Source of the DNA: a virus | Taxonomy: Duplodnaviria; Heunggongvirae; Uroviricota; Caudoviricetes | Length of the DNA: 26,146 nucleotides | Virus record (IMG/VR): IMGVR_UViG_2695420651_000027 | Strand: one strand, 5' to 3' | Shown here: in pieces, positions 1-26,146 of the stretch | How positions within the stretch are numbered: position 1 is the stretch's first letter | How the letters are laid out: each line of letters opens with the position of its first letter | Position numbers and translations under genes: made by a program | The notes under the pieces: generated by a model | The model's database searches: none | What the model was told of the DNA's origin: nothing | Seen by the model: the letters and a program-made list of their open reading frames with translations, nothing else

Positions 1-204
1 CGGGAAGGAGTAAACCCAGGAATACTGGCTACATACGGTGACGGGGGAATAGTTAAAACGGACGAACCCGGTCTTAAGGTGCCTTCCTCACTACGAGCTA
101 TTAGCTCTCGTAGTGTTAAACGTTATGGTGAAATTAGTGAAAATGTAGGTACAGAAACTCGTCCTCGTAACATCGCTTTTAATTATATTGTGAGGGCCGC
201 ATGA
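1..204 (+). CDS. Tail fibre C-terminal variable exon, copy A (5' end truncated by window edge); identical to the C-terminus of H read on the other strand
   Basis: Plus-strand frame ends NYIVRAA-stop at 202-204, overlapping the tfa ATG at 201; bases 1-240 are the exact reverse complement of 1591-1830. Confidence 0.6.
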   Translation, partial: REGVNPGILATYGDGGIVKTDEPGLKVPSSLRAISSRSVKRYGEISENVGTETRPRNIAFNYIVRAA

Positions 205-806
205 TGAATAAAGCTGTATTAAATAGCGAACTCATTGCCATAAAAGCGGGAGATATTACCGTTTATAATTATGATGGTGAAACGCGGGAATATATTTCTA
301 CATCAACTGAATATCTCGCTGTCGGCGTCGGTATCCCGGCATGTTCCTGTCTGGATGCACCAGGTACACATAAAGCTGGTTATGCAATCTGTCGCTCTGT
401 AGATTTAAATTCATGGGAATATGTGCCAGACCATCGCGGTGAAGTTGTCTATAGTACCGAAACGGGAGATACCAAAGAAATCACAGTTCCGGGTGATTAC
501 CCTGAAAATACAACCACTATCGCCCCATTAACGCCATACGATAAATGGGATGGTGAGAAATGGGTGACGGATACCGAGGCACAGCATAGCGCCGCACTAG
601 ACGCGGCAGAAGTAAAGCGCCAGTCGCTGATTGATGCTGCAATGGCTTCCATCAGTCTGATTCAACTGAAATTACAGGCCGGGCGGAAGCTGACGCAGCC
701 AGAAAACACCCGACTTAACGCTGTGCTGGATTATATTGACGCGGTGACGGCAACAGATACCAGCACAGCGCCGGACGTCATCTGGCCTGAACTGCCGGAG
801 GCGTAG
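201..806 (+). CDS. tfa: Tail fibre assembly chaperone (Tfa, lambda Tfa / Mu U family), cassette A
   Basis: 201-aa ORF; conserved Tfa C-terminal motif VTATDTSTAPDVIWPELP; ATG overlaps preceding fibre stop (ATGA). Confidence 0.85.
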   Translation: MMNKAVLNSELIAIKAGDITVYNYDGETREYISTSTEYLAVGVGIPACSCLDAPGTHKAGYAICRSVDLNSWEYVPDHRGEVVYSTETGDTKEITVPGDYPENTTTIAPLTPYDKWDGEKWVTDTEAQHSAALDAAEVKRQSLIDAAMASISLIQLKLQAGRKLTQPENTRLNAVLDYIDAVTATDTSTAPDVIWPELPEA

Positions 807-1218
807 GCCATTCAATATCTGGCGCACCGGAAGTATCGACCAGTTCCAGTGCGTCCAGATAATCCAGCCACAAATTATATTGCACCAGTTCCTCTCCTTT
901 CAGGCGACCAATCGCCGCTTTACCAGGCCATTGCTTACTGTTTATGTATTCGTTGACCTGATTAATCAATTGCTGCTTTTTCAGTTCGGCTGCGGCAATT
1001 TGTTCCTCATGAGTTGGCGGTGGAATATCAATCCATGCAGGCATTCCGTCGATGACACCTCTGTATTTTCCTTCTGGTGCTTCCTTCATAAATTCGGCAG
1101 CAACAGTGTCGTCAATTTCGATTCCATCATCGGGCCATTCGCCGGATTCCTGATAAGCGATTTTAAGCTCCACAGGGAAAAACGCATTTTTATCGGCACT
1201 GAAAATATATTTCTGCAT
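778..1218 (-). CDS. tfa: Tail fibre assembly chaperone (Tfa family), cassette B, convergent with cassette A
   Basis: 146-aa ORF ending LVDTSGAPDIEWPTPP (Tfa C-terminal motif); 3' ends of the two tfa genes overlap by 29 nt on opposite strands. Confidence 0.85.
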   Translation of the reverse strand: MQKYIFSADKNAFFPVELKIAYQESGEWPDDGIEIDDTVAAEFMKEAPEGKYRGVIDGMPAWIDIPPPTHEEQIAAAELKKQQLINQVNEYINSKQWPGKAAIGRLKGEELVQYNLWLDYLDALELVDTSGAPDIEWPTPPAVQAR

Positions 1219-1220
1219 TT

Positions 1221-1579
1221 CTACCGTCCTATCGAAATATAACTGAATCTGTATTGCTGTGAGATATCACTGGTTGCCACACGCCACGCTGAATTACTGA
1301 TATGTTCAAAATTTACAGACAAAACCTGCGGGGCAGGAATCGACGGGTCTGACTGAACGGCATCAGACATAACACTGACTGAAACCATCGGCTGATTAGG
1401 GAATGGTATAGGGAAGTGTCCACTGATAAAGCGGGTCGTGTTTCCTGCAAAAGTGCCAAACTGAACAATATATCCACCTGGTAGCCTGAACCATCCCGAA
1501 CCAGAAGCGAATGCTCCCATATCCGGTATCTGATTATCTCCTGTGCCCACATCCCTTTTCGCCGCTTCTCCCAAACCAA
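1221..1579 (-). CDS. Alternative tail fibre C-terminal variable exon, cassette B (promoterless; expressed only when fused to H constant region at the crossover site); runs into N gap
   Basis: Open frame from the crossover half-site (encoding LG-E...) to a stop just upstream of tfaB; no ATG, begins at recombination site. Confidence 0.6.
1566..1579. other. Recombination crossover half-site TTCTCCCAAACCAA (hix/gix-like), truncated by N gap
   Basis: Identical 14-mer occurs at 2122-2135 and 16540-16553 where the full 26-bp quasi-palindromic site is visible. Confidence 0.7.
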
Positions 1580-1590
1580 NNNNNNNNNNN
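1580..1590. other. Assembly gap (11 N)
   Basis: Run of N placed exactly between crossover half-site and start of the inverted-repeat copy. Confidence 0.95.
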
Positions 1591-1830
1591 TGGCAATGAG
1601 TTCGCTATTTAATACAGCTTTATTCATCATGCGGCCCTCACAATATAATTAAAAGCGATGTTACGAGGACGAGTTTCTGTACCTACATTTTCACTAATTT
1701 CACCATAACGTTTAACACTACGAGAGCTAATAGCTCGTAGTGAGGAAGGCACCTTAAGACCGGGTTCGTCCGTTTTAACTATTCCCCCGTCACCGTATGT
1801 AGCCAGTATTCCTGGGTTTACTCCTTCCCG
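1591..1830. repeat. Inverted repeat copy (reverse complement of 1-240); covers end of fibre variable exon A and first 40 nt of tfaA
   Basis: Direct comparison: 1-20 is the reverse complement of 1811-1830, and 221-240 of 1591-1610. Confidence 0.9.
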
Positions 1831-3183
1831 TGCACTTCCTGCGGCGAGTCCGTCCCCTGTCCATAATTCCATATAGTGTGCATGGTCCAAAATTGTGTGT
1901 GGCTGCCAATTAAGCAAAGCGCGACCAGTATCAATCCCGCGACTGTCATCCCAGCCACGAATAAATTCACCGCGTAAATCAGGCAATTTATTGGTCGGGT
2001 AAGCCTTTGCCAGTTCCGGGTATTCTTCAGCAGAAAAAGCCGCACCGTTGCATTTCAGCCAGCCTGTTGGCGGAGTGGCGGAAGGCCACGGAACAGGCAC
2101 ACCAACGGGTAATGCCGAACCTTCTCCCAAACCAAGGTATGCGAGAAGACCAGCGACATCCTTTCCACTCAAATTAGTCAGCGTATTGTCCAGCGGTTGT
2201 TTACCTGCCAGCGCATTAAGCATTGTCGTGGCAAAGTTCGGATCATTCCCCAACGCCGACGCCAGTTCGTTCAGTGTATCCAGTGCCGCAGGTGCAGAAC
2301 CTACCATTGCTGCAATCGCCGATTTCACAAAAGCCGTGGTGGCAATCTGTGTATTGTTGACCGACTGTGCAGCAGTGGGGGCTGTTGGCGTTCCGGTGAG
2401 TGCCGGACTCGACAACGGCGCTTTCAGTGCCAGCGCATTGTTAATGGTGGTACTGAAATTCGGATCATTGTTAATGGCTGCGGCTATTTCTTTCAGCGTG
2501 TCCAGCGTGGCTGGCGCACCATTAATAAGAGCCGTCAGTGCCGCCTGAACAAACGCGGTGGTCGCAACCTGCGTGGTGTTATTCCCTGCCGCTGGAGTTG
2601 GCGCTTTTGGTGTCCCGGTAAACGTCGGACTTTCTTTGGGTGCATACTGTGAATGCGGGTCCGGTGCGGCAAGATGTTTTGCCATCTGATCATCCACGTA
2701 CACCTTCAGCTCCAGTACCTTGTCATCCACATACTTGCGGGTTGCCAGCACTACGGCAGGGTCGATTTTCAGGGTGATATTGTCCGTGCTGCTGGTAATC
2801 AGCACCATGCGCACGGTCTGGGTACGCCCGCTGCCTTCAGCCAGTTGCGGCTTATAGCTTTCCGGGCAGTTGCCCACGGCAATCAATGCCCCGGACTCAT
2901 CAAACAGGCCCACTTCACGTATCCACCAACCGCCCTCGTTTTCAGGGATCACCTGTTCAGCAATAATCTGGCTGCTGTTCTGCGGGTCGATATAGAGCAT
3001 ATTCAGCGCAGCCCGGCGTTTCTCATTTACCAATGCTGTCTGCTTGGCGTCCGGCGTTGGCAATGTTCCGCCGCCATCGCCCACCGCCATATGGGTAATT
3101 TTTAGCGGCACACCGAGCGCGGCGGCGCTGGCAAGTTTCGCCGCGCCAATATCCGTCAGCAGGGTATAAAATTTTGTGCTCAT
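1627..3183 (-). CDS. H: Tail fibre protein (P2 gpH-like): constant N-terminal region fused to variable C-terminus A
   Basis: 518-aa ORF; N-terminus MSTKFYTLLTDIG... is P2 H-like; internal approx 68-aa tandem repeat; crossover site embedded at 2122-2147. Confidence 0.85.
   Translation of the reverse strand: MSTKFYTLLTDIGAAKLASAAALGVPLKITHMAVGDGGGTLPTPDAKQTALVNEKRRAALNMLYIDPQNSSQIIAEQVIPENEGGWWIREVGLFDESGALIAVGNCPESYKPQLAEGSGRTQTVRMVLITSSTDNITLKIDPAVVLATRKYVDDKVLELKVYVDDQMAKHLAAPDPHSQYAPKESPTFTGTPKAPTPAAGNNTTQVATTAFVQAALTALINGAPATLDTLKEIAAAINNDPNFSTTINNALALKAPLSSPALTGTPTAPTAAQSVNNTQIATTAFVKSAIAAMVGSAPAALDTLNELASALGNDPNFATTMLNALAGKQPLDNTLTNLSGKDVAGLLAYLGLGEGSALPVGVPVPWPSATPPTGWLKCNGAAFSAEEYPELAKAYPTNKLPDLRGEFIRGWDDSRGIDTGRALLNWQPHTILDHAHYMELWTGDGLAAGSAREGVNPGILATYGDGGIVKTDEPGLKVPSSLRAISSRSVKRYGEISENVGTETRPRNIAFNYIVRAA
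2122..2147. other. 26-bp invertase crossover site inside H (TTCTCCCAAACC AA GGTATGCGAGAA)
   Basis: Imperfect 12-bp inverted half-sites around a central AA; matches the Hin/Gin family consensus as recalled (TTnTCnnAAACC AA GGTTTnnGAnAA). Confidence 0.7.
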
Positions 3184-3785
3184 GGATTCACTCTCATTGT
3201 GTCAATAACATGGACCGCCCCGCCTTCATGCGCGGTGCCGCCGGAAATAATTGTTTCGTTGATATACGGATAGATCGTGATTTCTTCGCCAAGATAGCTG
3301 GCGGCCCCCACCCAATGCGGACCGCTGGTCTGCAGATTGATGGACATGCCGATCATGTGACGGCTACATGGTTTGGCATCGCTTATCAGCCGCTCAAGTT
3401 CCAGATAGGTATCTTCAGTGATGCCCTGGTCCTGCACGCCGATATCCAGGCGAAACGTGCCCGGTGTTTCTCCGGTCTGCCACCACTCAATAATGCGGAT
3501 CAGGAATCCGAACGGTTCCACCACCCGCCGCACGGCACTGGTAGTTCCTTTATGCTGATGAATATAAAAAGCATCCTTCACTACCTGGCGTTTGACGCTT
3601 TCTGTCCAGCCCTCGTCCCAGCGATCCACAGAGAACGCCCAGGCGAGATAAGGCAGGAAGCTGACCGGACAGGTAGCCGGATTCCACAAGTCACGCAGCG
3701 GCACCTGCAGATCAGAAATCCCGCTACAGGTTTGCGCCAGTCGGCGCTCCAGTGAAGTTGAACCCGGTGGCAGCAGACTATTCAT
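3180..3785 (-). CDS. I: Baseplate/tail-fibre attachment protein (P2 gpI-like)
   Basis: 201-aa ORF in conserved position between J and H; overlaps H start. Confidence 0.8.
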   Translation of the reverse strand: MNSLLPPGSTSLERRLAQTCSGISDLQVPLRDLWNPATCPVSFLPYLAWAFSVDRWDEGWTESVKRQVVKDAFYIHQHKGTTSAVRRVVEPFGFLIRIIEWWQTGETPGTFRLDIGVQDQGITEDTYLELERLISDAKPCSRHMIGMSINLQTSGPHWVGAASYLGEEITIYPYINETIISGGTAHEGGAVHVIDTMRVNP

Positions 3786-4686
3786 CCGTTCCTCCGTTGG
3801 TTACGCTCCACTGCGTACATGATGCCGCCTGTGTTTTGTTCAGGACCACATCCGCCAGCGGAGAAGCCAGTTCCACACGTTGAACACCCTCAACATGCAG
3901 AGCAGCAAAGATGGCGCTACGGCGAATATCCCGACCAAGCCTCGTCTGGCTGGCAATGTACTTCTGCAGACTGGCTTTTGCCGCTGCCATTACCGGCTCT
4001 GCTTCCGGTCCCGGATAGAGAAAAATGGTGGCTTCCACGCGATACGGGATGATTTCTGCGCTGCGAACCGTAAGACGGTCAGCCACCGGGCGGACGTTCT
4101 CACTGTTCAGAGCTTTTTCCACCACGTCCAGCAGGTCTTTTTCTGCAGTTCCATCGCCTTCGCGGCTAAGGACAGTCAGCACCACCTCTGCAGGTGCCGG
4201 GCTGGTTGCACTGGCATCCGCCACCCGACCGTCGGCGCTTCGGGCATGAAATTCATAAGCTGCAGTTGGCCCCGCAACTGAAAGCCCTTCAAAGGCTGCA
4301 GGCACACGCAGGCGTAACGCTTCATCGCTTTCCATCACAGCTGCAACGGGCGGCACATCGTCATTATCAGCAGGCGTCACCGTCAGGCGTTTCACGTTGT
4401 AGTTGGCGGCGAGCTGGTCCAGATCGCCCCCTATGGCATAAGCCACCATCACCGCCTGCGCGGCTTCGTTAATGCGCTGGCGCAGAAGCAACTCACGGTA
4501 AGCATTCTCCTGCAACAATTTGGTGACGGGTTCAGATTCCAGTTCCAGCGTGCGGATCACTGCTTCCTGCTCATCTTTCGGATGAAGCGCCACAAATTCT
4601 GCCTTGCGTTCGGCAAGCAGCGTCTCAAAGTCCGGCACATCCACAATCTGCGGCGCAGGCAACTGCGAAAGGTCAATCACTGCCAT
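3778..4686 (-). CDS. J: Baseplate assembly protein J
   Basis: Start moved to internal Met MAVIDLSQLPAP (aligns with P2 gpJ N-terminus as recalled); AGGAG RBS upstream; longer ORF start at 4725 would overlap W. Confidence 0.8.
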   Translation of the reverse strand: MAVIDLSQLPAPQIVDVPDFETLLAERKAEFVALHPKDEQEAVIRTLELESEPVTKLLQENAYRELLLRQRINEAAQAVMVAYAIGGDLDQLAANYNVKRLTVTPADNDDVPPVAAVMESDEALRLRVPAAFEGLSVAGPTAAYEFHARSADGRVADASATSPAPAEVVLTVLSREGDGTAEKDLLDVVEKALNSENVRPVADRLTVRSAEIIPYRVEATIFLYPGPEAEPVMAAAKASLQKYIASQTRLGRDIRRSAIFAALHVEGVQRVELASPLADVVLNKTQAASCTQWSVTNGGTDE

Positions 4687-5032
4687 TCTCTGCTCCTGTT
4701 GATACGGAAAGGGAAACAGGCACACCGTTATTACGCCGCCCGGTCAGCTCCACCACCATTGAACCGTCAAAATTGCTGTTAATGGTGATGGAATCCAGCG
4801 TCAGCCGTGGCTCCCAGCGACTCAGCGCCACATACACTGCCGACATGACCTGCAGGCGTAATGCCGGATTTTGTGGCTGGTCTATCAGTGCCGACAGCAG
4901 GGAACCATATTCCCGACGGGCAATGCGGCTACCCTGCGGCGTCAGCAAAATGTCCCGCACCGACTGGCGCAGATGATCAATATCAGTAATGGCTTTACCG
5001 CTGGTATTGTTCATCCCGCTATAAAGCGTCAT
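4673..5032 (-). CDS. W: Baseplate protein W (gp25/GPW family)
   Basis: 119-aa ORF; similar in pattern to P2 gpW; overlaps V stop. Confidence 0.8.
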   Translation of the reverse strand: MTLYSGMNNTSGKAITDIDHLRQSVRDILLTPQGSRIARREYGSLLSALIDQPQNPALRLQVMSAVYVALSRWEPRLTLDSITINSNFDGSMVVELTGRRNNGVPVSLSVSTGAENGSD

Positions 5033-5607
5033 ACCGGGCCTCCGGTTGTGTCGCCGCCTTTCAGGACGTCAGTATGCTGATGCGCATCAACCACGATCCC
5101 GTTAGAACTCATCGCTCCGCCGCCCTGGGTAACGCCACCATTGATCACCACTTCGCTGTTAATGCGCGTGCGGTCAGCCTCCAGTACAAACTCACTGGTT
5201 TTCATGGTGATGTTGTCAGCGGCCTCAATGACCATTGATTTGATGCCCCTGACATACCAGCGCCCGGTAGTGGGTTCGTATTCAAACCAGCCGCCGTCAG
5301 GATGTTCTGTCACGCAGGCGTCTGCCGACGTCGACGGTGGTGCGAACTGATTCGAATAGACAGCGGGCAGCGCAAAGGCAGTTTCCAGATTGCCGCCCAG
5401 ACTCAGCAGCACCACCTGCTCACCTTCCGATGGTCGCCACCATGTGCGGGCATTCCCGGCACGCAGCGTCAGCCAGCTGATCCAGTTGGTTTCAAGCTCG
5501 CCCGTTTTCACCCGGCAAAGCCAGTTTTCCCGGTCCACTTCGGTGACTACACCAGTGCGGATCAGGTTGGTGATAAGGCGCATGATTTCGGTTAGTTGTG
5601 CGTTCAT
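5029..5607 (-). CDS. V: Baseplate spike/assembly protein V
   Basis: Start at internal Met MNAQLTEIMRLITNLIRTG, aligning with recalled P2 gpV N-terminus; upstream 36 codons of the long ORF are likely untranslated. Confidence 0.75.
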   Translation of the reverse strand: MNAQLTEIMRLITNLIRTGVVTEVDRENWLCRVKTGELETNWISWLTLRAGNARTWWRPSEGEQVVLLSLGGNLETAFALPAVYSNQFAPPSTSADACVTEHPDGGWFEYEPTTGRWYVRGIKSMVIEAADNITMKTSEFVLEADRTRINSEVVINGGVTQGGGAMSSNGIVVDAHQHTDVLKGGDTTGGPV

Positions 5608-5653
5608 AGGGTTAGGTTGCACGGACCTTGAATCTATGGCATCAATACGTCCT

Positions 5654-5671
5654 TGTGTGGTAAATGACACA
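5654..5671. promoter_or_regulatory. Candidate Ogr-dependent late promoter element (TGT-N12-ACA dyad) in the V / cargo intergenic region
   Basis: TGT at 5654-5656, 12-nt spacer, ACA at 5669-5671; same dyad type recurs upstream of O and FI. Confidence 0.45.
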
Positions 5672-5702
5672 AATACAATTCCAATCAAAGAAAGGTAAAA
5701 GA

Positions 5703-6233
5703 ATGAGCCATCCAATTGATTATTACGCTATAGAAGAACACGCAAGAATAATTGAGCAATTATGCTGTTCATCTGAATTTTATTTACAGCGTATATATTC
5801 CACACAGAAAGTATATGATGGTTCTATAGTAACTGAATTTGAAATGGAGGAGTTATCGTACAACGGATGGTTGGAATATACCATTAGCAACAATCTTATT
5901 AGCCTTTGTACAAAACTACGAATTCTCCAAGACACTAGTGAACATGAGTGGAACCCAGATTACTCACCTGAGAAAGAAGCATTTGAAGAACATGAAAATA
6001 TACTTTTTGTTATAGATGGTCATGTTAAAGATTCTATACGCGAATGCTGCAATAAAATTATTCACGCATTAAGTTTTGAGTTAACAAAAAAGACCGGCAA
6101 AAATGGAATAAAATATTGGGACGGTTCTATTATTGCTTCTGGGGTTCAAAACAAAAAAAACTGGAAAATTAAAATAGACCTTTTCCCTTTTTGCCAAAGC
6201 ATAAAAAGTTATTTAAGTTTATTAAGAGCGTAA
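5703..6233 (+). CDS. Hypothetical protein; low-GC cargo (moron) gene at the P2 orf30 position between S and V, opposite strand
   Basis: 176-aa ORF from Met with AAAGG RBS 8 nt upstream; composition visibly AT-rich versus flanking structural genes; no family recognised. Confidence 0.6.
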   Translation: MSHPIDYYAIEEHARIIEQLCCSSEFYLQRIYSTQKVYDGSIVTEFEMEELSYNGWLEYTISNNLISLCTKLRILQDTSEHEWNPDYSPEKEAFEEHENILFVIDGHVKDSIRECCNKIIHALSFELTKKTGKNGIKYWDGSIIASGVQNKKNWKIKIDLFPFCQSIKSYLSLLRA

Positions 6234-6238
6234 ACATT

Positions 6239-6691
6239 CTAATTTTTCATCAATAAATACTTTAAAAGTAAATCTCTTACTTCATTTTCAGTATGTTCAT
6301 TTAAACCCAGCAATTTTCGGGATGGATACTTAATGACTCCCCCCTTTGGACTGACGCGATCGCGCAGACCGTAGTGATGAACACGGGCAATACGCTGTAC
6401 CTTACCTTCAAACTGTACGCTGGCAGAATCCGCGCTGGCGGCAGTTCTCAGGTATTTTGTGGTGCGCAGCTTTGCAAACATCTGACGTTTGATGCGCCCC
6501 TTCTTGCTGCGTGCTGTTACCCTGCGCGGCTCATAACTGCTGCCATCTGGATTGCGCTGCATCCTGATATTCTGCTGCTGTGTCCGGCGCAGTTCCTGCG
6601 CCAGCTGGCGCATCATTCGGCTTCTTGCGGCTGGTTCCAGATTCGCCAGCAAAGCACTCAGCCAGTCGTCCACCTTCTGCAGTTCAGCCAC
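6239..6691 (-). CDS. S: Tail completion protein S
   Basis: 150-aa ORF in conserved R-S order; P2 gpS-like. Confidence 0.75.
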   Translation of the reverse strand: MAELQKVDDWLSALLANLEPAARSRMMRQLAQELRRTQQQNIRMQRNPDGSSYEPRRVTARSKKGRIKRQMFAKLRTTKYLRTAASADSASVQFEGKVQRIARVHHYGLRDRVSPKGGVIKYPSRKLLGLNEHTENEVRDLLLKYLLMKN

Positions 6692-7136
6692 GTTTCACCG
6701 TCCACATTTCTTCAGGTTCATCGGGTTCCGCTACTGCTTCAACGCTCGACACACTTCCGTCAGTGCTGACCAGCACACGTTCCGTCAGTTGCAGGTTGAG
6801 GCTGATATCACAGACATCGTTGCGCAGAATATCCACCTCAAAGGTGAATAACTTTTCCCGTAACGCCGGATTATTGATGGCATCGGGCTGGTTATCACGC
6901 AGCCACAGCAAAACCGGGGCCATCAGCAGATTCTGGTCGCCGCTGAAATCCTCAATCACCACGTTGAGGGTATAACGGTACTCCCATGACATGGAGCTGG
7001 CCCCCGTGGCAACCAGCGAACCGTTATCCACAAACAGATGCAGCTTATCCGGGTTATTGCGGACATAAGGCACTGCTTTATTGAGGGCGTGGCGCAGGGA
7101 TTGTGGTTTGTTCACTGTTTCGCTCCTGACACGCAA
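6684..7136 (-). CDS. R: Tail completion protein R
   Basis: 150-aa ORF; KPQSLRHAL...FVDNGS...RYTLNV pattern matches recalled P2 gpR. Confidence 0.75.
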   Translation of the reverse strand: MRVRSETVNKPQSLRHALNKAVPYVRNNPDKLHLFVDNGSLVATGASSMSWEYRYTLNVVIEDFSGDQNLLMAPVLLWLRDNQPDAINNPALREKLFTFEVDILRNDVCDISLNLQLTERVLVSTDGSVSSVEAVAEPDEPEEMWTVKRG

Positions 7137-7368
7137 TAATCATGTCCACTTTGTCTGCACAGACCGCCCAGGCGGCCTCCGTTTCATCCAGCAATGCGTT
7201 CAGATCACCGTTAGTGCGCGGCGCTGCCTGCTCCAGCCGACACGGCGTCACTCGCGGACAACCACTGACGGTAAGCTGCACCTCCGGTGAGTGCCGGACG
7301 TTCCCGCAGCCGGATAATGTCAGCAGGCAAAGGAGTATCAGCCCAGCGGCGTAAATCCTCGTTCTCAC
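7078..7368 (-). CDS. lysC: Outer-membrane spanin lipoprotein (LysC/Rz1-like), overlapping the 3' end of lysB in another frame
   Basis: Signal peptide plus lipobox LTLSGC; starts inside lysB; Pro-rich mature region. Confidence 0.6.
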   Translation of the reverse strand: MRTRIYAAGLILLCLLTLSGCGNVRHSPEVQLTVSGCPRVTPCRLEQAAPRTNGDLNALLDETEAAWAVCADKVDMIIACQERNSEQTTIPAPRPQ

Positions 7369-7639
7369 GTTTCAGTTCCTCGATCCGGTGTTGTCGTTGT
7401 CTCAGCAGCGCGCTGGTCTGTTCTGCTTCGGCATAGAGCCGCGCCTGCTCCCGGTTATTGGTTTCAGCCAGAATGGACAGACTGATCAGCTGGCTATTTT
7501 TCTTCGTTAGTTCGTGCGCTTTACTTTTCAGCGCCGCGCGCTGCGTTTCGATGGTGTGGCTGGCGCTGTTAAGCCGCCACGACTGCCAGCCCAGCGCAAC
7601 GAGTGCCAGCGCCGCCACTACCGCCAGCGCACGCGTCAT
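7211..7639 (-). CDS. lysB: Inner-membrane spanin (LysB/Rz-like)
   Basis: N-terminal TM segment, coiled-coil-like charged region; ATGA overlap with endolysin stop. Confidence 0.7.
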   Translation of the reverse strand: MTRALAVVAALALVALGWQSWRLNSASHTIETQRAALKSKAHELTKKNSQLISLSILAETNNREQARLYAEAEQTSALLRQRQHRIEELKRENEDLRRWADTPLPADIIRLRERPALTGGAAYRQWLSASDAVSAGAGSAAH

Positions 7640-8151
7640 AATCCAGCTCCTTTAAGGCACCAGGCCATCTCCCGCGCACGGCGGTTATCCAGCCCCTGAT
7701 TAAACACACCTTTCACATAAACCCAGCGCGGCAACTGTCGGCACGCTTCTGCCCAGCGCCGCTGATTGAGCAATTTCACCAGCGTAGAACTGCAGGCATT
7801 GCCCGTTCCCACGTTGAAGGCAAACGACACCGTAGCGTCATATACCTTCTGCGGCGGCTGTTGCTTCACACACCTTTCCAGCGCCCGCTCCACACGCAGC
7901 ACGTTGGAAATAAGCCCTTCTGCTGCCTGTCGTTCCGTGATTGTTTTGCCGGGAATGACGCCCGACGTATTTCCAATGCCGTCGGTCCAGACACCCGCGC
8001 TGCACTGATACGGCTGCAGACGACAACCTTCGTAATCGGCAATCAGTTTCAGCCCCTCCACGGAGGTGTGAAGCTGCTGAAACCCCGGCAGCGTGGCAGC
8101 AATAGCCAGCACGGCCCCGACAAGGCAGCGTTTAACGATTGATGGATTCAT
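7636..8151 (-). CDS. Endolysin, lysozyme family with E-x8-C-x5-T catalytic triad and N-terminal SAR-like hydrophobic segment
   Basis: YEGCRLQPYQCSAGVWTDGIG motif; N-terminal CLVGAVLAIAATLP hydrophobic stretch resembles SAR endolysins (phage 21 R / P1 Lyz type). Confidence 0.75.
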   Translation of the reverse strand: MNPSIVKRCLVGAVLAIAATLPGFQQLHTSVEGLKLIADYEGCRLQPYQCSAGVWTDGIGNTSGVIPGKTITERQAAEGLISNVLRVERALERCVKQQPPQKVYDATVSFAFNVGTGNACSSTLVKLLNQRRWAEACRQLPRWVYVKGVFNQGLDNRRAREMAWCLKGAGL

Positions 8152-8347
8152 AGTCCTCCCGCGAAATCTGCCCGTCGCGCAGAAGCTGGTAGGCTTTGTG
8201 TTTGTAGTACCAGTTGATAGCCAGCATCAGCACACCAATCATCAGGCCGCCCAGCGTTGAGGCATCCTTGATGGACAAATCGCCCAGCCAGGCCAGCACG
8301 ACGGCGATGCAATACGTGATAAAGGCGCTGATTCGCTCAAGCGTCAT
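8132..8347 (-). CDS. Putative holin (small two-TMD membrane protein, pinholin-like)
   Basis: 71 aa, two hydrophobic helices, charged C-terminus; immediately upstream of the endolysin. Confidence 0.6.
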   Translation of the reverse strand: MTLERISAFITYCIAVVLAWLGDLSIKDASTLGGLMIGVLMLAINWYYKHKAYQLLRDGQISREDYESINR

Positions 8348-8350
8348 AAT

Positions 8351-8554
8351 TCAGTCCCATAGCTGGACGGTCTGCACGGTGGTGGTTGTCGGAATGTCCG
8401 GCAGCTCCACCTGCAGCCCGTGAGGTAAAAAGGGGCCGTATTCGGCAAGCCCCGGATTTGCCTTCAGTACCTGCTCCGTGACACCCTGCGTGCGCCCGTA
8501 ATGACGCCAGCAAAGTGCGTCCACCGTGTCATACTGATGCGCACGCACTTTCAT
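8351..8554 (-). CDS. X: Tail protein X
   Basis: 67-aa ORF closely matching recalled P2 gpX (YGRT.GV.E.VL.ANPGLAE...LPHG..VELPD). Confidence 0.8.
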   Translation of the reverse strand: MKVRAHQYDTVDALCWRHYGRTQGVTEQVLKANPGLAEYGPFLPHGLQVELPDIPTTTTVQTVQLWD

Positions 8555-9018
8555 CAGATAAGCTCCACTGTGCAGTGCGGCGCATCCTGCACCCGGCTGA
8601 TGGCCCAGCGGGCGTCACGCCATAAATCACCGCTTGCTTCCGCCAGTTCCTCGCCTCGCTTCGCACCGGATGCCGTGGCGTCATAGTCCTGGTAACGTTC
8701 GTTGAGCATGGCGCGTGCCCAGCAGTAAACCGCGTTGAAATAGTGCTGAATGCGCTCGCTTTTGCCGTCCAGTTGTTCCGCCGGGACTTCTGCCAGCGAG
8801 GCATACCCCAGCATCTGCTGGCGTCTGCGAAACTCATACAGCTCTGCGTTGACCTCCGAAATTGCCGACAGCGCAACCTGCTTTAAACGCGGCTGCGTCA
8901 CCGTGCCGTCAGTGCGCATGACACTGCGAAACTCCGACAGGTCCACATCAGGCCAGAACGGCGTATTTCTGATGATTTCCGCCTGTTCCGGTGCCTGTTC
9001 TGGCGCAACAAACTTCAT
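8554..9018 (-). CDS. L: Head completion/stabilisation protein L
   Basis: Start set at Met MKFVAPEQ preceded by GGAGAA RBS; P2 gpL-like. Confidence 0.75.
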   Translation of the reverse strand: MKFVAPEQAPEQAEIIRNTPFWPDVDLSEFRSVMRTDGTVTQPRLKQVALSAISEVNAELYEFRRRQQMLGYASLAEVPAEQLDGKSERIQHYFNAVYCWARAMLNERYQDYDATASGAKRGEELAEASGDLWRDARWAISRVQDAPHCTVELI

Positions 9019-9113
9019 GCTGCTTTCTCCTGAAATAAAGGGCGGTGGACGGGGTTTTGATGTGGCAGTGCCTTTCGCCACCCCGTGCCGCCCGTGCGCG
9101 GGGGCACGTTCTG

Positions 9114-9764
9114 TCAGCGGCTGTCATTGCGCAGTCTGCGCTCCAGCTGCTGTTTGTCTTTTTTCACGCCACAGCGGGGATCGAGCTGTAACGCATGGTT
9201 GAGATGATTAAGGGCGGAAGCCGGATTACTTTCACTCAGGACAGCGCCAATCGCTTTATGCAGACGCGCCCGTGACTGGTCCGGCATATCCAGACCGTCT
9301 GTCAGCTCCAGCGTCTGCAGCAGCAGATCGACATCAAAGCCGGTAGTGGCAAGCATTGCGCTCTGCGCTGCGTCTGCCATTTCCTCTGCCAGCACGGTCT
9401 GCACGTTGCGGTTACCTAGCGGCATCACCCAGCCATGACGCAGGGCATGACGCCCGATCTCCAGCGCTCCGACATAATCTCCGGCATCAATGCGCCACAG
9501 CATCACGTACATCAGCACGTCATCCTGTTGAGCGCCTCCGGCAGCCAGGACACCCTCCGCCCAGGCGGCGTATTTCGGCAGCAGCTCCACCTTGATTTCC
9601 GCTTTTTTGACCGTGGACTGAACGCCCTTGAGACGGCGGCGGTCTTCTGCCAGTTGCAGCAGCATCAGGTCATAGCCCGACGCGTGGCGAACGCTGCCGC
9701 CCTCGCGGGCGGCCTGTTCAGCCTGAACGCGCAGGCGATGCTGCCGTGCGGGACTCAGGCTCAT
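9114..9764 (-). CDS. M: Terminase small (endonuclease) subunit M
   Basis: 216-aa ORF in conserved N-M-L order. Confidence 0.75.
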   Translation of the reverse strand: MSLSPARQHRLRVQAEQAAREGGSVRHASGYDLMLLQLAEDRRRLKGVQSTVKKAEIKVELLPKYAAWAEGVLAAGGAQQDDVLMYVMLWRIDAGDYVGALEIGRHALRHGWVMPLGNRNVQTVLAEEMADAAQSAMLATTGFDVDLLLQTLELTDGLDMPDQSRARLHKAIGAVLSESNPASALNHLNHALQLDPRCGVKKDKQQLERRLRNDSR

Positions 9765-9767
9765 GGT

Positions 9768-10826
9768 TTACGCTCCGGTTTCTGCTGCGGCGGCGCTGAA
9801 GTCGCCAATCTGGATGTTTTCCACCAGTGCGGCGCAGCGGTAGTCCTCAACCACATAGGCTTCGTTAACGGATTCAAAATTTTCAATCCGGTCACGTTTC
9901 GGGTTGTCGATAACCGAACGGCGGCGGGTGTCTTCCTGCCAGTAAATGGACAGGTTATCCAGACGGGTGATCAGCAGCGCATTCGGCGGGAAGAACGGCG
10001 CACGCACGGCCTGCAGGCCACCCATGCGTTTCTGACTGATGATCATATCGGCAGCCAGTTTTTCACTGTTTTCCTGCTCTTTGTTGACCAGCGGGAAATA
10101 CTTGTCAGACAGCAGCTCACGACCGCAAATCACCACCAGATCGTCATCGTCCTGGTAGACCACGTCGATAAGCTCATTGACCGCATCCATCACCACGGCG
10201 TCCAGGTTGGCATATTCGCCACCTTTCCCGACTTTCACCGCACCCGGTGTGGTTTCACCGCCCGTGGTGGTGCTGCCCATGACGTGATCCGGTGCATCCT
10301 CACGGATTTTCTGCAGCCAGCCTTTGTTCACATCCTGCAGCAGCGGGTTTTCGCTACGGTTGGAGGTTTTCGCACGCTTCACGCCGTTAAAGCCGATCAT
10401 GATGCGGTCCAGTGCCTGGCGTTTCACGATGGCGTCACGGATACGCACCTGGAAATCCTGAAACTTCGCCCACAGGTCCAGCTTCGCGTAGGTCAGCACC
10501 GTGTCAAAGTTGGTCTGTTCGCATTTGTATTCCACATCGATCATCAGCGTCGGATCGACAGGTTCACGCTCTTTCGCGGTGGTGTCAGTGGTTCCGGCAA
10601 TGGTGCTGCCAACACCCAATCCAAGCAGCTGACCGGACTGCTCAGTCACTGGCGTGACGTTAATCAGCGTCAGGAAAGCGGCGGACTGCTGGATCTGGTC
10701 TTCCAGCGTCTGCTGCACAGACGGCTCTACGGTGAACTTGCTGGACAGTTCCTCAACTGCCACACCGTTCAGACGCGCCAGTTGCTGCAGGTAAGCGTTA
10801 AAAGCAAAACGGGTATTCTTCTTCAT
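9768..10826 (-). CDS. N: Major capsid protein N
   Basis: 352-aa ORF; P2 gpN-like. Confidence 0.85.
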   Translation of the reverse strand: MKKNTRFAFNAYLQQLARLNGVAVEELSSKFTVEPSVQQTLEDQIQQSAAFLTLINVTPVTEQSGQLLGLGVGSTIAGTTDTTAKEREPVDPTLMIDVEYKCEQTNFDTVLTYAKLDLWAKFQDFQVRIRDAIVKRQALDRIMIGFNGVKRAKTSNRSENPLLQDVNKGWLQKIREDAPDHVMGSTTTGGETTPGAVKVGKGGEYANLDAVVMDAVNELIDVVYQDDDDLVVICGRELLSDKYFPLVNKEQENSEKLAADMIISQKRMGGLQAVRAPFFPPNALLITRLDNLSIYWQEDTRRRSVIDNPKRDRIENFESVNEAYVVEDYRCAALVENIQIGDFSAAAAETGA

Positions 10827-10842
10827 TGGGTTTTATGCTCCA

Positions 10843-11676
10843 TCAGCAATTGGTCAGAGTGTCAGCGGGGGCGTTGCCGCCTGTTGCACGCTGGCGGTAG
10901 TCCTGGCGGCTGTCTTCATGACTCAGCTTATCCACCAGTTCGTTAAAGGCGGTTTGCTGCTCCTGCAGAGCAGTCTCCAGCTCAGACAGGCGTTCTTCCT
11001 GCTCAGACAGGGATTTTTCGGTGCGCGTGCTCAGGTTCTGCTGCTCAGTGGCGACCAGTTCCACGGCCTTATGCACATCAGAGAACCGGACGTCATCGGA
11101 CTGCTCTTTTTTGGTAAACAGCGCCGTGACGCGGGCAAACAGGGACGGCTTGTCCTCCTGGATTTCTTCCAGTTCGATCACCGTTTCCTCTGCAGCGGTA
11201 AAAAGATTGGCAGGATTCTGCTTGCGGTTTGCCAGCGGGTTATGGGCTGCACTGGCGCTGAATGTCAGCATTTCCGTACCCAGACTGGCGGGATCATCAG
11301 TGGCAGCCAGGCCGACCAGGTAGGCTTTGCCCGTATCAGCAAACTTCGGGCTGACTTCCATAGAGGTGAATAATTTCTGGCCTTTTTTCACCAGTTCCAC
11401 CAGGGACTCCGTTGGCTCAACGTCGGCATACAGTGCCATCTTGCCTGCCAGCGGACCTTCCGCGATTTCTTCAGCAAACAGCGCCGTCACCTTGCCGTAG
11501 CGGTTAAACGTGCTGTCCGGCAGATAAGACTTAATGTGCTCAAGGTTAATCAGCGCGGTATACACCGCCGGGTTGTAGCTGGCTGCCATCTGTTCCAGCC
11601 ATTCACGCTGGATTTCGCGTCCGTCGGTAGTGGCACCTTCCACCCCGATGCGAAAACGCTTTGCTTTCACTGTCAT
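10843..11676 (-). CDS. O: Capsid scaffolding protein O
   Basis: 277-aa ORF; FRIGVEG..DGR..INLEH motifs as in P2 gpO; C-terminal ...TNC. Confidence 0.85.
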   Translation of the reverse strand: MTVKAKRFRIGVEGATTDGREIQREWLEQMAASYNPAVYTALINLEHIKSYLPDSTFNRYGKVTALFAEEIAEGPLAGKMALYADVEPTESLVELVKKGQKLFTSMEVSPKFADTGKAYLVGLAATDDPASLGTEMLTFSASAAHNPLANRKQNPANLFTAAEETVIELEEIQEDKPSLFARVTALFTKKEQSDDVRFSDVHKAVELVATEQQNLSTRTEKSLSEQEERLSELETALQEQQTAFNELVDKLSHEDSRQDYRQRATGGNAPADTLTNC

Positions 11677-11754
11677 GAGCCGTGCTCCGTTAGAAAAAAC
11701 TTACTGGAGCCTTATGGTTGCGGTGATGGGGGCAGTGAAACAATGCGCGGTATT

Positions 11755-11772
11755 TGTACCGACAACCACACA
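11755..11772. promoter_or_regulatory. Candidate Ogr-dependent late promoter element (TGT-N12-ACA) in the divergent P / O intergenic region
   Basis: TGT 11755-11757, 12-nt spacer, ACA 11770-11772, in the 142-bp gap between divergent O and P starts. Confidence 0.5.
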
Positions 11773-11818
11773 AACCGCAGGCGGGGAAAGCCTTCATTCA
11801 AGGCTGTAGGTTTGTGCC

Positions 11819-13585
11819 ATGAACACCACACTGACACCCGCAGATCTCGATCCCCGTCGGCAGGCCATGCTGCTGTACTTTCAGGGATACCGCGTAGCCC
11901 GCATTGCTGAAATGCTGGGCGAGAAAGTTGCAACCGTTCACAGCTGGAAAAAACGCGACAAGTGGGGTGACTATGGGCCGCTGGATCAGATGCAGCTCAC
12001 CACCGCCGCCCGCTACTGCCAGCTCATTATGAAGGAGCACAAAGAAGGGAAAGATTTCAAAGAAATTGACCTGCTGGCGCGCCAGTCGGAGCGCCACGCG
12101 CGGATCGGCAAGTTTAACAATGGCGGCAACGAAGCCGACTTAAACCCTAACGTCGCCAACCGCAACAAAGGGCCGCGCCGTCAGCCGGAAAAGAATGTTT
12201 TCACCGATGAACAGATTGAGAAGCTGGAAGAAATCTTCCATTCCTCCATGTTCAACTACCAGCGCCACTGGTGGGAAGCCGGAAAAACCAATCGCATCCG
12301 CAACCTGCTGAAGTCTCGCCAGATCGGCGCGACCTTTTACTTTGCCCGTGAAGCCCTGATTGACGCCCTGCTGACCGGACGTAACCAGATTTTCCTTTCC
12401 GCCAGTAAGGCACAGGCCCACGTCTTTAAGCAGTACATCATCGACTTCGCCAAAGAAGTCGAGGTGGAGCTGAAAGGCGATCCGATGGTGCTTCCTAACG
12501 GGGCCACGCTTTACTTCCTCGGCACCAATGCCCGCACGGCCCAGAGTTACCACGGCAACCTGTATCTGGATGAATATTTCTGGATACCGAAATTCCAGGA
12601 GCTGCGCAAAGTGGCTTCCGGTATGGCTATTCACAAAAAATGGCGACAAACCTATTTTTCCACGCCATCCAGCCTGACACACAGTGCTTATCCGTTCTGG
12701 TCCGGTGCGCTGTTCAACCGAGGGCGCAACAAAGCCGATAAGGTGGACATCGACCTGTCCCACAGCAATCTGGCCCCCGGCCTGCTGTGCGCAGACGGGC
12801 AGTACCGCCAGATAGTCACCGTGGAAGATGCGGTGCGCGGCGGCTGTAACCTGTTCGACCTTGACCAGTTGCGCATGGAGTACAGCCCGGACGAATACCA
12901 GAACCTGCTGATGTGCGAGTTCGTGGACGATCTCGCGTCCGTGTTCCCGCTCAGCGAGCTGCAGGCGTGCATGGTGGACAGTTGGGAAGTCTGGACCGAC
13001 TTTCATGCACTGGCCCTGCGCCCGTTTGGCTGGCGCGAAGTGTGGATCGGATATGACCCGGCGAAAGGTACGCAGAACGGCGACAGCGCCGGATGCGTGG
13101 TGGTGGCGCCGCCAGCCGTGCCGGGCGGTAAGTTCCGCATTCTTGAGCGTCACCAGTGGCGCGGAATGGACTTCCGCGCCCAGGCTGACGCCATCAAAAA
13201 ACTGACCGAACAGTACAACGTGACCTATATCGGTATCGACTCAACCGGCGTTGGTCACGGGGTTTACGAGAACGTGAAAGCGTTTTTTCCTGCCGTCCGG
13301 GAGTTTGTCTACAACCCCAACGTTAAAAACGCCCTGGTACTCAAGGCCTACGACATTATCAGCCACCGCCGTCTGGAGTTTGACGCCGGACACACCGACA
13401 TAGCGCAGTCCTTTATGGCAATCCGTCGCGCCACCACCGCCAGTGGCAACCGCCCGACCTATGAAGCCAGCCGCAGCGAAGAAGCCAGCCACGCCGATCT
13501 GGCCTGGGCAACGATGCACGCACTGTTTAACGAACCGCTGCAGGGCGAATCCGCCAATACCAGCAATATTGTGGAGATTTTTTGA
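11819..13585 (+). CDS. P: Terminase large (ATPase) subunit P
   Basis: 588-aa ORF; N-terminus LTPADLDPRRQAMLLYFQGYRV resembles P2 gpP. Confidence 0.85.
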   Translation: MNTTLTPADLDPRRQAMLLYFQGYRVARIAEMLGEKVATVHSWKKRDKWGDYGPLDQMQLTTAARYCQLIMKEHKEGKDFKEIDLLARQSERHARIGKFNNGGNEADLNPNVANRNKGPRRQPEKNVFTDEQIEKLEEIFHSSMFNYQRHWWEAGKTNRIRNLLKSRQIGATFYFAREALIDALLTGRNQIFLSASKAQAHVFKQYIIDFAKEVEVELKGDPMVLPNGATLYFLGTNARTAQSYHGNLYLDEYFWIPKFQELRKVASGMAIHKKWRQTYFSTPSSLTHSAYPFWSGALFNRGRNKADKVDIDLSHSNLAPGLLCADGQYRQIVTVEDAVRGGCNLFDLDQLRMEYSPDEYQNLLMCEFVDDLASVFPLSELQACMVDSWEVWTDFHALALRPFGWREVWIGYDPAKGTQNGDSAGCVVVAPPAVPGGKFRILERHQWRGMDFRAQADAIKKLTEQYNVTYIGIDSTGVGHGVYENVKAFFPAVREFVYNPNVKNALVLKAYDIISHRRLEFDAGHTDIAQSFMAIRRATTASGNRPTYEASRSEEASHADLAWATMHALFNEPLQGESANTSNIVEIF

Positions 13586-14619
13586 TGGGAAAGAGTAAGA
13601 AGAACCGCGCTGCGGCGACGAAACAGATCCAGCTTAAAAGTCAAACTACAGCCGAAGCATTCAGCTTCGGCGATCCCGTTCCTGTTCTGGACCGCCGAGA
13701 ACTGCTGGATTATGTGGAATGCGTACAGATGGACCGCTGGTATGAGCCGCCCGTCAGCTTTGACGGACTGGCGCGCACCTTCCGCGCTGCCGTGCATCAT
13801 AGTTCCCCGATTGCAGTAAAGTGCAACATTCTGACCAGCACCTACATCCCTCACCCGCTGCTCAGCCAGCAGGCTTTTTCGCGTTTTGTGCAGGACTATC
13901 TGGTTTTTGGTAACGCCTACCTGGAGAAACGCACGAACCGCTTCGGTGAAGTTATCGCCCTTGAGCCTGCACTGGCAAAATACACCCGACGCGGGTTAGA
14001 CCTGGATACCTACTGGTTTGTGCAATACGGTATGACAACCCAGCCGTATCAGTTCACGAAAGGCAGCATTTTTCATCTGATGGAACCGGATATTAATCAG
14101 GAGATCTACGGCCTGCCCGGTTATCTTTCTGCCATTCCGTCAGCCCTGCTCAACGAGTCCGCCACGCTGTTCCGTCGCAAGTATTACATTAACGGCAGTC
14201 ATGCGGGCTTTATCATGTACATGACCGATGCCGCGCAAAACCAGGAGGATGTGAACAACCTCCGCAATGCGATGAAAAGCGCCAAAGGTCCAGGCAACTT
14301 CCGCAACCTGTTTATGTACTCGCCTAACGGCAAAAAAGACGGGCTTCAGATCATCCCATTGTCAGAAGTCGCGGCGAAGGATGAGTTTTTGAATATCAAA
14401 AATGTCAGCCGCGACGACATGATGGCTGCGCACCGCGTGCCGCCGCAAATGATGGGGATTATGCCTAATAATGTTGGAGGGTTTGGGGATGTGGAGAAGG
14501 CCAGTCGCGTATTTGTACGTAATGAATTAACGCCCTTGCAAAAAAGGCTACAAGAGCTGAACGACTGGCTGGGCGAAGAAGTGATTAAATTTACGCCCTA
14601 TATTCTTTCAGAAGAATAA
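13582..14619 (+). CDS. Q: Portal (capsid vertex) protein Q
   Basis: 345-aa ORF, overlaps P stop; P2 gpQ-like. Confidence 0.85.
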   Translation: MMGKSKKNRAAATKQIQLKSQTTAEAFSFGDPVPVLDRRELLDYVECVQMDRWYEPPVSFDGLARTFRAAVHHSSPIAVKCNILTSTYIPHPLLSQQAFSRFVQDYLVFGNAYLEKRTNRFGEVIALEPALAKYTRRGLDLDTYWFVQYGMTTQPYQFTKGSIFHLMEPDINQEIYGLPGYLSAIPSALLNESATLFRRKYYINGSHAGFIMYMTDAAQNQEDVNNLRNAMKSAKGPGNFRNLFMYSPNGKKDGLQIIPLSEVAAKDEFLNIKNVSRDDMMAAHRVPPQMMGIMPNNVGGFGDVEKASRVFVRNELTPLQKRLQELNDWLGEEVIKFTPYILSEE

Positions 14620-14627
14620 TTCCGAAC

Positions 14628-15326
14628 TTATTTGTTTCTTCTTTGTTCACGCCTTGTCTTGGCTTCGATAAGGCGTTGAGGTTCAGTGTAAAGCCGTTCT
14701 AAAAAAAGATAGGTAAAATCTTCAAGATCCTCAGCAGCAGCTTTATCCAAAATACCTTCATGCGCTCCATCATTTCCGTCATCTTTAACGCATTCAGCTA
14801 GTTCCCTTAAAGCTTCAGGCAGTAGATGATTATCAAATAACCACTCCATTCTTAACCCTAGGCTTCTCCTTATTTTTTGCGCAGGCCCTTGCTCCCCATC
14901 AGGAAGAAGTCCTTTTGTGGCATAATCAAGGCAAAGCCTAAACATGGTTGCTGCTGCATTATAACAACCTATAGCCAAACATTTCGCCCCTTCCTCATAT
15001 GCACTATTGATATGCTCAGGTAAGAACTCTGGTGGCTCCTCTACTGCTAAGTCTGCCGGTGATATAGGCCTAACAACCTCTGCAACTTCCTTTAAGCCGA
15101 ATATTCCACTTTCCCAATTATAGCCATCTAAAGTTTTATTTTTCGTTAAAGGTCTGCAAAGAAACATTGTCGTTTTATGACACTCTCGGCAAACACAATA
15201 GACCTCGTACTCGTATGTTTTACCCCCGCCCAATGCATTGTAAACCCTAGTGCAATTCAGCCCATTAACATCAAACGCTATTTTTTGTGATCCACATCGT
15301 GGACAGTCATCCACTAACATAACCAT
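14628..15326 (-). CDS. Hypothetical cargo protein: N-terminal Cys-rich zinc ribbon plus C-terminal DUF4145-like domain; candidate defence gene at the position P2 uses for old/tin
   Basis: 232-aa ORF, GGAGGAG RBS; CPRCG...CVCRECH cysteine cluster; C-terminal motif ...AIGCYNAAATMFRLCLDYA...ELAECVKDDGNDGAHEG recalled as DUF4145-like; AT-rich. Confidence 0.55.
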   Translation of the reverse strand: MVMLVDDCPRCGSQKIAFDVNGLNCTRVYNALGGGKTYEYEVYCVCRECHKTTMFLCRPLTKNKTLDGYNWESGIFGLKEVAEVVRPISPADLAVEEPPEFLPEHINSAYEEGAKCLAIGCYNAAATMFRLCLDYATKGLLPDGEQGPAQKIRRSLGLRMEWLFDNHLLPEALRELAECVKDDGNDGAHEGILDKAAAEDLEDFTYLFLERLYTEPQRLIEAKTRREQRRNK

Positions 15327-15406
15327 GTCAATTACTCCTCCCTATGAAAAAAATGAGTTGAAAAATTGAATATTCACGACTTAAAAAGCTAGGTAATGAC
15401 TCCAAC

Positions 15407-15910
15407 TTATTGATAGTGTTTTATGTTCAGATAATGCCCGATGACTTTGTCATGCAGCTCCACCGATTTTGAGAACGACAGCGACTTCCGTCCCAGCCGT
15501 GCCAGGTGCTGCCTCAGATTCAGGTTATGCCGCTCAATTCGCTGCGTATATCGCTTGCTGATTACGTGCAGCTTTCCCTTCAGGCGGGATTCATACAGCG
15601 GCCAGCCATCCGTCATCCATATCACCACGTCAAAGGGTGACAGCAGGCTCATAAGACGCCCCAGCGTCGCCATAGTGCGTTCACCGAATACGTGCGCAAC
15701 AACCGTCTTCCGGAGCCTGTCATACGCGTAAAACAGCCAGCGCTGGCGCGATTTAGCCCCGACGTATCCCCACTGTTCGTCCATTTCCGCGCAGACGATG
15801 ACGTCACTGCCCGGCTGTATGCGCGAGGTTACCGACTGCGGCCTGAGTTTTTTAAATGGCGGAAAATCGTGTTGAGGCCAACGCCCATAATGCGGGCGGT
15901 TGCCCGGCAT
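15407..15910 (-). CDS. insB: IS1 InsB (expressed as InsAB' transposase by -1 frameshift)
   Basis: 167-aa ORF matching IS1 InsB. Confidence 0.9.
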
Positions 15911-16104
15911 CCAACGCCATTCATGGCCATATCAATGATTTTCTGGTGCGTACCGGGTTGAGAAGCGGTGTAAGTGAACTGCAGTTGCCATGTTTTACGG
16001 CAGTGAGAGCAGAGATAGCGCTGATGTCCGGCGGTGCTTTTGCCGTTACGCACCACCCCGTCAGTAGCTGAACAGGAGGGACAGCTGATAGAAACAGAAG
16101 CCAC
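15829..16104 (-). CDS. insA: IS1 InsA
   Basis: 91-aa [26 protein letters not shown]... identical in pattern to IS1 InsA; A6C frameshift motif at about 15847-15853. Confidence 0.9.
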
Positions 16105-16159
16105 TGGAGCACCTCAAAAACACCATCATACACTAAATCAGTAAGTTGGCAGCATCACC

Positions 16160-16170
16160 NNNNNNNNNNN
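16160..16170. other. Assembly gap (11 N) immediately at the IS1 end
   Basis: N run. Confidence 0.95.
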
Positions 16171-16553
16171 CTTAAGACCGGGTTCGTCCGTTTTAACTAT
16201 TCCCCCGTCACCGTATGTAGCCAGTATTCCTGGGTTTACTCCTTCCCGTGCACTTCCTGCGGCGAGTCCGTCCCCTGTCCATAATTCCATATAGTGTGCA
16301 TGGTCCAAAATTGTGTGTGGCTGCCAATTAAGCAAAGCGCGACCAGTATCAATCCCGCGACTGTCATCCCAGCCACGAATAAATTCACCGCGTAAATCAG
16401 GCAATTTATTGGTCGGGTAAGCCTTTGCCAGTTCCGGGTATTCTTCAGCAGAAAAAGCCGCACCGTTGCATTTCAGCCAGCCTGTTGGCGGAGTGGCGGA
16501 AGGCCACGGAACAGGCACACCAACGGGTAATGCCGAACCTTCTCCCAAACCAA
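16171..16553. repeat. Direct repeat of 1753-2135: tail fibre variable exon A fragment joined to the invertase-proximal crossover site (silent cassette, or alternate-orientation junction)
   Basis: Identity checked over sampled segments at both ends of the two copies with a constant offset of 14418; identity ends exactly after TTCTCCCAAACCAA. Confidence 0.85.
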
Positions 16554-16565
16554 CGTTTATGAAAA
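16540..16565. other. 26-bp invertase crossover site adjacent to the invertase gene (TTCTCCCAAACC AA CGTTTATGAAAA)
   Basis: Quasi-palindromic half-sites around central AA; lies 55 bp upstream of the invertase start, as in gin/cin/hin systems. Confidence 0.7.
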
Positions 16566-16620
16566 TGCAGAGATAACGGCTAACTGGCATCATCTCCGGT
16601 TTTTATTCAGGGGGATGATC

Positions 16621-17187
16621 ATGCTTATTGGCTATGTACGCGTGTCAACAAATGACCAGAACACCGATTTGCAACGTAATGCACTGAACTGCGCGGGATG
16701 TGAGCGGATTTTTGAGGATAAAATCAGTGGCACTAAGTCCGACAGACCGGGGCTGAAAAAGCTGCTCAGGACACTATCGGCAGGAGACACGCTGGTTGTC
16801 TGGAAGCTGGACAGGTTGGGGCGCAGTATGCGGCATCTTGTTACGCTGATAGAGGAGTTGCGCCAGCGTGGTGTGAATTTCCGAAGCCTGACTGACAGTA
16901 TTGATACCAGTACCCCAATGGGCCGTTTCTTTTTTCATGTCATGGGTGCCCTGGCTGAAATGGAACGCGAACTGATAGTTGAACGTACCAGGGCAGGGCT
17001 GGCTGCAGCTCGTGCCAAAGGCAGAGTAGGTGGACGCCGTCCTAAGTTGACCACCGAACAGTGGGCACAGATTGGGCGTTTACTCGAGGCCGGAGAATCA
17101 AGACAGCGTATTGCACTGATTTTTGATGTGGGTGTTTCCACAATTTATAGAAAATTTCCGGCAAATAAGAGTAATGAATCCCCCTGA
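16621..17187 (+). CDS. Site-specific DNA invertase, serine recombinase of the Hin/Gin/Pin/Cin family
   Basis: MLIGYVRVSTNDQNTDLQ (catalytic Ser in the VRVST motif), resolvase fold, C-terminal HTH (GVSTIYRKF); start at second ATG with GGGGG RBS. Confidence 0.9.
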   Translation: MLIGYVRVSTNDQNTDLQRNALNCAGCERIFEDKISGTKSDRPGLKKLLRTLSAGDTLVVWKLDRLGRSMRHLVTLIEELRQRGVNFRSLTDSIDTSTPMGRFFFHVMGALAEMERELIVERTRAGLAAARAKGRVGGRRPKLTTEQWAQIGRLLEAGESRQRIALIFDVGVSTIYRKFPANKSNESP

Positions 17188-17235
17188 ATCAGCATTATTT
17201 TGATTATCCCTGCAAGTAGACAAATACCGTCATTT

Positions 17236-17253
17236 TGTGTGAATAACGGTACA
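17236..17253 (+). promoter_or_regulatory. Candidate Ogr-dependent late promoter element (TGT-N12-ACA) upstream of FI
   Basis: TGT 17236-17238, 12-nt spacer, ACA 17251-17253; centre about 85 nt upstream of the FI ATG, AGGAGG RBS at 17314-17320. Confidence 0.55.
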
Positions 17254-17329
17254 ACTGCGCTTAGCTGTTTGTCAGGCACAATCACTTCAACATAGGGCGA
17301 AGCCTAATCCAATCAGGAGGTTCGCCACT

Positions 17330-18502
17330 ATGGCTCAGGATTACCACCACGGGGTGCGCGTTGTTGAAGTCAACGAAGGCACCCGATCCATTACCACGGT
17401 GAGCACCGCCATCGTGGGCATGGTCTGCACGGGCGATGATGCCGATGCAAAAATGTTTCCTCTTAACAAACCTGTGCTGATCACTGATGTGCTGACTGCC
17501 AGCGGTAAAGCGGGTGAGTCCGGCACGCTGGCCCGTTCGCTGGATGCCATCGCTGACCAGGCAAAACCCGTGACCGTTGTTGTGCGTGTGCCGCAGGGTG
17601 AAACGGAAGAAGAAACCACGACCAATATCATCGGCGCAGTGACTGCTGAAGGTAAAAAAACAGGCATGAAAGCTCTGTTATCTGCCCAGTCACAGCTCGG
17701 CGTTAAACCGCGCATTCTCGGCGTGCCAGGTCACGATAACAAAGCCGTTGCGACTGAGTTGCTGAGCGTGGCGCAAAGCCTGCGTGGGTTTGCTTACCTG
17801 TCAGCGTATGGCTGCAAGACGGTACAGGAGGCGATCACTTACCGTGAAAACTTCAGCCAGCGCGAAGGAATGCTGATCTGGCCCGACTTTACTGGCTGGG
17901 ACACGGTGCTGAATGCCGAAGCAACGGCATATGCCACCGCCCGTGCACTTGGTCTGCGTGCCAAAATTGATGAGCAGACCGGGTGGCACAAAAGCCTGTC
18001 CAACGTGGGCGTGAACGGTGTCACCGGAATTTCTGCAGATGTGTTCTGGGATCTGCAGGACCCGGCAACCGATGCAGGTCTGCTGAACCAGAACGACGTC
18101 ACCACGCTTGTGCGTAAAGACGGTTTCCGCTTCTGGGGTTCCCGCTGTCTGAGCGATGATCCGCTTTTTGCCTTCGAAAACTACACCCGCACGGCGCAGG
18201 TGCTGACGGACACAATGGCAGAAGCACACATGTGGGCGGTGGATAAACCGCTTAACCCGTCGCTGGCCCGCGACATTATCGAAGGTATCCGCGCCAAAAT
18301 ACGCAGCCTGGTCAGTCAGGGCTATCTCATTGGTGGTGATTGCTGGCTGGATGAGTCGGTGAACGACAAAGACACGCTGAAAGCCGGAAAACTCACCATC
18401 GACTATGACTACACGCCAGTGCCGCCACTTGAAAATCTGATGCTGCGCCAGCGCATCACCGATCAGTACCTGGTGAATTTCGCCAGCCAGGTCAGCGCGT
18501 AA
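17330..18502 (+). CDS. FI: Tail sheath protein FI
   Basis: 390-aa ORF; P2 FI-like. Confidence 0.85.
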
Positions 18503-18511
18503 GGGGACAAC

Positions 18512-19027
18512 ATGGCTTTACCACGCAAATTAAAACATCTGAACCTGTTTAACGACGGGAACAACTGGCAGGGGATCGTTGAGTCGCTGACGCTGCCGAA
18601 ATTCACCCGCAAATATGAGAAGTATCGCGGCGGCGGAATGCCGGGTGCAGTGGATGTGGATCTGGGGCTTGATGACAGTGCGCTGGACACAGAATTTTCC
18701 ATTGGTGGTACTGAACTGCTGCTGTTTAAGCAGATGGGCAAAGCCACGGTAGATGGCATTCAGCTGCGCTTTACCGGCTCTATCCAGCGTGACGATACCG
18801 GGGAAGTGCAGGCCGTGGAGCTTGTGGTGCGTGGACGTCACAAAGAAGTGGATTCCGGCGAGTGGAAGACGGGCGAAAGCAACACCACCAAAGTGACCAG
18901 TACCAACAGCTACGCGAAGCTGACCATCAATGGTGAGGTGCTCTATGAAGTGGACCTTATCAACATGGTGGAAATTGTGGACGGTGTGGACCTGATGGAA
19001 GCGCACCGCAACGCCCTCGGCCTCTGA
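18512..19027 (+). CDS. FII: Tail tube protein FII
   Basis: 171-aa ORF; P2 FII-like. Confidence 0.85.
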   Translation: MALPRKLKHLNLFNDGNNWQGIVESLTLPKFTRKYEKYRGGGMPGAVDVDLGLDDSALDTEFSIGGTELLLFKQMGKATVDGIQLRFTGSIQRDDTGEVQAVELVVRGRHKEVDSGEWKTGESNTTKVTSTNSYAKLTINGEVLYEVDLINMVEIVDGVDLMEAHRNALGL

Positions 19028-19081
19028 TGTATCTGAACGGCGCGGGATACCGCGCCAGAACCCAATTTACAGGACAGCAAA

Positions 19082-19384
19082 ATGAGCGATAAGCAGACTG
19101 AAAAGACTATTCAACTGGATACCCCCATCAAGCGCGGTAAAACAGAAATCACCGAAATTGTGCTGCGTAAACCGCAGTCCGGTGCGCTGCGCGGTACACG
19201 CCTGCAGGCCATTATGGATATGGATGTGAACGCGATGATGACCGTGATCCCCCGTATCTCCAGTCCGGCACTGACTGCACAGGAAATTGCAGAGATGGAC
19301 CCGGCAGATCTCACTGCCATGTCGGTTGAGGTTGTCACTTTTTTGTTGAAGAAGTCGGTGCTTGCCGGTTTACCGACAGCCTGA
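19082..19384 (+). CDS. E: Tail assembly chaperone E
   Basis: 100-aa ORF upstream of the tape measure gene; P2 gpE-like. Confidence 0.8.
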   Translation: MSDKQTEKTIQLDTPIKRGKTEITEIVLRKPQSGALRGTRLQAIMDMDVNAMMTVIPRISSPALTAQEIAEMDPADLTAMSVEVVTFLLKKSVLAGLPTA

Positions 19385-19517
19385 CGGTTGACGATCTGGT
19401 GGCTGATATCGCCACCATCTTTCACTGGCCGCCATCCGTTACTGACGTTATGCCGCTGACCGAAGTGCTGGAATGGCGGTATAAAGCGATTCAGAGAAGC
19501 GGGGCCAACGATGAGTG
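19082..19517 (+). CDS. Tail assembly chaperone E+E' produced by programmed -1 frameshift at TTTTTTG (19339-19345)
   Basis: Slippery heptamer T6G inside E; the -1 frame stays open to TGA at 19515-19517, overlapping the T start (ATGAGTGA). Confidence 0.65.
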
Positions 19518-22500
19518 ATAACAACCTGCGGCTGCAGGTCATTCTTAATGCGGTTGACAAACTCACCCGCCCATTCCGTGTTGCACAGGCCAGTTCGAAA
19601 GAGCTGGCTGGCGCAATTCAGAATACCCGAAACAGCCTCAAAGAACTGAATAAGCAGGCTGGCAGAATTGATGAATTTCGCAAGACGCGCTCGCAACTAG
19701 CCATAACAGCCAACAACCTGAACGCAGCCCGCGAAGAGGCGGCAAAACTCGCCACACAATTTGCTGCCACTAACAGGCCAACCGCCGCGCAGGCAAAGTT
19801 ATTCAGTCAGGCCAAAACACGAGTACAGGAACTTCAGCAGACCTATAACGGCTTGTTGGGGGCGGTCCAGAGACAACGTCAGGCACTTAAAGAATCAGGG
19901 ATTGATACCAGACAACTCAGTAGTGCCCAGCGAGAACTTAAGAAAAATGCTGAAGAAACAAGGCAGGCACTGGAGGGCCAGCAAAAAGCACTTAAACGTC
20001 TGGGTGAACAACAGGCACGGATGAACGCTGCCAGAGAACAATACTCAAGACGGCTTGAAGTGCGCGATCGCATCGCAGGAGCCGGAGCCACTACCACGGC
20101 TGCAGGGCTGGCAATGGGTGCGCCAGTGATGGCAGCAGTAAAAAGCTATACCAGCATGGAAGATGCCATGAAAGGTGTGGCAAAGCAGGTCAATGGTCTG
20201 CGTGATGATAATGGCAACCGCACTGCGCGTTTTTACGAAATGCAGGATGCCATCAAGGCTGCCAGCGAACAGTTGCCGATGGAAAACGGTGCTGTGGACT
20301 TTGCCGCACTGGTTGAAGGTGGTGCGCGCATGAACGTCGCAAATCCTGACGACAGCTGGGAAGACCAGAAACGTGACCTGCTGGCCTTCGCCAGCACGGC
20401 AGCAAAGGCGGCAACAGCCTTTGAGCTGCCAGCGGATGAACTGTCAGAAAGTCTGGGGAAAATCGCCCAGCTCTACAAAATCCCTACCCGCAATATTGAA
20501 CAGCTCGGTGATGCGCTGAACTATCTGGATGATAACGCCATGTCGAAAGGGTCAGACATCATTGATGTCATGCAACGCCTGGGCGGTGTGGCAGATCGTC
20601 TGGATTATCGTAAAGCGGCGGCGCTGGGTTCCACCTTCCTGACACTGGGCGCTGCGCCGGAGGTTGCTGCCAGTGCAGCAAACGCGATGGTGCGTGAATT
20701 GTCCATTGCCACCATGCAAAGTAAGAGTTTCTTTGAAGGGATGAATCTGCTGAAACTCAATCCTGAAGTGATTGAAAAGCAGATGACGAAGGATGCGATG
20801 GGAACTATCCAGCGTGTGCTGGAGAAGGTGAACGCACTGCCGCAGGACAAGCGTCTGTCTGCCATGACCATGTTGTTTGGTAAAGAGTTTGGTGATGATG
20901 CAGCGAAACTGGCAAACAACCTTCCGGAACTGCAGCGCCAGCTAAAACTGACAGCGGGCAATGATGCGCTCGGTTCCATGCAGAAAGAATCCGACATCAA
21001 CAAAGACTCACTTTCCGCTCAGTGGTTGCTGGTCAAAACCGGAGCGCAGAACACCTTCAGCAGCCTGGGCGAAACGCTGCGCCAGCCGCTGATGGATATT
21101 CTGTACACGGTAAAAAGCATCACGGGGGCGTTGCGCCGCTGGGTGGAAGCTAACCCGGAACTGACAGGCACACTGATGAAAGTAGCGGCTGTTGTGGCTG
21201 CGGTTACCGTAGGCCTCGGCACCTTAGCGGTGGCGCTGGCTGCAGTGCTGGGGCCGCTGGCAGTCATCCGTCTGGGATTCTCTGTGCTGGGTATCAAAAC
21301 GTTACCTTCCGTTACGGCAGCAGTAACACGAACCAGCAGCGCGTTGTCCTGGTTAGCTGGCGCTCCACTGGCACTGCTGCGACGCGGGCTTGCTTCATCG
21401 GGCAACGCAGCGGGTTTACTTACTGCGCCGTTGTCGTCTTTGCGCCGCACCGCATCACTGACGGGGAATGTCCTGAAAACTGTAGCAGGTGTGCCGGTTG
21501 CACTGTTGCGGTCTGGATTATCCGGTTTACGTGCGGTTGCTGTGATGTTTATGAATCCACTGGCAGCACTACGCGGTGGACTGGCTGCCGCAGGCGCGGT
21601 GCTGCGTGTGCTGGCATCCGGTCCGCTGGCGATGCTGCGCGTTGCCCTGTATGCCGTATCTGGTCTGTTAGGTGCTCTGCTCAGTCCGATAGGTCTTGTG
21701 GTTACTGCACTGGCGGGCGTGGCGCTGGTTGTCTGGAAATACTGGCAACCCATCACCGCATTTCTCGGTGGCGTGGTGGAAGGATTCAAAGCGGCGGCAG
21801 GTCCCATCAGTGCTGCATTCGAACCGCTTAAGCCCGTGTTCCAGTGGATTGGCGACAAAGTACAGGCGTTGTGGGGCTGGTTTACTGATCTGCTGACGCC
21901 TGTTAAGTCGACCTCTGCCGAACTGCAGAGCGCAGCGGCAATGGGGCGACGATTCGGGGAGGCACTGGCGGAAGGGCTGAATATGGTCATGCATCCGTTG
22001 GACTCCCTGAAATCCGGCGTTTCCTGGTTGCTGGAGAAACTCGGTATTGTCAGTAAAGAGGCTGCAAAGGCGAAACTGCCGGAAAGCGTGACGCGTCAGC
22101 AACCTGCGACGGTGAATGCAGACGGTAAAGTGATGATGCCATCGGGTGGTTTTCCGTCATGGGGATATGGCTTTGCGGGGATGTATGACAGCGGCGGCTA
22201 TATCCCGCGCGGGCAGTTCGGCATTGTCGGTGAAAACGGGCCTGAAATTGTCAACGGTCCGGCAAACGTGACCAGTCGGAGAAATACAGCTGCACTGGCT
22301 GCCGTTGTTGCCGGAATGATGGGCGTTGCTGCCGCGCCTGCAGAGCTTCCGCCGTTACATCCTTTGGCACTTCCCGCGAAAGGCGGCGAAGCGATGGTGA
22401 GTCGTGCAGCCACTGTGCCGCCCGCTCAACGGATTGAGGCACCGACGCAGATCATCATCCAGACGCAGCCAGGACAAAGTGCGCAGGATATTGCGCGGGA

Positions 22501-22588
22501 GGTGGCACGCCAGCTTGATGAACGTGAACGCAGGCTGAAGGCAAAAGCCAGGAGTAACTACAGCGATCAGGGGGGATACGACGCATGA
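19511..22588 (+). CDS. T: Tail tape measure protein T
   Basis: 1025-aa ORF; coiled-coil N-terminal region and Ala/Gly/Leu-rich hydrophobic repeats. Confidence 0.85.
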   Translation: MSDNNLRLQVILNAVDKLTRPFRVAQASSKELAGAIQNTRNSLKELNKQAGRIDEFRKTRSQLAITANNLNAAREEAAKLATQFAATNRPTAAQAKLFSQAKTRVQELQQTYNGLLGAVQRQRQALKESGIDTRQLSSAQRELKKNAEETRQALEGQQKALKRLGEQQARMNAAREQYSRRLEVRDRIAGAGATTTAAGLAMGAPVMAAVKSYTSMEDAMKGVAKQVNGLRDDNGNRTARFYEMQDAIKAASEQLPMENGAVDFAALVEGGARMNVANPDDSWEDQKRDLLAFASTAAKAATAFELPADELSESLGKIAQLYKIPTRNIEQLGDALNYLDDNAMSKGSDIIDVMQRLGGVADRLDYRKAAALGSTFLTLGAAPEVAASAANAMVRELSIATMQSKSFFEGMNLLKLNPEVIEKQMTKDAMGTIQRVLEKVNALPQDKRLSAMTMLFGKEFGDDAAKLANNLPELQRQLKLTAGNDALGSMQKESDINKDSLSAQWLLVKTGAQNTFSSLGETLRQPLMDILYTVKSITGALRRWVEANPELTGTLMKVAAVVAAVTVGLGTLAVALAAVLGPLAVIRLGFSVLGIKTLPSVTAAVTRTSSALSWLAGAPLALLRRGLASSGNAAGLLTAPLSSLRRTASLTGNVLKTVAGVPVALLRSGLSGLRAVAVMFMNPLAALRGGLAAAGAVLRVLASGPLAMLRVALYAVSGLLGALLSPIGLVVTALAGVALVVWKYWQPITAFLGGVVEGFKAAAGPISAAFEPLKPVFQWIGDKVQALWGWFTDLLTPVKSTSAELQSAAAMGRRFGEALAEGLNMVMHPLDSLKSGVSWLLEKLGIVSKEAAKAKLPESVTRQQPATVNADGKVMMPSGGFPSWGYGFAGMYDSGGYIPRGQFGIVGENGPEIVNGPANVTSRRNTAALAAVVAGMMGVAAAPAELPPLHPLALPAKGGEAMVSRAATVPPAQRIEAPTQIIIQTQPGQSAQDIAREVARQLDERERRLKAKARSNYSDQGGYDA

Positions 22589-23070
22589 TGATGGTGCTGG
22601 GATTGTACGTGTTTATGCTGCGCACTGTGCCGTATCAGGAACTGCAGTATCAACGCAGCTGGCGACATGCGGCAAACAGCCGGGTCAACCGACGTCCGTC
22701 CACGCAGTTTCTGGGACCGGACAACGACATGCTGACGCTTTCTGGTGTTCTTATGCCGGAGATAACAGGCGGCAGGCTGTCATTGCTGGTACTGGAGCAG
22801 ATGGCAGAACAGGGGAAAGCATGGCCCCTGATTGAAGGCAGCGGCACGATTTACGGCATGTATGTGATTGAGGGACTGAATCAGACTAAAACGGAGTTTT
22901 TCCGCGACGGTATGCCGCGCCGGATTGAGTTCACCCTGTCGCTCAAACGGGTGGATGAATCCCTGTCCGATATGTTCGGTGATCTCAGTGCGCAACTGAA
23001 TAATCTGCAGGACACGGCAACGTCTGCCTTAAGCGATATCAGTAAAACGGTGGGAGGGCTGCTGTCGTGA
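22585..23070 (+). CDS. U: Tail protein U
   Basis: 161-aa ORF; overlaps T stop; P2 gpU-like. Confidence 0.8.
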   Translation: MMMVLGLYVFMLRTVPYQELQYQRSWRHAANSRVNRRPSTQFLGPDNDMLTLSGVLMPEITGGRLSLLVLEQMAEQGKAWPLIEGSGTIYGMYVIEGLNQTKTEFFRDGMPRRIEFTLSLKRVDESLSDMFGDLSAQLNNLQDTATSALSDISKTVGGLLS

Positions 23071-24167
23071 ATTTCAGCTCTGAACTGCTTAACAAAGGCA
23101 ACAAAACTCCCGCATTCAGCATCAGTATTGAGGGCAGGGATATCACCACTGTGCTGGATAACCGCCTGATGAGTTTGACGCTGACGGACAATCGGGGCTT
23201 TGAAGCAGACCAGCTTGATCTGGAGCTGGACGACGCCGACGGAAAAATCGTGCTGCCGCGCCGTGGTGCGGTTATTACGCTGGCGCTGGGCTGGAAGGGG
23301 CAGCCGCTTTTCCCGAAAGGGGCATTCACGGTGGACGAGATTGAACACACTGGCGCACCGGACCGCCTGACTATCCGGGCGCGAAGTGCTGATTTTCGTG
23401 AAACGCTGAATACCCGCCGTGAAAAGTCGTGGCACAAGACCACCGTTGGGGAAGTGGTGAAGGAAATAGCTGCACGGCACAAACTGAAGATGGCATTGGG
23501 TAAAGACCTGTCAGATAAACCCGTGGAACATATAGACCAGACCAATGAGAGTGACGGCAGTTTTCTGATGCGACTGGCGCGCCAGTACGGTGCTATTGCA
23601 TCGGTGAAAAATGGCAATCTGTTATTCATCCGGCAGGGACAGGGCAAAAGCGCCAGCGGTAAACCACTGCCGGTGATCACTATCACGCGTAAGGACGGCG
23701 ACAGTCACCGCTTTACCCTGGCAGATCGCGGAGCCTATACGGGCGTCATTGCCAGCTGGTTGCATACCCGCGAACCCGCGAAGAAAGAAAGCACCACGGT
23801 GAAGCGTAAGCGCAGAACTAAGAAGCAGAAGAAAGAGCCGGAAGCGAAGCAGGGCGATTATCTGGTGGGGACGGATGAAAACGTGCTGGTACTTAATCGC
23901 ACTTATGCCAACCGGAGCAACGCCGAACGAGCGGCGAAAATGCAGTGGGAACGCCTGCAACGCGGTGTTGCGTCATTCTCGCTACAACTGGCGGAAGGTC
24001 GGGCAGATCTCTACACGGAAATGCCTGTGAAGGTCAGTGGCTTTAAACAGCCAATAGATGATGCGGAATGGACCATTACGACTCTGACACATACCGTCAG
24101 CCCGGATAACGGTTTTACGACCAGTATTGAACTTGAAGTGAAAATTGGTGATCTTGAAATGGAATAA
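23067..24167 (+). CDS. D: Tail protein D
   Basis: 366-aa ORF; P2 gpD-like. Confidence 0.8.
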   Translation: MNFSSELLNKGNKTPAFSISIEGRDITTVLDNRLMSLTLTDNRGFEADQLDLELDDADGKIVLPRRGAVITLALGWKGQPLFPKGAFTVDEIEHTGAPDRLTIRARSADFRETLNTRREKSWHKTTVGEVVKEIAARHKLKMALGKDLSDKPVEHIDQTNESDGSFLMRLARQYGAIASVKNGNLLFIRQGQGKSASGKPLPVITITRKDGDSHRFTLADRGAYTGVIASWLHTREPAKKESTTVKRKRRTKKQKKEPEAKQGDYLVGTDENVLVLNRTYANRSNAERAAKMQWERLQRGVASFSLQLAEGRADLYTEMPVKVSGFKQPIDDAEWTITTLTHTVSPDNGFTTSIELEVKIGDLEME

Positions 24168-24194
24168 ATGGTTCTCAATATTGATATTTTGTGT

Positions 24195-24208
24195 ATCATT
24201 GCAATGAT
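24195..24208. promoter_or_regulatory. Perfect 14-bp palindrome ATCATTGCAATGAT between D and ogr (candidate operator)
   Basis: Read directly; sits about 30 nt upstream of the ogr start codon. Confidence 0.3.
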
Positions 24209-24235
24209 TCTGATAGCAAAGGTAGGGATCTGGAT

Positions 24236-24454
24236 ATGATGAATTGTCCAAAGTGTGGTCATGCGGCGCACACAAGGAGCAGTTTTCAAGTAACAGAAAG
24301 CACCAAAGAGCGTTACTGCCAGTGCCAAAATATTAACTGCGGGAGCACTTTTGTTACCCATGAAACAGTGGTCCGGTTTATTGTGACACCTGCAGTGATT
24401 GCCACAGCCCCTCCACATCCATTGCCAGGTGGTCAGGGCCATATGAATTTTTAA
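24236..24454 (+). CDS. ogr: Late transcription activator Ogr (zinc finger, Ogr/Delta family)
   Basis: CPKCGHAAH...CQCQNINCGSTF...PHPLPGGQ matches recalled P2 Ogr C-x2-C-x22-C-x4-C pattern; start at internal Met of the longer ORF. Confidence 0.85.
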   Translation: MMNCPKCGHAAHTRSSFQVTESTKERYCQCQNINCGSTFVTHETVVRFIVTPAVIATAPPHPLPGGQGHMNF

Positions 24455-24460
24455 GAAAGA

Positions 24461-24486
24461 GAACCTGCTACGGCAGGTTTTTATTC
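24461..24486. terminator. Hairpin plus T-run between convergent ogr and the WYL-BRCT gene (likely bidirectional terminator)
   Basis: AACCTGC-TACG-GCAGGTT followed by TTTTTATT. Confidence 0.5.
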
Positions 24487-24963
24487 ATCTGGGATCTCAC
24501 CCGTTTCAAGAAAATGTATAAAGCCAGGCTCATCTATGATGATAGTGCCTTTCATCCTGGCTGCCGATACTTTTGATGGGCCTGCATTGTAACCGCAACA
24601 GAGCATCTGAAGGTTTTGGGTTACAGATGTTCTTACCGTTAATCCTTGTTCATTCGCCTTATCAACCAACCTTTCTTTATCTGCTTTCTTAAATCCGGTG
24701 AAACACACATCGAATGTATTTTTTTTCGGACCTGACTGCTTAGTGAGATGTGAGTAGTTTTCGGGGAGGAATGACGCGCATTCCTGAATGGCTTGTTCTT
24801 GTGAATCGTATTGTTTAAGAATGCGGTCTTTTCGGAAGGTTTTTATTCGATCGGTGTTCTTACAAATGCCCTGTATGTGATTTTCGCTATAACTGATGCT
24901 CTGTATTGAGTGAACACCGATACGACCATTTGCATTGATGTAAACAAAGTGAAGTTCTTCCAT
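24481..24963 (-). CDS. Hypothetical cargo protein: N-terminal WYL-like domain plus C-terminal BRCT domain, between ogr and the ssrA attachment region
   Basis: 160-aa ORF with AAGAGG RBS; KTFRKDRIL resembles the WYL signature; C-terminal VCFTGF...GLTV..SVTQ...CCGYNAGPSKVSAAR..GTIIIDE resembles ligase-type BRCT. Confidence 0.55.
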   Translation of the reverse strand: MEELHFVYINANGRIGVHSIQSISYSENHIQGICKNTDRIKTFRKDRILKQYDSQEQAIQECASFLPENYSHLTKQSGPKKNTFDVCFTGFKKADKERLVDKANEQGLTVRTSVTQNLQMLCCGYNAGPSKVSAARMKGTIIIDEPGFIHFLETGEIPDE

Positions 24964-24989
24964 GTCAAACCTCTTTGCATGATTTCAAG

Positions 24990-25028
24990 ATGGCGACAGG
25001 CAAGATGGACGCAAAAGTCTGTCGCCAT
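24990..25028. promoter_or_regulatory. Inverted repeat (10-bp arms ATGGCGACAG / CTGTCGCCAT, 19-nt spacer) upstream of the WYL-BRCT gene
   Basis: Read directly; located 27-65 nt upstream of the minus-strand start codon, followed by TTTT. Confidence 0.3.
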
Positions 25029-25043
25029 TTTGCCGCCACTACC

Positions 25044-25080
25044 TAAGAAAAAGGGGCTACGCTTTCACGTAACCCCTTGA
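25044..25080 (-). terminator. Rho-independent terminator of ssrA
   Basis: On minus strand: stem AAGGGGTTACG / CGTAGCCCCTT then TTTTTCTT, directly after the tmRNA 3' CCA. Confidence 0.7.
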
Positions 25081-25086
25081 TTTATT

Positions 25087-25449
25087 TGGTGGAGCTGGCG
25101 GGAGTTGAACCCGCGTCCGAAATTCCTACATCCTCGGTACTACATGCTTAGTCAGTCTTTACATTCGCTTGCCAGCTGCGGACGGACACGCCACTAACAA
25201 ACTAGCCTGATTAAGTTTTAACGCTTCAACCCCAGGCAGGGCTTCCACGCGATCTCTTTTGGGTTTGACCTCTCTTGATCCCCGTCCTAAGAGCGGAGGC
25301 TAGGGAGAGAGGGCTCTAAGCAGGTTATTAAGCTGCTAAAGCGTAGTTTTCGTCGTTTGCGACTATTTTTTGCGGCTTTTTACGAGGCCAACCGCCCCTC
25401 GGCATGCACCTTGGGTTTCGCAAATCCCGTCGAATCCAGAATCAGCCCC
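25087..25449 (-). ncRNA. ssrA: tmRNA (SsrA), 363 nt
   Basis: Minus strand begins GGGGCTGATTCTGGATTCGACGGG and ends ...GGTTCAACTCCCGCCAGCTCCACCA; matches recalled E. coli ssrA throughout. Confidence 0.9.
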
Positions 25450-25663
25450 AATGTGTAACGGCGAGTATACCAGATTTATGAGCGCTATGACCAGCCTCAA
25501 TGGCGTTATCGTTAAAGATTTAGCACCCATGTAGCCTGATTTTTATTCGATTAAGCAATGGGATGGCAACATTTTTGTCGGATGTGATAGCCAATAAGAT
25601 GTTCATTCGCGCCGCCGGAGAGGGAGGCGCGGTGAGGAACTGGTCAAGAATTGGAGTGCAGGT

Positions 25664-26146
25664 TTAACGGTGGGCGTTTTTCATGATACGCGCTTTATCC
25701 ACCTGCCATTCGCGTTCTTTGATATCTGAACGTTTATCGTGCTGTTTCTTACCTTTGGCGACGCCGATTTTCACTTTGCACCAGGCATTTTTCCAGTACA
25801 GGGAGAGCGCCACTACGGTATAGCCTTCTCGATTGACGCGACCGTACAACGAATCAAGTTCGCGCTGGTTGAGAAGTAACTTGCGGGTACGGGTAGGATC
25901 GCACACCACATGCGTAGAAGCCACAGCCATTGGCGTGATGTTTGCGCCAAACAGGAACGCTTCTCCGTCGCGCAGAAGGACATAGCTGTCGCTAATATTG
26001 GCTTTTCCTGCGCGCAGGGATTTAACTTCCCAGCCTTGCAGGGCAAGTCCCGCTTCGAACTCTTCTTCAATAAAGTATTCGTGACGGGCGCGCTTGTTAA
26101 GCGCGATGGTCGCTGAACCAGGTTTATGTGCTTTTTTCTTCGTCAT
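25664..26146 (-). CDS. smpB: SsrA-binding protein SmpB
   Basis: 160-aa [31 protein letters not shown]...; canonical smpB-ssrA neighbourhood; start codon is the last three bases of the window. Confidence 0.9.

Follow-up and report, generated by a model that had tools for sequence, protein, structure and literature searches.

A tail-fibre locus with the make-up of a Pin/Gin/Cin-type inversion switch in a P2-family prophage of Escherichia coli

Genes of the fibre locus and their setting

The analysed window, i.e., the whole stretch of 26,146 nucleotides, represents the start of a public scaffold in which three contigs are joined by two gaps of 11 Ns each. Pfam searches revealed a P2-family gene complement in this window, including capsid, scaffold, terminase and portal genes, the baseplate genes V-W-J-I, those for sheath, tube, tape-measure and D, and ogr, while its contigs align at about 96-99.7% to the closed genome L001 (RefSeq annotation). 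These hits, the annotation of the closed genome and the late-promoter dyads listed below bear out the assignment to a P2-type prophage that had been made in a sequence-only reading of this DNA. The features of the locus and of its surroundings are as follows.

1-1579: contig A
1-204, plus strand: 3' end of exon A, drawn a second time at the start of contig A, duplicating the reverse complement of 1591-1830
201-806, plus strand: tfaA, chaperone of cassette A, 201 aa (Pfam Caudo_TAP, E=3.5e-30)
778-1218, minus strand: tfaB, chaperone of cassette B, 146 aa (Pfam Caudo_TAP, E=9.3e-34)
1221-1579 (1221-1565 without the crossover motif), minus strand: cassette B tip (exon B), without a start codon of its own (Pfam Gp53-like_C, E=3.6e-09)
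1580-1590: 11-N scaffold gap between contigs A and B, with the same Ns in the public record L008
1591-16159: contig B
1627-3183, minus strand: whole H open reading frame, 518 aa
1627-2135, minus strand: cassette A tip (exon A), H residues about 350-518, GSALPVG...IVRAA (Pfam Collar, E=1.2e-14)
2122-2147: H-side crossover site of 26 bp, TTCTCCCAAACC AA GGTATGCGAGAA (read from the inside outwards)
2136-3183, minus strand: constant N-terminal part of H, P2-type, codons 1-349 (Pfam Phage_tail_fib N-terminal domain, E=3.6e-65)
5654-5671, minus strand: TGT-N12-ACA dyad upstream of V, likely the Ogr-dependent late promoter of a V-W-J-I-H-tfa operon
16160-16170: 11-N scaffold gap between contigs B and C, contig B ending at the last base of IS1
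16171-26146: contig C
16171-16539, minus strand: 5' part of exon A in an exact second copy, here adjoining the invertase flank
16540-16565: invertase-side crossover site, TTCTCCCAAACC AA CGTTTATGAAAA
16621-17187, plus strand: DNA invertase, 188 aa (Pfam Resolvase, 2.3e-53, and HTH_7)
16639-16710, within the 5' end of the invertase gene: putative Fis-dependent recombinational enhancer (sequence-level evidence)
17236-17253, plus strand: TGT-N12-ACA dyad upstream of the sheath gene FI, likely the P_F late promoter

The fibre gene H, whose upstream neighbours are P2 I and J, thus consists of a P2-type constant part followed by the cassette A tip. Searches against PDB sequences matched exon A to the tip of T4 gp37 (2xgf, 8.8e-18) and to short tail fibres, its product is about 55% identical to the tips of phages deposited as P2-like, and the first 221 bp of the exon are 92% identical at the DNA level to stfE of e14. 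Exon B, which begins at the inner half-site plus core of a crossover site (1566-1579), shares its Pfam family with the variable part of StfP of e14, a link that holds at the Pfam level only, as BLASTP found no similarity between exon B and StfP; a PDB sequence search with tip B returned no significant match. H is in frame with either tip, yielding products of 518 aa (H-A) or 468 aa (H-B) which have residues 1-354, ending AYLGLGE, in common; an inversion could swap the tip together with its chaperone, as had been proposed. As the two tips belong to different Pfam families, it is likely that they recognize different receptors.

Each tip is accompanied by its own Caudo_TAP chaperone, in agreement with the earlier claim that the fibre has two alternative C-termini and a separate tfa gene for either. 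The ATG of tfaA overlaps the stop codon of H (ATGA), and TfaA exhibits 90% amino-acid identity to TfaE of e14. The tfaB gene is convergent with tfaA, their 3' ends overlapping by 29 bp, and its product is 56% identical to TfaP of e14 and 30% identical to the C-terminus of Mu U'. The locus therefore presents two convergent cassettes, each made up of a start-less fibre exon followed by its own chaperone gene (Collar plus Caudo_TAP and Gp53-like_C plus Caudo_TAP).

By comparison with the late promoters of P2, the dyad upstream of V is likely to act as the promoter of the V operon, and would then transcribe whichever cassette abuts H. The open reading frame at 17330-18502 encodes the tail sheath protein, and the position of the P_F dyad at 17236 indicates that the switch and the invertase lie in the space that separates the H-G operon from the F operon.

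Contig overlaps and the resolved order of the segment

The sequence-only reading had exon A plus tfaA facing tfaB plus exon B within 1-2147. The convergence of the two cassettes stands, while the layout apparent in this interval is a scaffolding artefact, produced by a contig overlap and the N gaps. Positions 1-240 repeat 1591-1830 as its reverse complement, without a difference in any of the 240 bases, and the plus-strand ‘exon A plus tfaA’ is consequently the terminal part of H shown a second time; likewise, the first 40 nt of tfaA are also found at 1591-1630 on the minus strand. This duplicate reflects a contig overlap and not a further copy in the genome; the contig L007, which has no gaps, contains a single one. 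A further repeated piece lies at the start of contig C, where 16171-16553, i.e., the exon A copy plus the site core, is identical to 1753-2135 at 383 of 383 bases. Finally, the last base of contig A falls exactly on the AA core of the crossover site.

An IS1 insertion within the segment was considered as the cause of these contig breaks and rejected: the ends, equivalent to positions 1830, 1753 and 1591, share no single insertion point, and the IS1 of the window (15392-16159) lies beyond the portal gene. Since this IS1 ends contig B, the early region of the prophage is located outside the window.

The 14-mer TTCTCCCAAACCAA was found at 1566-1579, where exon B starts without an initiation codon, and in frame at 2122-2135, at the constant/variable junction inside H; both observations agree with what had been claimed for them. 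A third copy is present at 16540-16553, directly after the exact 383-bp exon A copy. Three occurrences in the window compare with 0.23 expected when up to two mismatches are permitted, and none of 100 shuffles reached this number. As scaffolded, all copies are on the plus strand, and those at 1566 and 2122 are direct repeats, meaning that the geometry shown in 1-2147 is not invertible; the contigs have to be re-joined for an inverted geometry to emerge. The gap-free records L001 and L007 contain two sites and no more, in inverted orientation, which speaks against a motif that would lack a second copy in the true genome.

Both 26-bp sites consist of two imperfect 12-bp half-sites around a common 2-bp core, AA, and are of the hix/gix/cix type. 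On the sense strand of H, the H-side site encodes A-Y-L-G-L-G-E, the AA/TT core being situated in Leu codon 350. Its half-sites resemble those of P1 cix (TTCTCTTAAACC AA) and Mu gix (TTCCTGTAAACC GA); with respect to the core dinucleotide, AA is shared with cix and hix, whereas gix has GA.

The locus was reconstructed (form G1) as the reverse complement of 1591-3300, followed by 241-1579 and 16554-17400. This reconstruction is 100.000% identical, without gaps, to the independent gap-free contig L007 over 3,896 bp, and it is matched in one piece by closed E. coli genomes at 99% identity, with P2 genes on both sides. The true order is as follows: the constant part of H, the first 26-bp site, tip A (Collar) with tfaA, the convergent tfaB with tip B (gp53-like), the second and inverted 26-bp site, 68 bp, the invertase gene, the FI late promoter and FI. 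The invertible segment measures ~1.88 kb. One closed genome (H28) was observed to carry an IS1 inside the segment.

With three copies of the 14-mer in the window, and three-repeat versions known from P2-like prophages, one could also suppose a multi-site shufflon in which at least three crossover sites serve more than two tips, as in Min of p15B or in the P2-like EPEC locus with three repeats. The same 383-bp exon A is, however, found at two of these copies, where only the sequence outside it differs, and gap-free records of the identical locus hold exactly two sites and two cassettes, which renders such a shufflon extremely improbable. The third site was accordingly dismissed as a shufflon element, because two distinct sites and two cassettes are left once the contig overlaps are removed.

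The invertase and the probable inversion of the segment

The predicted invertase, whose start is preceded by a GGGGG Shine-Dalgarno sequence 6 nt upstream, shares 87% identity with PinE of e14, 79% with Cin and 75% with Gin; it aligns over its full length to the Gin structure 3uj3, with conservation of the catalytic-serine motif MLIGYVRVSTNDQ. Judged by these alignments, it is an intact small serine recombinase of the Pin/Cin/Gin/Hin family and not a pseudogene. A Hin/Gin-family enzyme had indeed been recognized in the sequence-only reading, although it was placed ‘elsewhere in the window’; its start is 68 bp past the third site (at 16540), so that the gene adjoins the segment. A simple scan for a sigma-70-like promoter between this site and the ATG returned no candidate.

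The putative enhancer comprises two Fis-like motifs (16643-16657 and 16691-16705), 48 bp apart, in the position of the annotated enhancer of P1 cin, to which nt 19-90 of the invertase gene are 78% identical. The motif KNNYRNNWNNYRNNM occurs at nt 23 and 71 in this gene, gin and cin alike, a conservation without independent weight since the motifs sit in conserved coding sequence.

Evidence that the segment inverts is indirect, and comes from both the scaffold itself and the comparison of genomes. In contig B, exon A is joined to H, whereas in contig C it is joined to the invertase flank, the shared stretch being 100% identical; aligned to the closed genome L001, contig C runs in reverse for its bases 1-395 and forward for the remainder, and the junction between exon A and the invertase is the one expected in the flipped orientation. 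The finding of the same tip-A DNA at both H and the invertase flank indicates that the sequenced culture probably contained both orientations. The scaffold contains neither the junction of H with exon B nor that of exon B with the invertase. In closed E. coli genomes, with a coverage of at least 80% required, the G1 form was matched by 40 records and the flipped one by 32.

Alternatively, the locus may have the architecture of a switch but a single fixed orientation, the junction in contig C then deriving from a second, near-identical prophage or a tandem dilysogen that has the other orientation, or from gaps filled with reads of a paralogous element. E. coli genomes often hold several related modules (a median of two places per genome, and up to 10-14), and e14 has the same site as well as the 92%-identical stfE start. 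Against this, the 383 bp of contig C are 100% identical to the prophage's own exon A, compared to 92% for e14, the flank past the site is likewise 100% its own, and contigs B and C align to a single prophage at ssrA in a closed relative. Constant flipping is, moreover, documented behaviour of such loci, having been shown by whole-genome sequencing and PCR for P2-like prophages of EPEC (PMC4272514), and a fixed orientation is therefore considered unlikely. Very probably, this P2-family prophage, integrated at ssrA of E. coli, carries a site-specific inversion switch of the Pin/Gin/Cin type.

In such a switch, and following the mechanism of the Hin/Gin family, the invertase would bind both sites and, with Fis on the putative enhancer in the 5' end of its own gene, cut the central AA/TT dinucleotide, whereupon the segment of roughly 1.88 kb would be inverted. 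Late transcription from the V-operon promoter would proceed through H into the adjoining cassette, and particles would bear H-A (518 aa), folded with the help of TfaA, or else H-B (468 aa), for which TfaB would be the chaperone, with the distal cassette, which has no start codon, remaining silent. Mixed orientations in the culture most likely broke the assembly and gave rise to the duplicated pieces of the window.

Relation to known switches and significance

The locus had been likened to the Mu G and P1 C segments, a comparison which is valid for its logic and geometry but not for its closest match: on the basis of sequence, its nearest relative is the P segment of e14 with PinE. The two do not differ in the crossover core CCTTCTCCCAAACCAA or in the invertase-side outer half CGTTTATGAAAA, and the whole invertase-side site, including its outer half, is identical to the pinE-proximal site of e14; the inverted repeats of the P segment are quoted in PMC12529663. 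The e14 element has the same pair of cassettes, one with a Collar-type tip and TfaE, the opposing one with a gp53-like tip and a TfaP-like chaperone, in a segment of 1,797 bp (compared to about 1.88 kb here), with the invertase start 67-68 bp from the site. It differs in that its fibre gene is a remnant and stfE a pseudogene, while a full-length P2-type H and a complete P2 late-gene set are present here, and in that StfP has diverged from tip B beyond BLAST recognition.

This relationship raises the question of whether the switch now mainly serves the host, with one orientation giving a fibre-tip protein that would block the adsorption of other phages, as reported for the e14 P segment, where inversion by PinQ yields StfE2. 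In keeping with such a role are the site core and pin-proximal outer half identical to those of the P segment, an invertase 87% identical to PinE, the presence of TfaE and TfaP homologues, a gp53-like tip that falls into one Pfam family with the variable part of StfP/StfE2, and the IS1 that interrupts the prophage beside the portal gene. It is, however, at odds with a full-length P2 H in a complete late-gene set with its dyads, for which expression is expected only after induction; exon B has no BLAST similarity to StfP, and the sequence gives no sign of expression in the lysogen. A host-serving function is consequently regarded as rather improbable. Because neither the site core nor the pin-proximal half-site differs from that of the e14 P segment, it is also conceivable that the invertase acts in trans on e14-type segments within one cell, and the reverse, which would couple several fibre switches; one orientation might then yield a gp53-like tip that protects the lysogen by blocking adsorption of other phages, as reported for PinQ and StfE2, though this would seem a long shot.

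Mu G/Gin and P1 C/Cin follow the same logic as the switch described here, with a constant S or H part, an in-frame site (LGLxE), a tip plus chaperone, a convergent second cassette and a second site, and their invertase genes likewise start about 64-68 bp from the site and hold an enhancer in their 5' end, where the putative one lies here. Their segments are larger (3.0 kb for Mu G and 4.2 kb for P1 C, compared to 1.9 kb here), and comparison of the fibre tips and TfaA with Mu S, S' and U brought no similarity to light, the one resemblance being that of the TfaB C-terminus to U' (30%). Phage P2 itself corresponds to the present prophage in late-gene order, the N-terminal domain of H and the late-promoter dyads. 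P2 has one fixed H tip and one chaperone (G), and is not known to have an invertase; it differs from the present prophage, in which the switch and the invertase sit in the slot between G and FI. Fels-2/Fin of Salmonella, which is cited in PMC4272514 and PMC12529663, is also an invertible tail-fibre locus of a P2-like prophage.

The P2-like loci of EPEC E2348/69 share the type of host element and the position of the switch, their inversions spanning about 1.8-2.2 kb, and sequencing and PCR have shown that the orientations coexist in clonal cultures; one of them has three repeats and four variants, compared to two sites here (PMC4272514). This kind of switch is thus already known, and the P2-like E. 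coli arrangement has been described and seen to flip (PMC4272514). For scans of genomes, the locus illustrates that N gaps and contig overlaps can mimic extra cassettes or a distant invertase, and that duplicated junctions in a draft scaffold may be read as evidence of a switch flipping in the sequenced culture. For the biology of these phages, it adds one more case of a textbook mechanism, in which phase-variable tail-fibre tips represent bet-hedging on host range by a temperate phage.

Scaffold structure and reconstruction of the fibre locus

Two runs of 11 N interrupt the window, which therefore represents three contigs (A, B and C) rather than continuous DNA:

1-1579: contig A
1580-1590: N gap, 11 N
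1591-16159: contig B
16160-16170: N gap, 11 N
16171-26146: contig C

Identical Ns are present in the public scaffold CYCH01000031.1 (GCA_001285725.1; 49,524 bp), the first 26 kb of which corresponds to the window. The contigs overlap: the reverse complement of 1591-1830 exactly matches 1-240, while 1753-2135 is repeated exactly, and in the same direction, at 16171-16553. Two minus-strand ORFs (1313-1630 and 16138-16593) cross the N gaps, with translations containing XXXX, and are chimeric scaffolding artefacts rather than genes. At 16160-16170 the IS1 end of contig B is set beside contig C, whereas closed genomes display a different order, i.e., the reverse complement of B, the segment and then C.

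The locus was reconstructed by placing contig A after the reverse complement of contig B and continuing with contig C from 16554 on. The resulting order is the constant part of the P2-type tail fibre gene H, a crossover site, tip A, tfaA, the convergent tfaB and tip B, an inverted site and the invertase. This 3,896-bp reconstruction aligns without gaps and at 100.000% identity to an independent contig free of Ns (GCA_012766475.1), and its 2,594-bp core returned single-piece 99% matches in closed E. coli chromosomes, where the locus is positioned between gene I and the tail sheath gene within a fully annotated P2-family prophage. N-free or closed records of the locus possess exactly two, mutually inverted sites, and the invertible segment spans ~1.88 kb from core dinucleotide to core dinucleotide.

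The sequence-only reading, which proposed a tail-fibre inversion switch at 1-2147, is supported in its interpretation, and the genes and sites it observed are real, while the layout it described was distorted by scaffolding. What it read as a separate plus-strand exon A with tfaA is the end of H, shown a second time through the 1-240 overlap, and the two sites it paired lie on either side of an N gap as direct repeats, a geometry that is not invertible. Furthermore, the invertase that it placed elsewhere in the window is preceded by a third site copy, which had been missed.

Fibre cassettes, crossover sites and invertase

The following features, with domains assigned by Pfam, constitute the switch:

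1627-3183, minus strand: H, with a P2 fibre N-terminal domain and, in tip A, a Collar domain
201-806: tfaA, Caudo_TAP chaperone
778-1218: tfaB, Caudo_TAP chaperone
1221-1565: tip B, Gp53-like_C domain
16621-17187: invertase, 188 aa, Resolvase and HTH_7 domains

An in-silico flip leaves H open, generating products of 518 aa (H-A) and 468 aa (H-B) with residues 1-354 in common, these ending in AYLGLGE, which is encoded by the crossover site. The H stop codon overlaps the tfaA start (ATGA), while that of tip B is followed, 2 nt on, by the tfaB start. The 3' ends of tfaA and tfaB, on opposite strands, overlap by 29 bp (778-806), with a similar (D)(V/I)xWPxxP motif at the end of each. Sequence matches to the T4 gp37 and gp12 fibres were obtained for the collar region of tip A; a PDB sequence search found no solved relative of tip B.

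The 14-mer TTCTCCCAAACCAA occurs at 1566, 2122 and 16540 (68 bp upstream of the invertase), in every case on the plus strand, where 0.23 matches would be expected at up to two mismatches and none of 100 shuffles reached three. The 26-bp sites, TTCTCCCAAACC-AA-GGTATGCGAGAA and TTCTCCCAAACC-AA-CGTTTATGAAAA, are both similar to cix (TTCTCTTAAACC-AA) and gix (TTCCTGTAAACC-GA). The invertase can be aligned from end to end with the crystal structure of Gin, retains the catalytic-serine motif, and is 87% identical to PinE of the E. coli K-12 defective prophage e14, 79% to Cin of P1 and 75% to Gin of Mu. Nucleotides 19-90 of its gene share 78% identity with the annotated enhancer of P1 cin, and a degenerate Fis motif is located at nt 23 and 71 in this gene, gin and cin alike. 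The 48-bp spacing agrees with known enhancer geometry, and this stretch of conserved coding DNA is a putative Fis enhancer.

Orientation of the invertible segment

Exon A is joined to the H constant part in contig B and to the invertase flank in contig C, the copies being 100% identical; a locus present once and fixed in one orientation could not yield this pair of junctions. When contig C is placed on a closed genome, its first 395 bases align in reverse and the remainder forward, while the last bases of contig A are the AA core, the point where both continuations part. The same junctions could be attributed to a pair of nearly identical prophage copies, one in each orientation; the simplest reading, and in our judgement a probable one, is that both orientations coexisted in the culture that was sequenced. 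Such a mixture has a precedent in the P2-like prophages of EPEC E2348/69, whose invertible fibre segments flip constantly according to whole-genome sequencing and PCR (PMC4272514). Both orientations exist across closed E. coli genomes: at a coverage of at least 80%, 40 records match the form with tip A joined to H (best identity 99%) and 32 the flipped form (97%).

Prophage context and relationship to known switches

Pfam searches of the window identified P2 capsid, terminase, portal, J, I, sheath and D genes, and TGT-N12-ACA dyads, the likely late promoters, precede V and FI and also occur between O and P. The prophage is adjoined by ssrA, which marks its right end, and smpB; past the portal gene comes a complete IS1 of 768 bp:

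15392-16159: IS1
15407-15910: InsB (Pfam)
15829-16104: InsA (Pfam)
25087-25449: ssrA (tmRNA gene)
25664-26146: smpB

The last base of IS1 is the end of contig B, at the N gap; the prophage early region is therefore absent from the window, and it may be disrupted. A 232-aa DUF4145 protein is encoded directly beyond portal gene Q (14628-15326, minus strand), where P2 has its old/tin hotspot of accessory genes; it gave a weak PADLOC match to defence gene PD-T7-4 (E=1.2e-6). An ORF of ~176-189 aa (about 5703-6233, plus strand), antisense to the late genes, occupies the P2 orf30 position between S and V; it returned no Pfam or PADLOC match, and the annotation of the closed relative L005 (NZ_CP061754.1) lists it as hypothetical. 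A conserved 160-aa ORF between ogr and ssrA (24481-24963, minus strand) gave only a sub-threshold BRCT match.

The ssrA prophage of L005 (12454-15188) shows 97.7-99.75% identity with contigs B and C. Its H gene is longer, it carries only one tfa alongside a recombinase, the TTCTCCCAAACCAA site was not found in it, and it has apparently lost the switch, leaving an orphan invertase.

The e14 P segment with PinE is the closest relative of the switch. Its core and entire invertase-side site are identical to those described here, these repeats also appear in PMC12529663, and its gp53-like and Collar/stfE-like tips are arranged likewise, with TfaE 90% identical to TfaA and TfaP 56% identical to TfaB. 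Unlike in e14, the fibre gene under control of the present switch is P2 H at full length, within a complete late-gene set. The likeness to Mu G and P1 C suggested by the sequence-only reading holds for logic and recombinase family, but the cargo differs. Cross-talk with e14-type segments, together with a host-protective role modelled on PinQ and StfE2 (PMC12529663), is considered very improbable. The same tip pair occurs, with an invertase, in many deposited P2-like phages, invertible fibre segments of P2-like E. coli prophages have been published (PMC4272514), and the switch is of an already known kind, with 100%-identical copies in other assemblies.

Following the established mechanism of this invertase family, the invertase bound to both sites and Fis bound to the enhancer would form a synapse, in which cleavage by the invertase at the AA/TT core would lead to inversion of the segment. 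Late transcription from the V-operon promoter would then read H into the adjoining cassette only, and each particle would therefore carry either a Collar-type tip folded by TfaA or a gp53-like tip folded by TfaB.

Follow-up and report, generated by a model that had tools for sequence, protein, structure and literature searches.

Results

Genes and features of the window

The window analyzed here, a stretch of 26,146 nucleotides, contains exactly two runs of N, each of 11 residues (1580-1590 and 16160-16170), which split it into block A (1-1579), block B (1591-16159), and block C (16171-26146). Block A represents the interior of an invertible tail fiber segment and matches positions 18562-20140 of L002 on the plus strand with 99.7% identity. 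It comprises the last 204 nt of an exon termed Sv (1-204, plus strand), a tail fiber assembly gene (201-806, plus strand), a second assembly gene (778-1218, minus strand), and the alternative exon S'v (1221-1579, minus strand). Pfam returned Caudo_TAP twice and Gp53-like_C for this block. The segment carries two opposed C-terminal fiber exons (Collar and Gp53-like_C domains), each with its own Caudo_TAP assembly gene. An exact-protein look-up of the assembly protein gave a single match, an unrelated metagenome contig, in which the layout is canonical as well.

Block B begins with exon Sv and 36 nt from the start of the assembly gene (1591-2135, minus strand; Collar domain), joined to the constant part of the tail fiber gene H (2136-3183, minus strand; Phage_tail_fib N-terminal domain). 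This junction defines state 1 of the switch. Both possible H fusions are in frame and encode 518 amino acids with Sv and 468 amino acids with S'v. The P2-type late genes I, J, W, V, S, R, the lysis genes, X, L, M, N, and O follow at 3180-11676 on the minus strand; they were recognized as open reading frames and are 99.95% identical to Escherichia phage Cartapus and 100.0% identical to the closed genome WEC, both of which are annotated. The terminase ATPase gene P and the portal gene Q lie at 11819-14619 (plus strand), and a DUF4145 accessory gene, located between Q and cos, lies at 14628-15326 (minus strand). Block B ends with a complete IS1 of 768 bp (15392-16159, minus strand), at a point that corresponds to Cartapus base 96/97, some 37 nt away from the annotated cos site. 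The element encodes a DDE_Tnp_IS1 transposase (E = 2e-78) and is 99% identical to IS1 copies in closed genomes; both ends were read directly and recognized by the IS1 sequence with its terminal inverted repeat. The inner flank at 15383-15391 reads AAAAAGCTA, the expected 9-bp target-site duplicate; on the outer side, the N run takes the place of the flank.

Block C starts with a second copy of exon Sv (16171-16553, minus strand), which is joined to the flank of a Gin-like serine DNA invertase gene (16621-17187, plus strand; Resolvase and HTH_7 domains) and forms the state 2 junction. Downstream lie the P2-type genes FI, FII, E/E', T, U, D, and ogr (17330-24454, plus strand) and, at the right end of the prophage, the tmRNA gene ssrA (25087-25449, minus strand), within which the match to the phage ends at window base 25131.

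The invertase and the crossover sites

The invertase matched Mu Gin (PDB 3UJ3) over its full length (residues 1-184; E = 8e-93) and contains a VRVSTNDQ motif. Its N-terminal catalytic domain, C-terminal helix-turn-helix, and position adjoining the segment are those of a small serine recombinase, and the gene together with its site is identical to Cartapus in 648 of 648 nt. In the Hin and Gin systems, a Fis-dependent recombinational enhancer lies within the 5' part of the invertase gene, with Fis sites roughly 48 bp apart. A degenerate and very loose Fis consensus matched gene positions 71 and 178 of the invertase gene, 107 bp apart.

The half-site TTCTCCCAAACCAA occurs three times in the window, at 1566, 2122, and 16540, always on the plus strand; 0.23 occurrences are expected by chance, and none of 100 shuffled sequences contained three. 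Two of these copies belong to full 26-bp crossover sites. The H-side site (2122-2147, minus strand) reads TTCTCGCATACC TT GGTTTGGGAGAA in the sense of H, and identity to WEC and Cartapus ends here. The invertase-side site (16540-16565, plus strand) reads TTCTCCCAAACC AA CGTTTATGAAAA. The 2-bp core is AA/TT in both. As given, the two sites are direct repeats; they become inverted repeats with an identical core once block B is reoriented. The third copy, at 1566-1579, is the end of S'v and of block A: the 12-nt half-site with its 2-nt core ends at base 1579, and the first N run follows directly. The three apparent crossover sites are really two sites and one redundant copy.

The second exon Sv (16171-16553) is a 383-nt direct copy of 1753-2135 with 100% identity. 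The two copies diverge right after the 14-mer, where the sequence continues as GGTATGCGAGAA on the H side and as CGTTTATGAAAA on the invertase side. Both junction types of the switch are present inside the window. An earlier note on this DNA had drawn attention to the three sites in one orientation, to gaps that coincide with repeat boundaries, to an H-to-O and P-Q block running opposite to FI-D, and to an extra fiber exon joined to the invertase-side site. Each of these observations was reproduced: block A stops at the half-site, block B stops at the terminal base of the full IS1 (16159), and the gene strands, taken from the open reading frames and from the annotation of relatives with 99.9 to 100% identity, are minus for H to O and plus for P and Q in block B but plus for the invertase and for FI to ogr in block C.

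Exact overlaps between the blocks

Comparison of the blocks with each other revealed two overlaps that are absent from the earlier note. Bases 1-240 of block A are the exact reverse complement of 1591-1830 in block B, and bases 1-78 are the exact reverse complement of 16171-16248 in block C. All overlaps among the three blocks are 100% identical. Block B extends 545 nt into the segment and block C 383 nt, and block A starts 305 nt inside the Sv-side crossover point (segment position 306). Since the end of B and the start of C both fall inside A, the Sv end of A is reached from the H flank as well as from the invertase flank. A simple k-mer graph fails to account for the ragged contig ends of A, B, and C.

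Comparison with closed genomes and phage Cartapus

All genes of the conserved P2 order (Q P / O N M L X lysis R S V W J I H [G] / FI FII E T U D ogr) are present in the window. The order is broken as given, is restored by reversing block B, and is seen in WEC, LT2-3, HCM-28C-2, and Cartapus. In WEC, reversed B matched 1125036-1138304 (plus strand, 100.0%) and C matched 1139239-1148847 of the same record (plus strand, 99.6%), so that the two lie about 0.9 kb apart on one strand and follow the P2 order up to ssrA. LF82 likewise has reversed B ahead of C on a single strand. Cartapus aligned to block B on the minus strand (13367 to 96, 99.95%) and to block C on the plus strand (14871 to 23463, 99.91%), and identity breaks exactly at its two crossover sites, 13353 and 14872, which are inverted.

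We then assembled an exact model consisting of reversed B, A from base 241, and C from base 16554. This model is collinear with the closed genome LT2-3 over the whole matched length. There, block A lies on the plus strand (99.7%) and shares exactly 240 nt with reversed B and the half-site with C. The 3.5-kb junction of the model gave a single ungapped match (3500/3500) in two closed genomes. Among the closed genomes, state 1 was observed in 22 and state 2 in 24, so both are about equally common. The A|B and IS1|C junctions as given were both absent from the 5,426 closed E. coli genomes (0/5,426 each). An exact scan of the genome collection with the sequence spanning the first N run gave no match.

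These comparisons bear out what the earlier note had proposed, namely, a probable scaffold mis-join: B and C match Cartapus on opposite strands but lie on one strand in WEC, and the given joins are absent from the closed genomes. Reversing 1591-16159 and placing 1-1579 before the invertase restores P2 synteny, as it had predicted, with collinearity to LT2-3 and the same arrangement in WEC, LF82, and Cartapus, and leaves the two real sites inverted, as in Cartapus. Its suggestion that the Sv|invertase junction of block C captures the other state of the switch also held, as this junction is contained in the flipped model and in the 24 closed genomes in state 2.

Discussion

Origin of the unusual gene order

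The odd gene order of the window is very probably an assembly artefact, in which three contigs of one P2-family prophage were joined in the wrong relative orientation. The marks of such an artefact were all found: block ends at repeat boundaries, exact overlaps, collinearity after reorientation, and given joins that are absent elsewhere. We propose that the window consists of three draft E. coli contigs with 11-N linkers and that all three derive from a single Cartapus-like prophage of the P2 family (Peduoviridae), integrated at ssrA. The actual sequence of elements would be cos, IS1, DUF4145, Q, P, O to H, the 1.9-kb invertible segment, the invertase, FI to ogr, ssrA, and smpB. Inversion of the segment by the Gin-like invertase was probably under way in the sequenced culture, which would have supplied reads for both states. 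Contig B would then run from the H constant part into exon Sv (state 1) and contig C from the invertase flank into the same exon (state 2), and contig A, the segment interior, would have stopped at the S'v crossover point, where reads branch. The other end of contig B presumably stopped at the far end of the multicopy IS1. In the joining step, C would have been misplaced with respect to A and B, in orientation as well as in position, which would account for the three same-strand site copies and for the reversed late-gene block.

Block A followed by B from base 2136 already represents the flipped state, so only C needs flipping. The given A-to-B adjacency is legitimate for that state, with the first 545 nt of B as an overhang of the alternate state, and one correction suffices: C is flipped and moved to the left of A. 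The solution of the earlier note is an equally valid path that leads to the other switch state. The IS1-to-C join is without any support.

A real rearrangement could in principle produce the same map. Intramolecular replicative transposition of the cos-side IS1 into exon Sv would invert the DUF4145-to-H region and place a copy of IS1 directly next to the 383 proximal nt of Sv beside the invertase, with direct crossover sites; reasoned from the maps, A, B from 2136, IS1, and C, in just this order, would be the outcome. Precedents exist, since in closed genomes IS1 abuts a homologous exon by pinE (TUM9868) and interrupts the assembly gene of a P2-like segment (strain G5). The TUM9868 junction, however, is in e14, a different element with 85% identity, and has a different breakpoint, and the IS1|C junction was found in no closed genome (0/5,426). 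Moreover, such an inversion demands that A start at base 70, with the 9-bp target duplication GGTCTTAAG, but the sequence continues unbroken across this supposed point of insertion in both A (1-240) and B (1591-1830), and the intact Sv-H junction of B is impossible in such a molecule. IS1-mediated inversion was therefore rejected as a highly improbable origin of the given order, and it is equally hard to believe that this arrangement physically exists in even part of the population. If it did, an IS1-mediated inversion would have parted the invertase from H and scrambled the prophage; the sites would be direct repeats 14.4 kb apart, and the invertase could only delete the DNA between them, not invert it.

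The exon could also be truly two-copy if B came from one and C from the other of two related P2-like prophages, each with the same Sv. Closed E. coli genomes often contain more than one match to these regions (median, 2 places per genome; up to 9 to 11). Against this origin, one phage, Cartapus, matches B with one half of its genome and C with the other, at 99.9% identity each, and the two blocks meet at one and the same site pair; they are adjacent in WEC and LF82; all A/B/C overlaps are 100% identical; and the window lacks any second set of late or tail genes. We consider two prophages very unlikely, and the comparison with Cartapus makes this reading less parsimonious, for which it was rejected. 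The N runs, finally, might be plain separators between contigs in arbitrary order, without any scaffolding inference, in which case the biology would be unchanged and only the origin of the joins would differ. Gaps of 11 N may be typical of one reference-guided scaffolder, an association that carries no weight here. The IS1-to-C join, with neither an overlap nor closed-genome support, would suit plain separators, but three contigs of one 34-kb prophage would hardly come to lie side by side by chance, and the fit of the A-to-B adjacency and orientation to the flipped state suggests real linking evidence at that gap; an arbitrary order is thus rather unlikely.

Relation to known switches and prophages

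The element is closest to Cartapus (NC_070909.1; Peduoviridae, Elveevirus), which E. coli LF82 also carries as a prophage. Both share the B (99.95%) and C (99.91%) regions, the crossover half-sites, and the position adjoining ssrA in LF82-type genomes. They differ in the cassette between the sites (about 1.5 kb in Cartapus and 1,884 bp here, of which just 185 nt can be aligned, with 90% identity), in the IS1 that the window carries at Cartapus base 96/97, and in the canonical order and inverted sites of Cartapus. The switch resembles those of the Din family (Mu G segment/Gin, P1 C segment/Cin, and e14 P segment/Pin), in which a Gin-like serine invertase adjoins a segment bounded by 26-bp sites, and in which the segment carries two opposed C-terminal fiber exons with their own assembly genes, both in frame with a constant N-terminal part. 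Unlike these, it resides in a P2-type genome and not in a Mu-, P1-, or lambdoid-type one, its invertase gene has about 70% DNA identity to gin and cin, and its sites are direct as given in the window, which is very probably an artefact.

A similar situation has been described for E. coli EC958, in which tail fiber inversion in about 50% of reads led to spurious extra contigs, and for NA114, in which contig ordering against a reference misplaced prophage loci (PMC4134206). As in the window, these assemblies contained an extra piece with the same fiber exon in the other junction context as well as misplaced prophage blocks. The evidence for EC958 comes from PacBio reads and that for the window from contig overlaps and closed-genome comparison. 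Coexisting orientations have also been documented for P2-like prophages of enteropathogenic E. coli (PMC4272514).

The main value of this analysis lies in quality control. The record should not be taken as evidence that the switch is rearranged or nonfunctional, that the late operon is reversed, or that three recombination sites exist, and annotation pipelines will call spurious open reading frames over the N runs, for example, at 1313-1630 and 16138-16593 on the minus strand. The window very probably represents an artefact over known biology, and the one thing that it does tell about biology is modest and of a kind with ample documentation: judging from the contig overlaps, both states probably coexisted in the sequenced culture, and the tail fiber switch of this Cartapus-like prophage was probably active there, as suggested by the occurrence of the duplicated exon in two junction contexts.

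Three contigs and their gene content

Two N runs, each of 11 bases (1580-1590 and 16160-16170), are the only ones in the window; they separate block A (1-1579), block B (1591-16159) and block C (16171-26146). The earlier note had described these gaps, three crossover sites on the same strand, an IS1 end at a gap and a duplicated exon, and all of these were confirmed in the sequence. The 14-mer TTCTCCCAAACCAA occurs three times, on the plus strand only (1566, 2122 and 16540), against 0.23 copies expected by chance; three copies were reached in 0 of 100 shuffles. It consists of the 12-nt segment-internal half-site and the 2-nt core, so the sequences flanking it swap on segment inversion. Block A stops with the final base of a TTCTCCCAAACCAA copy, and block B with the final base of a full-length 768-bp IS1. 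Positions 1753-2135 are repeated at 16171-16553 (383 nt, direct, 100% identical), and the two exon copies part directly after the 14-mer (GGTATGCGAGAA in block B versus CGTTTATGAAAA in block C). Two exact overlaps had not been mentioned in the earlier note: the reverse complement of 1591-1830 equals 1-240, and that of 16171-16248 equals 1-78. Mechanical ORFs at 1313-1630 (-) and 16138-16593 (-) span the N runs; they are artefacts of the joins, and annotation pipelines could report them as genes.

The sequence belongs to a P2-family prophage that resembles Cartapus, lies at ssrA and has an invertible tail-fibre segment of the Gin type. In block A, the end of the Collar-type fibre exon Sv is followed by two Caudo_TAP assembly genes in opposed orientation and by the gp53-like exon S'v, which runs into the half-site. 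In block B, the tail-fibre gene H (1627-3183, minus strand) is followed on the same strand by I, J, W, V, S, R, the lysis genes, X, L, M, N and O; the plus strand carries P and Q, with the DUF4145 gene and then IS1 beyond them. Block C encodes, on the plus strand, a serine recombinase of 188-190 aa followed by FI, FII, E, T, U, D and ogr; a small BRCT-like gene, ssrA (the tmRNA gene, 25087-25449) and smpB lie beyond ogr. Recombinase residues 1-184 align with Mu Gin (PDB 3UJ3, E = 8e-93), the catalytic serine motif VRVSTNDQ is present, and the invertase with its site is identical to Cartapus at 648/648 positions.

Three further genes were observed. For the 160-aa gene that separates ogr from the ssrA attachment end (24481-24963, minus strand), the BRCT match was below threshold and the match to PDC-S48 in PADLOC was weak; in Cartapus the gene is annotated as a putative exonuclease. 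An opposite-strand ORF of 189 aa (5664-6233, plus strand), embedded between tail genes S and V, had no match in Pfam or PADLOC; it is conserved in Cartapus (gp14) and WEC, where its product is annotated as hypothetical. The 232-aa DUF4145 protein (14628-15326, minus strand), encoded in the variable region that separates cos from Q, weakly matches PD-T7-4, a candidate defence family in PADLOC (E = 1e-6), and may, judging from sequence similarity, be an anti-phage protein.

Collinearity with closed genomes

The earlier note had proposed that the scaffold is mis-joined and that reversing block B restores the P2 gene order. Closed genomes bear this out. In WEC (NZ_CP114592), 1125036-1138304 (+) corresponds to reversed block B without IS1 (100.0% identity) and 1139239-1148847 (+) to block C (99.6%), on one strand and about 0.9 kb apart; LF82 gave the same picture. 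The annotated order in WEC is integrase, CI ... A, DinI, DUF4145, Q, P, O ... H, then the segment, followed by the recombinase, FI ... ogr, ssrA and smpB. Phage Cartapus (NC_070909), whose two crossover sites are in inverted orientation, matches block B on its minus strand (13367 to 96, 99.95%) and block C on its plus strand (14871 to 23463, 99.91%), and identity stops exactly at the crossover sites. The proposed model, built as reversed block B, block A from base 241 and block C from base 16554, was collinear with the closed genome LT2-3 across the entire matched length; there, block A (99.7%) overlaps reversed block B by exactly 240 nt and block C by the half-site. The modelled 3.5-kb junction, contiguous nowhere in the window, is a single ungapped 3500/3500 piece in two closed genomes (98%). 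At a coverage of at least 80%, neither the A-B nor the IS1-C junction as given (Ns removed) was found in any of 5,426 closed genomes.

Two states of the tail-fibre switch

Block B has Sv on the constant part of H (state 1), and block C has an identical Sv on the invertase flank (state 2). The model with the segment flipped contains the junction of block C and not that of block B, whereas the unflipped model contains that of block B and not that of block C. The extra exon copy, previously read as the alternate state of the switch, is indeed that; its junction recurs in the flipped model and in closed genomes. Closed genomes show the two states of this segment with about equal frequency (22 versus 24 genomes), and each set includes single-piece 3500/3500 matches. 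Both fibre fusions are in frame, joined at ...AYLGLGE (518 aa with Sv, 468 aa with S'v).

The contig ends are ragged, lying 545, 383 and 305 nt into the segment. The end of block B and the start of block C both fall within block A; thus, the Sv end of block A is reached from both flanks, and its other end stops exactly where two possible continuations part. This is the pattern expected if the sequenced DNA held both orientations, and from the contig overlaps we infer a mixed population. The in-frame fusions and the similar frequency of the two states agree with this reading, as do published cases. In E. coli EC958, a tail-fibre inversion in about half of the reads gave spurious extra contigs, and in NA114 prophage loci were misplaced by contig ordering against a reference (PMC4134206). 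For P2-like EPEC prophages, read mapping has revealed coexisting orientations (PMC4272514).

The proposed rearrangement can be refined. On the given strand, joining block A to block B at base 2136 reproduces exactly the flipped state, read from the opposite strand. Real linking evidence could therefore lie behind the first join, if the first 545 nt of block B are regarded as an overhang from the alternate state. A single correction then suffices: block C is turned round and placed left of block A, with an overlap of 78 nt. The earlier path (reversed B, A, C) is equally valid, for the other state.

IS1 and rival explanations

The complete IS1 (15392-16159) was read directly at both ends, and its transposase matches DDE_Tnp_IS1. 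Its insertion point, Cartapus base 96/97, is roughly 37 nt away from the annotated cos site (1-59) and 65 nt upstream of the DUF4145 gene; the IS1 flank on the side of this gene is 15383-15391. Such an insertion might influence packaging or the gene's expression. The outer flank, where the target duplication would lie, is replaced by Ns. Beyond this point Cartapus and WEC continue with cos and then early-region DNA, none of which was found in the window, and the join of the IS1 end to block C has no support. IS1 also occurs in the e14 exon adjoining pinE in TUM9868 (L004, 5548-6541) and in an assembly gene of a P2-like segment in G5 (L005, 5312-6691). These two independent insertions lie in homologous invertible fibre segments, which IS1 appears to hit recurrently.

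An inversion mediated by IS1 would likewise give the order A, B, IS1, C. It would require an IS1 within Sv at the first base of block C and block A starting at base 70, and it is very unlikely because blocks A and B both read straight through the required insertion point. The superficially similar IS1-exon-pinE junction of TUM9868 was rejected as a parallel: it lies in e14, is 85% identical and has another breakpoint. The blocks could also stem from two prophages, but blocks B and C are halves of one known phage that meet at the same sites, which makes this origin unparsimonious. The interpretation in the earlier note is supported: the anomaly is very probably an artefact of assembly and scaffolding over an ordinary element of an already known kind.

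Possible exchange and deletion of the invertible cassette

Two closed genomes have a shortened segment and a gene H annotated as truncated: WEC (L003, 25269-26200), where the truncation lies right at the crossover site, and HCM-28C-2 (L001, 17280-18700). Some lineages therefore appear to have undergone a deletion inside the switch. The flanks of the window cassette are 99.9-100% identical to Cartapus and WEC, and the cassette itself (1-1579 and 1591-2135) is 99.7% identical to LT2-3, whose flanks are only 95-97% identical. The invertible cassette was exchanged as a module, with breakpoints exactly at the crossover sites; these comparisons suggest that cassettes swap between phages at such sites.

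What the first reader, a model, noticed from the sequence alone, without database searches (positions are those of the whole stretch)
5703..6233. AT-rich moron between tail completion gene S and baseplate gene V, on the opposite strand
A 176-aa ORF of roughly one-third GC by eye interrupts the otherwise co-directional R-S-V-W-J-I-H block and is transcribed against it. This is the position of orf30 in P2, a known site of variable content. The protein shows no recognisable family and has scattered Cys and His residues. Composition and position indicate horizontally acquired cargo expressed from the lysogen.
Basis: partly seen in the sequence, partly recalled or inferred. Interest (0 to 1): 0.65.

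Follow-up and report, generated by a model that had tools for sequence, protein, structure and literature searches.

The report
Prophage cargo gene, likely HEPN-like RNase
A real, horizontally acquired 176-residue gene sits in a known swap site of a P2-like E. coli prophage. It belongs to a large unnamed protein family that elsewhere travels as integron cassettes, and it probably encodes a HEPN-like RNase used for phage exclusion, although that function is untested.

Summary
ORF 5703-6233 (+, 176 aa, GC 0.32 against about 0.57) lies between baseplate gene V and tail-completion gene S, on the opposite strand, in a Cartapus-like P2-family prophage.

It is a real gene. Orthologues occupy the same slot in Salmonella and Enterobacter prophages (dN/dS 0.09). 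Published LF82 RNA-seq shows low but autonomous transcription in the lysogen.

The slot is polymorphic. It is empty in most related E. coli prophages and holds other single genes in some (FRG/PDC-S15, TIR, DUF6216). The swapped block is about 5621-6345. It includes the V promoter region and the last ~35 codons of S.

The protein matches no Pfam, NCBIfam or PADLOC model. It nevertheless belongs to a family of at least 1,400 clusters. Outside enterobacteria these are single-gene integron cassettes bracketed by attC sites.

Best reading: a stand-alone HEPN-like RNase acting in abortive infection. The fold assignment and the function are inferred, not shown. This is an ordinary kind of feature, with moderately interesting content.

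The parts
5703..6233 (+). Cargo gene, 176 aa, cytoplasmic, predicted helical bundle plus three-stranded sheet
   Evidence: ORF; annotated as a hypothetical protein in Cartapus and LF82; start fixed by the conserved MSHPI N-terminus; dN/dS 0.094; AlphaFold pLDDT 90.3
6039..6065 (+). Codons R113-E-C-C-N117-K118-I-I-H121, the family's signature motif and putative active site
   Evidence: R113 96%, N117 99%, K118 98%, H121 99% in 168 non-redundant members; lies in helix 112-120 with H121 at its end
5621..6345 (.). Exchanged module: V-promoter region, cargo gene and a replacement 3' end of S
   Evidence: Alignment with an empty-slot prophage loses homology at about 5620 and regains it at about 6345
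6239..6345 (-). AT-rich last ~35 codons of S that travel with the cargo
   Evidence: GC 0.305 against 0.569 for the rest of S. The same pattern holds in the Salmonella and Enterobacter orthologues and in the TIR and FRG cargo variants. Empty-slot S is 0.581
5654..5671 (.). TGT-N12-ACA, probable Ogr-type late-activator site of the V promoter
   Evidence: Pattern match. Its centre is 55.5 nt from the V ATG, the same geometry as annotated for P2 P_V. The count of this pattern across the window is not above chance; the position is the argument
5674..5679 (+). Candidate -10 (TACAAT) of a weak cargo promoter. An AAGG Shine-Dalgarno follows at 5692-5695, 7 nt before the ATG
   Evidence: Read from the sequence. 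The consensus promoter scan found nothing on the + strand, so this is inference only
5029..5607 (-). Baseplate gene V (context)
   Evidence: PHROG baseplate hits; annotation
6239..6691 (-). Tail-completion gene S (context); its stop lies 5 nt from the cargo stop
   Evidence: PHROG 26; annotation

Best explanation
The gene is a self-contained, horizontally acquired cargo gene (moron). It sits in the S/V inter-operon slot of a P2-like prophage and is transcribed weakly from its own promoter against the late genes. Its product is a small cytoplasmic enzyme of an unnamed family that spreads as single-gene modules, mostly integron cassettes.

The most likely activity is a HEPN-like, metal-independent RNase. 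Its active site would be formed by R113, N117, K118 and H121 at the end of one helix, facing R73 and D77 on the preceding long helix, with H3 from the N-terminus.

The most likely role is phage exclusion by abortive infection. The enzyme would be kept inactive in the lysogen and switched on by an infecting phage.

Shown: the gene is real, conserved, mobile, partner-less and transcribed.

Inferred: the HEPN fold assignment, the RNase chemistry and the defence role.
For: Gene reality and mobility.

Autonomy:
- In Aliivibrio, Vibrio and Pseudoalteromonas (L008-L010), attC-like sites bracket the gene alone, on both sides.
- In Pseudoalteromonas L011 and in Chloroflexia, Stenotrophomonas, Ectothiorhodospiraceae and Ornatilinea loci, an attC-like site ends 5-15 nt before the ATG.
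- No partner gene recurs in 14 non-prophage contexts.

Enzyme-like conservation: H3 85%, R73 99%, D77 91%, R113 96%, N117 99%, K118 98%, H121 99%.

Fold:
- The model has pLDDT 90.3.
- Rank 6 is 3jrt, which PMC3710099 calls the integron-associated HEPN domain.
- Also listed are 6nlt, 4ebj, 1wwp and 8xdj. That makes 7 HEPN-superfamily chains in the top 34.
- Topology fits the HEPN description: the motif sits at the end of a helix entering a loop, an insert lies between helices 2 and 3, and the preceding helix carries a conserved acidic residue.

Motif register:
- R113-x3-N117-x3-H121 equals K181-x3-N185-x3-H189 of the window's own DUF4145 protein.
- It also equals R146...H154 of RAZR, where both residues are needed for defence and RNA is cleaved (PMC13017515).

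Defence context:
- Alternative cargos of the same slot include FRG = PADLOC PDC-S15 (E 8.5e-32) and a TIR protein.
- Neighbours of family members include a Drt4 match (L008), a Drt1a/RT-nitrilase match that by its size I assign to the 1,274-aa ORF in L014, PDC-S08 and PDC-S35 matches, and a CAP12-type TIR gene.
- At least one third of unknown mobile-integron cassettes gave phage resistance (bioRxiv 10.1101/2024.07.02.601719).

Lysogenic transcription independent of the late genes.
Against: - No sequence method links the family to HEPN. hmmscan of 55 diverse members against Pfam, NCBIfam and PADLOC found nothing.
- hhalign against the DUF4145 alignment gave probability 0.1%.
- PDB profile searches were empty.
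- Foldseek against PDB and BFVD found nothing (best E about 0.1).
- The motif is R-x7-H, outside the canonical Rx4-6H. The canonical R position is C116.
- A 36-residue beta-meander between the motif and the last helix is not a described HEPN feature.
- I could not inspect coordinates, so clustering of the conserved residues is inferred from helical periodicity only.
- Expression in LB is at the floor.
- No phage-resistance phenotype is known, and most neighbours in cassette arrays are unrelated to defence.
Confidence: 0.4

Rival explanations
1. The product is an enzyme with a host-adaptive role unrelated to phages, for example nucleotide or small-molecule processing or stress adaptation, carried as a lysogenic-conversion gene.
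For: The family is mostly chromosomal integron cassettes, whose arrays hold many metabolic and stress genes such as glyoxalase, acetyltransferases and beta-lactamase. Transcript level rises in B1/B6 (read as DMEM) and in macrophages relative to LB. No defence model matches.
Against: The conserved R/N/K/H set on a helical bundle, with HEPN toxins as best structural matches, points to nucleic-acid chemistry. The prophage slot also carries defence-type cargo. No metabolic partner gene or operon recurs.
Confidence: 0.25
2. The product is a counter-defence or phage-fitness factor that benefits the P2-like phage during its own infection or induction.
For: It sits inside the late region next to the V late promoter, so an Ogr-dependent effect on its expression is conceivable.
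Against: It is transcribed against the late operons and is detectable in the uninduced lysogen. It is absent from most relatives. Among 50,697 phage records only Cartapus has it, and all 18 IMG/VR loci are the enterobacterial prophage clade. Most family members are bacterial integron cassettes. Anti-defence genes are reported as rare in P2-like phages (bioRxiv 10.64898/2026.02.27.708500).
Confidence: 0.1
3. The product is a selfish stabilising toxin or an orphan immunity or antitoxin protein, with no enzymatic defence role.
For: Cassette arrays and prophages are rich in toxin-antitoxin and immunity genes. The protein is small.
Against: No partner gene lies inside the cassette boundaries or in the prophage module. 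Immunity proteins rarely keep an invariant R/N/K/H constellation across phyla.
Confidence: 0.1
4. The ORF is spurious or decaying and has no function.
For: Expression is very low in LB. One of 22 E. coli copies is truncated. P0004 looks degraded.
Against: dN/dS is 0.094 at near-saturated dS. Full-length conservation runs across phyla. The confident fold has pLDDT 90.3. 21 of 22 copies are intact.
Confidence: 0.01

Closest known systems
P2 orf30 and the S/V variable slot of P2-like phages
   Same: Same position between the S gene (end of the O operon) and the V late promoter. Opposite strand, AT-rich, dispensable, single gene.
   Different: The protein is unrelated (hhalign probability 0.7%). 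By eye, orf30 and the DUF6216 cargo look like membrane proteins, whereas this one has no evident transmembrane segment (not tested with a predictor).
RAZR / PD-T7-4 (zinc-ribbon + DUF4145 HEPN RNase; PMC13017515)
   Different: No Pfam DUF4145 or PADLOC PD-T7-4 match. hhalign is negative. There is no zinc ribbon. A beta-meander follows the motif. The N-terminal His and the R73/D77 pair are conserved.
HepT / MNT-associated HEPN toxins (5YEP, 7AE2)
   Same: Top structural matches. N and H of RNxxxH align with N117 and H121.
   Different: The canonical Arg position is Cys116, with the Arg one helical turn upstream. There is no MNT antitoxin partner and no HxY.
Vpc_cass2 (PDB 3jrt), integron-associated HEPN domain
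   Different: 9% identity and no sequence-profile link.
Phage-defence integron cassettes (BRiCs; bioRxiv 10.1101/2024.07.02.601719)
   Same: Small stand-alone cassettes of unknown function that also occur outside integrons.
   Different: No evidence that this family was among those tested. Membership would need a phenotype.

Membership tests
Cargo (moron) of the P2 S/V (orf30) slot | Lies between S and V homologues | tested here: met
Cargo (moron) of the P2 S/V (orf30) slot | Presence/absence polymorphism among close relatives, so dispensable | tested here: met
   22 of about 1,039 E. coli genomes with a related V..S stretch hold it. An empty slot has a 68-bp spacer. At least 7 alternative cargos occur
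Cargo (moron) of the P2 S/V (orf30) slot | Deviant base composition | tested here: met
   GC 0.324 against 0.57
Cargo (moron) of the P2 S/V (orf30) slot | Transcribed in the lysogen independently of the late operons | tested here: inconclusive
   Published RNA-seq shows about 15-fold over V and S in the B1/B6 (read as DMEM) and macrophage samples, but floor level in LB and below that paper's moron cut-off. No transcription start is mapped, and the consensus scan found no promoter
HEPN superfamily RNase | Four-helix up-down bundle with an insert between helices 2 and 3 | tested here: inconclusive
HEPN superfamily RNase | Rx4-6H motif at the end of helix 3 | tested here: not met
   The spacing is R-x7-H (R113, H121). 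The location at a helix end is as described. The same x7 spacing is functional in RAZR
HEPN superfamily RNase | Conserved acidic residue in helix 2 (often Ex3[KR]) | tested here: inconclusive
   R73-x3-D77 is conserved on the preceding long helix, but in reversed order
HEPN superfamily RNase | Sequence-profile similarity to a HEPN family | tested here: not met
HEPN superfamily RNase | Dimer with a composite active site; metal-independent RNA cleavage | not testable with these tools
   Needs multimer modelling, a structure or biochemistry
DUF4145 / RAZR (PD-T7-4) | Match to Pfam PF13643 or PADLOC PD-T7-4 | tested here: not met
   The window's own DUF4145 protein does match both
DUF4145 / RAZR (PD-T7-4) | [R/K]-x3-N-x3-H catalytic motif | tested here: met
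DUF4145 / RAZR (PD-T7-4) | N-terminal Cys4 zinc ribbon | tested here: not met
   None in the sequence or the alignment
Integron gene cassette | attC site (RYYYAAC ... GTTRRRY hairpin) bounding a single ORF | tested here: not met
   The window copy has none; its stop is 5 nt from the S stop. Relatives in Aliivibrio, Vibrio and Pseudoalteromonas (L008-L010) are bracketed on both sides. Pseudoalteromonas L011 and the Chloroflexia, Stenotrophomonas and other loci have an attC-like site ending 5-15 nt before the ATG
Type II toxin-antitoxin pair | Adjacent co-transcribed partner gene | tested here: not met
   Cassette and module boundaries hold one gene

The most novel reading that the evidence does not exclude
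This is the first recognised member of a widespread (at least 1,400 clusters, bacteria and some archaea) family of stand-alone HEPN-like RNases with a DUF4145-type R-x3-N-x3-H site and a novel beta insert. On this reading it is a new single-gene abortive-infection system that shuttles between chromosomal integron cassette arrays and temperate-phage cargo slots.
Probability: 0.3. Interest if true: 0.65.

Novelty: new member of a known kind. Interest (0 to 1): 0.45.

Why it matters
Cargo slots of P2-like prophages and integron cassette arrays are both proven sources of new antiviral genes. Here one unnamed family links the two reservoirs. The same 180-residue module is a cassette in marine gammaproteobacteria and other phyla, and a prophage moron in E. 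coli, Salmonella and Enterobacter.

If the HEPN-like RNase and defence reading holds, it adds a compact single-gene system that is easy to test. It would also show that R-x7-H HEPN sites extend beyond DUF4145.

The result also defines the exchange unit of the little-studied S/V slot: promoter region, cargo gene and a private S tail.

If the defence reading fails, the finding remains an ordinary moron of unknown function.

Tried and rejected
- Pfam, NCBIfam and PADLOC scans of the protein and of 55 diverse relatives found no family.
- PDB sequence and profile searches found only chance hits.
- Foldseek against PDB and BFVD found nothing below E 0.1. AFDB50 was unavailable.
- hhalign of the family against the window's DUF4145 protein, a 117-sequence DUF4145 alignment and P2 orf30 was negative.
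- A hand-written DUF86 consensus retrieved only the motif segments of HepT from the PDB. These served for a register comparison, not for a profile.
- HNH, PD-(D/E)xK and zinc-binding readings of the CCNK..H stretch were considered. I rejected them because only C116 and H121 are conserved, the motif is helical, and no upstream His or Asp of those folds is conserved.
- A remnant attC in the window was sought and not found.
- The promoter and terminator scan found no consensus promoter on the + strand and no terminator between the convergent genes.
- A literature search by accession and locus tag found nothing. The supplement of the LF82 CRISPRi preprint has no entry for the gene.
- The profile of 55 sequences was too divergent for locus retrieval, so the closer alignment was used.

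Full report
**The observation**

The window carries an ORF on the + strand ending at 6233. The mechanical list gives 5664..6233 (189 aa). The ATG at 5703 yields the 176-aa protein annotated in phage Cartapus and in E. coli LF82. That is the start shared by every homologue, all of which begin MSHPI. The upstream ATG at 5664 lies inside a late-promoter element.

GC is 0.324 for the ORF. V is 0.573 and the bulk of S is 0.569. The neighbours are V, W, J and I on one side and S and R on the other, all on the minus strand.

The stretch 5500-6450 is 100% identical to Cartapus, a Peduoviridae prophage of strain LF82. Phage P2 has its non-essential orf30 in the same place and orientation. There it lies between the terminator of the O operon and the activator site of the V promoter.

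**It is a real gene**

- Orthologues at 74% and 60% identity sit in the same slot of Salmonella and Enterobacter P2-like prophages. The spacing is the same: 94-100 nt from the V start and 5 nt from the S stop.
- Between the E. coli and Salmonella copies dN is 0.15 and dS is 1.6, so dN/dS is 0.094.
- A profile search of 1.84 billion representatives found 464 clusters at E <= 1e-3. Nearly all of those listed are 170-210 aa.
- A second search found 1,404 clusters at 90% identity. Every one that carries a source name is called 'hypothetical' or 'uncharacterized', and none has a Pfam domain.
- AlphaFold2 on 15 sequences gives pLDDT 90.3 and pTM 0.86.
- 21 of the 22 E. coli copies are intact and one is truncated.

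**It is acquired cargo in a swap site**

- A related V..S stretch occurs in 1,039 of 5,426 complete E. coli genomes. Only 22 hold this gene.
- In an evenly spaced sample of the ranking, most loci span 1,092 bp instead of 1,661. That is an empty slot with a 68-bp V-S spacer.
- Other loci hold different single genes: a DUF6216 protein (also in BL21 and C41), an FRG-domain protein, a TIR-domain protein and four unrelated hypothetical proteins.
- All but the TIR gene are on the strand opposite to the late genes.
- The FRG protein matches the PADLOC candidate PDC-S15 at E = 8.5e-32. The TIR protein weakly matches PDC-S66 and SpbK.

Alignment with an empty slot places the boundaries of the exchanged block at about 5620 and 6345. 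The block therefore carries three things: the V promoter region, the cargo gene and a replacement for the last ~35 codons of S. That S tail is AT-rich (0.305) here, in the orthologues and in the TIR and FRG variants. It is not AT-rich in the empty slot.

I infer that cargo is exchanged by recombination within S and just upstream of V, and that this block came from a lower-GC P2-like lineage.

**Expression**

A TGT-N12-ACA element at 5654-5671 is centred 55.5 nt from the V ATG. This is the geometry annotated for P2's V promoter. The cargo ATG lies 31 nt beyond it.

A TACAAT at 5674-5679 and an AAGG at 5692-5695 are plausible weak signals. The consensus scan reports no + strand promoter and no terminator between the convergent genes.

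Published strand-resolved RNA-seq of LF82 lists the gene as LF82_787 (PMC9928086, S1 Table). Values are log2(fpkm+5):

| Condition | Replicates |
|---|---|
| Overnight LB | 3.51 / 2.71 |
| B1 | 5.06 / 5.16 |
| B6 | 5.89 / 5.97 |
| Macrophages, 1 h | 5.11 / 5.28 |
| Macrophages, 6 h | 4.57 / 4.38 |

The floor is 2.32. V and S stay at 2.3-3.3 and CI at 8.0-9.3. I read the B1 and B6 columns as DMEM at 1 h and 6 h. By my conversion the gene reaches about 55 fpkm. That is roughly 15-fold above its neighbours and one fifth of CI.

The authors did not list it as a moron because their cut-off used LB. Transcription independent of the late operons is thus real, but low and condition-dependent.

**The family outside prophages**

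In the species-representative genome set the pattern scan recovered six loci: Aliivibrio, Vibrio hepatarius, two Pseudoalteromonas, a Chloroflexia MAG and a Dokdonia MAG.

- The Aliivibrio locus has eleven copies of a ~127-nt repeat that begins TAACAA and ends GCGTTA, typical of Vibrio attC sites. Two of them bracket the gene alone.
- Vibrio hepatarius and Pseudoalteromonas L010 are bracketed on both sides in the same way.
- In Pseudoalteromonas L011 and in the Chloroflexia, Stenotrophomonas, Ectothiorhodospiraceae and Ornatilinea loci, an attC-like site ends 5-15 nt before the ATG. My detector is crude. In 360 random windows its 95th percentile arm score was about 2, against 7-10 for the best sites.
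- An Aeromonas caviae copy lies beside a CTX-like filamentous prophage.
- Another copy lies in an island with an AlpA gene.

No partner gene recurs.

In IMG/VR all 18 loci belong to the enterobacterial prophage clade. Among 50,697 phage records only Cartapus carries the gene. So this is mainly a bacterial cassette gene that one lineage of temperate phages has captured.

Among 81 neighbouring ORFs of the 14 non-prophage loci, PADLOC finds four defence-type families. Drt4 is in the Aliivibrio array. There are also matches to Drt1a/RT-nitrilase, PDC-S08 and PDC-S35. The output does not say which ORFs these last three hit. By its size I assign the Drt1a match to the 1,274-aa ORF of the Stenotrophomonas locus. 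A CAP12-type TIR gene lies 66 bp upstream in that same locus.

**What the protein looks like**

In 168 members below 70% mutual identity the near-invariant residues are:

| Residue | Conservation |
|---|---|
| H3 | 85% |
| R73 | 99% |
| D77 | 91% |
| R113 | 96% |
| E114 | 85% |
| C116 | 87% |
| N117 | 99% |
| K118 | 98% |
| H121 | 99% |
| A122 | 91% |
| W139 | 88% |
| G147 | 99% |
| W154 | 98% |

The model has helices at 7-21, 24-34, 45-78, 89-95, 112-120 and 160-175. Strands lie at 101-105, 124-131, 137-149 and 152-159.

R113, E114, N117, K118 and H121 share one helical face. S62, L65, I66, A69, R73 and D77 share a face of the long helix. I infer that these two faces meet to form a polar pocket. 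I could not inspect the coordinates.

- Further down: 6nlt_A, 4ebj_A, 1wwp_B and 8xdj_A.

Anantharaman et al. (PMC3710099) name 3jrt as the integron-associated HEPN domain and 1wwp as an MNT-linked HEPN. They place the aminoglycoside nucleotidyltransferase C-domains in the same superfamily. Seven of the top 34 hits are therefore HEPN-type.

The same paper places the catalytic motif at the end of helix 3 entering the loop. It puts a conserved acidic residue in helix 2 and an insert between helices 2 and 3. The model fits all three points.

The canonical motif is Rx4-6H. Here the spacing is R-x7-H. Set against HepT's RNIAVH, N117 and H121 are in register and Cys116 takes the Arg position.

The window itself encodes such a protein at 14628-15326. 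In 117 relatives of that protein, K181, N185 and H189 are invariant. The register [R/K]-x3-N-x3-H is thus shared.

**Limits of that assignment**

- No sequence method supports it.
- Foldseek finds nothing.
- The beta-meander after the motif has no described HEPN counterpart.

I therefore say that it probably works like a DUF4145-type HEPN RNase. I do not file it as a member of any named HEPN family.

**Function**

The evidence favours a self-sufficient enzyme that is tolerated at low expression and spreads on defence-rich mobile platforms:

- cassette arrays, where at least one third of unknown mobile-integron cassettes conferred phage resistance (bioRxiv 10.1101/2024.07.02.601719);
- P2-like cargo slots (PMC9122126; bioRxiv 10.64898/2026.02.27.708500).

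The most likely mechanism is abortive infection by an RNase that an incoming phage activates. This is how RAZR works and, from my own knowledge, how the lactococcal single-gene HEPN Abi proteins are thought to work.

I give the full statement 0.4. The alternatives are a non-defence adaptive enzyme (0.25), a phage-benefiting factor (0.1), a toxin or immunity protein (0.1) and a non-functional ORF (0.01).

**Novelty**

A moron at the orf30 position is expected for P2-like phages, and the sequence is already public as a hypothetical protein and as PHROG 18838. Three things are new here:

- the size and conservation of the family;
- its identity as an integron cassette elsewhere;
- the HEPN/DUF4145-like active-site register, together with the definition of the exchange unit of the slot.

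I found no paper that mentions the protein.

Noticed in passing
window 14628-15326 (-): A 232-aa protein with an N-terminal Cys4 zinc ribbon and a DUF4145 domain (Pfam E 4.5e-7). It matches PADLOC PD-T7-4 (RAZR) at E 1.2e-6. K181-x3-N185-x3-H189 is invariant in 117 relatives. It lies next to the portal gene in the classic old/tin hotspot. If, as the length and the RefSeq DUF4145 name suggest, it corresponds to LF82_788, its transcript there rises from about 4.7 (LB) to about 9.5 (macrophages) in log2(fpkm+5). The prophage would thus carry two HEPN-type cargo genes.
   Followed up: partly
window 782-15392 versus 16539-25131: The first stretch matches Cartapus on the minus strand (99.8%) and the second on the plus strand (99.9%). 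The two are collinear in the Cartapus record. The window therefore carries a ~15-kb inversion or rearrangement relative to Cartapus and LF82. One end lies next to the Gin-like invertase (16615-17187) and the tail-fibre segment, and the other lies beside the DUF4145 gene. It could be invertase-mediated or an assembly artefact.
   Followed up: partly
window 24481-24963 (-): A 160-aa ORF lies near ogr and the attachment end. It has the same length as LF82_783, a 'putative exonuclease' that is the most highly expressed Cartapus moron at 15-fold over background in LB (PMC9928086). It weakly matches PADLOC candidate PDC-S48 (E 1.7e-7).
   Followed up: partly
window 6153-6160: There is an A8 homopolymer inside the cargo gene. 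One of 22 E. coli copies (strain E47) has a 1-nt shorter match and a truncated 157-aa CDS. Cluster P0004 is a degraded 149-aa variant with the motif destroyed. This may be occasional inactivation or sequencing error. I did not check whether the missing base lies in the A8 run.
   Followed up: partly
L025, L026, L027-L031 (E. coli S/V slots): Each alternative cargo type comes with its own AT-rich version of the last ~35 codons of S. The S tail appears to be part of the swapped module. This could matter for S function or for recombination specificity.
   Followed up: partly
L008 1370-2947 (-) and L014 7146-7931, 10423-14292: A Drt4 reverse-transcriptase defence gene lies inside the Aliivibrio cassette array. 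In Stenotrophomonas the family gene sits 66 bp downstream of a CAP12-type TIR gene. A 1,274-aa ORF lies about 1.9 kb further downstream; by its size I take it to be the Drt1a/RT-nitrilase match.
   Followed up: partly
L016 8651-14009: The Aeromonas caviae family member lies directly beside a CTX-like filamentous prophage (Zot, RstB, Rep_trans) and a tyrosine integrase. This is a third type of mobile carrier for the family.
   Followed up: no
window 11755-11772 and 11813-11830: Two more TGT-N12-ACA elements lie in the divergent region between the capsid-scaffold gene and the terminase gene. This is where P2-type late promoters are expected.
   Followed up: no

Follow-up and report, generated by a model that had tools for sequence, protein, structure and literature searches.

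RAZR is a bacterial immune RNase that becomes active when it wraps around a ring of phage protein. It was obtained as PD-T7-4 from a functional selection in E. coli, where it was listed as 'Zn finger-HEPN' (PMC9519451), and has since been renamed RAZR, for ring-activated zinc-finger RNase (Nature 2026; PMC13017515). The protein consists of a Cys4 zinc ribbon and a DUF4145 domain, which is a divergent HEPN RNase, and confers abortive infection, for which residues R146 and H154 are required (PMC13017515). By itself RAZR is harmless, and even its over-production is not toxic (PMC13017515). Activation involves the assembly of 24 copies of RAZR around a phage ring of ~170 A (PMC13017515). Such rings are formed by the dodecameric portals of phages T7, T3 and SECphi18, and by the Erf-like protein Gp77 of SECphi27, a 24-mer (PMC13017515). 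Active RAZR cleaves RNA non-specifically, resulting in abortion of the infection (PMC13017515). Variability is highest in the zinc-finger domain, which determines specificity, and the linker between the two domains is required for both oligomerization and defense (PMC13017515).

The fusion of a zinc ribbon to DUF4145 was already present in a 2013 survey of HEPN domains (PMC3710099), and other defense proteins share parts of this build. BxaP, a BREX-associated protein, is likewise a single DUF4145/HEPN protein with anti-phage activity, but it lacks a zinc ribbon and carries its DUF4145 domain at the N-terminus, joined to a HEAT-like domain (PMC10799925). DS-38 (HEP2, WP_001313577.1; DefensePredictor) is a validated E. 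coli defense protein with a HEPN domain and a zinc finger, the latter differing from the zinc finger of PD-T7-4.

Many validated defense systems are found in the gpA-gpQ interval of P2-like phages, a cos-proximal hotspot (PMC9122126; PMC9519451). The window analyzed here, a stretch of viral DNA of 26,146 nt, carries in this interval a gene for a 232-aa protein. This protein represents a second, far more divergent and very widespread family that shares the build of RAZR and has another sensor domain. Here, we will describe the gene and its relationship to RAZR, and weigh how it might contribute to phage defense.

A foreign gene beside the portal of a P2-like phage

The gene is complete and occupies positions 14628..15326 on the minus strand, where the list of open reading frames gives a 232-aa ORF with an ATG start. 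A Shine-Dalgarno sequence, GGAGGAG (15335..15341, minus strand), can be read from the sequence 8 nt upstream of the ATG. The locus is anchored by the P2-type portal gene Q (13582..14619, plus strand; Pfam Phage_portal), with which the gene is convergent, their stop codons lying 8 nt apart. The GC content of the gene is 41.8% (GC3 31.8%), compared with 51.4% for the portal gene (GC3 61.3%) and 57.2% for the terminase gene, which marks it as compositionally foreign cargo. An earlier reading of the sequence by itself (hereafter the sequence-only reading) had pointed to a 232-aa low-GC gene opposite the packaging genes and adjoining Q, and in these respects it was accurate.

The ORF is a real, working gene. 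It is under strong purifying selection, with a dN/dS of 0.04-0.07 when compared with alleles that are 78-81% identical in nucleotides (dS is saturated in these comparisons), and its homologs number more than 600 at 90% clustering and 927 clusters at 50% identity. The protein is identical to WP_000245245.1 of E. coli LF82, which RefSeq annotates as 'DUF4145 domain-containing protein', and a tblastn search shows 100% identity to CARTA_1 of Escherichia phage Cartapus, a P2-like phage (Peduoviridae) that resides as a prophage in LF82. A literature search found no experiments on WP_000245245.1, CARTA_1 or other members of this family. Two Cartapus genes are reported to be expressed in LF82 lysogens; they could not be mapped to the 14628-15326 gene.

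The Cartapus genome and the LF82 chromosome show how the locus is organized. In Cartapus, cos (1-59) is followed by the gene (162-860) and Q (869-1903), and the order on the LF82 chromosome is Q, the gene, cos, two hypothetical genes, DinI and gpA. Within the window merely the Q side of this arrangement is visible, because of an IS1 element and a scaffold gap. Of 5426 complete E. coli genomes, 42 carry the allele beside Q. The gene is absent from P2 itself, whose cos-Q gap of 167 bp contains only the terminator tQ. The gene is thus hotspot cargo: it sits in the gpA-gpQ interval, adjacent to cos, and the content of this site varies between related phages, as LF82/Cartapus and P2 illustrate. The sequence-only reading had placed it at the position of the P2 genes old and tin. 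These are non-essential lysogenic-conversion/exclusion genes from the same cos-proximal interval, so that the hotspot was named correctly, but the slot was not: relative to cos, old and tin are found on the gpA side, the 232-aa gene on the Q side. The proteins are also unrelated, Old being an OLD-family ATPase/nuclease.

Domain architecture and conservation

The protein can be divided into five parts, all encoded on the minus strand. Residues 1-58 (15153..15326) form a Cys4 zinc ribbon, the presumed trigger sensor, whose ligands are C8 and C11 of a CPRC motif (8-11) and C46 and C49 of a CREC motif (46-49), as judged from Cys conservation and the alignment of the knuckles. This is followed by a hypervariable segment of residues 59-87 (15066..15152), which is mostly missing in RAZR, where hhalign leaves a gap, and by a conserved linker of residues 88-103 (ISPAD..EPPEFLPE; 15018..15065), which BLASTP and hhalign align to residues 66-79 of the RAZR linker. 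Residues 104-215 (14682..15017) comprise the DUF4145 domain, a divergent HEPN domain according to Pfam PF13643, hhalign and the match to the RAZR structure 9Y9C, and presumably the RNase effector. In the alignments, its K181-x7-H189 motif (KDDGNDGAH; 14760..14786) is the counterpart of R146-x7-H154 in RAZR. The last part, residues 216-232 with the stop codon (14628..14681), is a basic tail in which conservation counts single out R225, R226 and R229.

A comparison of 231 homologs shows that these parts are conserved to different degrees. Median identity to the window protein is 62% for the HEPN domain, 50% for the linker, 39% for the zinc-finger domain and 12% for residues 59-87. The four ligand Cys residues, G184, N185 and H189 are each retained in 221-230 of the 231 homologs (H189 in 228), and R130 is likewise almost invariant. 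Of the two features for which the sequence-only reading had suggested mutagenesis, the GNDGAHE motif (184-190) is present, with G184, N185 and H189 conserved, and the N-terminal Cys cluster holds for its CPRC and CREC parts, but not for C44 of 'CVCREC', which is not conserved among homologs.

The DUF4145-like character that this reading gave to the C-terminal region was confirmed by Pfam, in which PF13643 matches residues 114-203 at 30.3 bits (E 4.5e-7), above the curated cut-off of 23.1 bits. The family profile also weakly matches the zinc ribbons of RPA12/RPB9 (E 0.1). AlphaFold2, with the single sequence as input, reached a pLDDT of 39.5, too low for a usable model, and the zinc-ribbon fold is a prediction from sequence. 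A scan of the protein against NCBIfam gave zero matches, and PHROG 1305, to which the protein family belongs, is labeled 'DNA binding protein', a label that we counted against a RAZR-type function.

Relationship to RAZR

In PADLOC, PD-T7-4 (PDLC04109) is the sole match to the protein, with 26.1 bits (E 1.2e-6) over profile positions 39-165. The RAZR homolog P0267 scores 339 bits on the same profile over positions 1-209, meaning that current models give the 232-aa protein ~1/13 of the bits of a true member (26 vs 339), which is short of a family-level score. Its relatives match PD-T7-4 collinearly, from the first CxxC to the end of the HEPN domain. In the PDB, phmmer with the single protein returned chance matches only and a narrow family profile had no match, while a broadened family profile retrieved RAZR itself (9Y9C, chain 9Y9C_OA) as the top match (E 1e-5), pairing ciReDGNDgaH with CRIVGNQAVH and MFRLCLD with LLRLCLQ. 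From this alignment we took RAZR residues 15-191, the numbering of which reproduces the published R146, H154 and AGN 68-70. The 15-191 fragment was used to retrieve the RAZR family, giving 1423 proteins, of which 25 were aligned.

Direct comparisons gave the same picture. BLASTP of the window protein against a RAZR homolog yields 26% identity over 128 residues (E 2e-4), and hhalign with small profiles gives E 1e-4. With larger profiles (231 vs 117 sequences), a global hhalign alignment is collinear over the whole protein at a probability of 97.7% (E 1.1e-11), and a local one matches residues 100-222 to RAZR 76-191 at 96.9% (E 1.8e-10). In the global alignment, the first knuckle pairs CPRCG with CPHCG (RAZR C16/C19), the second pairs CRECH with CSHCG (RAZR C49/C52), and the helix TMFRLCLD pairs with ALLRLCLQ. 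The linker homology is found by both BLASTP and hhalign, in which ISPADLAVEEPPEFLPE pairs with IIPAAGNVELPNPDMPD of RAZR. At the active site, KDDGNDGAH pairs with RIVGNQAVH, so that H189 corresponds to the catalytic H154 and K181 takes the place of R146, an Arg that is invariant in 25/25 RAZR sequences.

The sensor regions are another matter. When the zinc-finger domains are taken alone, the hhalign alignment is limited to 13 columns at the second knuckle, and the residues with which RAZR contacts its trigger (R29, Y31, R35, T41 and E43) have no alignable counterparts. The trigger cannot be transferred from RAZR to this protein, because the zinc-finger regions align only at their knuckles. At the other end of the protein, the RAZR helix that mediates dimer-dimer contacts (D179, D180, R184) aligns with a conserved LERLYTEP segment (E210, R211, E215), which is compatible with a preserved dimer-dimer interface.

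In summary of these likenesses, RAZR (E. coli UMB1727, RRL46918.1; PDB 9Y9C and 9Y6U) is also encoded by a single gene of ~220-230 aa with an N-terminal Cys4 zinc ribbon, a conserved Pro-rich linker and a C-terminal DUF4145/HEPN domain. Both proteins have a basic-x3-G-N-x3-H motif and a (M/L)(F/L)RLCL(D/Q) helix, in both, the HEPN domain is conserved and variability is greatest in the zinc-finger region, and both reside on mobile elements. They differ in that identity is merely 19-27%, that the zinc-finger region of the 232-aa protein is ~25 residues longer through its hypervariable insert (59-87), and that a Lys replaces R146. Furthermore, the 232-aa protein ends in a basic RRxxR tail, the tails being unmatched in hhalign, and RAZR overlaps an integrase gene (PMC9519451), whereas the 232-aa gene lies between cos and Q of P2-like phages. 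On these grounds, the protein is a distant relative of RAZR and not a member of the RAZR family. The sequence-only reading had called it a strong candidate for an uncharacterized defense determinant and proposed HMM searches as a check. Pfam (DUF4145 above the cut-off) and PADLOC (PD-T7-4 only), together with 9Y9C as top PDB match and the 97.7% hhalign probability, lend support to the candidacy; 'uncharacterized' still describes the divergent family itself, but no longer its kind, since RAZR/PD-T7-4 has been validated. We also considered whether the protein could be DS-38, and rejected this by comparing accession and length: WP_001313577.1 is the product of a 1101-nt gene and has ~366 aa.

A putative abortive-infection RNase

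Our preferred reading, to which we assign a probability of about 0.6, is that the 232-aa protein is a stand-alone, prophage-encoded anti-phage RNase of the RAZR kind that acts by abortive infection. This reading draws on the architecture, the homology of the linker and HEPN domain, the catalytic His with a basic residue in the active site, the purifying selection, the lack of any partner gene and the position in a defense hotspot. From these we infer RNase activity, an abortive outcome and, most tentatively, the nature of the trigger and a ring-templated mode of activation. By analogy with RAZR, the protein would be produced in the lysogen and remain inert there. During superinfection, the variable zinc-finger region would bind an abundant oligomeric protein of the incoming phage, and the resulting assembly would bring HEPN dimers into their active geometry. 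The K181...H189 site would then cleave RNA non-specifically, upon which translation would halt and the infection would be aborted, thereby protecting the lysogen population as well as the resident prophage.

If the protein indeed acts in defense, the RAZR principle would apply more widely, with a new sensor and, probably, new triggers, and a system that has gone unrecognized would be added to the repertoire of the P2 hotspot. It would also raise the question of how a protein of a portal-sensing type coexists with the portal of the resident phage. If it does not, the 232-aa gene would simply be another hotspot moron.

The lysine at position 181 is a reason to consider a different role for the HEPN domain. 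With Lys in place of Arg, the protein might be a non-catalytic binder of RNA or of a phage protein, acting as a regulator, a decoy or a sequestering exclusion factor, an explanation we judge unlikely. The R146A substitution abolishes defense by RAZR (PMC13017515), K181 aligns with this very residue, and portal-linked copies of the family have Lys at this position in 55 out of 55 cases. Moreover, ~20% of DUF4145 members lack a full Rx4-6H motif (PMC3710099). However, the published substitution is to Ala, whereas the 232-aa protein has Lys (PMC13017515), and the family as a whole keeps the site in good order: H189, N185 and G184 are near-invariant, and the residue at position 181 (K in 154, R in 65 and Q in 6 of 231 members) is consistently basic or polar, as would befit a maintained active site. 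Lys and Arg interchange between close relatives, as expected of a basic catalytic residue that is being maintained and not of a decaying site. The HEPN domain may be active with Lys at position 181.

Distribution and genomic neighborhoods

Members of the family occur in Proteobacteria, Nitrospirota, Omnitrophota, Verrucomicrobiota, Planctomycetota, Acidobacteriota and other phyla, at 42-84% identity, a spread that is typical of a mobile gene. Neighborhoods were compared by collecting related loci, calling ORFs, and tblastn and clustering, covering 80 species genomes and 70 viral loci. No recurrent neighbor was found in the 80 species genomes; the largest neighbor clusters consist of serine recombinases, at 6 loci, of the P2 module, at 5 loci, and of transposases. 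The immediate neighbors in these genomes include a few matches to TIR, IrrE/CapP, RmrA, Mad2, DpdF and methylases, and are mostly unrelated genes. A clear defense-island signal was not seen among the immediate neighbors in the 80 species, and the fact that non-phage neighbors are mostly not defense genes was counted against the RAZR-type reading. A toxin-antitoxin or other two-gene system was rejected, as the 80 species and 70 viral loci contain no recurrent neighbor except the P2 portal. The sequence-only reading correctly described a single-gene architecture, and the family has no conserved partner gene.

The P2-type portal gene is adjacent in 5 of the 80 species genomes and in 50 of the 70 viral loci. 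In these 50 viral contigs it is convergent and downstream, at a distance of 14-48 bp in 47 of them. The linkage persists even as identity drops from 100% to 49% for the 232-aa protein and to 62% for the portal. Other temperate phages, among them Mu-like ones, account for the remaining 20 viral loci. More distant relatives are found in lambdoid phages, beside higBA, and in Burkholderia phages, and a relative in Gordonia phage Meyran is gene 1, adjoining cos and the terminase gene.

This distribution bears on the view that the protein serves the phage life cycle, as a nucleic-acid-binding or RNase accessory for packaging or late expression that is kept beside cos and the portal gene. The persistence of the portal linkage down to 49% identity, the position of the Meyran relative and the 'DNA binding protein' label of PHROG 1305 are all in line with such a role. 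Nevertheless, we deem it quite unlikely. P2 manages with a cos-Q gap of 167 bp and without the gene, the allele is present in merely 42/5426 complete E. coli genomes, and its low GC marks the gene as cargo. In addition, a P2 portal is missing from the vicinity of the gene in 74 of the 80 species loci, many of which are devoid of phage genes altogether. Within the portal-linked group, some alleles of 57% identity adjoin portals that are 87-88% identical to that of the window. Gene and portal thus diverge out of step, indicating that alleles are exchanged at a fixed slot, which fits cassette exchange and not co-adaptation.

Very unlikely, in our estimate, is an addiction or toxin-antitoxin toxin, or a counter-defense RNase that would benefit the prophage rather than the host: HEPN domains are common toxins, for example in HEPN-MNT systems (PMC3710099), the lambdoid relative adjoins higBA and the gene travels on mobile elements, but no adjacent small gene or MNT partner is conserved in the 80 species and 70 viral loci, over-production of RAZR by itself causes no toxicity (PMC13017515), and no anti-defense family was matched in Pfam, PADLOC, NCBIfam or PHROGs.

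A putative sensor linked to its own portal

Returning to the reading as a RAZR-type defense RNase, the feature of most specialist interest is that such a gene has long been linked to the portal gene of its own phage, portals being among the rings that RAZR senses. The linkage could be functional, in that a sensor adapted to portal-type rings would have to be blind to the resident portal and yet fire on foreign ones. Sensor and self-portal would then be inherited as a compatible pair. We regard this as improbable. In a more radical version, the protein may assemble on the portal of its own phage late in infection, and act as an RNase under control of the phage. If either version were true, the locus would offer a natural system for studying self/non-self discrimination between homologous portal rings, and an example of a RAZR-type enzyme in which Lys takes over from the canonical HEPN Arg.

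The IS1 insertion upstream of the gene

A complete IS1 of 768 bp (15392..16159, minus strand), recognized by its terminal repeats and its InsA/InsB ORFs, lies ~65 nt upstream of the ATG of the 232-aa gene and in the same orientation. Its far end touches a scaffold gap of 11 N (16160..16170), and to the right of this gap neither order nor orientation is reliable. The IS1 may have disconnected the gene from cos and from promoter elements located upstream, and its position ~65 nt upstream makes expression of the copy in this genome uncertain. A promoter scan of LF82 gave one weak and unconvincing candidate, TTGAAT-N16-TTAAAT, which the IS1 would sever in this window. The sequence-only reading had listed the IS1 among the features that make the gene a strong defense candidate. 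The element is real and complete, but it does not serve as evidence for a hotspot: the best 20 listed E. coli matches all end at the IS1 junction (query base 993 of 1101), and the element, an insertion private to this copy that abuts an assembly break, is uninformative about the locus.

Distant relatives and further cargo at the hotspot

Distant relatives of the zinc-ribbon–DUF4145 protein, with identities of 22–33%, were found in three settings. In lambdoid or Stx-type phages, the relative adjoins higBA (3040-3714 in L003, a lambdoid phage locus), while in Gordonia phage Meyran it is gene 1, located beside cos and the terminase (94-783 in L005). The third setting is that of Burkholderia phages, where the relative is itself without annotation and is encoded on the other strand from the annotated genes (3001-3603 in L004).

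The P2-like prophage Cartapus of E. coli LF82 (locus L001) encodes two hypothetical proteins of 203 aa (7217-7828) and 86 aa (7877-8137) on the other side of cos, in the same slot as old/tin of P2. These genes are additional putative hotspot cargo, and neither matched any of the PADLOC models.

Other low-GC regions in the window

Within the tail gene cluster, a 38–39% GC island contains a 189-aa ORF (5664-6233, plus strand) on the strand opposite to the flanking genes for baseplate protein V (5029-5715) and tail-completion protein S (6239-6691). Searches of Pfam and PADLOC gave no match for this ORF, which is possibly a second moron. Another low-GC stretch (41–44% GC; 24011-24963, minus strand) separates gpD from the tmRNA gene and contains ORFs of 143 aa and 160 aa. 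The latter shows a weak, below cut-off match to BRCT, and a weak match to the PADLOC candidate PDC-S48 (E = 1.7e-7) that covers only its C-terminal 70 residues.

Module order and boundaries of the prophage

An 11-N scaffold gap starts exactly where a complete IS1 stops (15392-16170). To the left of IS1 and the gap, the H-to-O module is on the minus strand, while the tail module to the right (invertase, sheath FI to gpD) occupies the plus strand. P2 synteny is therefore broken; possible explanations are an error in scaffolding, an inversion mediated by IS1 and the presence of a second prophage. The invertase is a Hin/Gin-type serine invertase (16615-17187, plus strand; Resolvase and HTH_7). It is flanked by tail-fibre-assembly gene fragments (201-806, plus strand, Caudo_TAP; and 16171-16593, minus strand), an arrangement that points to an invertible host-range segment; such a segment would also be likely to cause assembly breaks.

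The right end of the window carries the tmRNA gene (25087-25449, minus strand; tag ANDENYALAA) and smpB (25664-26146, minus strand), and the P2-like element thus adjoins ssrA, a classical integration site.

Follow-up and report, generated by a model that had tools for sequence, protein, structure and literature searches.

A two-module WYL-BRCT protein carried by P2-like temperate phages and its possible role in superinfection exclusion

Introduction

WYL domains were first predicted to bind nucleotide-like ligands (PMC4012209), and those of CapW, DriD and PafBC bind single-stranded DNA (ssDNA; PMC11662680). In CapW, two arginines flanking the W-Y-L triad, R164 and R168, contact the ssDNA (PMC11662680). 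The recent recognition of WYL as an ssDNA sensor has been confined to transcription factors. [quoted passage not shown] The combination of the two, identical to the one described below, was listed by Makarova et al. 2014 (PMC4012209) and predicted there to be the ligand-sensing part of defence systems; that work lists the architecture only and describes neither its function nor its phage context nor a position in the lysogeny operon.

We describe a gene of this architecture in Cartapus, a prophage of E. coli LF82. The sequence analysed, hereafter the window, is the whole stretch of 26,146 nucleotides that contains the ogr–attP–ssrA end of the prophage. Our results point to a family of non-enzymatic binding proteins carried as accessory cargo by P2-like prophages, for which a lysogen-expressed exclusion function is our favoured, tentative reading.

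Results

The WYL-BRCT gene lies between ogr and the ssrA attachment site

The gene is flanked by ogr on one side and by the phage-borne 3' end of ssrA on the other (Table 1). It is an ORF of 160 aa with an ATG start, exactly as delimited in an earlier note made from the sequence alone. In P2, the interval between ogr and the attP core holds only a terminator and Int P-arm/IHF sites, so the Cartapus gene is extra cargo, as that note had claimed. The ATG is supported because the N-terminus MEE[LM]HFVYINA is conserved among homologues, and relatives have a purine-rich stretch at the equivalent ribosome-binding position. Since 2676 protein clusters (at 50% identity) match the family profile at E<=1e-3, and 203 do so at E<=1e-30, the ORF is not a chance occurrence. 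We found 122 homologues of the Cartapus protein; the conservation figures below refer to 47 homologues and the comparisons with longer relatives to a set of 62.

Table 1. Features at the ogr–attP–ssrA end of the window, in window coordinates
Feature	Position	Strand	Basis or remark
ogr	24236-24454	+	annotation; convergent with WYL-BRCT gene
Bidirectional terminator hairpin common to the convergent ogr and WYL-BRCT gene	24462..24479	.	terminator scan, sequence
WYL-BRCT protein CDS (Cartapus gp32, YP_010664004.1)	24481..24963	-	ORF list; 100% identical to phage Cartapus
BRCT domain, LigA/RFC1 class, aa 85-156	24496..24711	-	pocket residues T89, G90, K92, K93, K96, R111, K131
Two short helices (aa 55-73) and flexible basic linker (aa 74-84)	24712..24801	-	model secondary structure; pLDDT dip to 67 in residues 71-80
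WYL-like five-strand beta-barrel, aa 1-54	24802..24963	-	
KTFRKDRIL motif, aa 41-49	24817-24843	-	within WYL-like barrel
Ribosome-binding site AAAGAGG of WYL-BRCT gene	24970..24976	-	6 nt 5' of ATG; read from sequence
Inverted repeat on attP P arm; probable integrase arm-type sites (TGTCGCCAT)	24986..25032	.	
Phage-supplied Rho-independent ssrA terminator, 12-bp stem and T run	25051..25078	-	terminator scan
att core, 45 bp; attP = ssrA 3' end	25087..25131	.	window equals circular phage record to 25131, diverging beyond
ssrA (tmRNA), integration target	25087..25449	-	ARAGORN, ORF list, RefSeq annotation
smpB, upstream of ssrA	25664-26146	-	ORF list, RefSeq annotation

The ssrA terminator, identical in the phage record and conserved in relatives, separates ssrA from the WYL-BRCT gene. 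No consensus sigma-70 promoter was found between this terminator and the ATG, and we infer that the prophage transcript of the gene arises either from a weak promoter in these 85 bp or by read-through from ssrA, whose expression is very high. RNA-seq of LF82 lists a Cartapus 'putative exonuclease protein' as a moron, 15-fold over the local prophage background (PMC9928086); we assign this lysogen expression to our gene through the annotation that the two share.

The earlier note had also described an inverted repeat in the promoter region. The repeat exists, and its perfect 10-bp core (ATGGCGACAG/CTGTCGCCAT) falls inside longer arms of 14 nt (24986-24999 and 25019-25032; 93% complementary, 19-nt spacer), but its placement is better explained by integration than by promoter control. 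There are exactly three copies of the 9-mer TGTCGCCAT in the 22.6 kb of phage, all of them in attP: two on the P arm form the inverted repeat and one lies on the P' arm. The proximal arm together with GCCGCCA (25019-25039) is kept in five other ssrA-integrated relatives, whereas the distal arm is not conserved in relatives, whose proteins are ~70-73% identical. A P2 Int P-arm site occupies the equivalent place. Because all three copies of the 9-mer are in attP and only the core-proximal one is conserved, the repeat more likely represents integrase arm sites than an operator, and we rejected it as the operator of the WYL-BRCT gene. It may have a second, regulatory role, which we keep in view because the leader RNA is predicted to fold strongly (-51.7 kcal/mol, z -5.6).

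The product is predicted to be a two-module binding protein

The AlphaFold model of the 160-aa protein is a confident two-domain fold (pLDDT 91.7) that comprises the barrel and the BRCT domain only. Neither an HTH nor an enzyme domain was found with Pfam, with NCBIfam or in the model, in agreement with the earlier note; on the predicted fold, the gene product is a stand-alone, non-enzymatic protein of two binding modules, WYL and BRCT. The linker between them is basic (pI 10.3). The near-neutral charge of the whole protein and the acidic BRCT domain (pI 5.3) speak for a local phosphate pocket rather than for an extended surface that binds DNA.

For the N-terminal domain, a profile search of the PDB by sequence gave a weak match to PafBC (E=1.2), so a fold search was needed. 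Its top structural matches were the wHTH-WYL-WCX regulators CapW, BrxR, PafBC and DriD, and the model has the Sm/SH3-like five-strand beta-barrel of the WYL domain (PF13280). The Cartapus protein itself has no Pfam WYL match at E<=10 and matches the PADLOC WYL profile at E=0.027. Among relatives the domain is more readily detected: Pfam WYL matches 4 of the 47 homologues (best 1.5e-5) and 26 of the 62 longer relatives (best 1.2e-8), and the PADLOC profile matches 35 of the latter. Within KTFRKDRIL, T42 is invariant and F43, R44 and D46 are present in at least 90% of the 47 homologues; by residue, R44 and D46 are each kept in 42 and R47 in 41. The TFRKDRI segment aligns with NFRLDRV of PafBC, and by motif position rather than superposition the conserved Arg of the FRxDR(I/V) strand would be the counterpart of CapW R184 / Ec R200. 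These results bear out the WYL-like N-terminus that the earlier note had read from the motif. The W-Y-L triad itself is replaced by H29-I30-Q31 (family consensus [HY]-[ILF]-Q), flanked by N28 and G32 instead of arginines. Because the triad and both of the flanking arginines with which CapW contacts ssDNA are missing, one cannot take ssDNA for granted as the ligand.

The C-terminal half has the beta-alpha-beta-beta-alpha-beta-alpha fold of BRCT (PF00533). The Cartapus protein scores 19.9 bits against a Pfam cutoff of 21.3 (E=9e-4), and 35 of the 47 homologues match the model (best 2.1e-6). When the family profile was compared with the PDB, the best sequence matches were the BRCT domains of RFC1 (3.5e-5) and LigA (6.7e-5), so that the ligase-type BRCT of the earlier note also stands. 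The phosphate pocket is present: T89, G90 and K131 are invariant in the 47 homologues, and K93, K96 and R111, like R44/D46/R47 of the barrel, are kept in at least 87%. T415/R423/K458 of human RFC1 would be the residue-level equivalents, a correspondence that we do not use as evidence.

The PADLOC profile PDC-S48 also aligns with the protein (E=1.7e-7). It shares a C-terminal BRCT with our family, but only profile positions ~320-406 of 411 align, in the Cartapus protein (334-406) as in ten longer relatives, and the remainder of PDC-S48 is unrelated; we therefore rejected membership. No validated defence model matches the WYL-BRCT protein. Our literature search found no phenotype for any family member and nothing relevant linking BRCT with anti-phage, phage defense or prophage.

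The gene occupies two recurrent positions in phages

In phages the gene is found either at the ogr/attP end or immediately behind the immunity repressor. The ogr/att-end position accounts for 80 of 80 IMG/VR loci, which are close relatives only and add numbers without diversity, and for seven genomic loci. In 18 of the 48 genomic loci it comes next after the prophage immunity repressor on the same strand, as it also does in Vibrio phage PV94 and Mannheimia phage PHL101; in Burkholderia phage FUB5a one ORF intervenes. At repressor-side loci, variable defence candidates frequently separate the WYL-BRCT gene from int downstream, the intervening genes including a PDC-S20 KAP NTPase (loci L025 and L026), PDC-S39 and bPH+SHOCT. 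Outside phages, neighbours include GmrSD_N+HNH, AbiTii/AbiGi and Mrr. In Cartapus, int, gp33 and attP stand between the repressor and the gene. The WYL-BRCT gene is accessory cargo of P2-like prophages and in most cases belongs to the lysogeny operon or adjoins it. That it is kept while the cargo beside it changes would be just as compatible with a part in the lysogeny of the phage itself.

Discussion

The function that we favour, without yet holding it probable, is superinfection exclusion by a protein that is expressed in the lysogen and binds ssDNA and 5'-phosphate DNA ends; with similar reserve, the gene can be counted among the lysogenic-conversion genes (morons) of P2-like temperate phages. 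The WYL barrel, an ssDNA-binding module in PafBC, DriD and CapW, would provide the first binding module, and the basic flexible linker would lead from it to a LigA/RFC1-type BRCT with its Thr-Gly/Lys phosphate pocket. Such a protein could recognise nicks, gaps, or ssDNA adjoining the 5'-phosphate end of a duplex. These structures would mark foreign DNA that is being injected, replicated or recombined, and their occupation would hinder a superinfecting phage. The result would be a rex-like exclusion or defence function, expressed in the lysogen and requiring no dedicated partner in Cartapus. The earlier note had suggested a superinfection-exclusion factor as one option, and this putative role is plausible and favoured by the genomic context. 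A caution is that a binder of nicks and gaps could be harmful to replication of the host.

Rather unlikely, in our judgement, is a DNA-damage or ssDNA sensor for the prophage's own switch, made together with the repressor and, when bound to ssDNA, adjusting induction, excision or the maintenance of lysogeny through CI or Int-Cox. The immR-immA-int module of ICEBs1 and ssDNA sensing of the DriD/PafBC type offer analogies. In many P2-like phages the gene lies 4-16 bp after the repressor and ahead of int, its position is constant while the downstream cargo changes, and WYL domains are established ssDNA damage sensors. The order cI-int-attP-gene on one strand in the circular genomes of Cartapus and Yersinia phage MLG42 is also consistent with such a sensor. 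Against it, the gene follows unrelated repressors, both the 186-type CI without a peptidase and the LexA-like S24 type that already senses RecA*. Copies outside prophages have no repressor nearby and lie beside restriction/Abi genes or site-specific integrases. Moreover, only 28 of 50,697 phage records carry the gene, and P2 itself lacks it.

A broader form of sensing, to which we would give little weight, places a free-standing sensor of ssDNA/5'-phosphate junctions in the immunity operon. It would link damaged DNA, or intermediates in the replication of an invading phage, directly to the lysis-lysogeny switch of the resident prophage or to cell fate, independently of SOS and in parallel to DriD/PafBC, through protein-protein contact without an HTH.

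It is equally doubtful that the protein is a signal-responsive regulator or adaptor of an adjacent, variable defence gene, similar to CapW/BrxR with BRCT in place of the HTH. Six of the seven loci with the order repressor-gene-cargo-int have a different cargo gene next, several of them defence candidates, and in PHL101 three ORFs follow the gene. Many defence systems come with a WYL regulator (PMC4012209; PMC11662680). Some distant relatives, moreover, have a recurrent unnamed domain of ~150 aa fused or adjacent to them, as detected by BLAST; Pfam, PADLOC and PHROG scans assigned no named domain to the extra regions of the longer relatives. This domain is absent, however, from the entire Cartapus genome, and nothing co-oriented lies downstream of the gene in the window, where it ends at the terminator common to the convergent ogr. 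Cargo is likewise missing in locus L027 and in phage MLG42, and the protein has no sequence-specific DNA-binding domain.

We consider it improbable that the protein serves as a decoy or sponge, either a LigA-BRCT mimic that competes at nicks or with LigA partners, or a two-pocket sink for a nucleotide-type immune signal in anti-defence. Its small size, its composition of binding modules only, the conserved phosphate pocket in an otherwise acidic BRCT and the sequence affinity of that BRCT to LigA would suit such a role, as would the original prediction of a nucleotide-like ligand for WYL. Yet a gene that sits in the lysogeny operon and is reportedly expressed in the lysogen looks more like a host-protecting moron than like an early lytic anti-defence gene, and no signalling defence system is consistently nearby.

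Very improbable is a split two-gene system in which the WYL-BRCT protein (gp32) and Cartapus gp33 are joined across attP on circularisation. Once the genome is circular, gp33 (401 aa) is the upstream neighbour of the gene on the same strand, with only attP between them, and one IMG/VR contig has gp33 directly upstream. The two do not co-occur, however, and for this reason we rejected gp33 as the partner: none of the 48 loci that hold the gene has a gp33 homologue, MLG42 carries the gene without gp33, and conversely gp33 is 100% identical in Salmonella phage RE2010 and has a homologue in SopEPhi, both of which lack the gene. The ssrA terminator also stands between the two genes, and gp33 itself has no Pfam or PADLOC match. 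With gp33 set aside and the fused domain missing from Cartapus, the suggestion of the earlier note that the protein is the sensor half of a system with its partner elsewhere did not hold up.

We give practically no credence to the DNA ligase or exonuclease of the database labels ('DNA ligase' for phrog_2561 and in phage records, 'putative exonuclease protein' in others): the matches to TIGR00575 (LigA; 20.9 bits against a cutoff of 444, positions 547-650 of 652) and NF004719 (DEDDh exonuclease; 26.4 bits against 389, tail positions 229-307 of 331) are confined to the C-terminal BRCT, the adenylation domain, OB fold, Zn finger and HhH of an NAD-dependent ligase are absent and would find no room in 160 aa, the DnaQ-like domain with its DEDD motifs is absent, and the model contains nothing beyond barrel and BRCT. 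Because the protein has neither an HTH nor a catalytic domain, these labels derive from the BRCT alone. Whichever function holds, "DNA ligase" (PHROG 2561 and several RefSeq phages) and "exonuclease" are wrong annotations that are propagating.

The family extends the known range of WYL proteins to a widespread form without a DNA-reading head, in which WYL is joined to a BRCT of the kind that binds DNA ends or phosphate and is carried by temperate phages in the lysogeny module. If exclusion does operate by the occupation of DNA intermediates, it would be a minimal defence without an effector, and the gene would be a new lysogenic-conversion gene of P2-type phages beside old, tin and fun. Were the switch-sensor reading true instead, it would add a new input to the P2/186 switch. 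The gene is easy to test experimentally, since ~3% of complete E. coli genomes carry it, including the Crohn's-associated strain LF82.

Compared with the wHTH-WYL-WCX regulators, the Cartapus protein shares the small WYL barrel, the conserved FRxDR motif and the ties of these regulators to phages, defence islands and DNA-damage sensing. It differs in having H-I-Q for W-Y-L, in lacking the flanking ssDNA-contact arginines of CapW, and in its architecture: the barrel starts at residue 3, and because wHTH and WCX are missing and the partner domain is a BRCT, the protein cannot act as a classical transcription factor. With the BRCT domains of LigA and RFC1 it has in common the fold, the Thr-Gly motif and the Lys that opens helix 2, whereas its own BRCT is acidic and is attached to neither a ligase nor an AAA+ clamp loader. 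Rex, Old and Tin bear no relation to WYL-BRCT in sequence or fold, exclusion by the Cartapus protein is putative, and in Cartapus the gene lies beyond attP from the repressor. Like lambda rexAB behind cI and the old, tin and fun genes of P2, it is nonetheless an accessory prophage gene with reported expression in the lysogen, and in many relatives it stands behind the repressor.

Domain architecture of the WYL-BRCT protein

The WYL-BRCT gene (gp32 of prophage Cartapus) encodes a putative WYL-domain sensor without an HTH, joined to a BRCT domain, in a phage lysogeny module. A Pfam scan of the protein placed BRCT just below the cutoff (E = 9e-4) and gave no WYL match, and a PADLOC scan detected WYL weakly (E = 0.027). 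Homologue searching retrieved 122 proteins at E ≤ 0.001, mainly 155-175 aa in length; in a 47-member family alignment, 35 members matched Pfam BRCT and 4 matched Pfam WYL. The AlphaFold model (pLDDT 91.7) comprises a five-strand barrel, two helices with a flexible linker, and a canonical BRCT. Scans, alignment and model together therefore bear out both domain assignments of an earlier note based on sequence alone, an N-terminal WYL-like domain and a C-terminal BRCT. The note's observation as a whole is borne out, its interpretation in part.

The position of the W-Y-L triad reads H-I-Q, and the protein lacks the two triad-flanking arginines that touch ssDNA in CapW (PMC11662680); the FRxDR strand of the barrel is strongly conserved. 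Across the family alignment, BRCT residues T89, G90 and K131 are invariant and K92, K93, K96 and R111 are conserved. The invariant residues form a predicted phosphate pocket of the Ser/Thr-Gly plus Lys type that defines this BRCT motif (PMC10386641). As the whole protein is neutral and its BRCT acidic (pI 5.3), its composition argues for a putative local phosphate pocket over an extended DNA-binding surface.

A widespread and mis-annotated family

A profile search covering 1.84 billion representatives matched 2676 clusters at E ≤ 1e-3, of which 203 reach E ≤ 1e-30. The best matches are mostly stand-alone proteins of ~160 aa, and many members carry additional N- or C-terminal regions, for which no Pfam or PADLOC assignment was found. 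Recurrent in several distant relatives is an unnamed ~150-aa domain with a motif around W-A-L-P-x-A-F, which is either fused to one end or the other of the WYL-BRCT module or specified by a neighbouring gene. This domain had no Pfam or PADLOC match and was not found anywhere in the whole Cartapus genome; in lineages other than P2 it is a possible effector or partner. One 710-aa relative (P0122) has five tandem BRCT-like stretches and matches PADLOC PDC-S48 (151 bits) solely through the repeated BRCTs.

The gene is widespread, mis-annotated and uncharacterised. At a minimum of 95% identity it occurs in 176 of 5426 complete E. coli genomes. Only 28 of 50,697 phage records carry it, 27 of them P2-like phages of Escherichia, Yersinia, Mannheimia, Burkholderia and Vibrio, the exception being one Pseudomonas phage. 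Its labels vary: the Cartapus record has 'putative exonuclease protein', those of phages 500465-1 and PHL101 have 'DNA ligase', and RefSeq uses 'hypothetical' or 'BRCT domain-containing protein'. Makarova et al. 2014 (PMC4012209) had earlier listed WYL+BRCT as a domain combination, and we found no functional study of the family in the literature. What is new is not the architecture but its consistent phage setting, which allows the function to be tested directly in a well-studied strain.

The locus, its attachment site and the upstream repeat

The window holds the right part of Cartapus (Peduoviridae, Elveevirus) from E. coli LF82, together with smpB-ssrA of the host. Over the 636 bases around the gene it matches LF82 and phage record NC_070909 at 100% identity (phage record + 1668 = window). 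Window and circularly permuted phage record are the same up to 25131 and diverge beyond, placing the att core at the end of ssrA. Because the phage brings 45 bp of matching ssrA 3' end and a strong terminator, the tmRNA end and terminator of the lysogen (window 25051-25131) are phage DNA. Directly upstream of the gene is ssrA, among the cell's most highly transcribed genes; the gene's 3' end has a hairpin in common with convergent ogr. The P2 interval between ogr and the attP core holds only a terminator plus Int P-arm and IHF sites, so the earlier note correctly regarded the gene as extra cargo. Elsewhere in the window (~15391-17187; Cartapus record 13723-15519), a tail-fibre assembly gene and inverted duplicate tail-fibre/assembly fragments adjoin a Gin-like DNA invertase, a host-range switching segment according to the phage record annotation.

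An inverted repeat had also been proposed in the promoter region of the gene. The repeat is present, with longer arms of 14 nt. Its core 9-mer, TGTCGCCAT, has exactly three copies in 22.6 kb of phage sequence, all inside attP: two on the P arm, which make the repeat, and one on the P' arm; GCCGCCA adjoins the latter copy, as it does on the P arm. In five other relatives integrated at ssrA, conservation is limited to the core-proximal element, and P2 has an Int P-arm site at the corresponding position. Integrase arm-type sites are therefore the more likely reading of this sequence. A terminator/promoter scan of the interval between the ssrA terminator and the ATG found no consensus promoter. 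The leader RNA would fold strongly, forming the terminator, the hairpin of the repeat and a further small one that may mask the ribosome-binding site; repeat or leader may have an additional regulatory role. Four relatives (L003, L004, L006, L007) lack the distal arm and have instead another near-perfect palindrome, AACGTCTtAGACGTT or a variant, so some dyad may be a shared feature despite differing sequence.

Coordinates of features in the window, the protein and related loci (L-numbers)
Feature	Position	Strand	Remark
WYL-BRCT CDS (gp32)	24481-24963	-	160 aa
Ribosome-binding site AAAGAGG	24970-24976		upstream of gene; rated good
Inverted repeat	24986-24999 and 25019-25032		14-nt arms; upstream of gene
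Replacement ssrA terminator	25051-25078		phage-supplied; terminator scan
att core	25087-25131		last 45 bp of ssrA
tmRNA (ssrA)	25087-25449	-	
smpB	25664-26146	-	
Five-strand barrel	aa 3-52		AlphaFold model
Two helices, then flexible linker	between barrel and BRCT		AlphaFold model
Canonical BRCT	aa 85-154		AlphaFold model
Palindrome AACGTCTtAGACGTT or variant	~30-15 nt before ATG		just upstream of RBS; alignment A4 columns ~143-160
Unnamed ~150-aa domain, loci	L013 5242-6456; L014 6502-7098; L033 2174-3163; L048 4587-5036; L012 5443-6489		
Unnamed ~150-aa domain, proteins	P0121, P0124, P0127, P0130, P0153, P0171, P0174, P0182		
Repressor/WYL-BRCT-to-int cargo	L024 6536-7039; L025 6487-9164; L026 6468-7922; L029 6527-8314; L009 6546-7160; L011 6479-7123		
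Tyrosine recombinase, SAM_4 N-domain	L014 4521-5507	-	
Tyrosine recombinase, SAM_4 N-domain	L022 4382-5428	+	
gp33	L001 12797-14002	-	other prophage end, outside window

Two positions in P2-like prophages

Across 48 loci on contigs from one genome per species, the gene recurs in two positions, both in P2-like prophages. In position A, that of the window, the gene and ogr/gpD converge at the att end; in five close enterobacterial relatives it lies ~125 bp after ssrA and in one relative directly after tRNA-Trp, and all 80 IMG/VR loci (L055-L134) have this placement. Several predicted proviruses among the latter run from the gene through ogr and gpD straight to gpA/dam or cII/cox/C/int, and may be internally deleted remnants retaining the WYL-BRCT end.

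In position B the gene directly follows that of the immunity repressor, in the same orientation. Repressors form the largest neighbour cluster (19/48 loci, directly upstream in 18) and are unrelated in type, 186-type CI in Cartapus and L025 versus HTH plus S24 peptidase in Pseudomonas. CI-like ORF35 of PHL101 is followed four bases later by ORF34; Vibrio phage PV94 has HTH repressor, WYL-BRCT gene, gp03 and int, and Burkholderia phage FUB5a has repressor, one ORF, WYL-BRCT gene and convergent D. Often, variable gene(s) and then int follow in position-B phages, the former including PDC-S20 KAP NTPases, PDC-S39 (DUF7380/DUF4209), a bPH_3+SHOCT protein and a ~210-aa membrane protein. In some P2-like prophages the cargo of the C-int interval differs from phage to phage, and the interval resembles a defence hotspot. 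On circular DNA the one-strand order is cI-int-gp33-attP-WYL-BRCT in Cartapus and cI-int-attP-WYL-BRCT in Yersinia phage MLG42; position A is therefore also lysogeny-side, split off by integration.

Among the genes next to it outside prophages are GmrSD_N+HNH, AbiTii/AbiGi, Mrr and site-specific integrases. Two marine gammaproteobacterial MAGs (L014, L022) have the gene in stand-alone form, possibly as a gene cassette, ~0.5 kb from a tyrosine recombinase whose N-terminus looked integron-integrase-like.

Expression and proposed function

In LB-grown lysogens, Misson et al. 2023 (PMC9928086) reported morons whose expression exceeded the local prophage background 15-fold. The Cartapus 'putative exonuclease protein' (LF82_783) is one of those they list; this product name belongs to one gene among the 32 record features examined. 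The signal may be the gene's own transcript or read-through from ssrA. What is shown is that temperate phages carry the gene as an accessory, placed within or next to the lysogeny operon; its expression in the lysogen is reported.

We tentatively favour a binder of ss/ds junctions giving rex-like exclusion, because the gene has defence-type neighbourhoods, sits behind the repressor independently of any one repressor type, and occurs outside prophages. A damage sensor feeding the prophage switch is unlikely, a regulator or adaptor of the adjacent cargo slightly more so, and a LigA-BRCT mimic or nucleotide sponge improbable. Very doubtful is a split system with gp33, although the earlier note had suggested a partner elsewhere: gp33 homologues occur at none of the 48 loci and gp33 was not found in MLG42, which carries the WYL-BRCT gene, while Salmonella phage RE2010 (100% identity) and SopEPhi (47%) have gp33 without it. 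This 401-aa protein, for which neither Pfam nor PADLOC gave a match, carries the annotation 'RES protein, NAD+ binding' and has ~30% identity to SPbeta YopC; between int and attP, it is a second unexplained moron. Ligase or nuclease identity is scarcely credible, and the enzyme annotations are unfounded, since LigA and DEDDh exonuclease align through their BRCT tails only, far below family cutoffs; the protein is non-enzymatic.

The favoured exclusion reading draws on known systems. WYL barrels bind ssDNA in CapW, DriD and PafBC (PMC11662680), and isolated RFC1 BRCT reportedly binds recessed 5'-phosphate DNA (PMC9293004). By analogy, the barrel would bind ssDNA and the BRCT pocket would hold a 5'-phosphate where a duplex ends or has a nick or gap, the two on their flexible tether recognising ss/ds junctions. 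Occupying these intermediates on incoming or replicating foreign DNA could produce exclusion like that of rex, with no partner needed.
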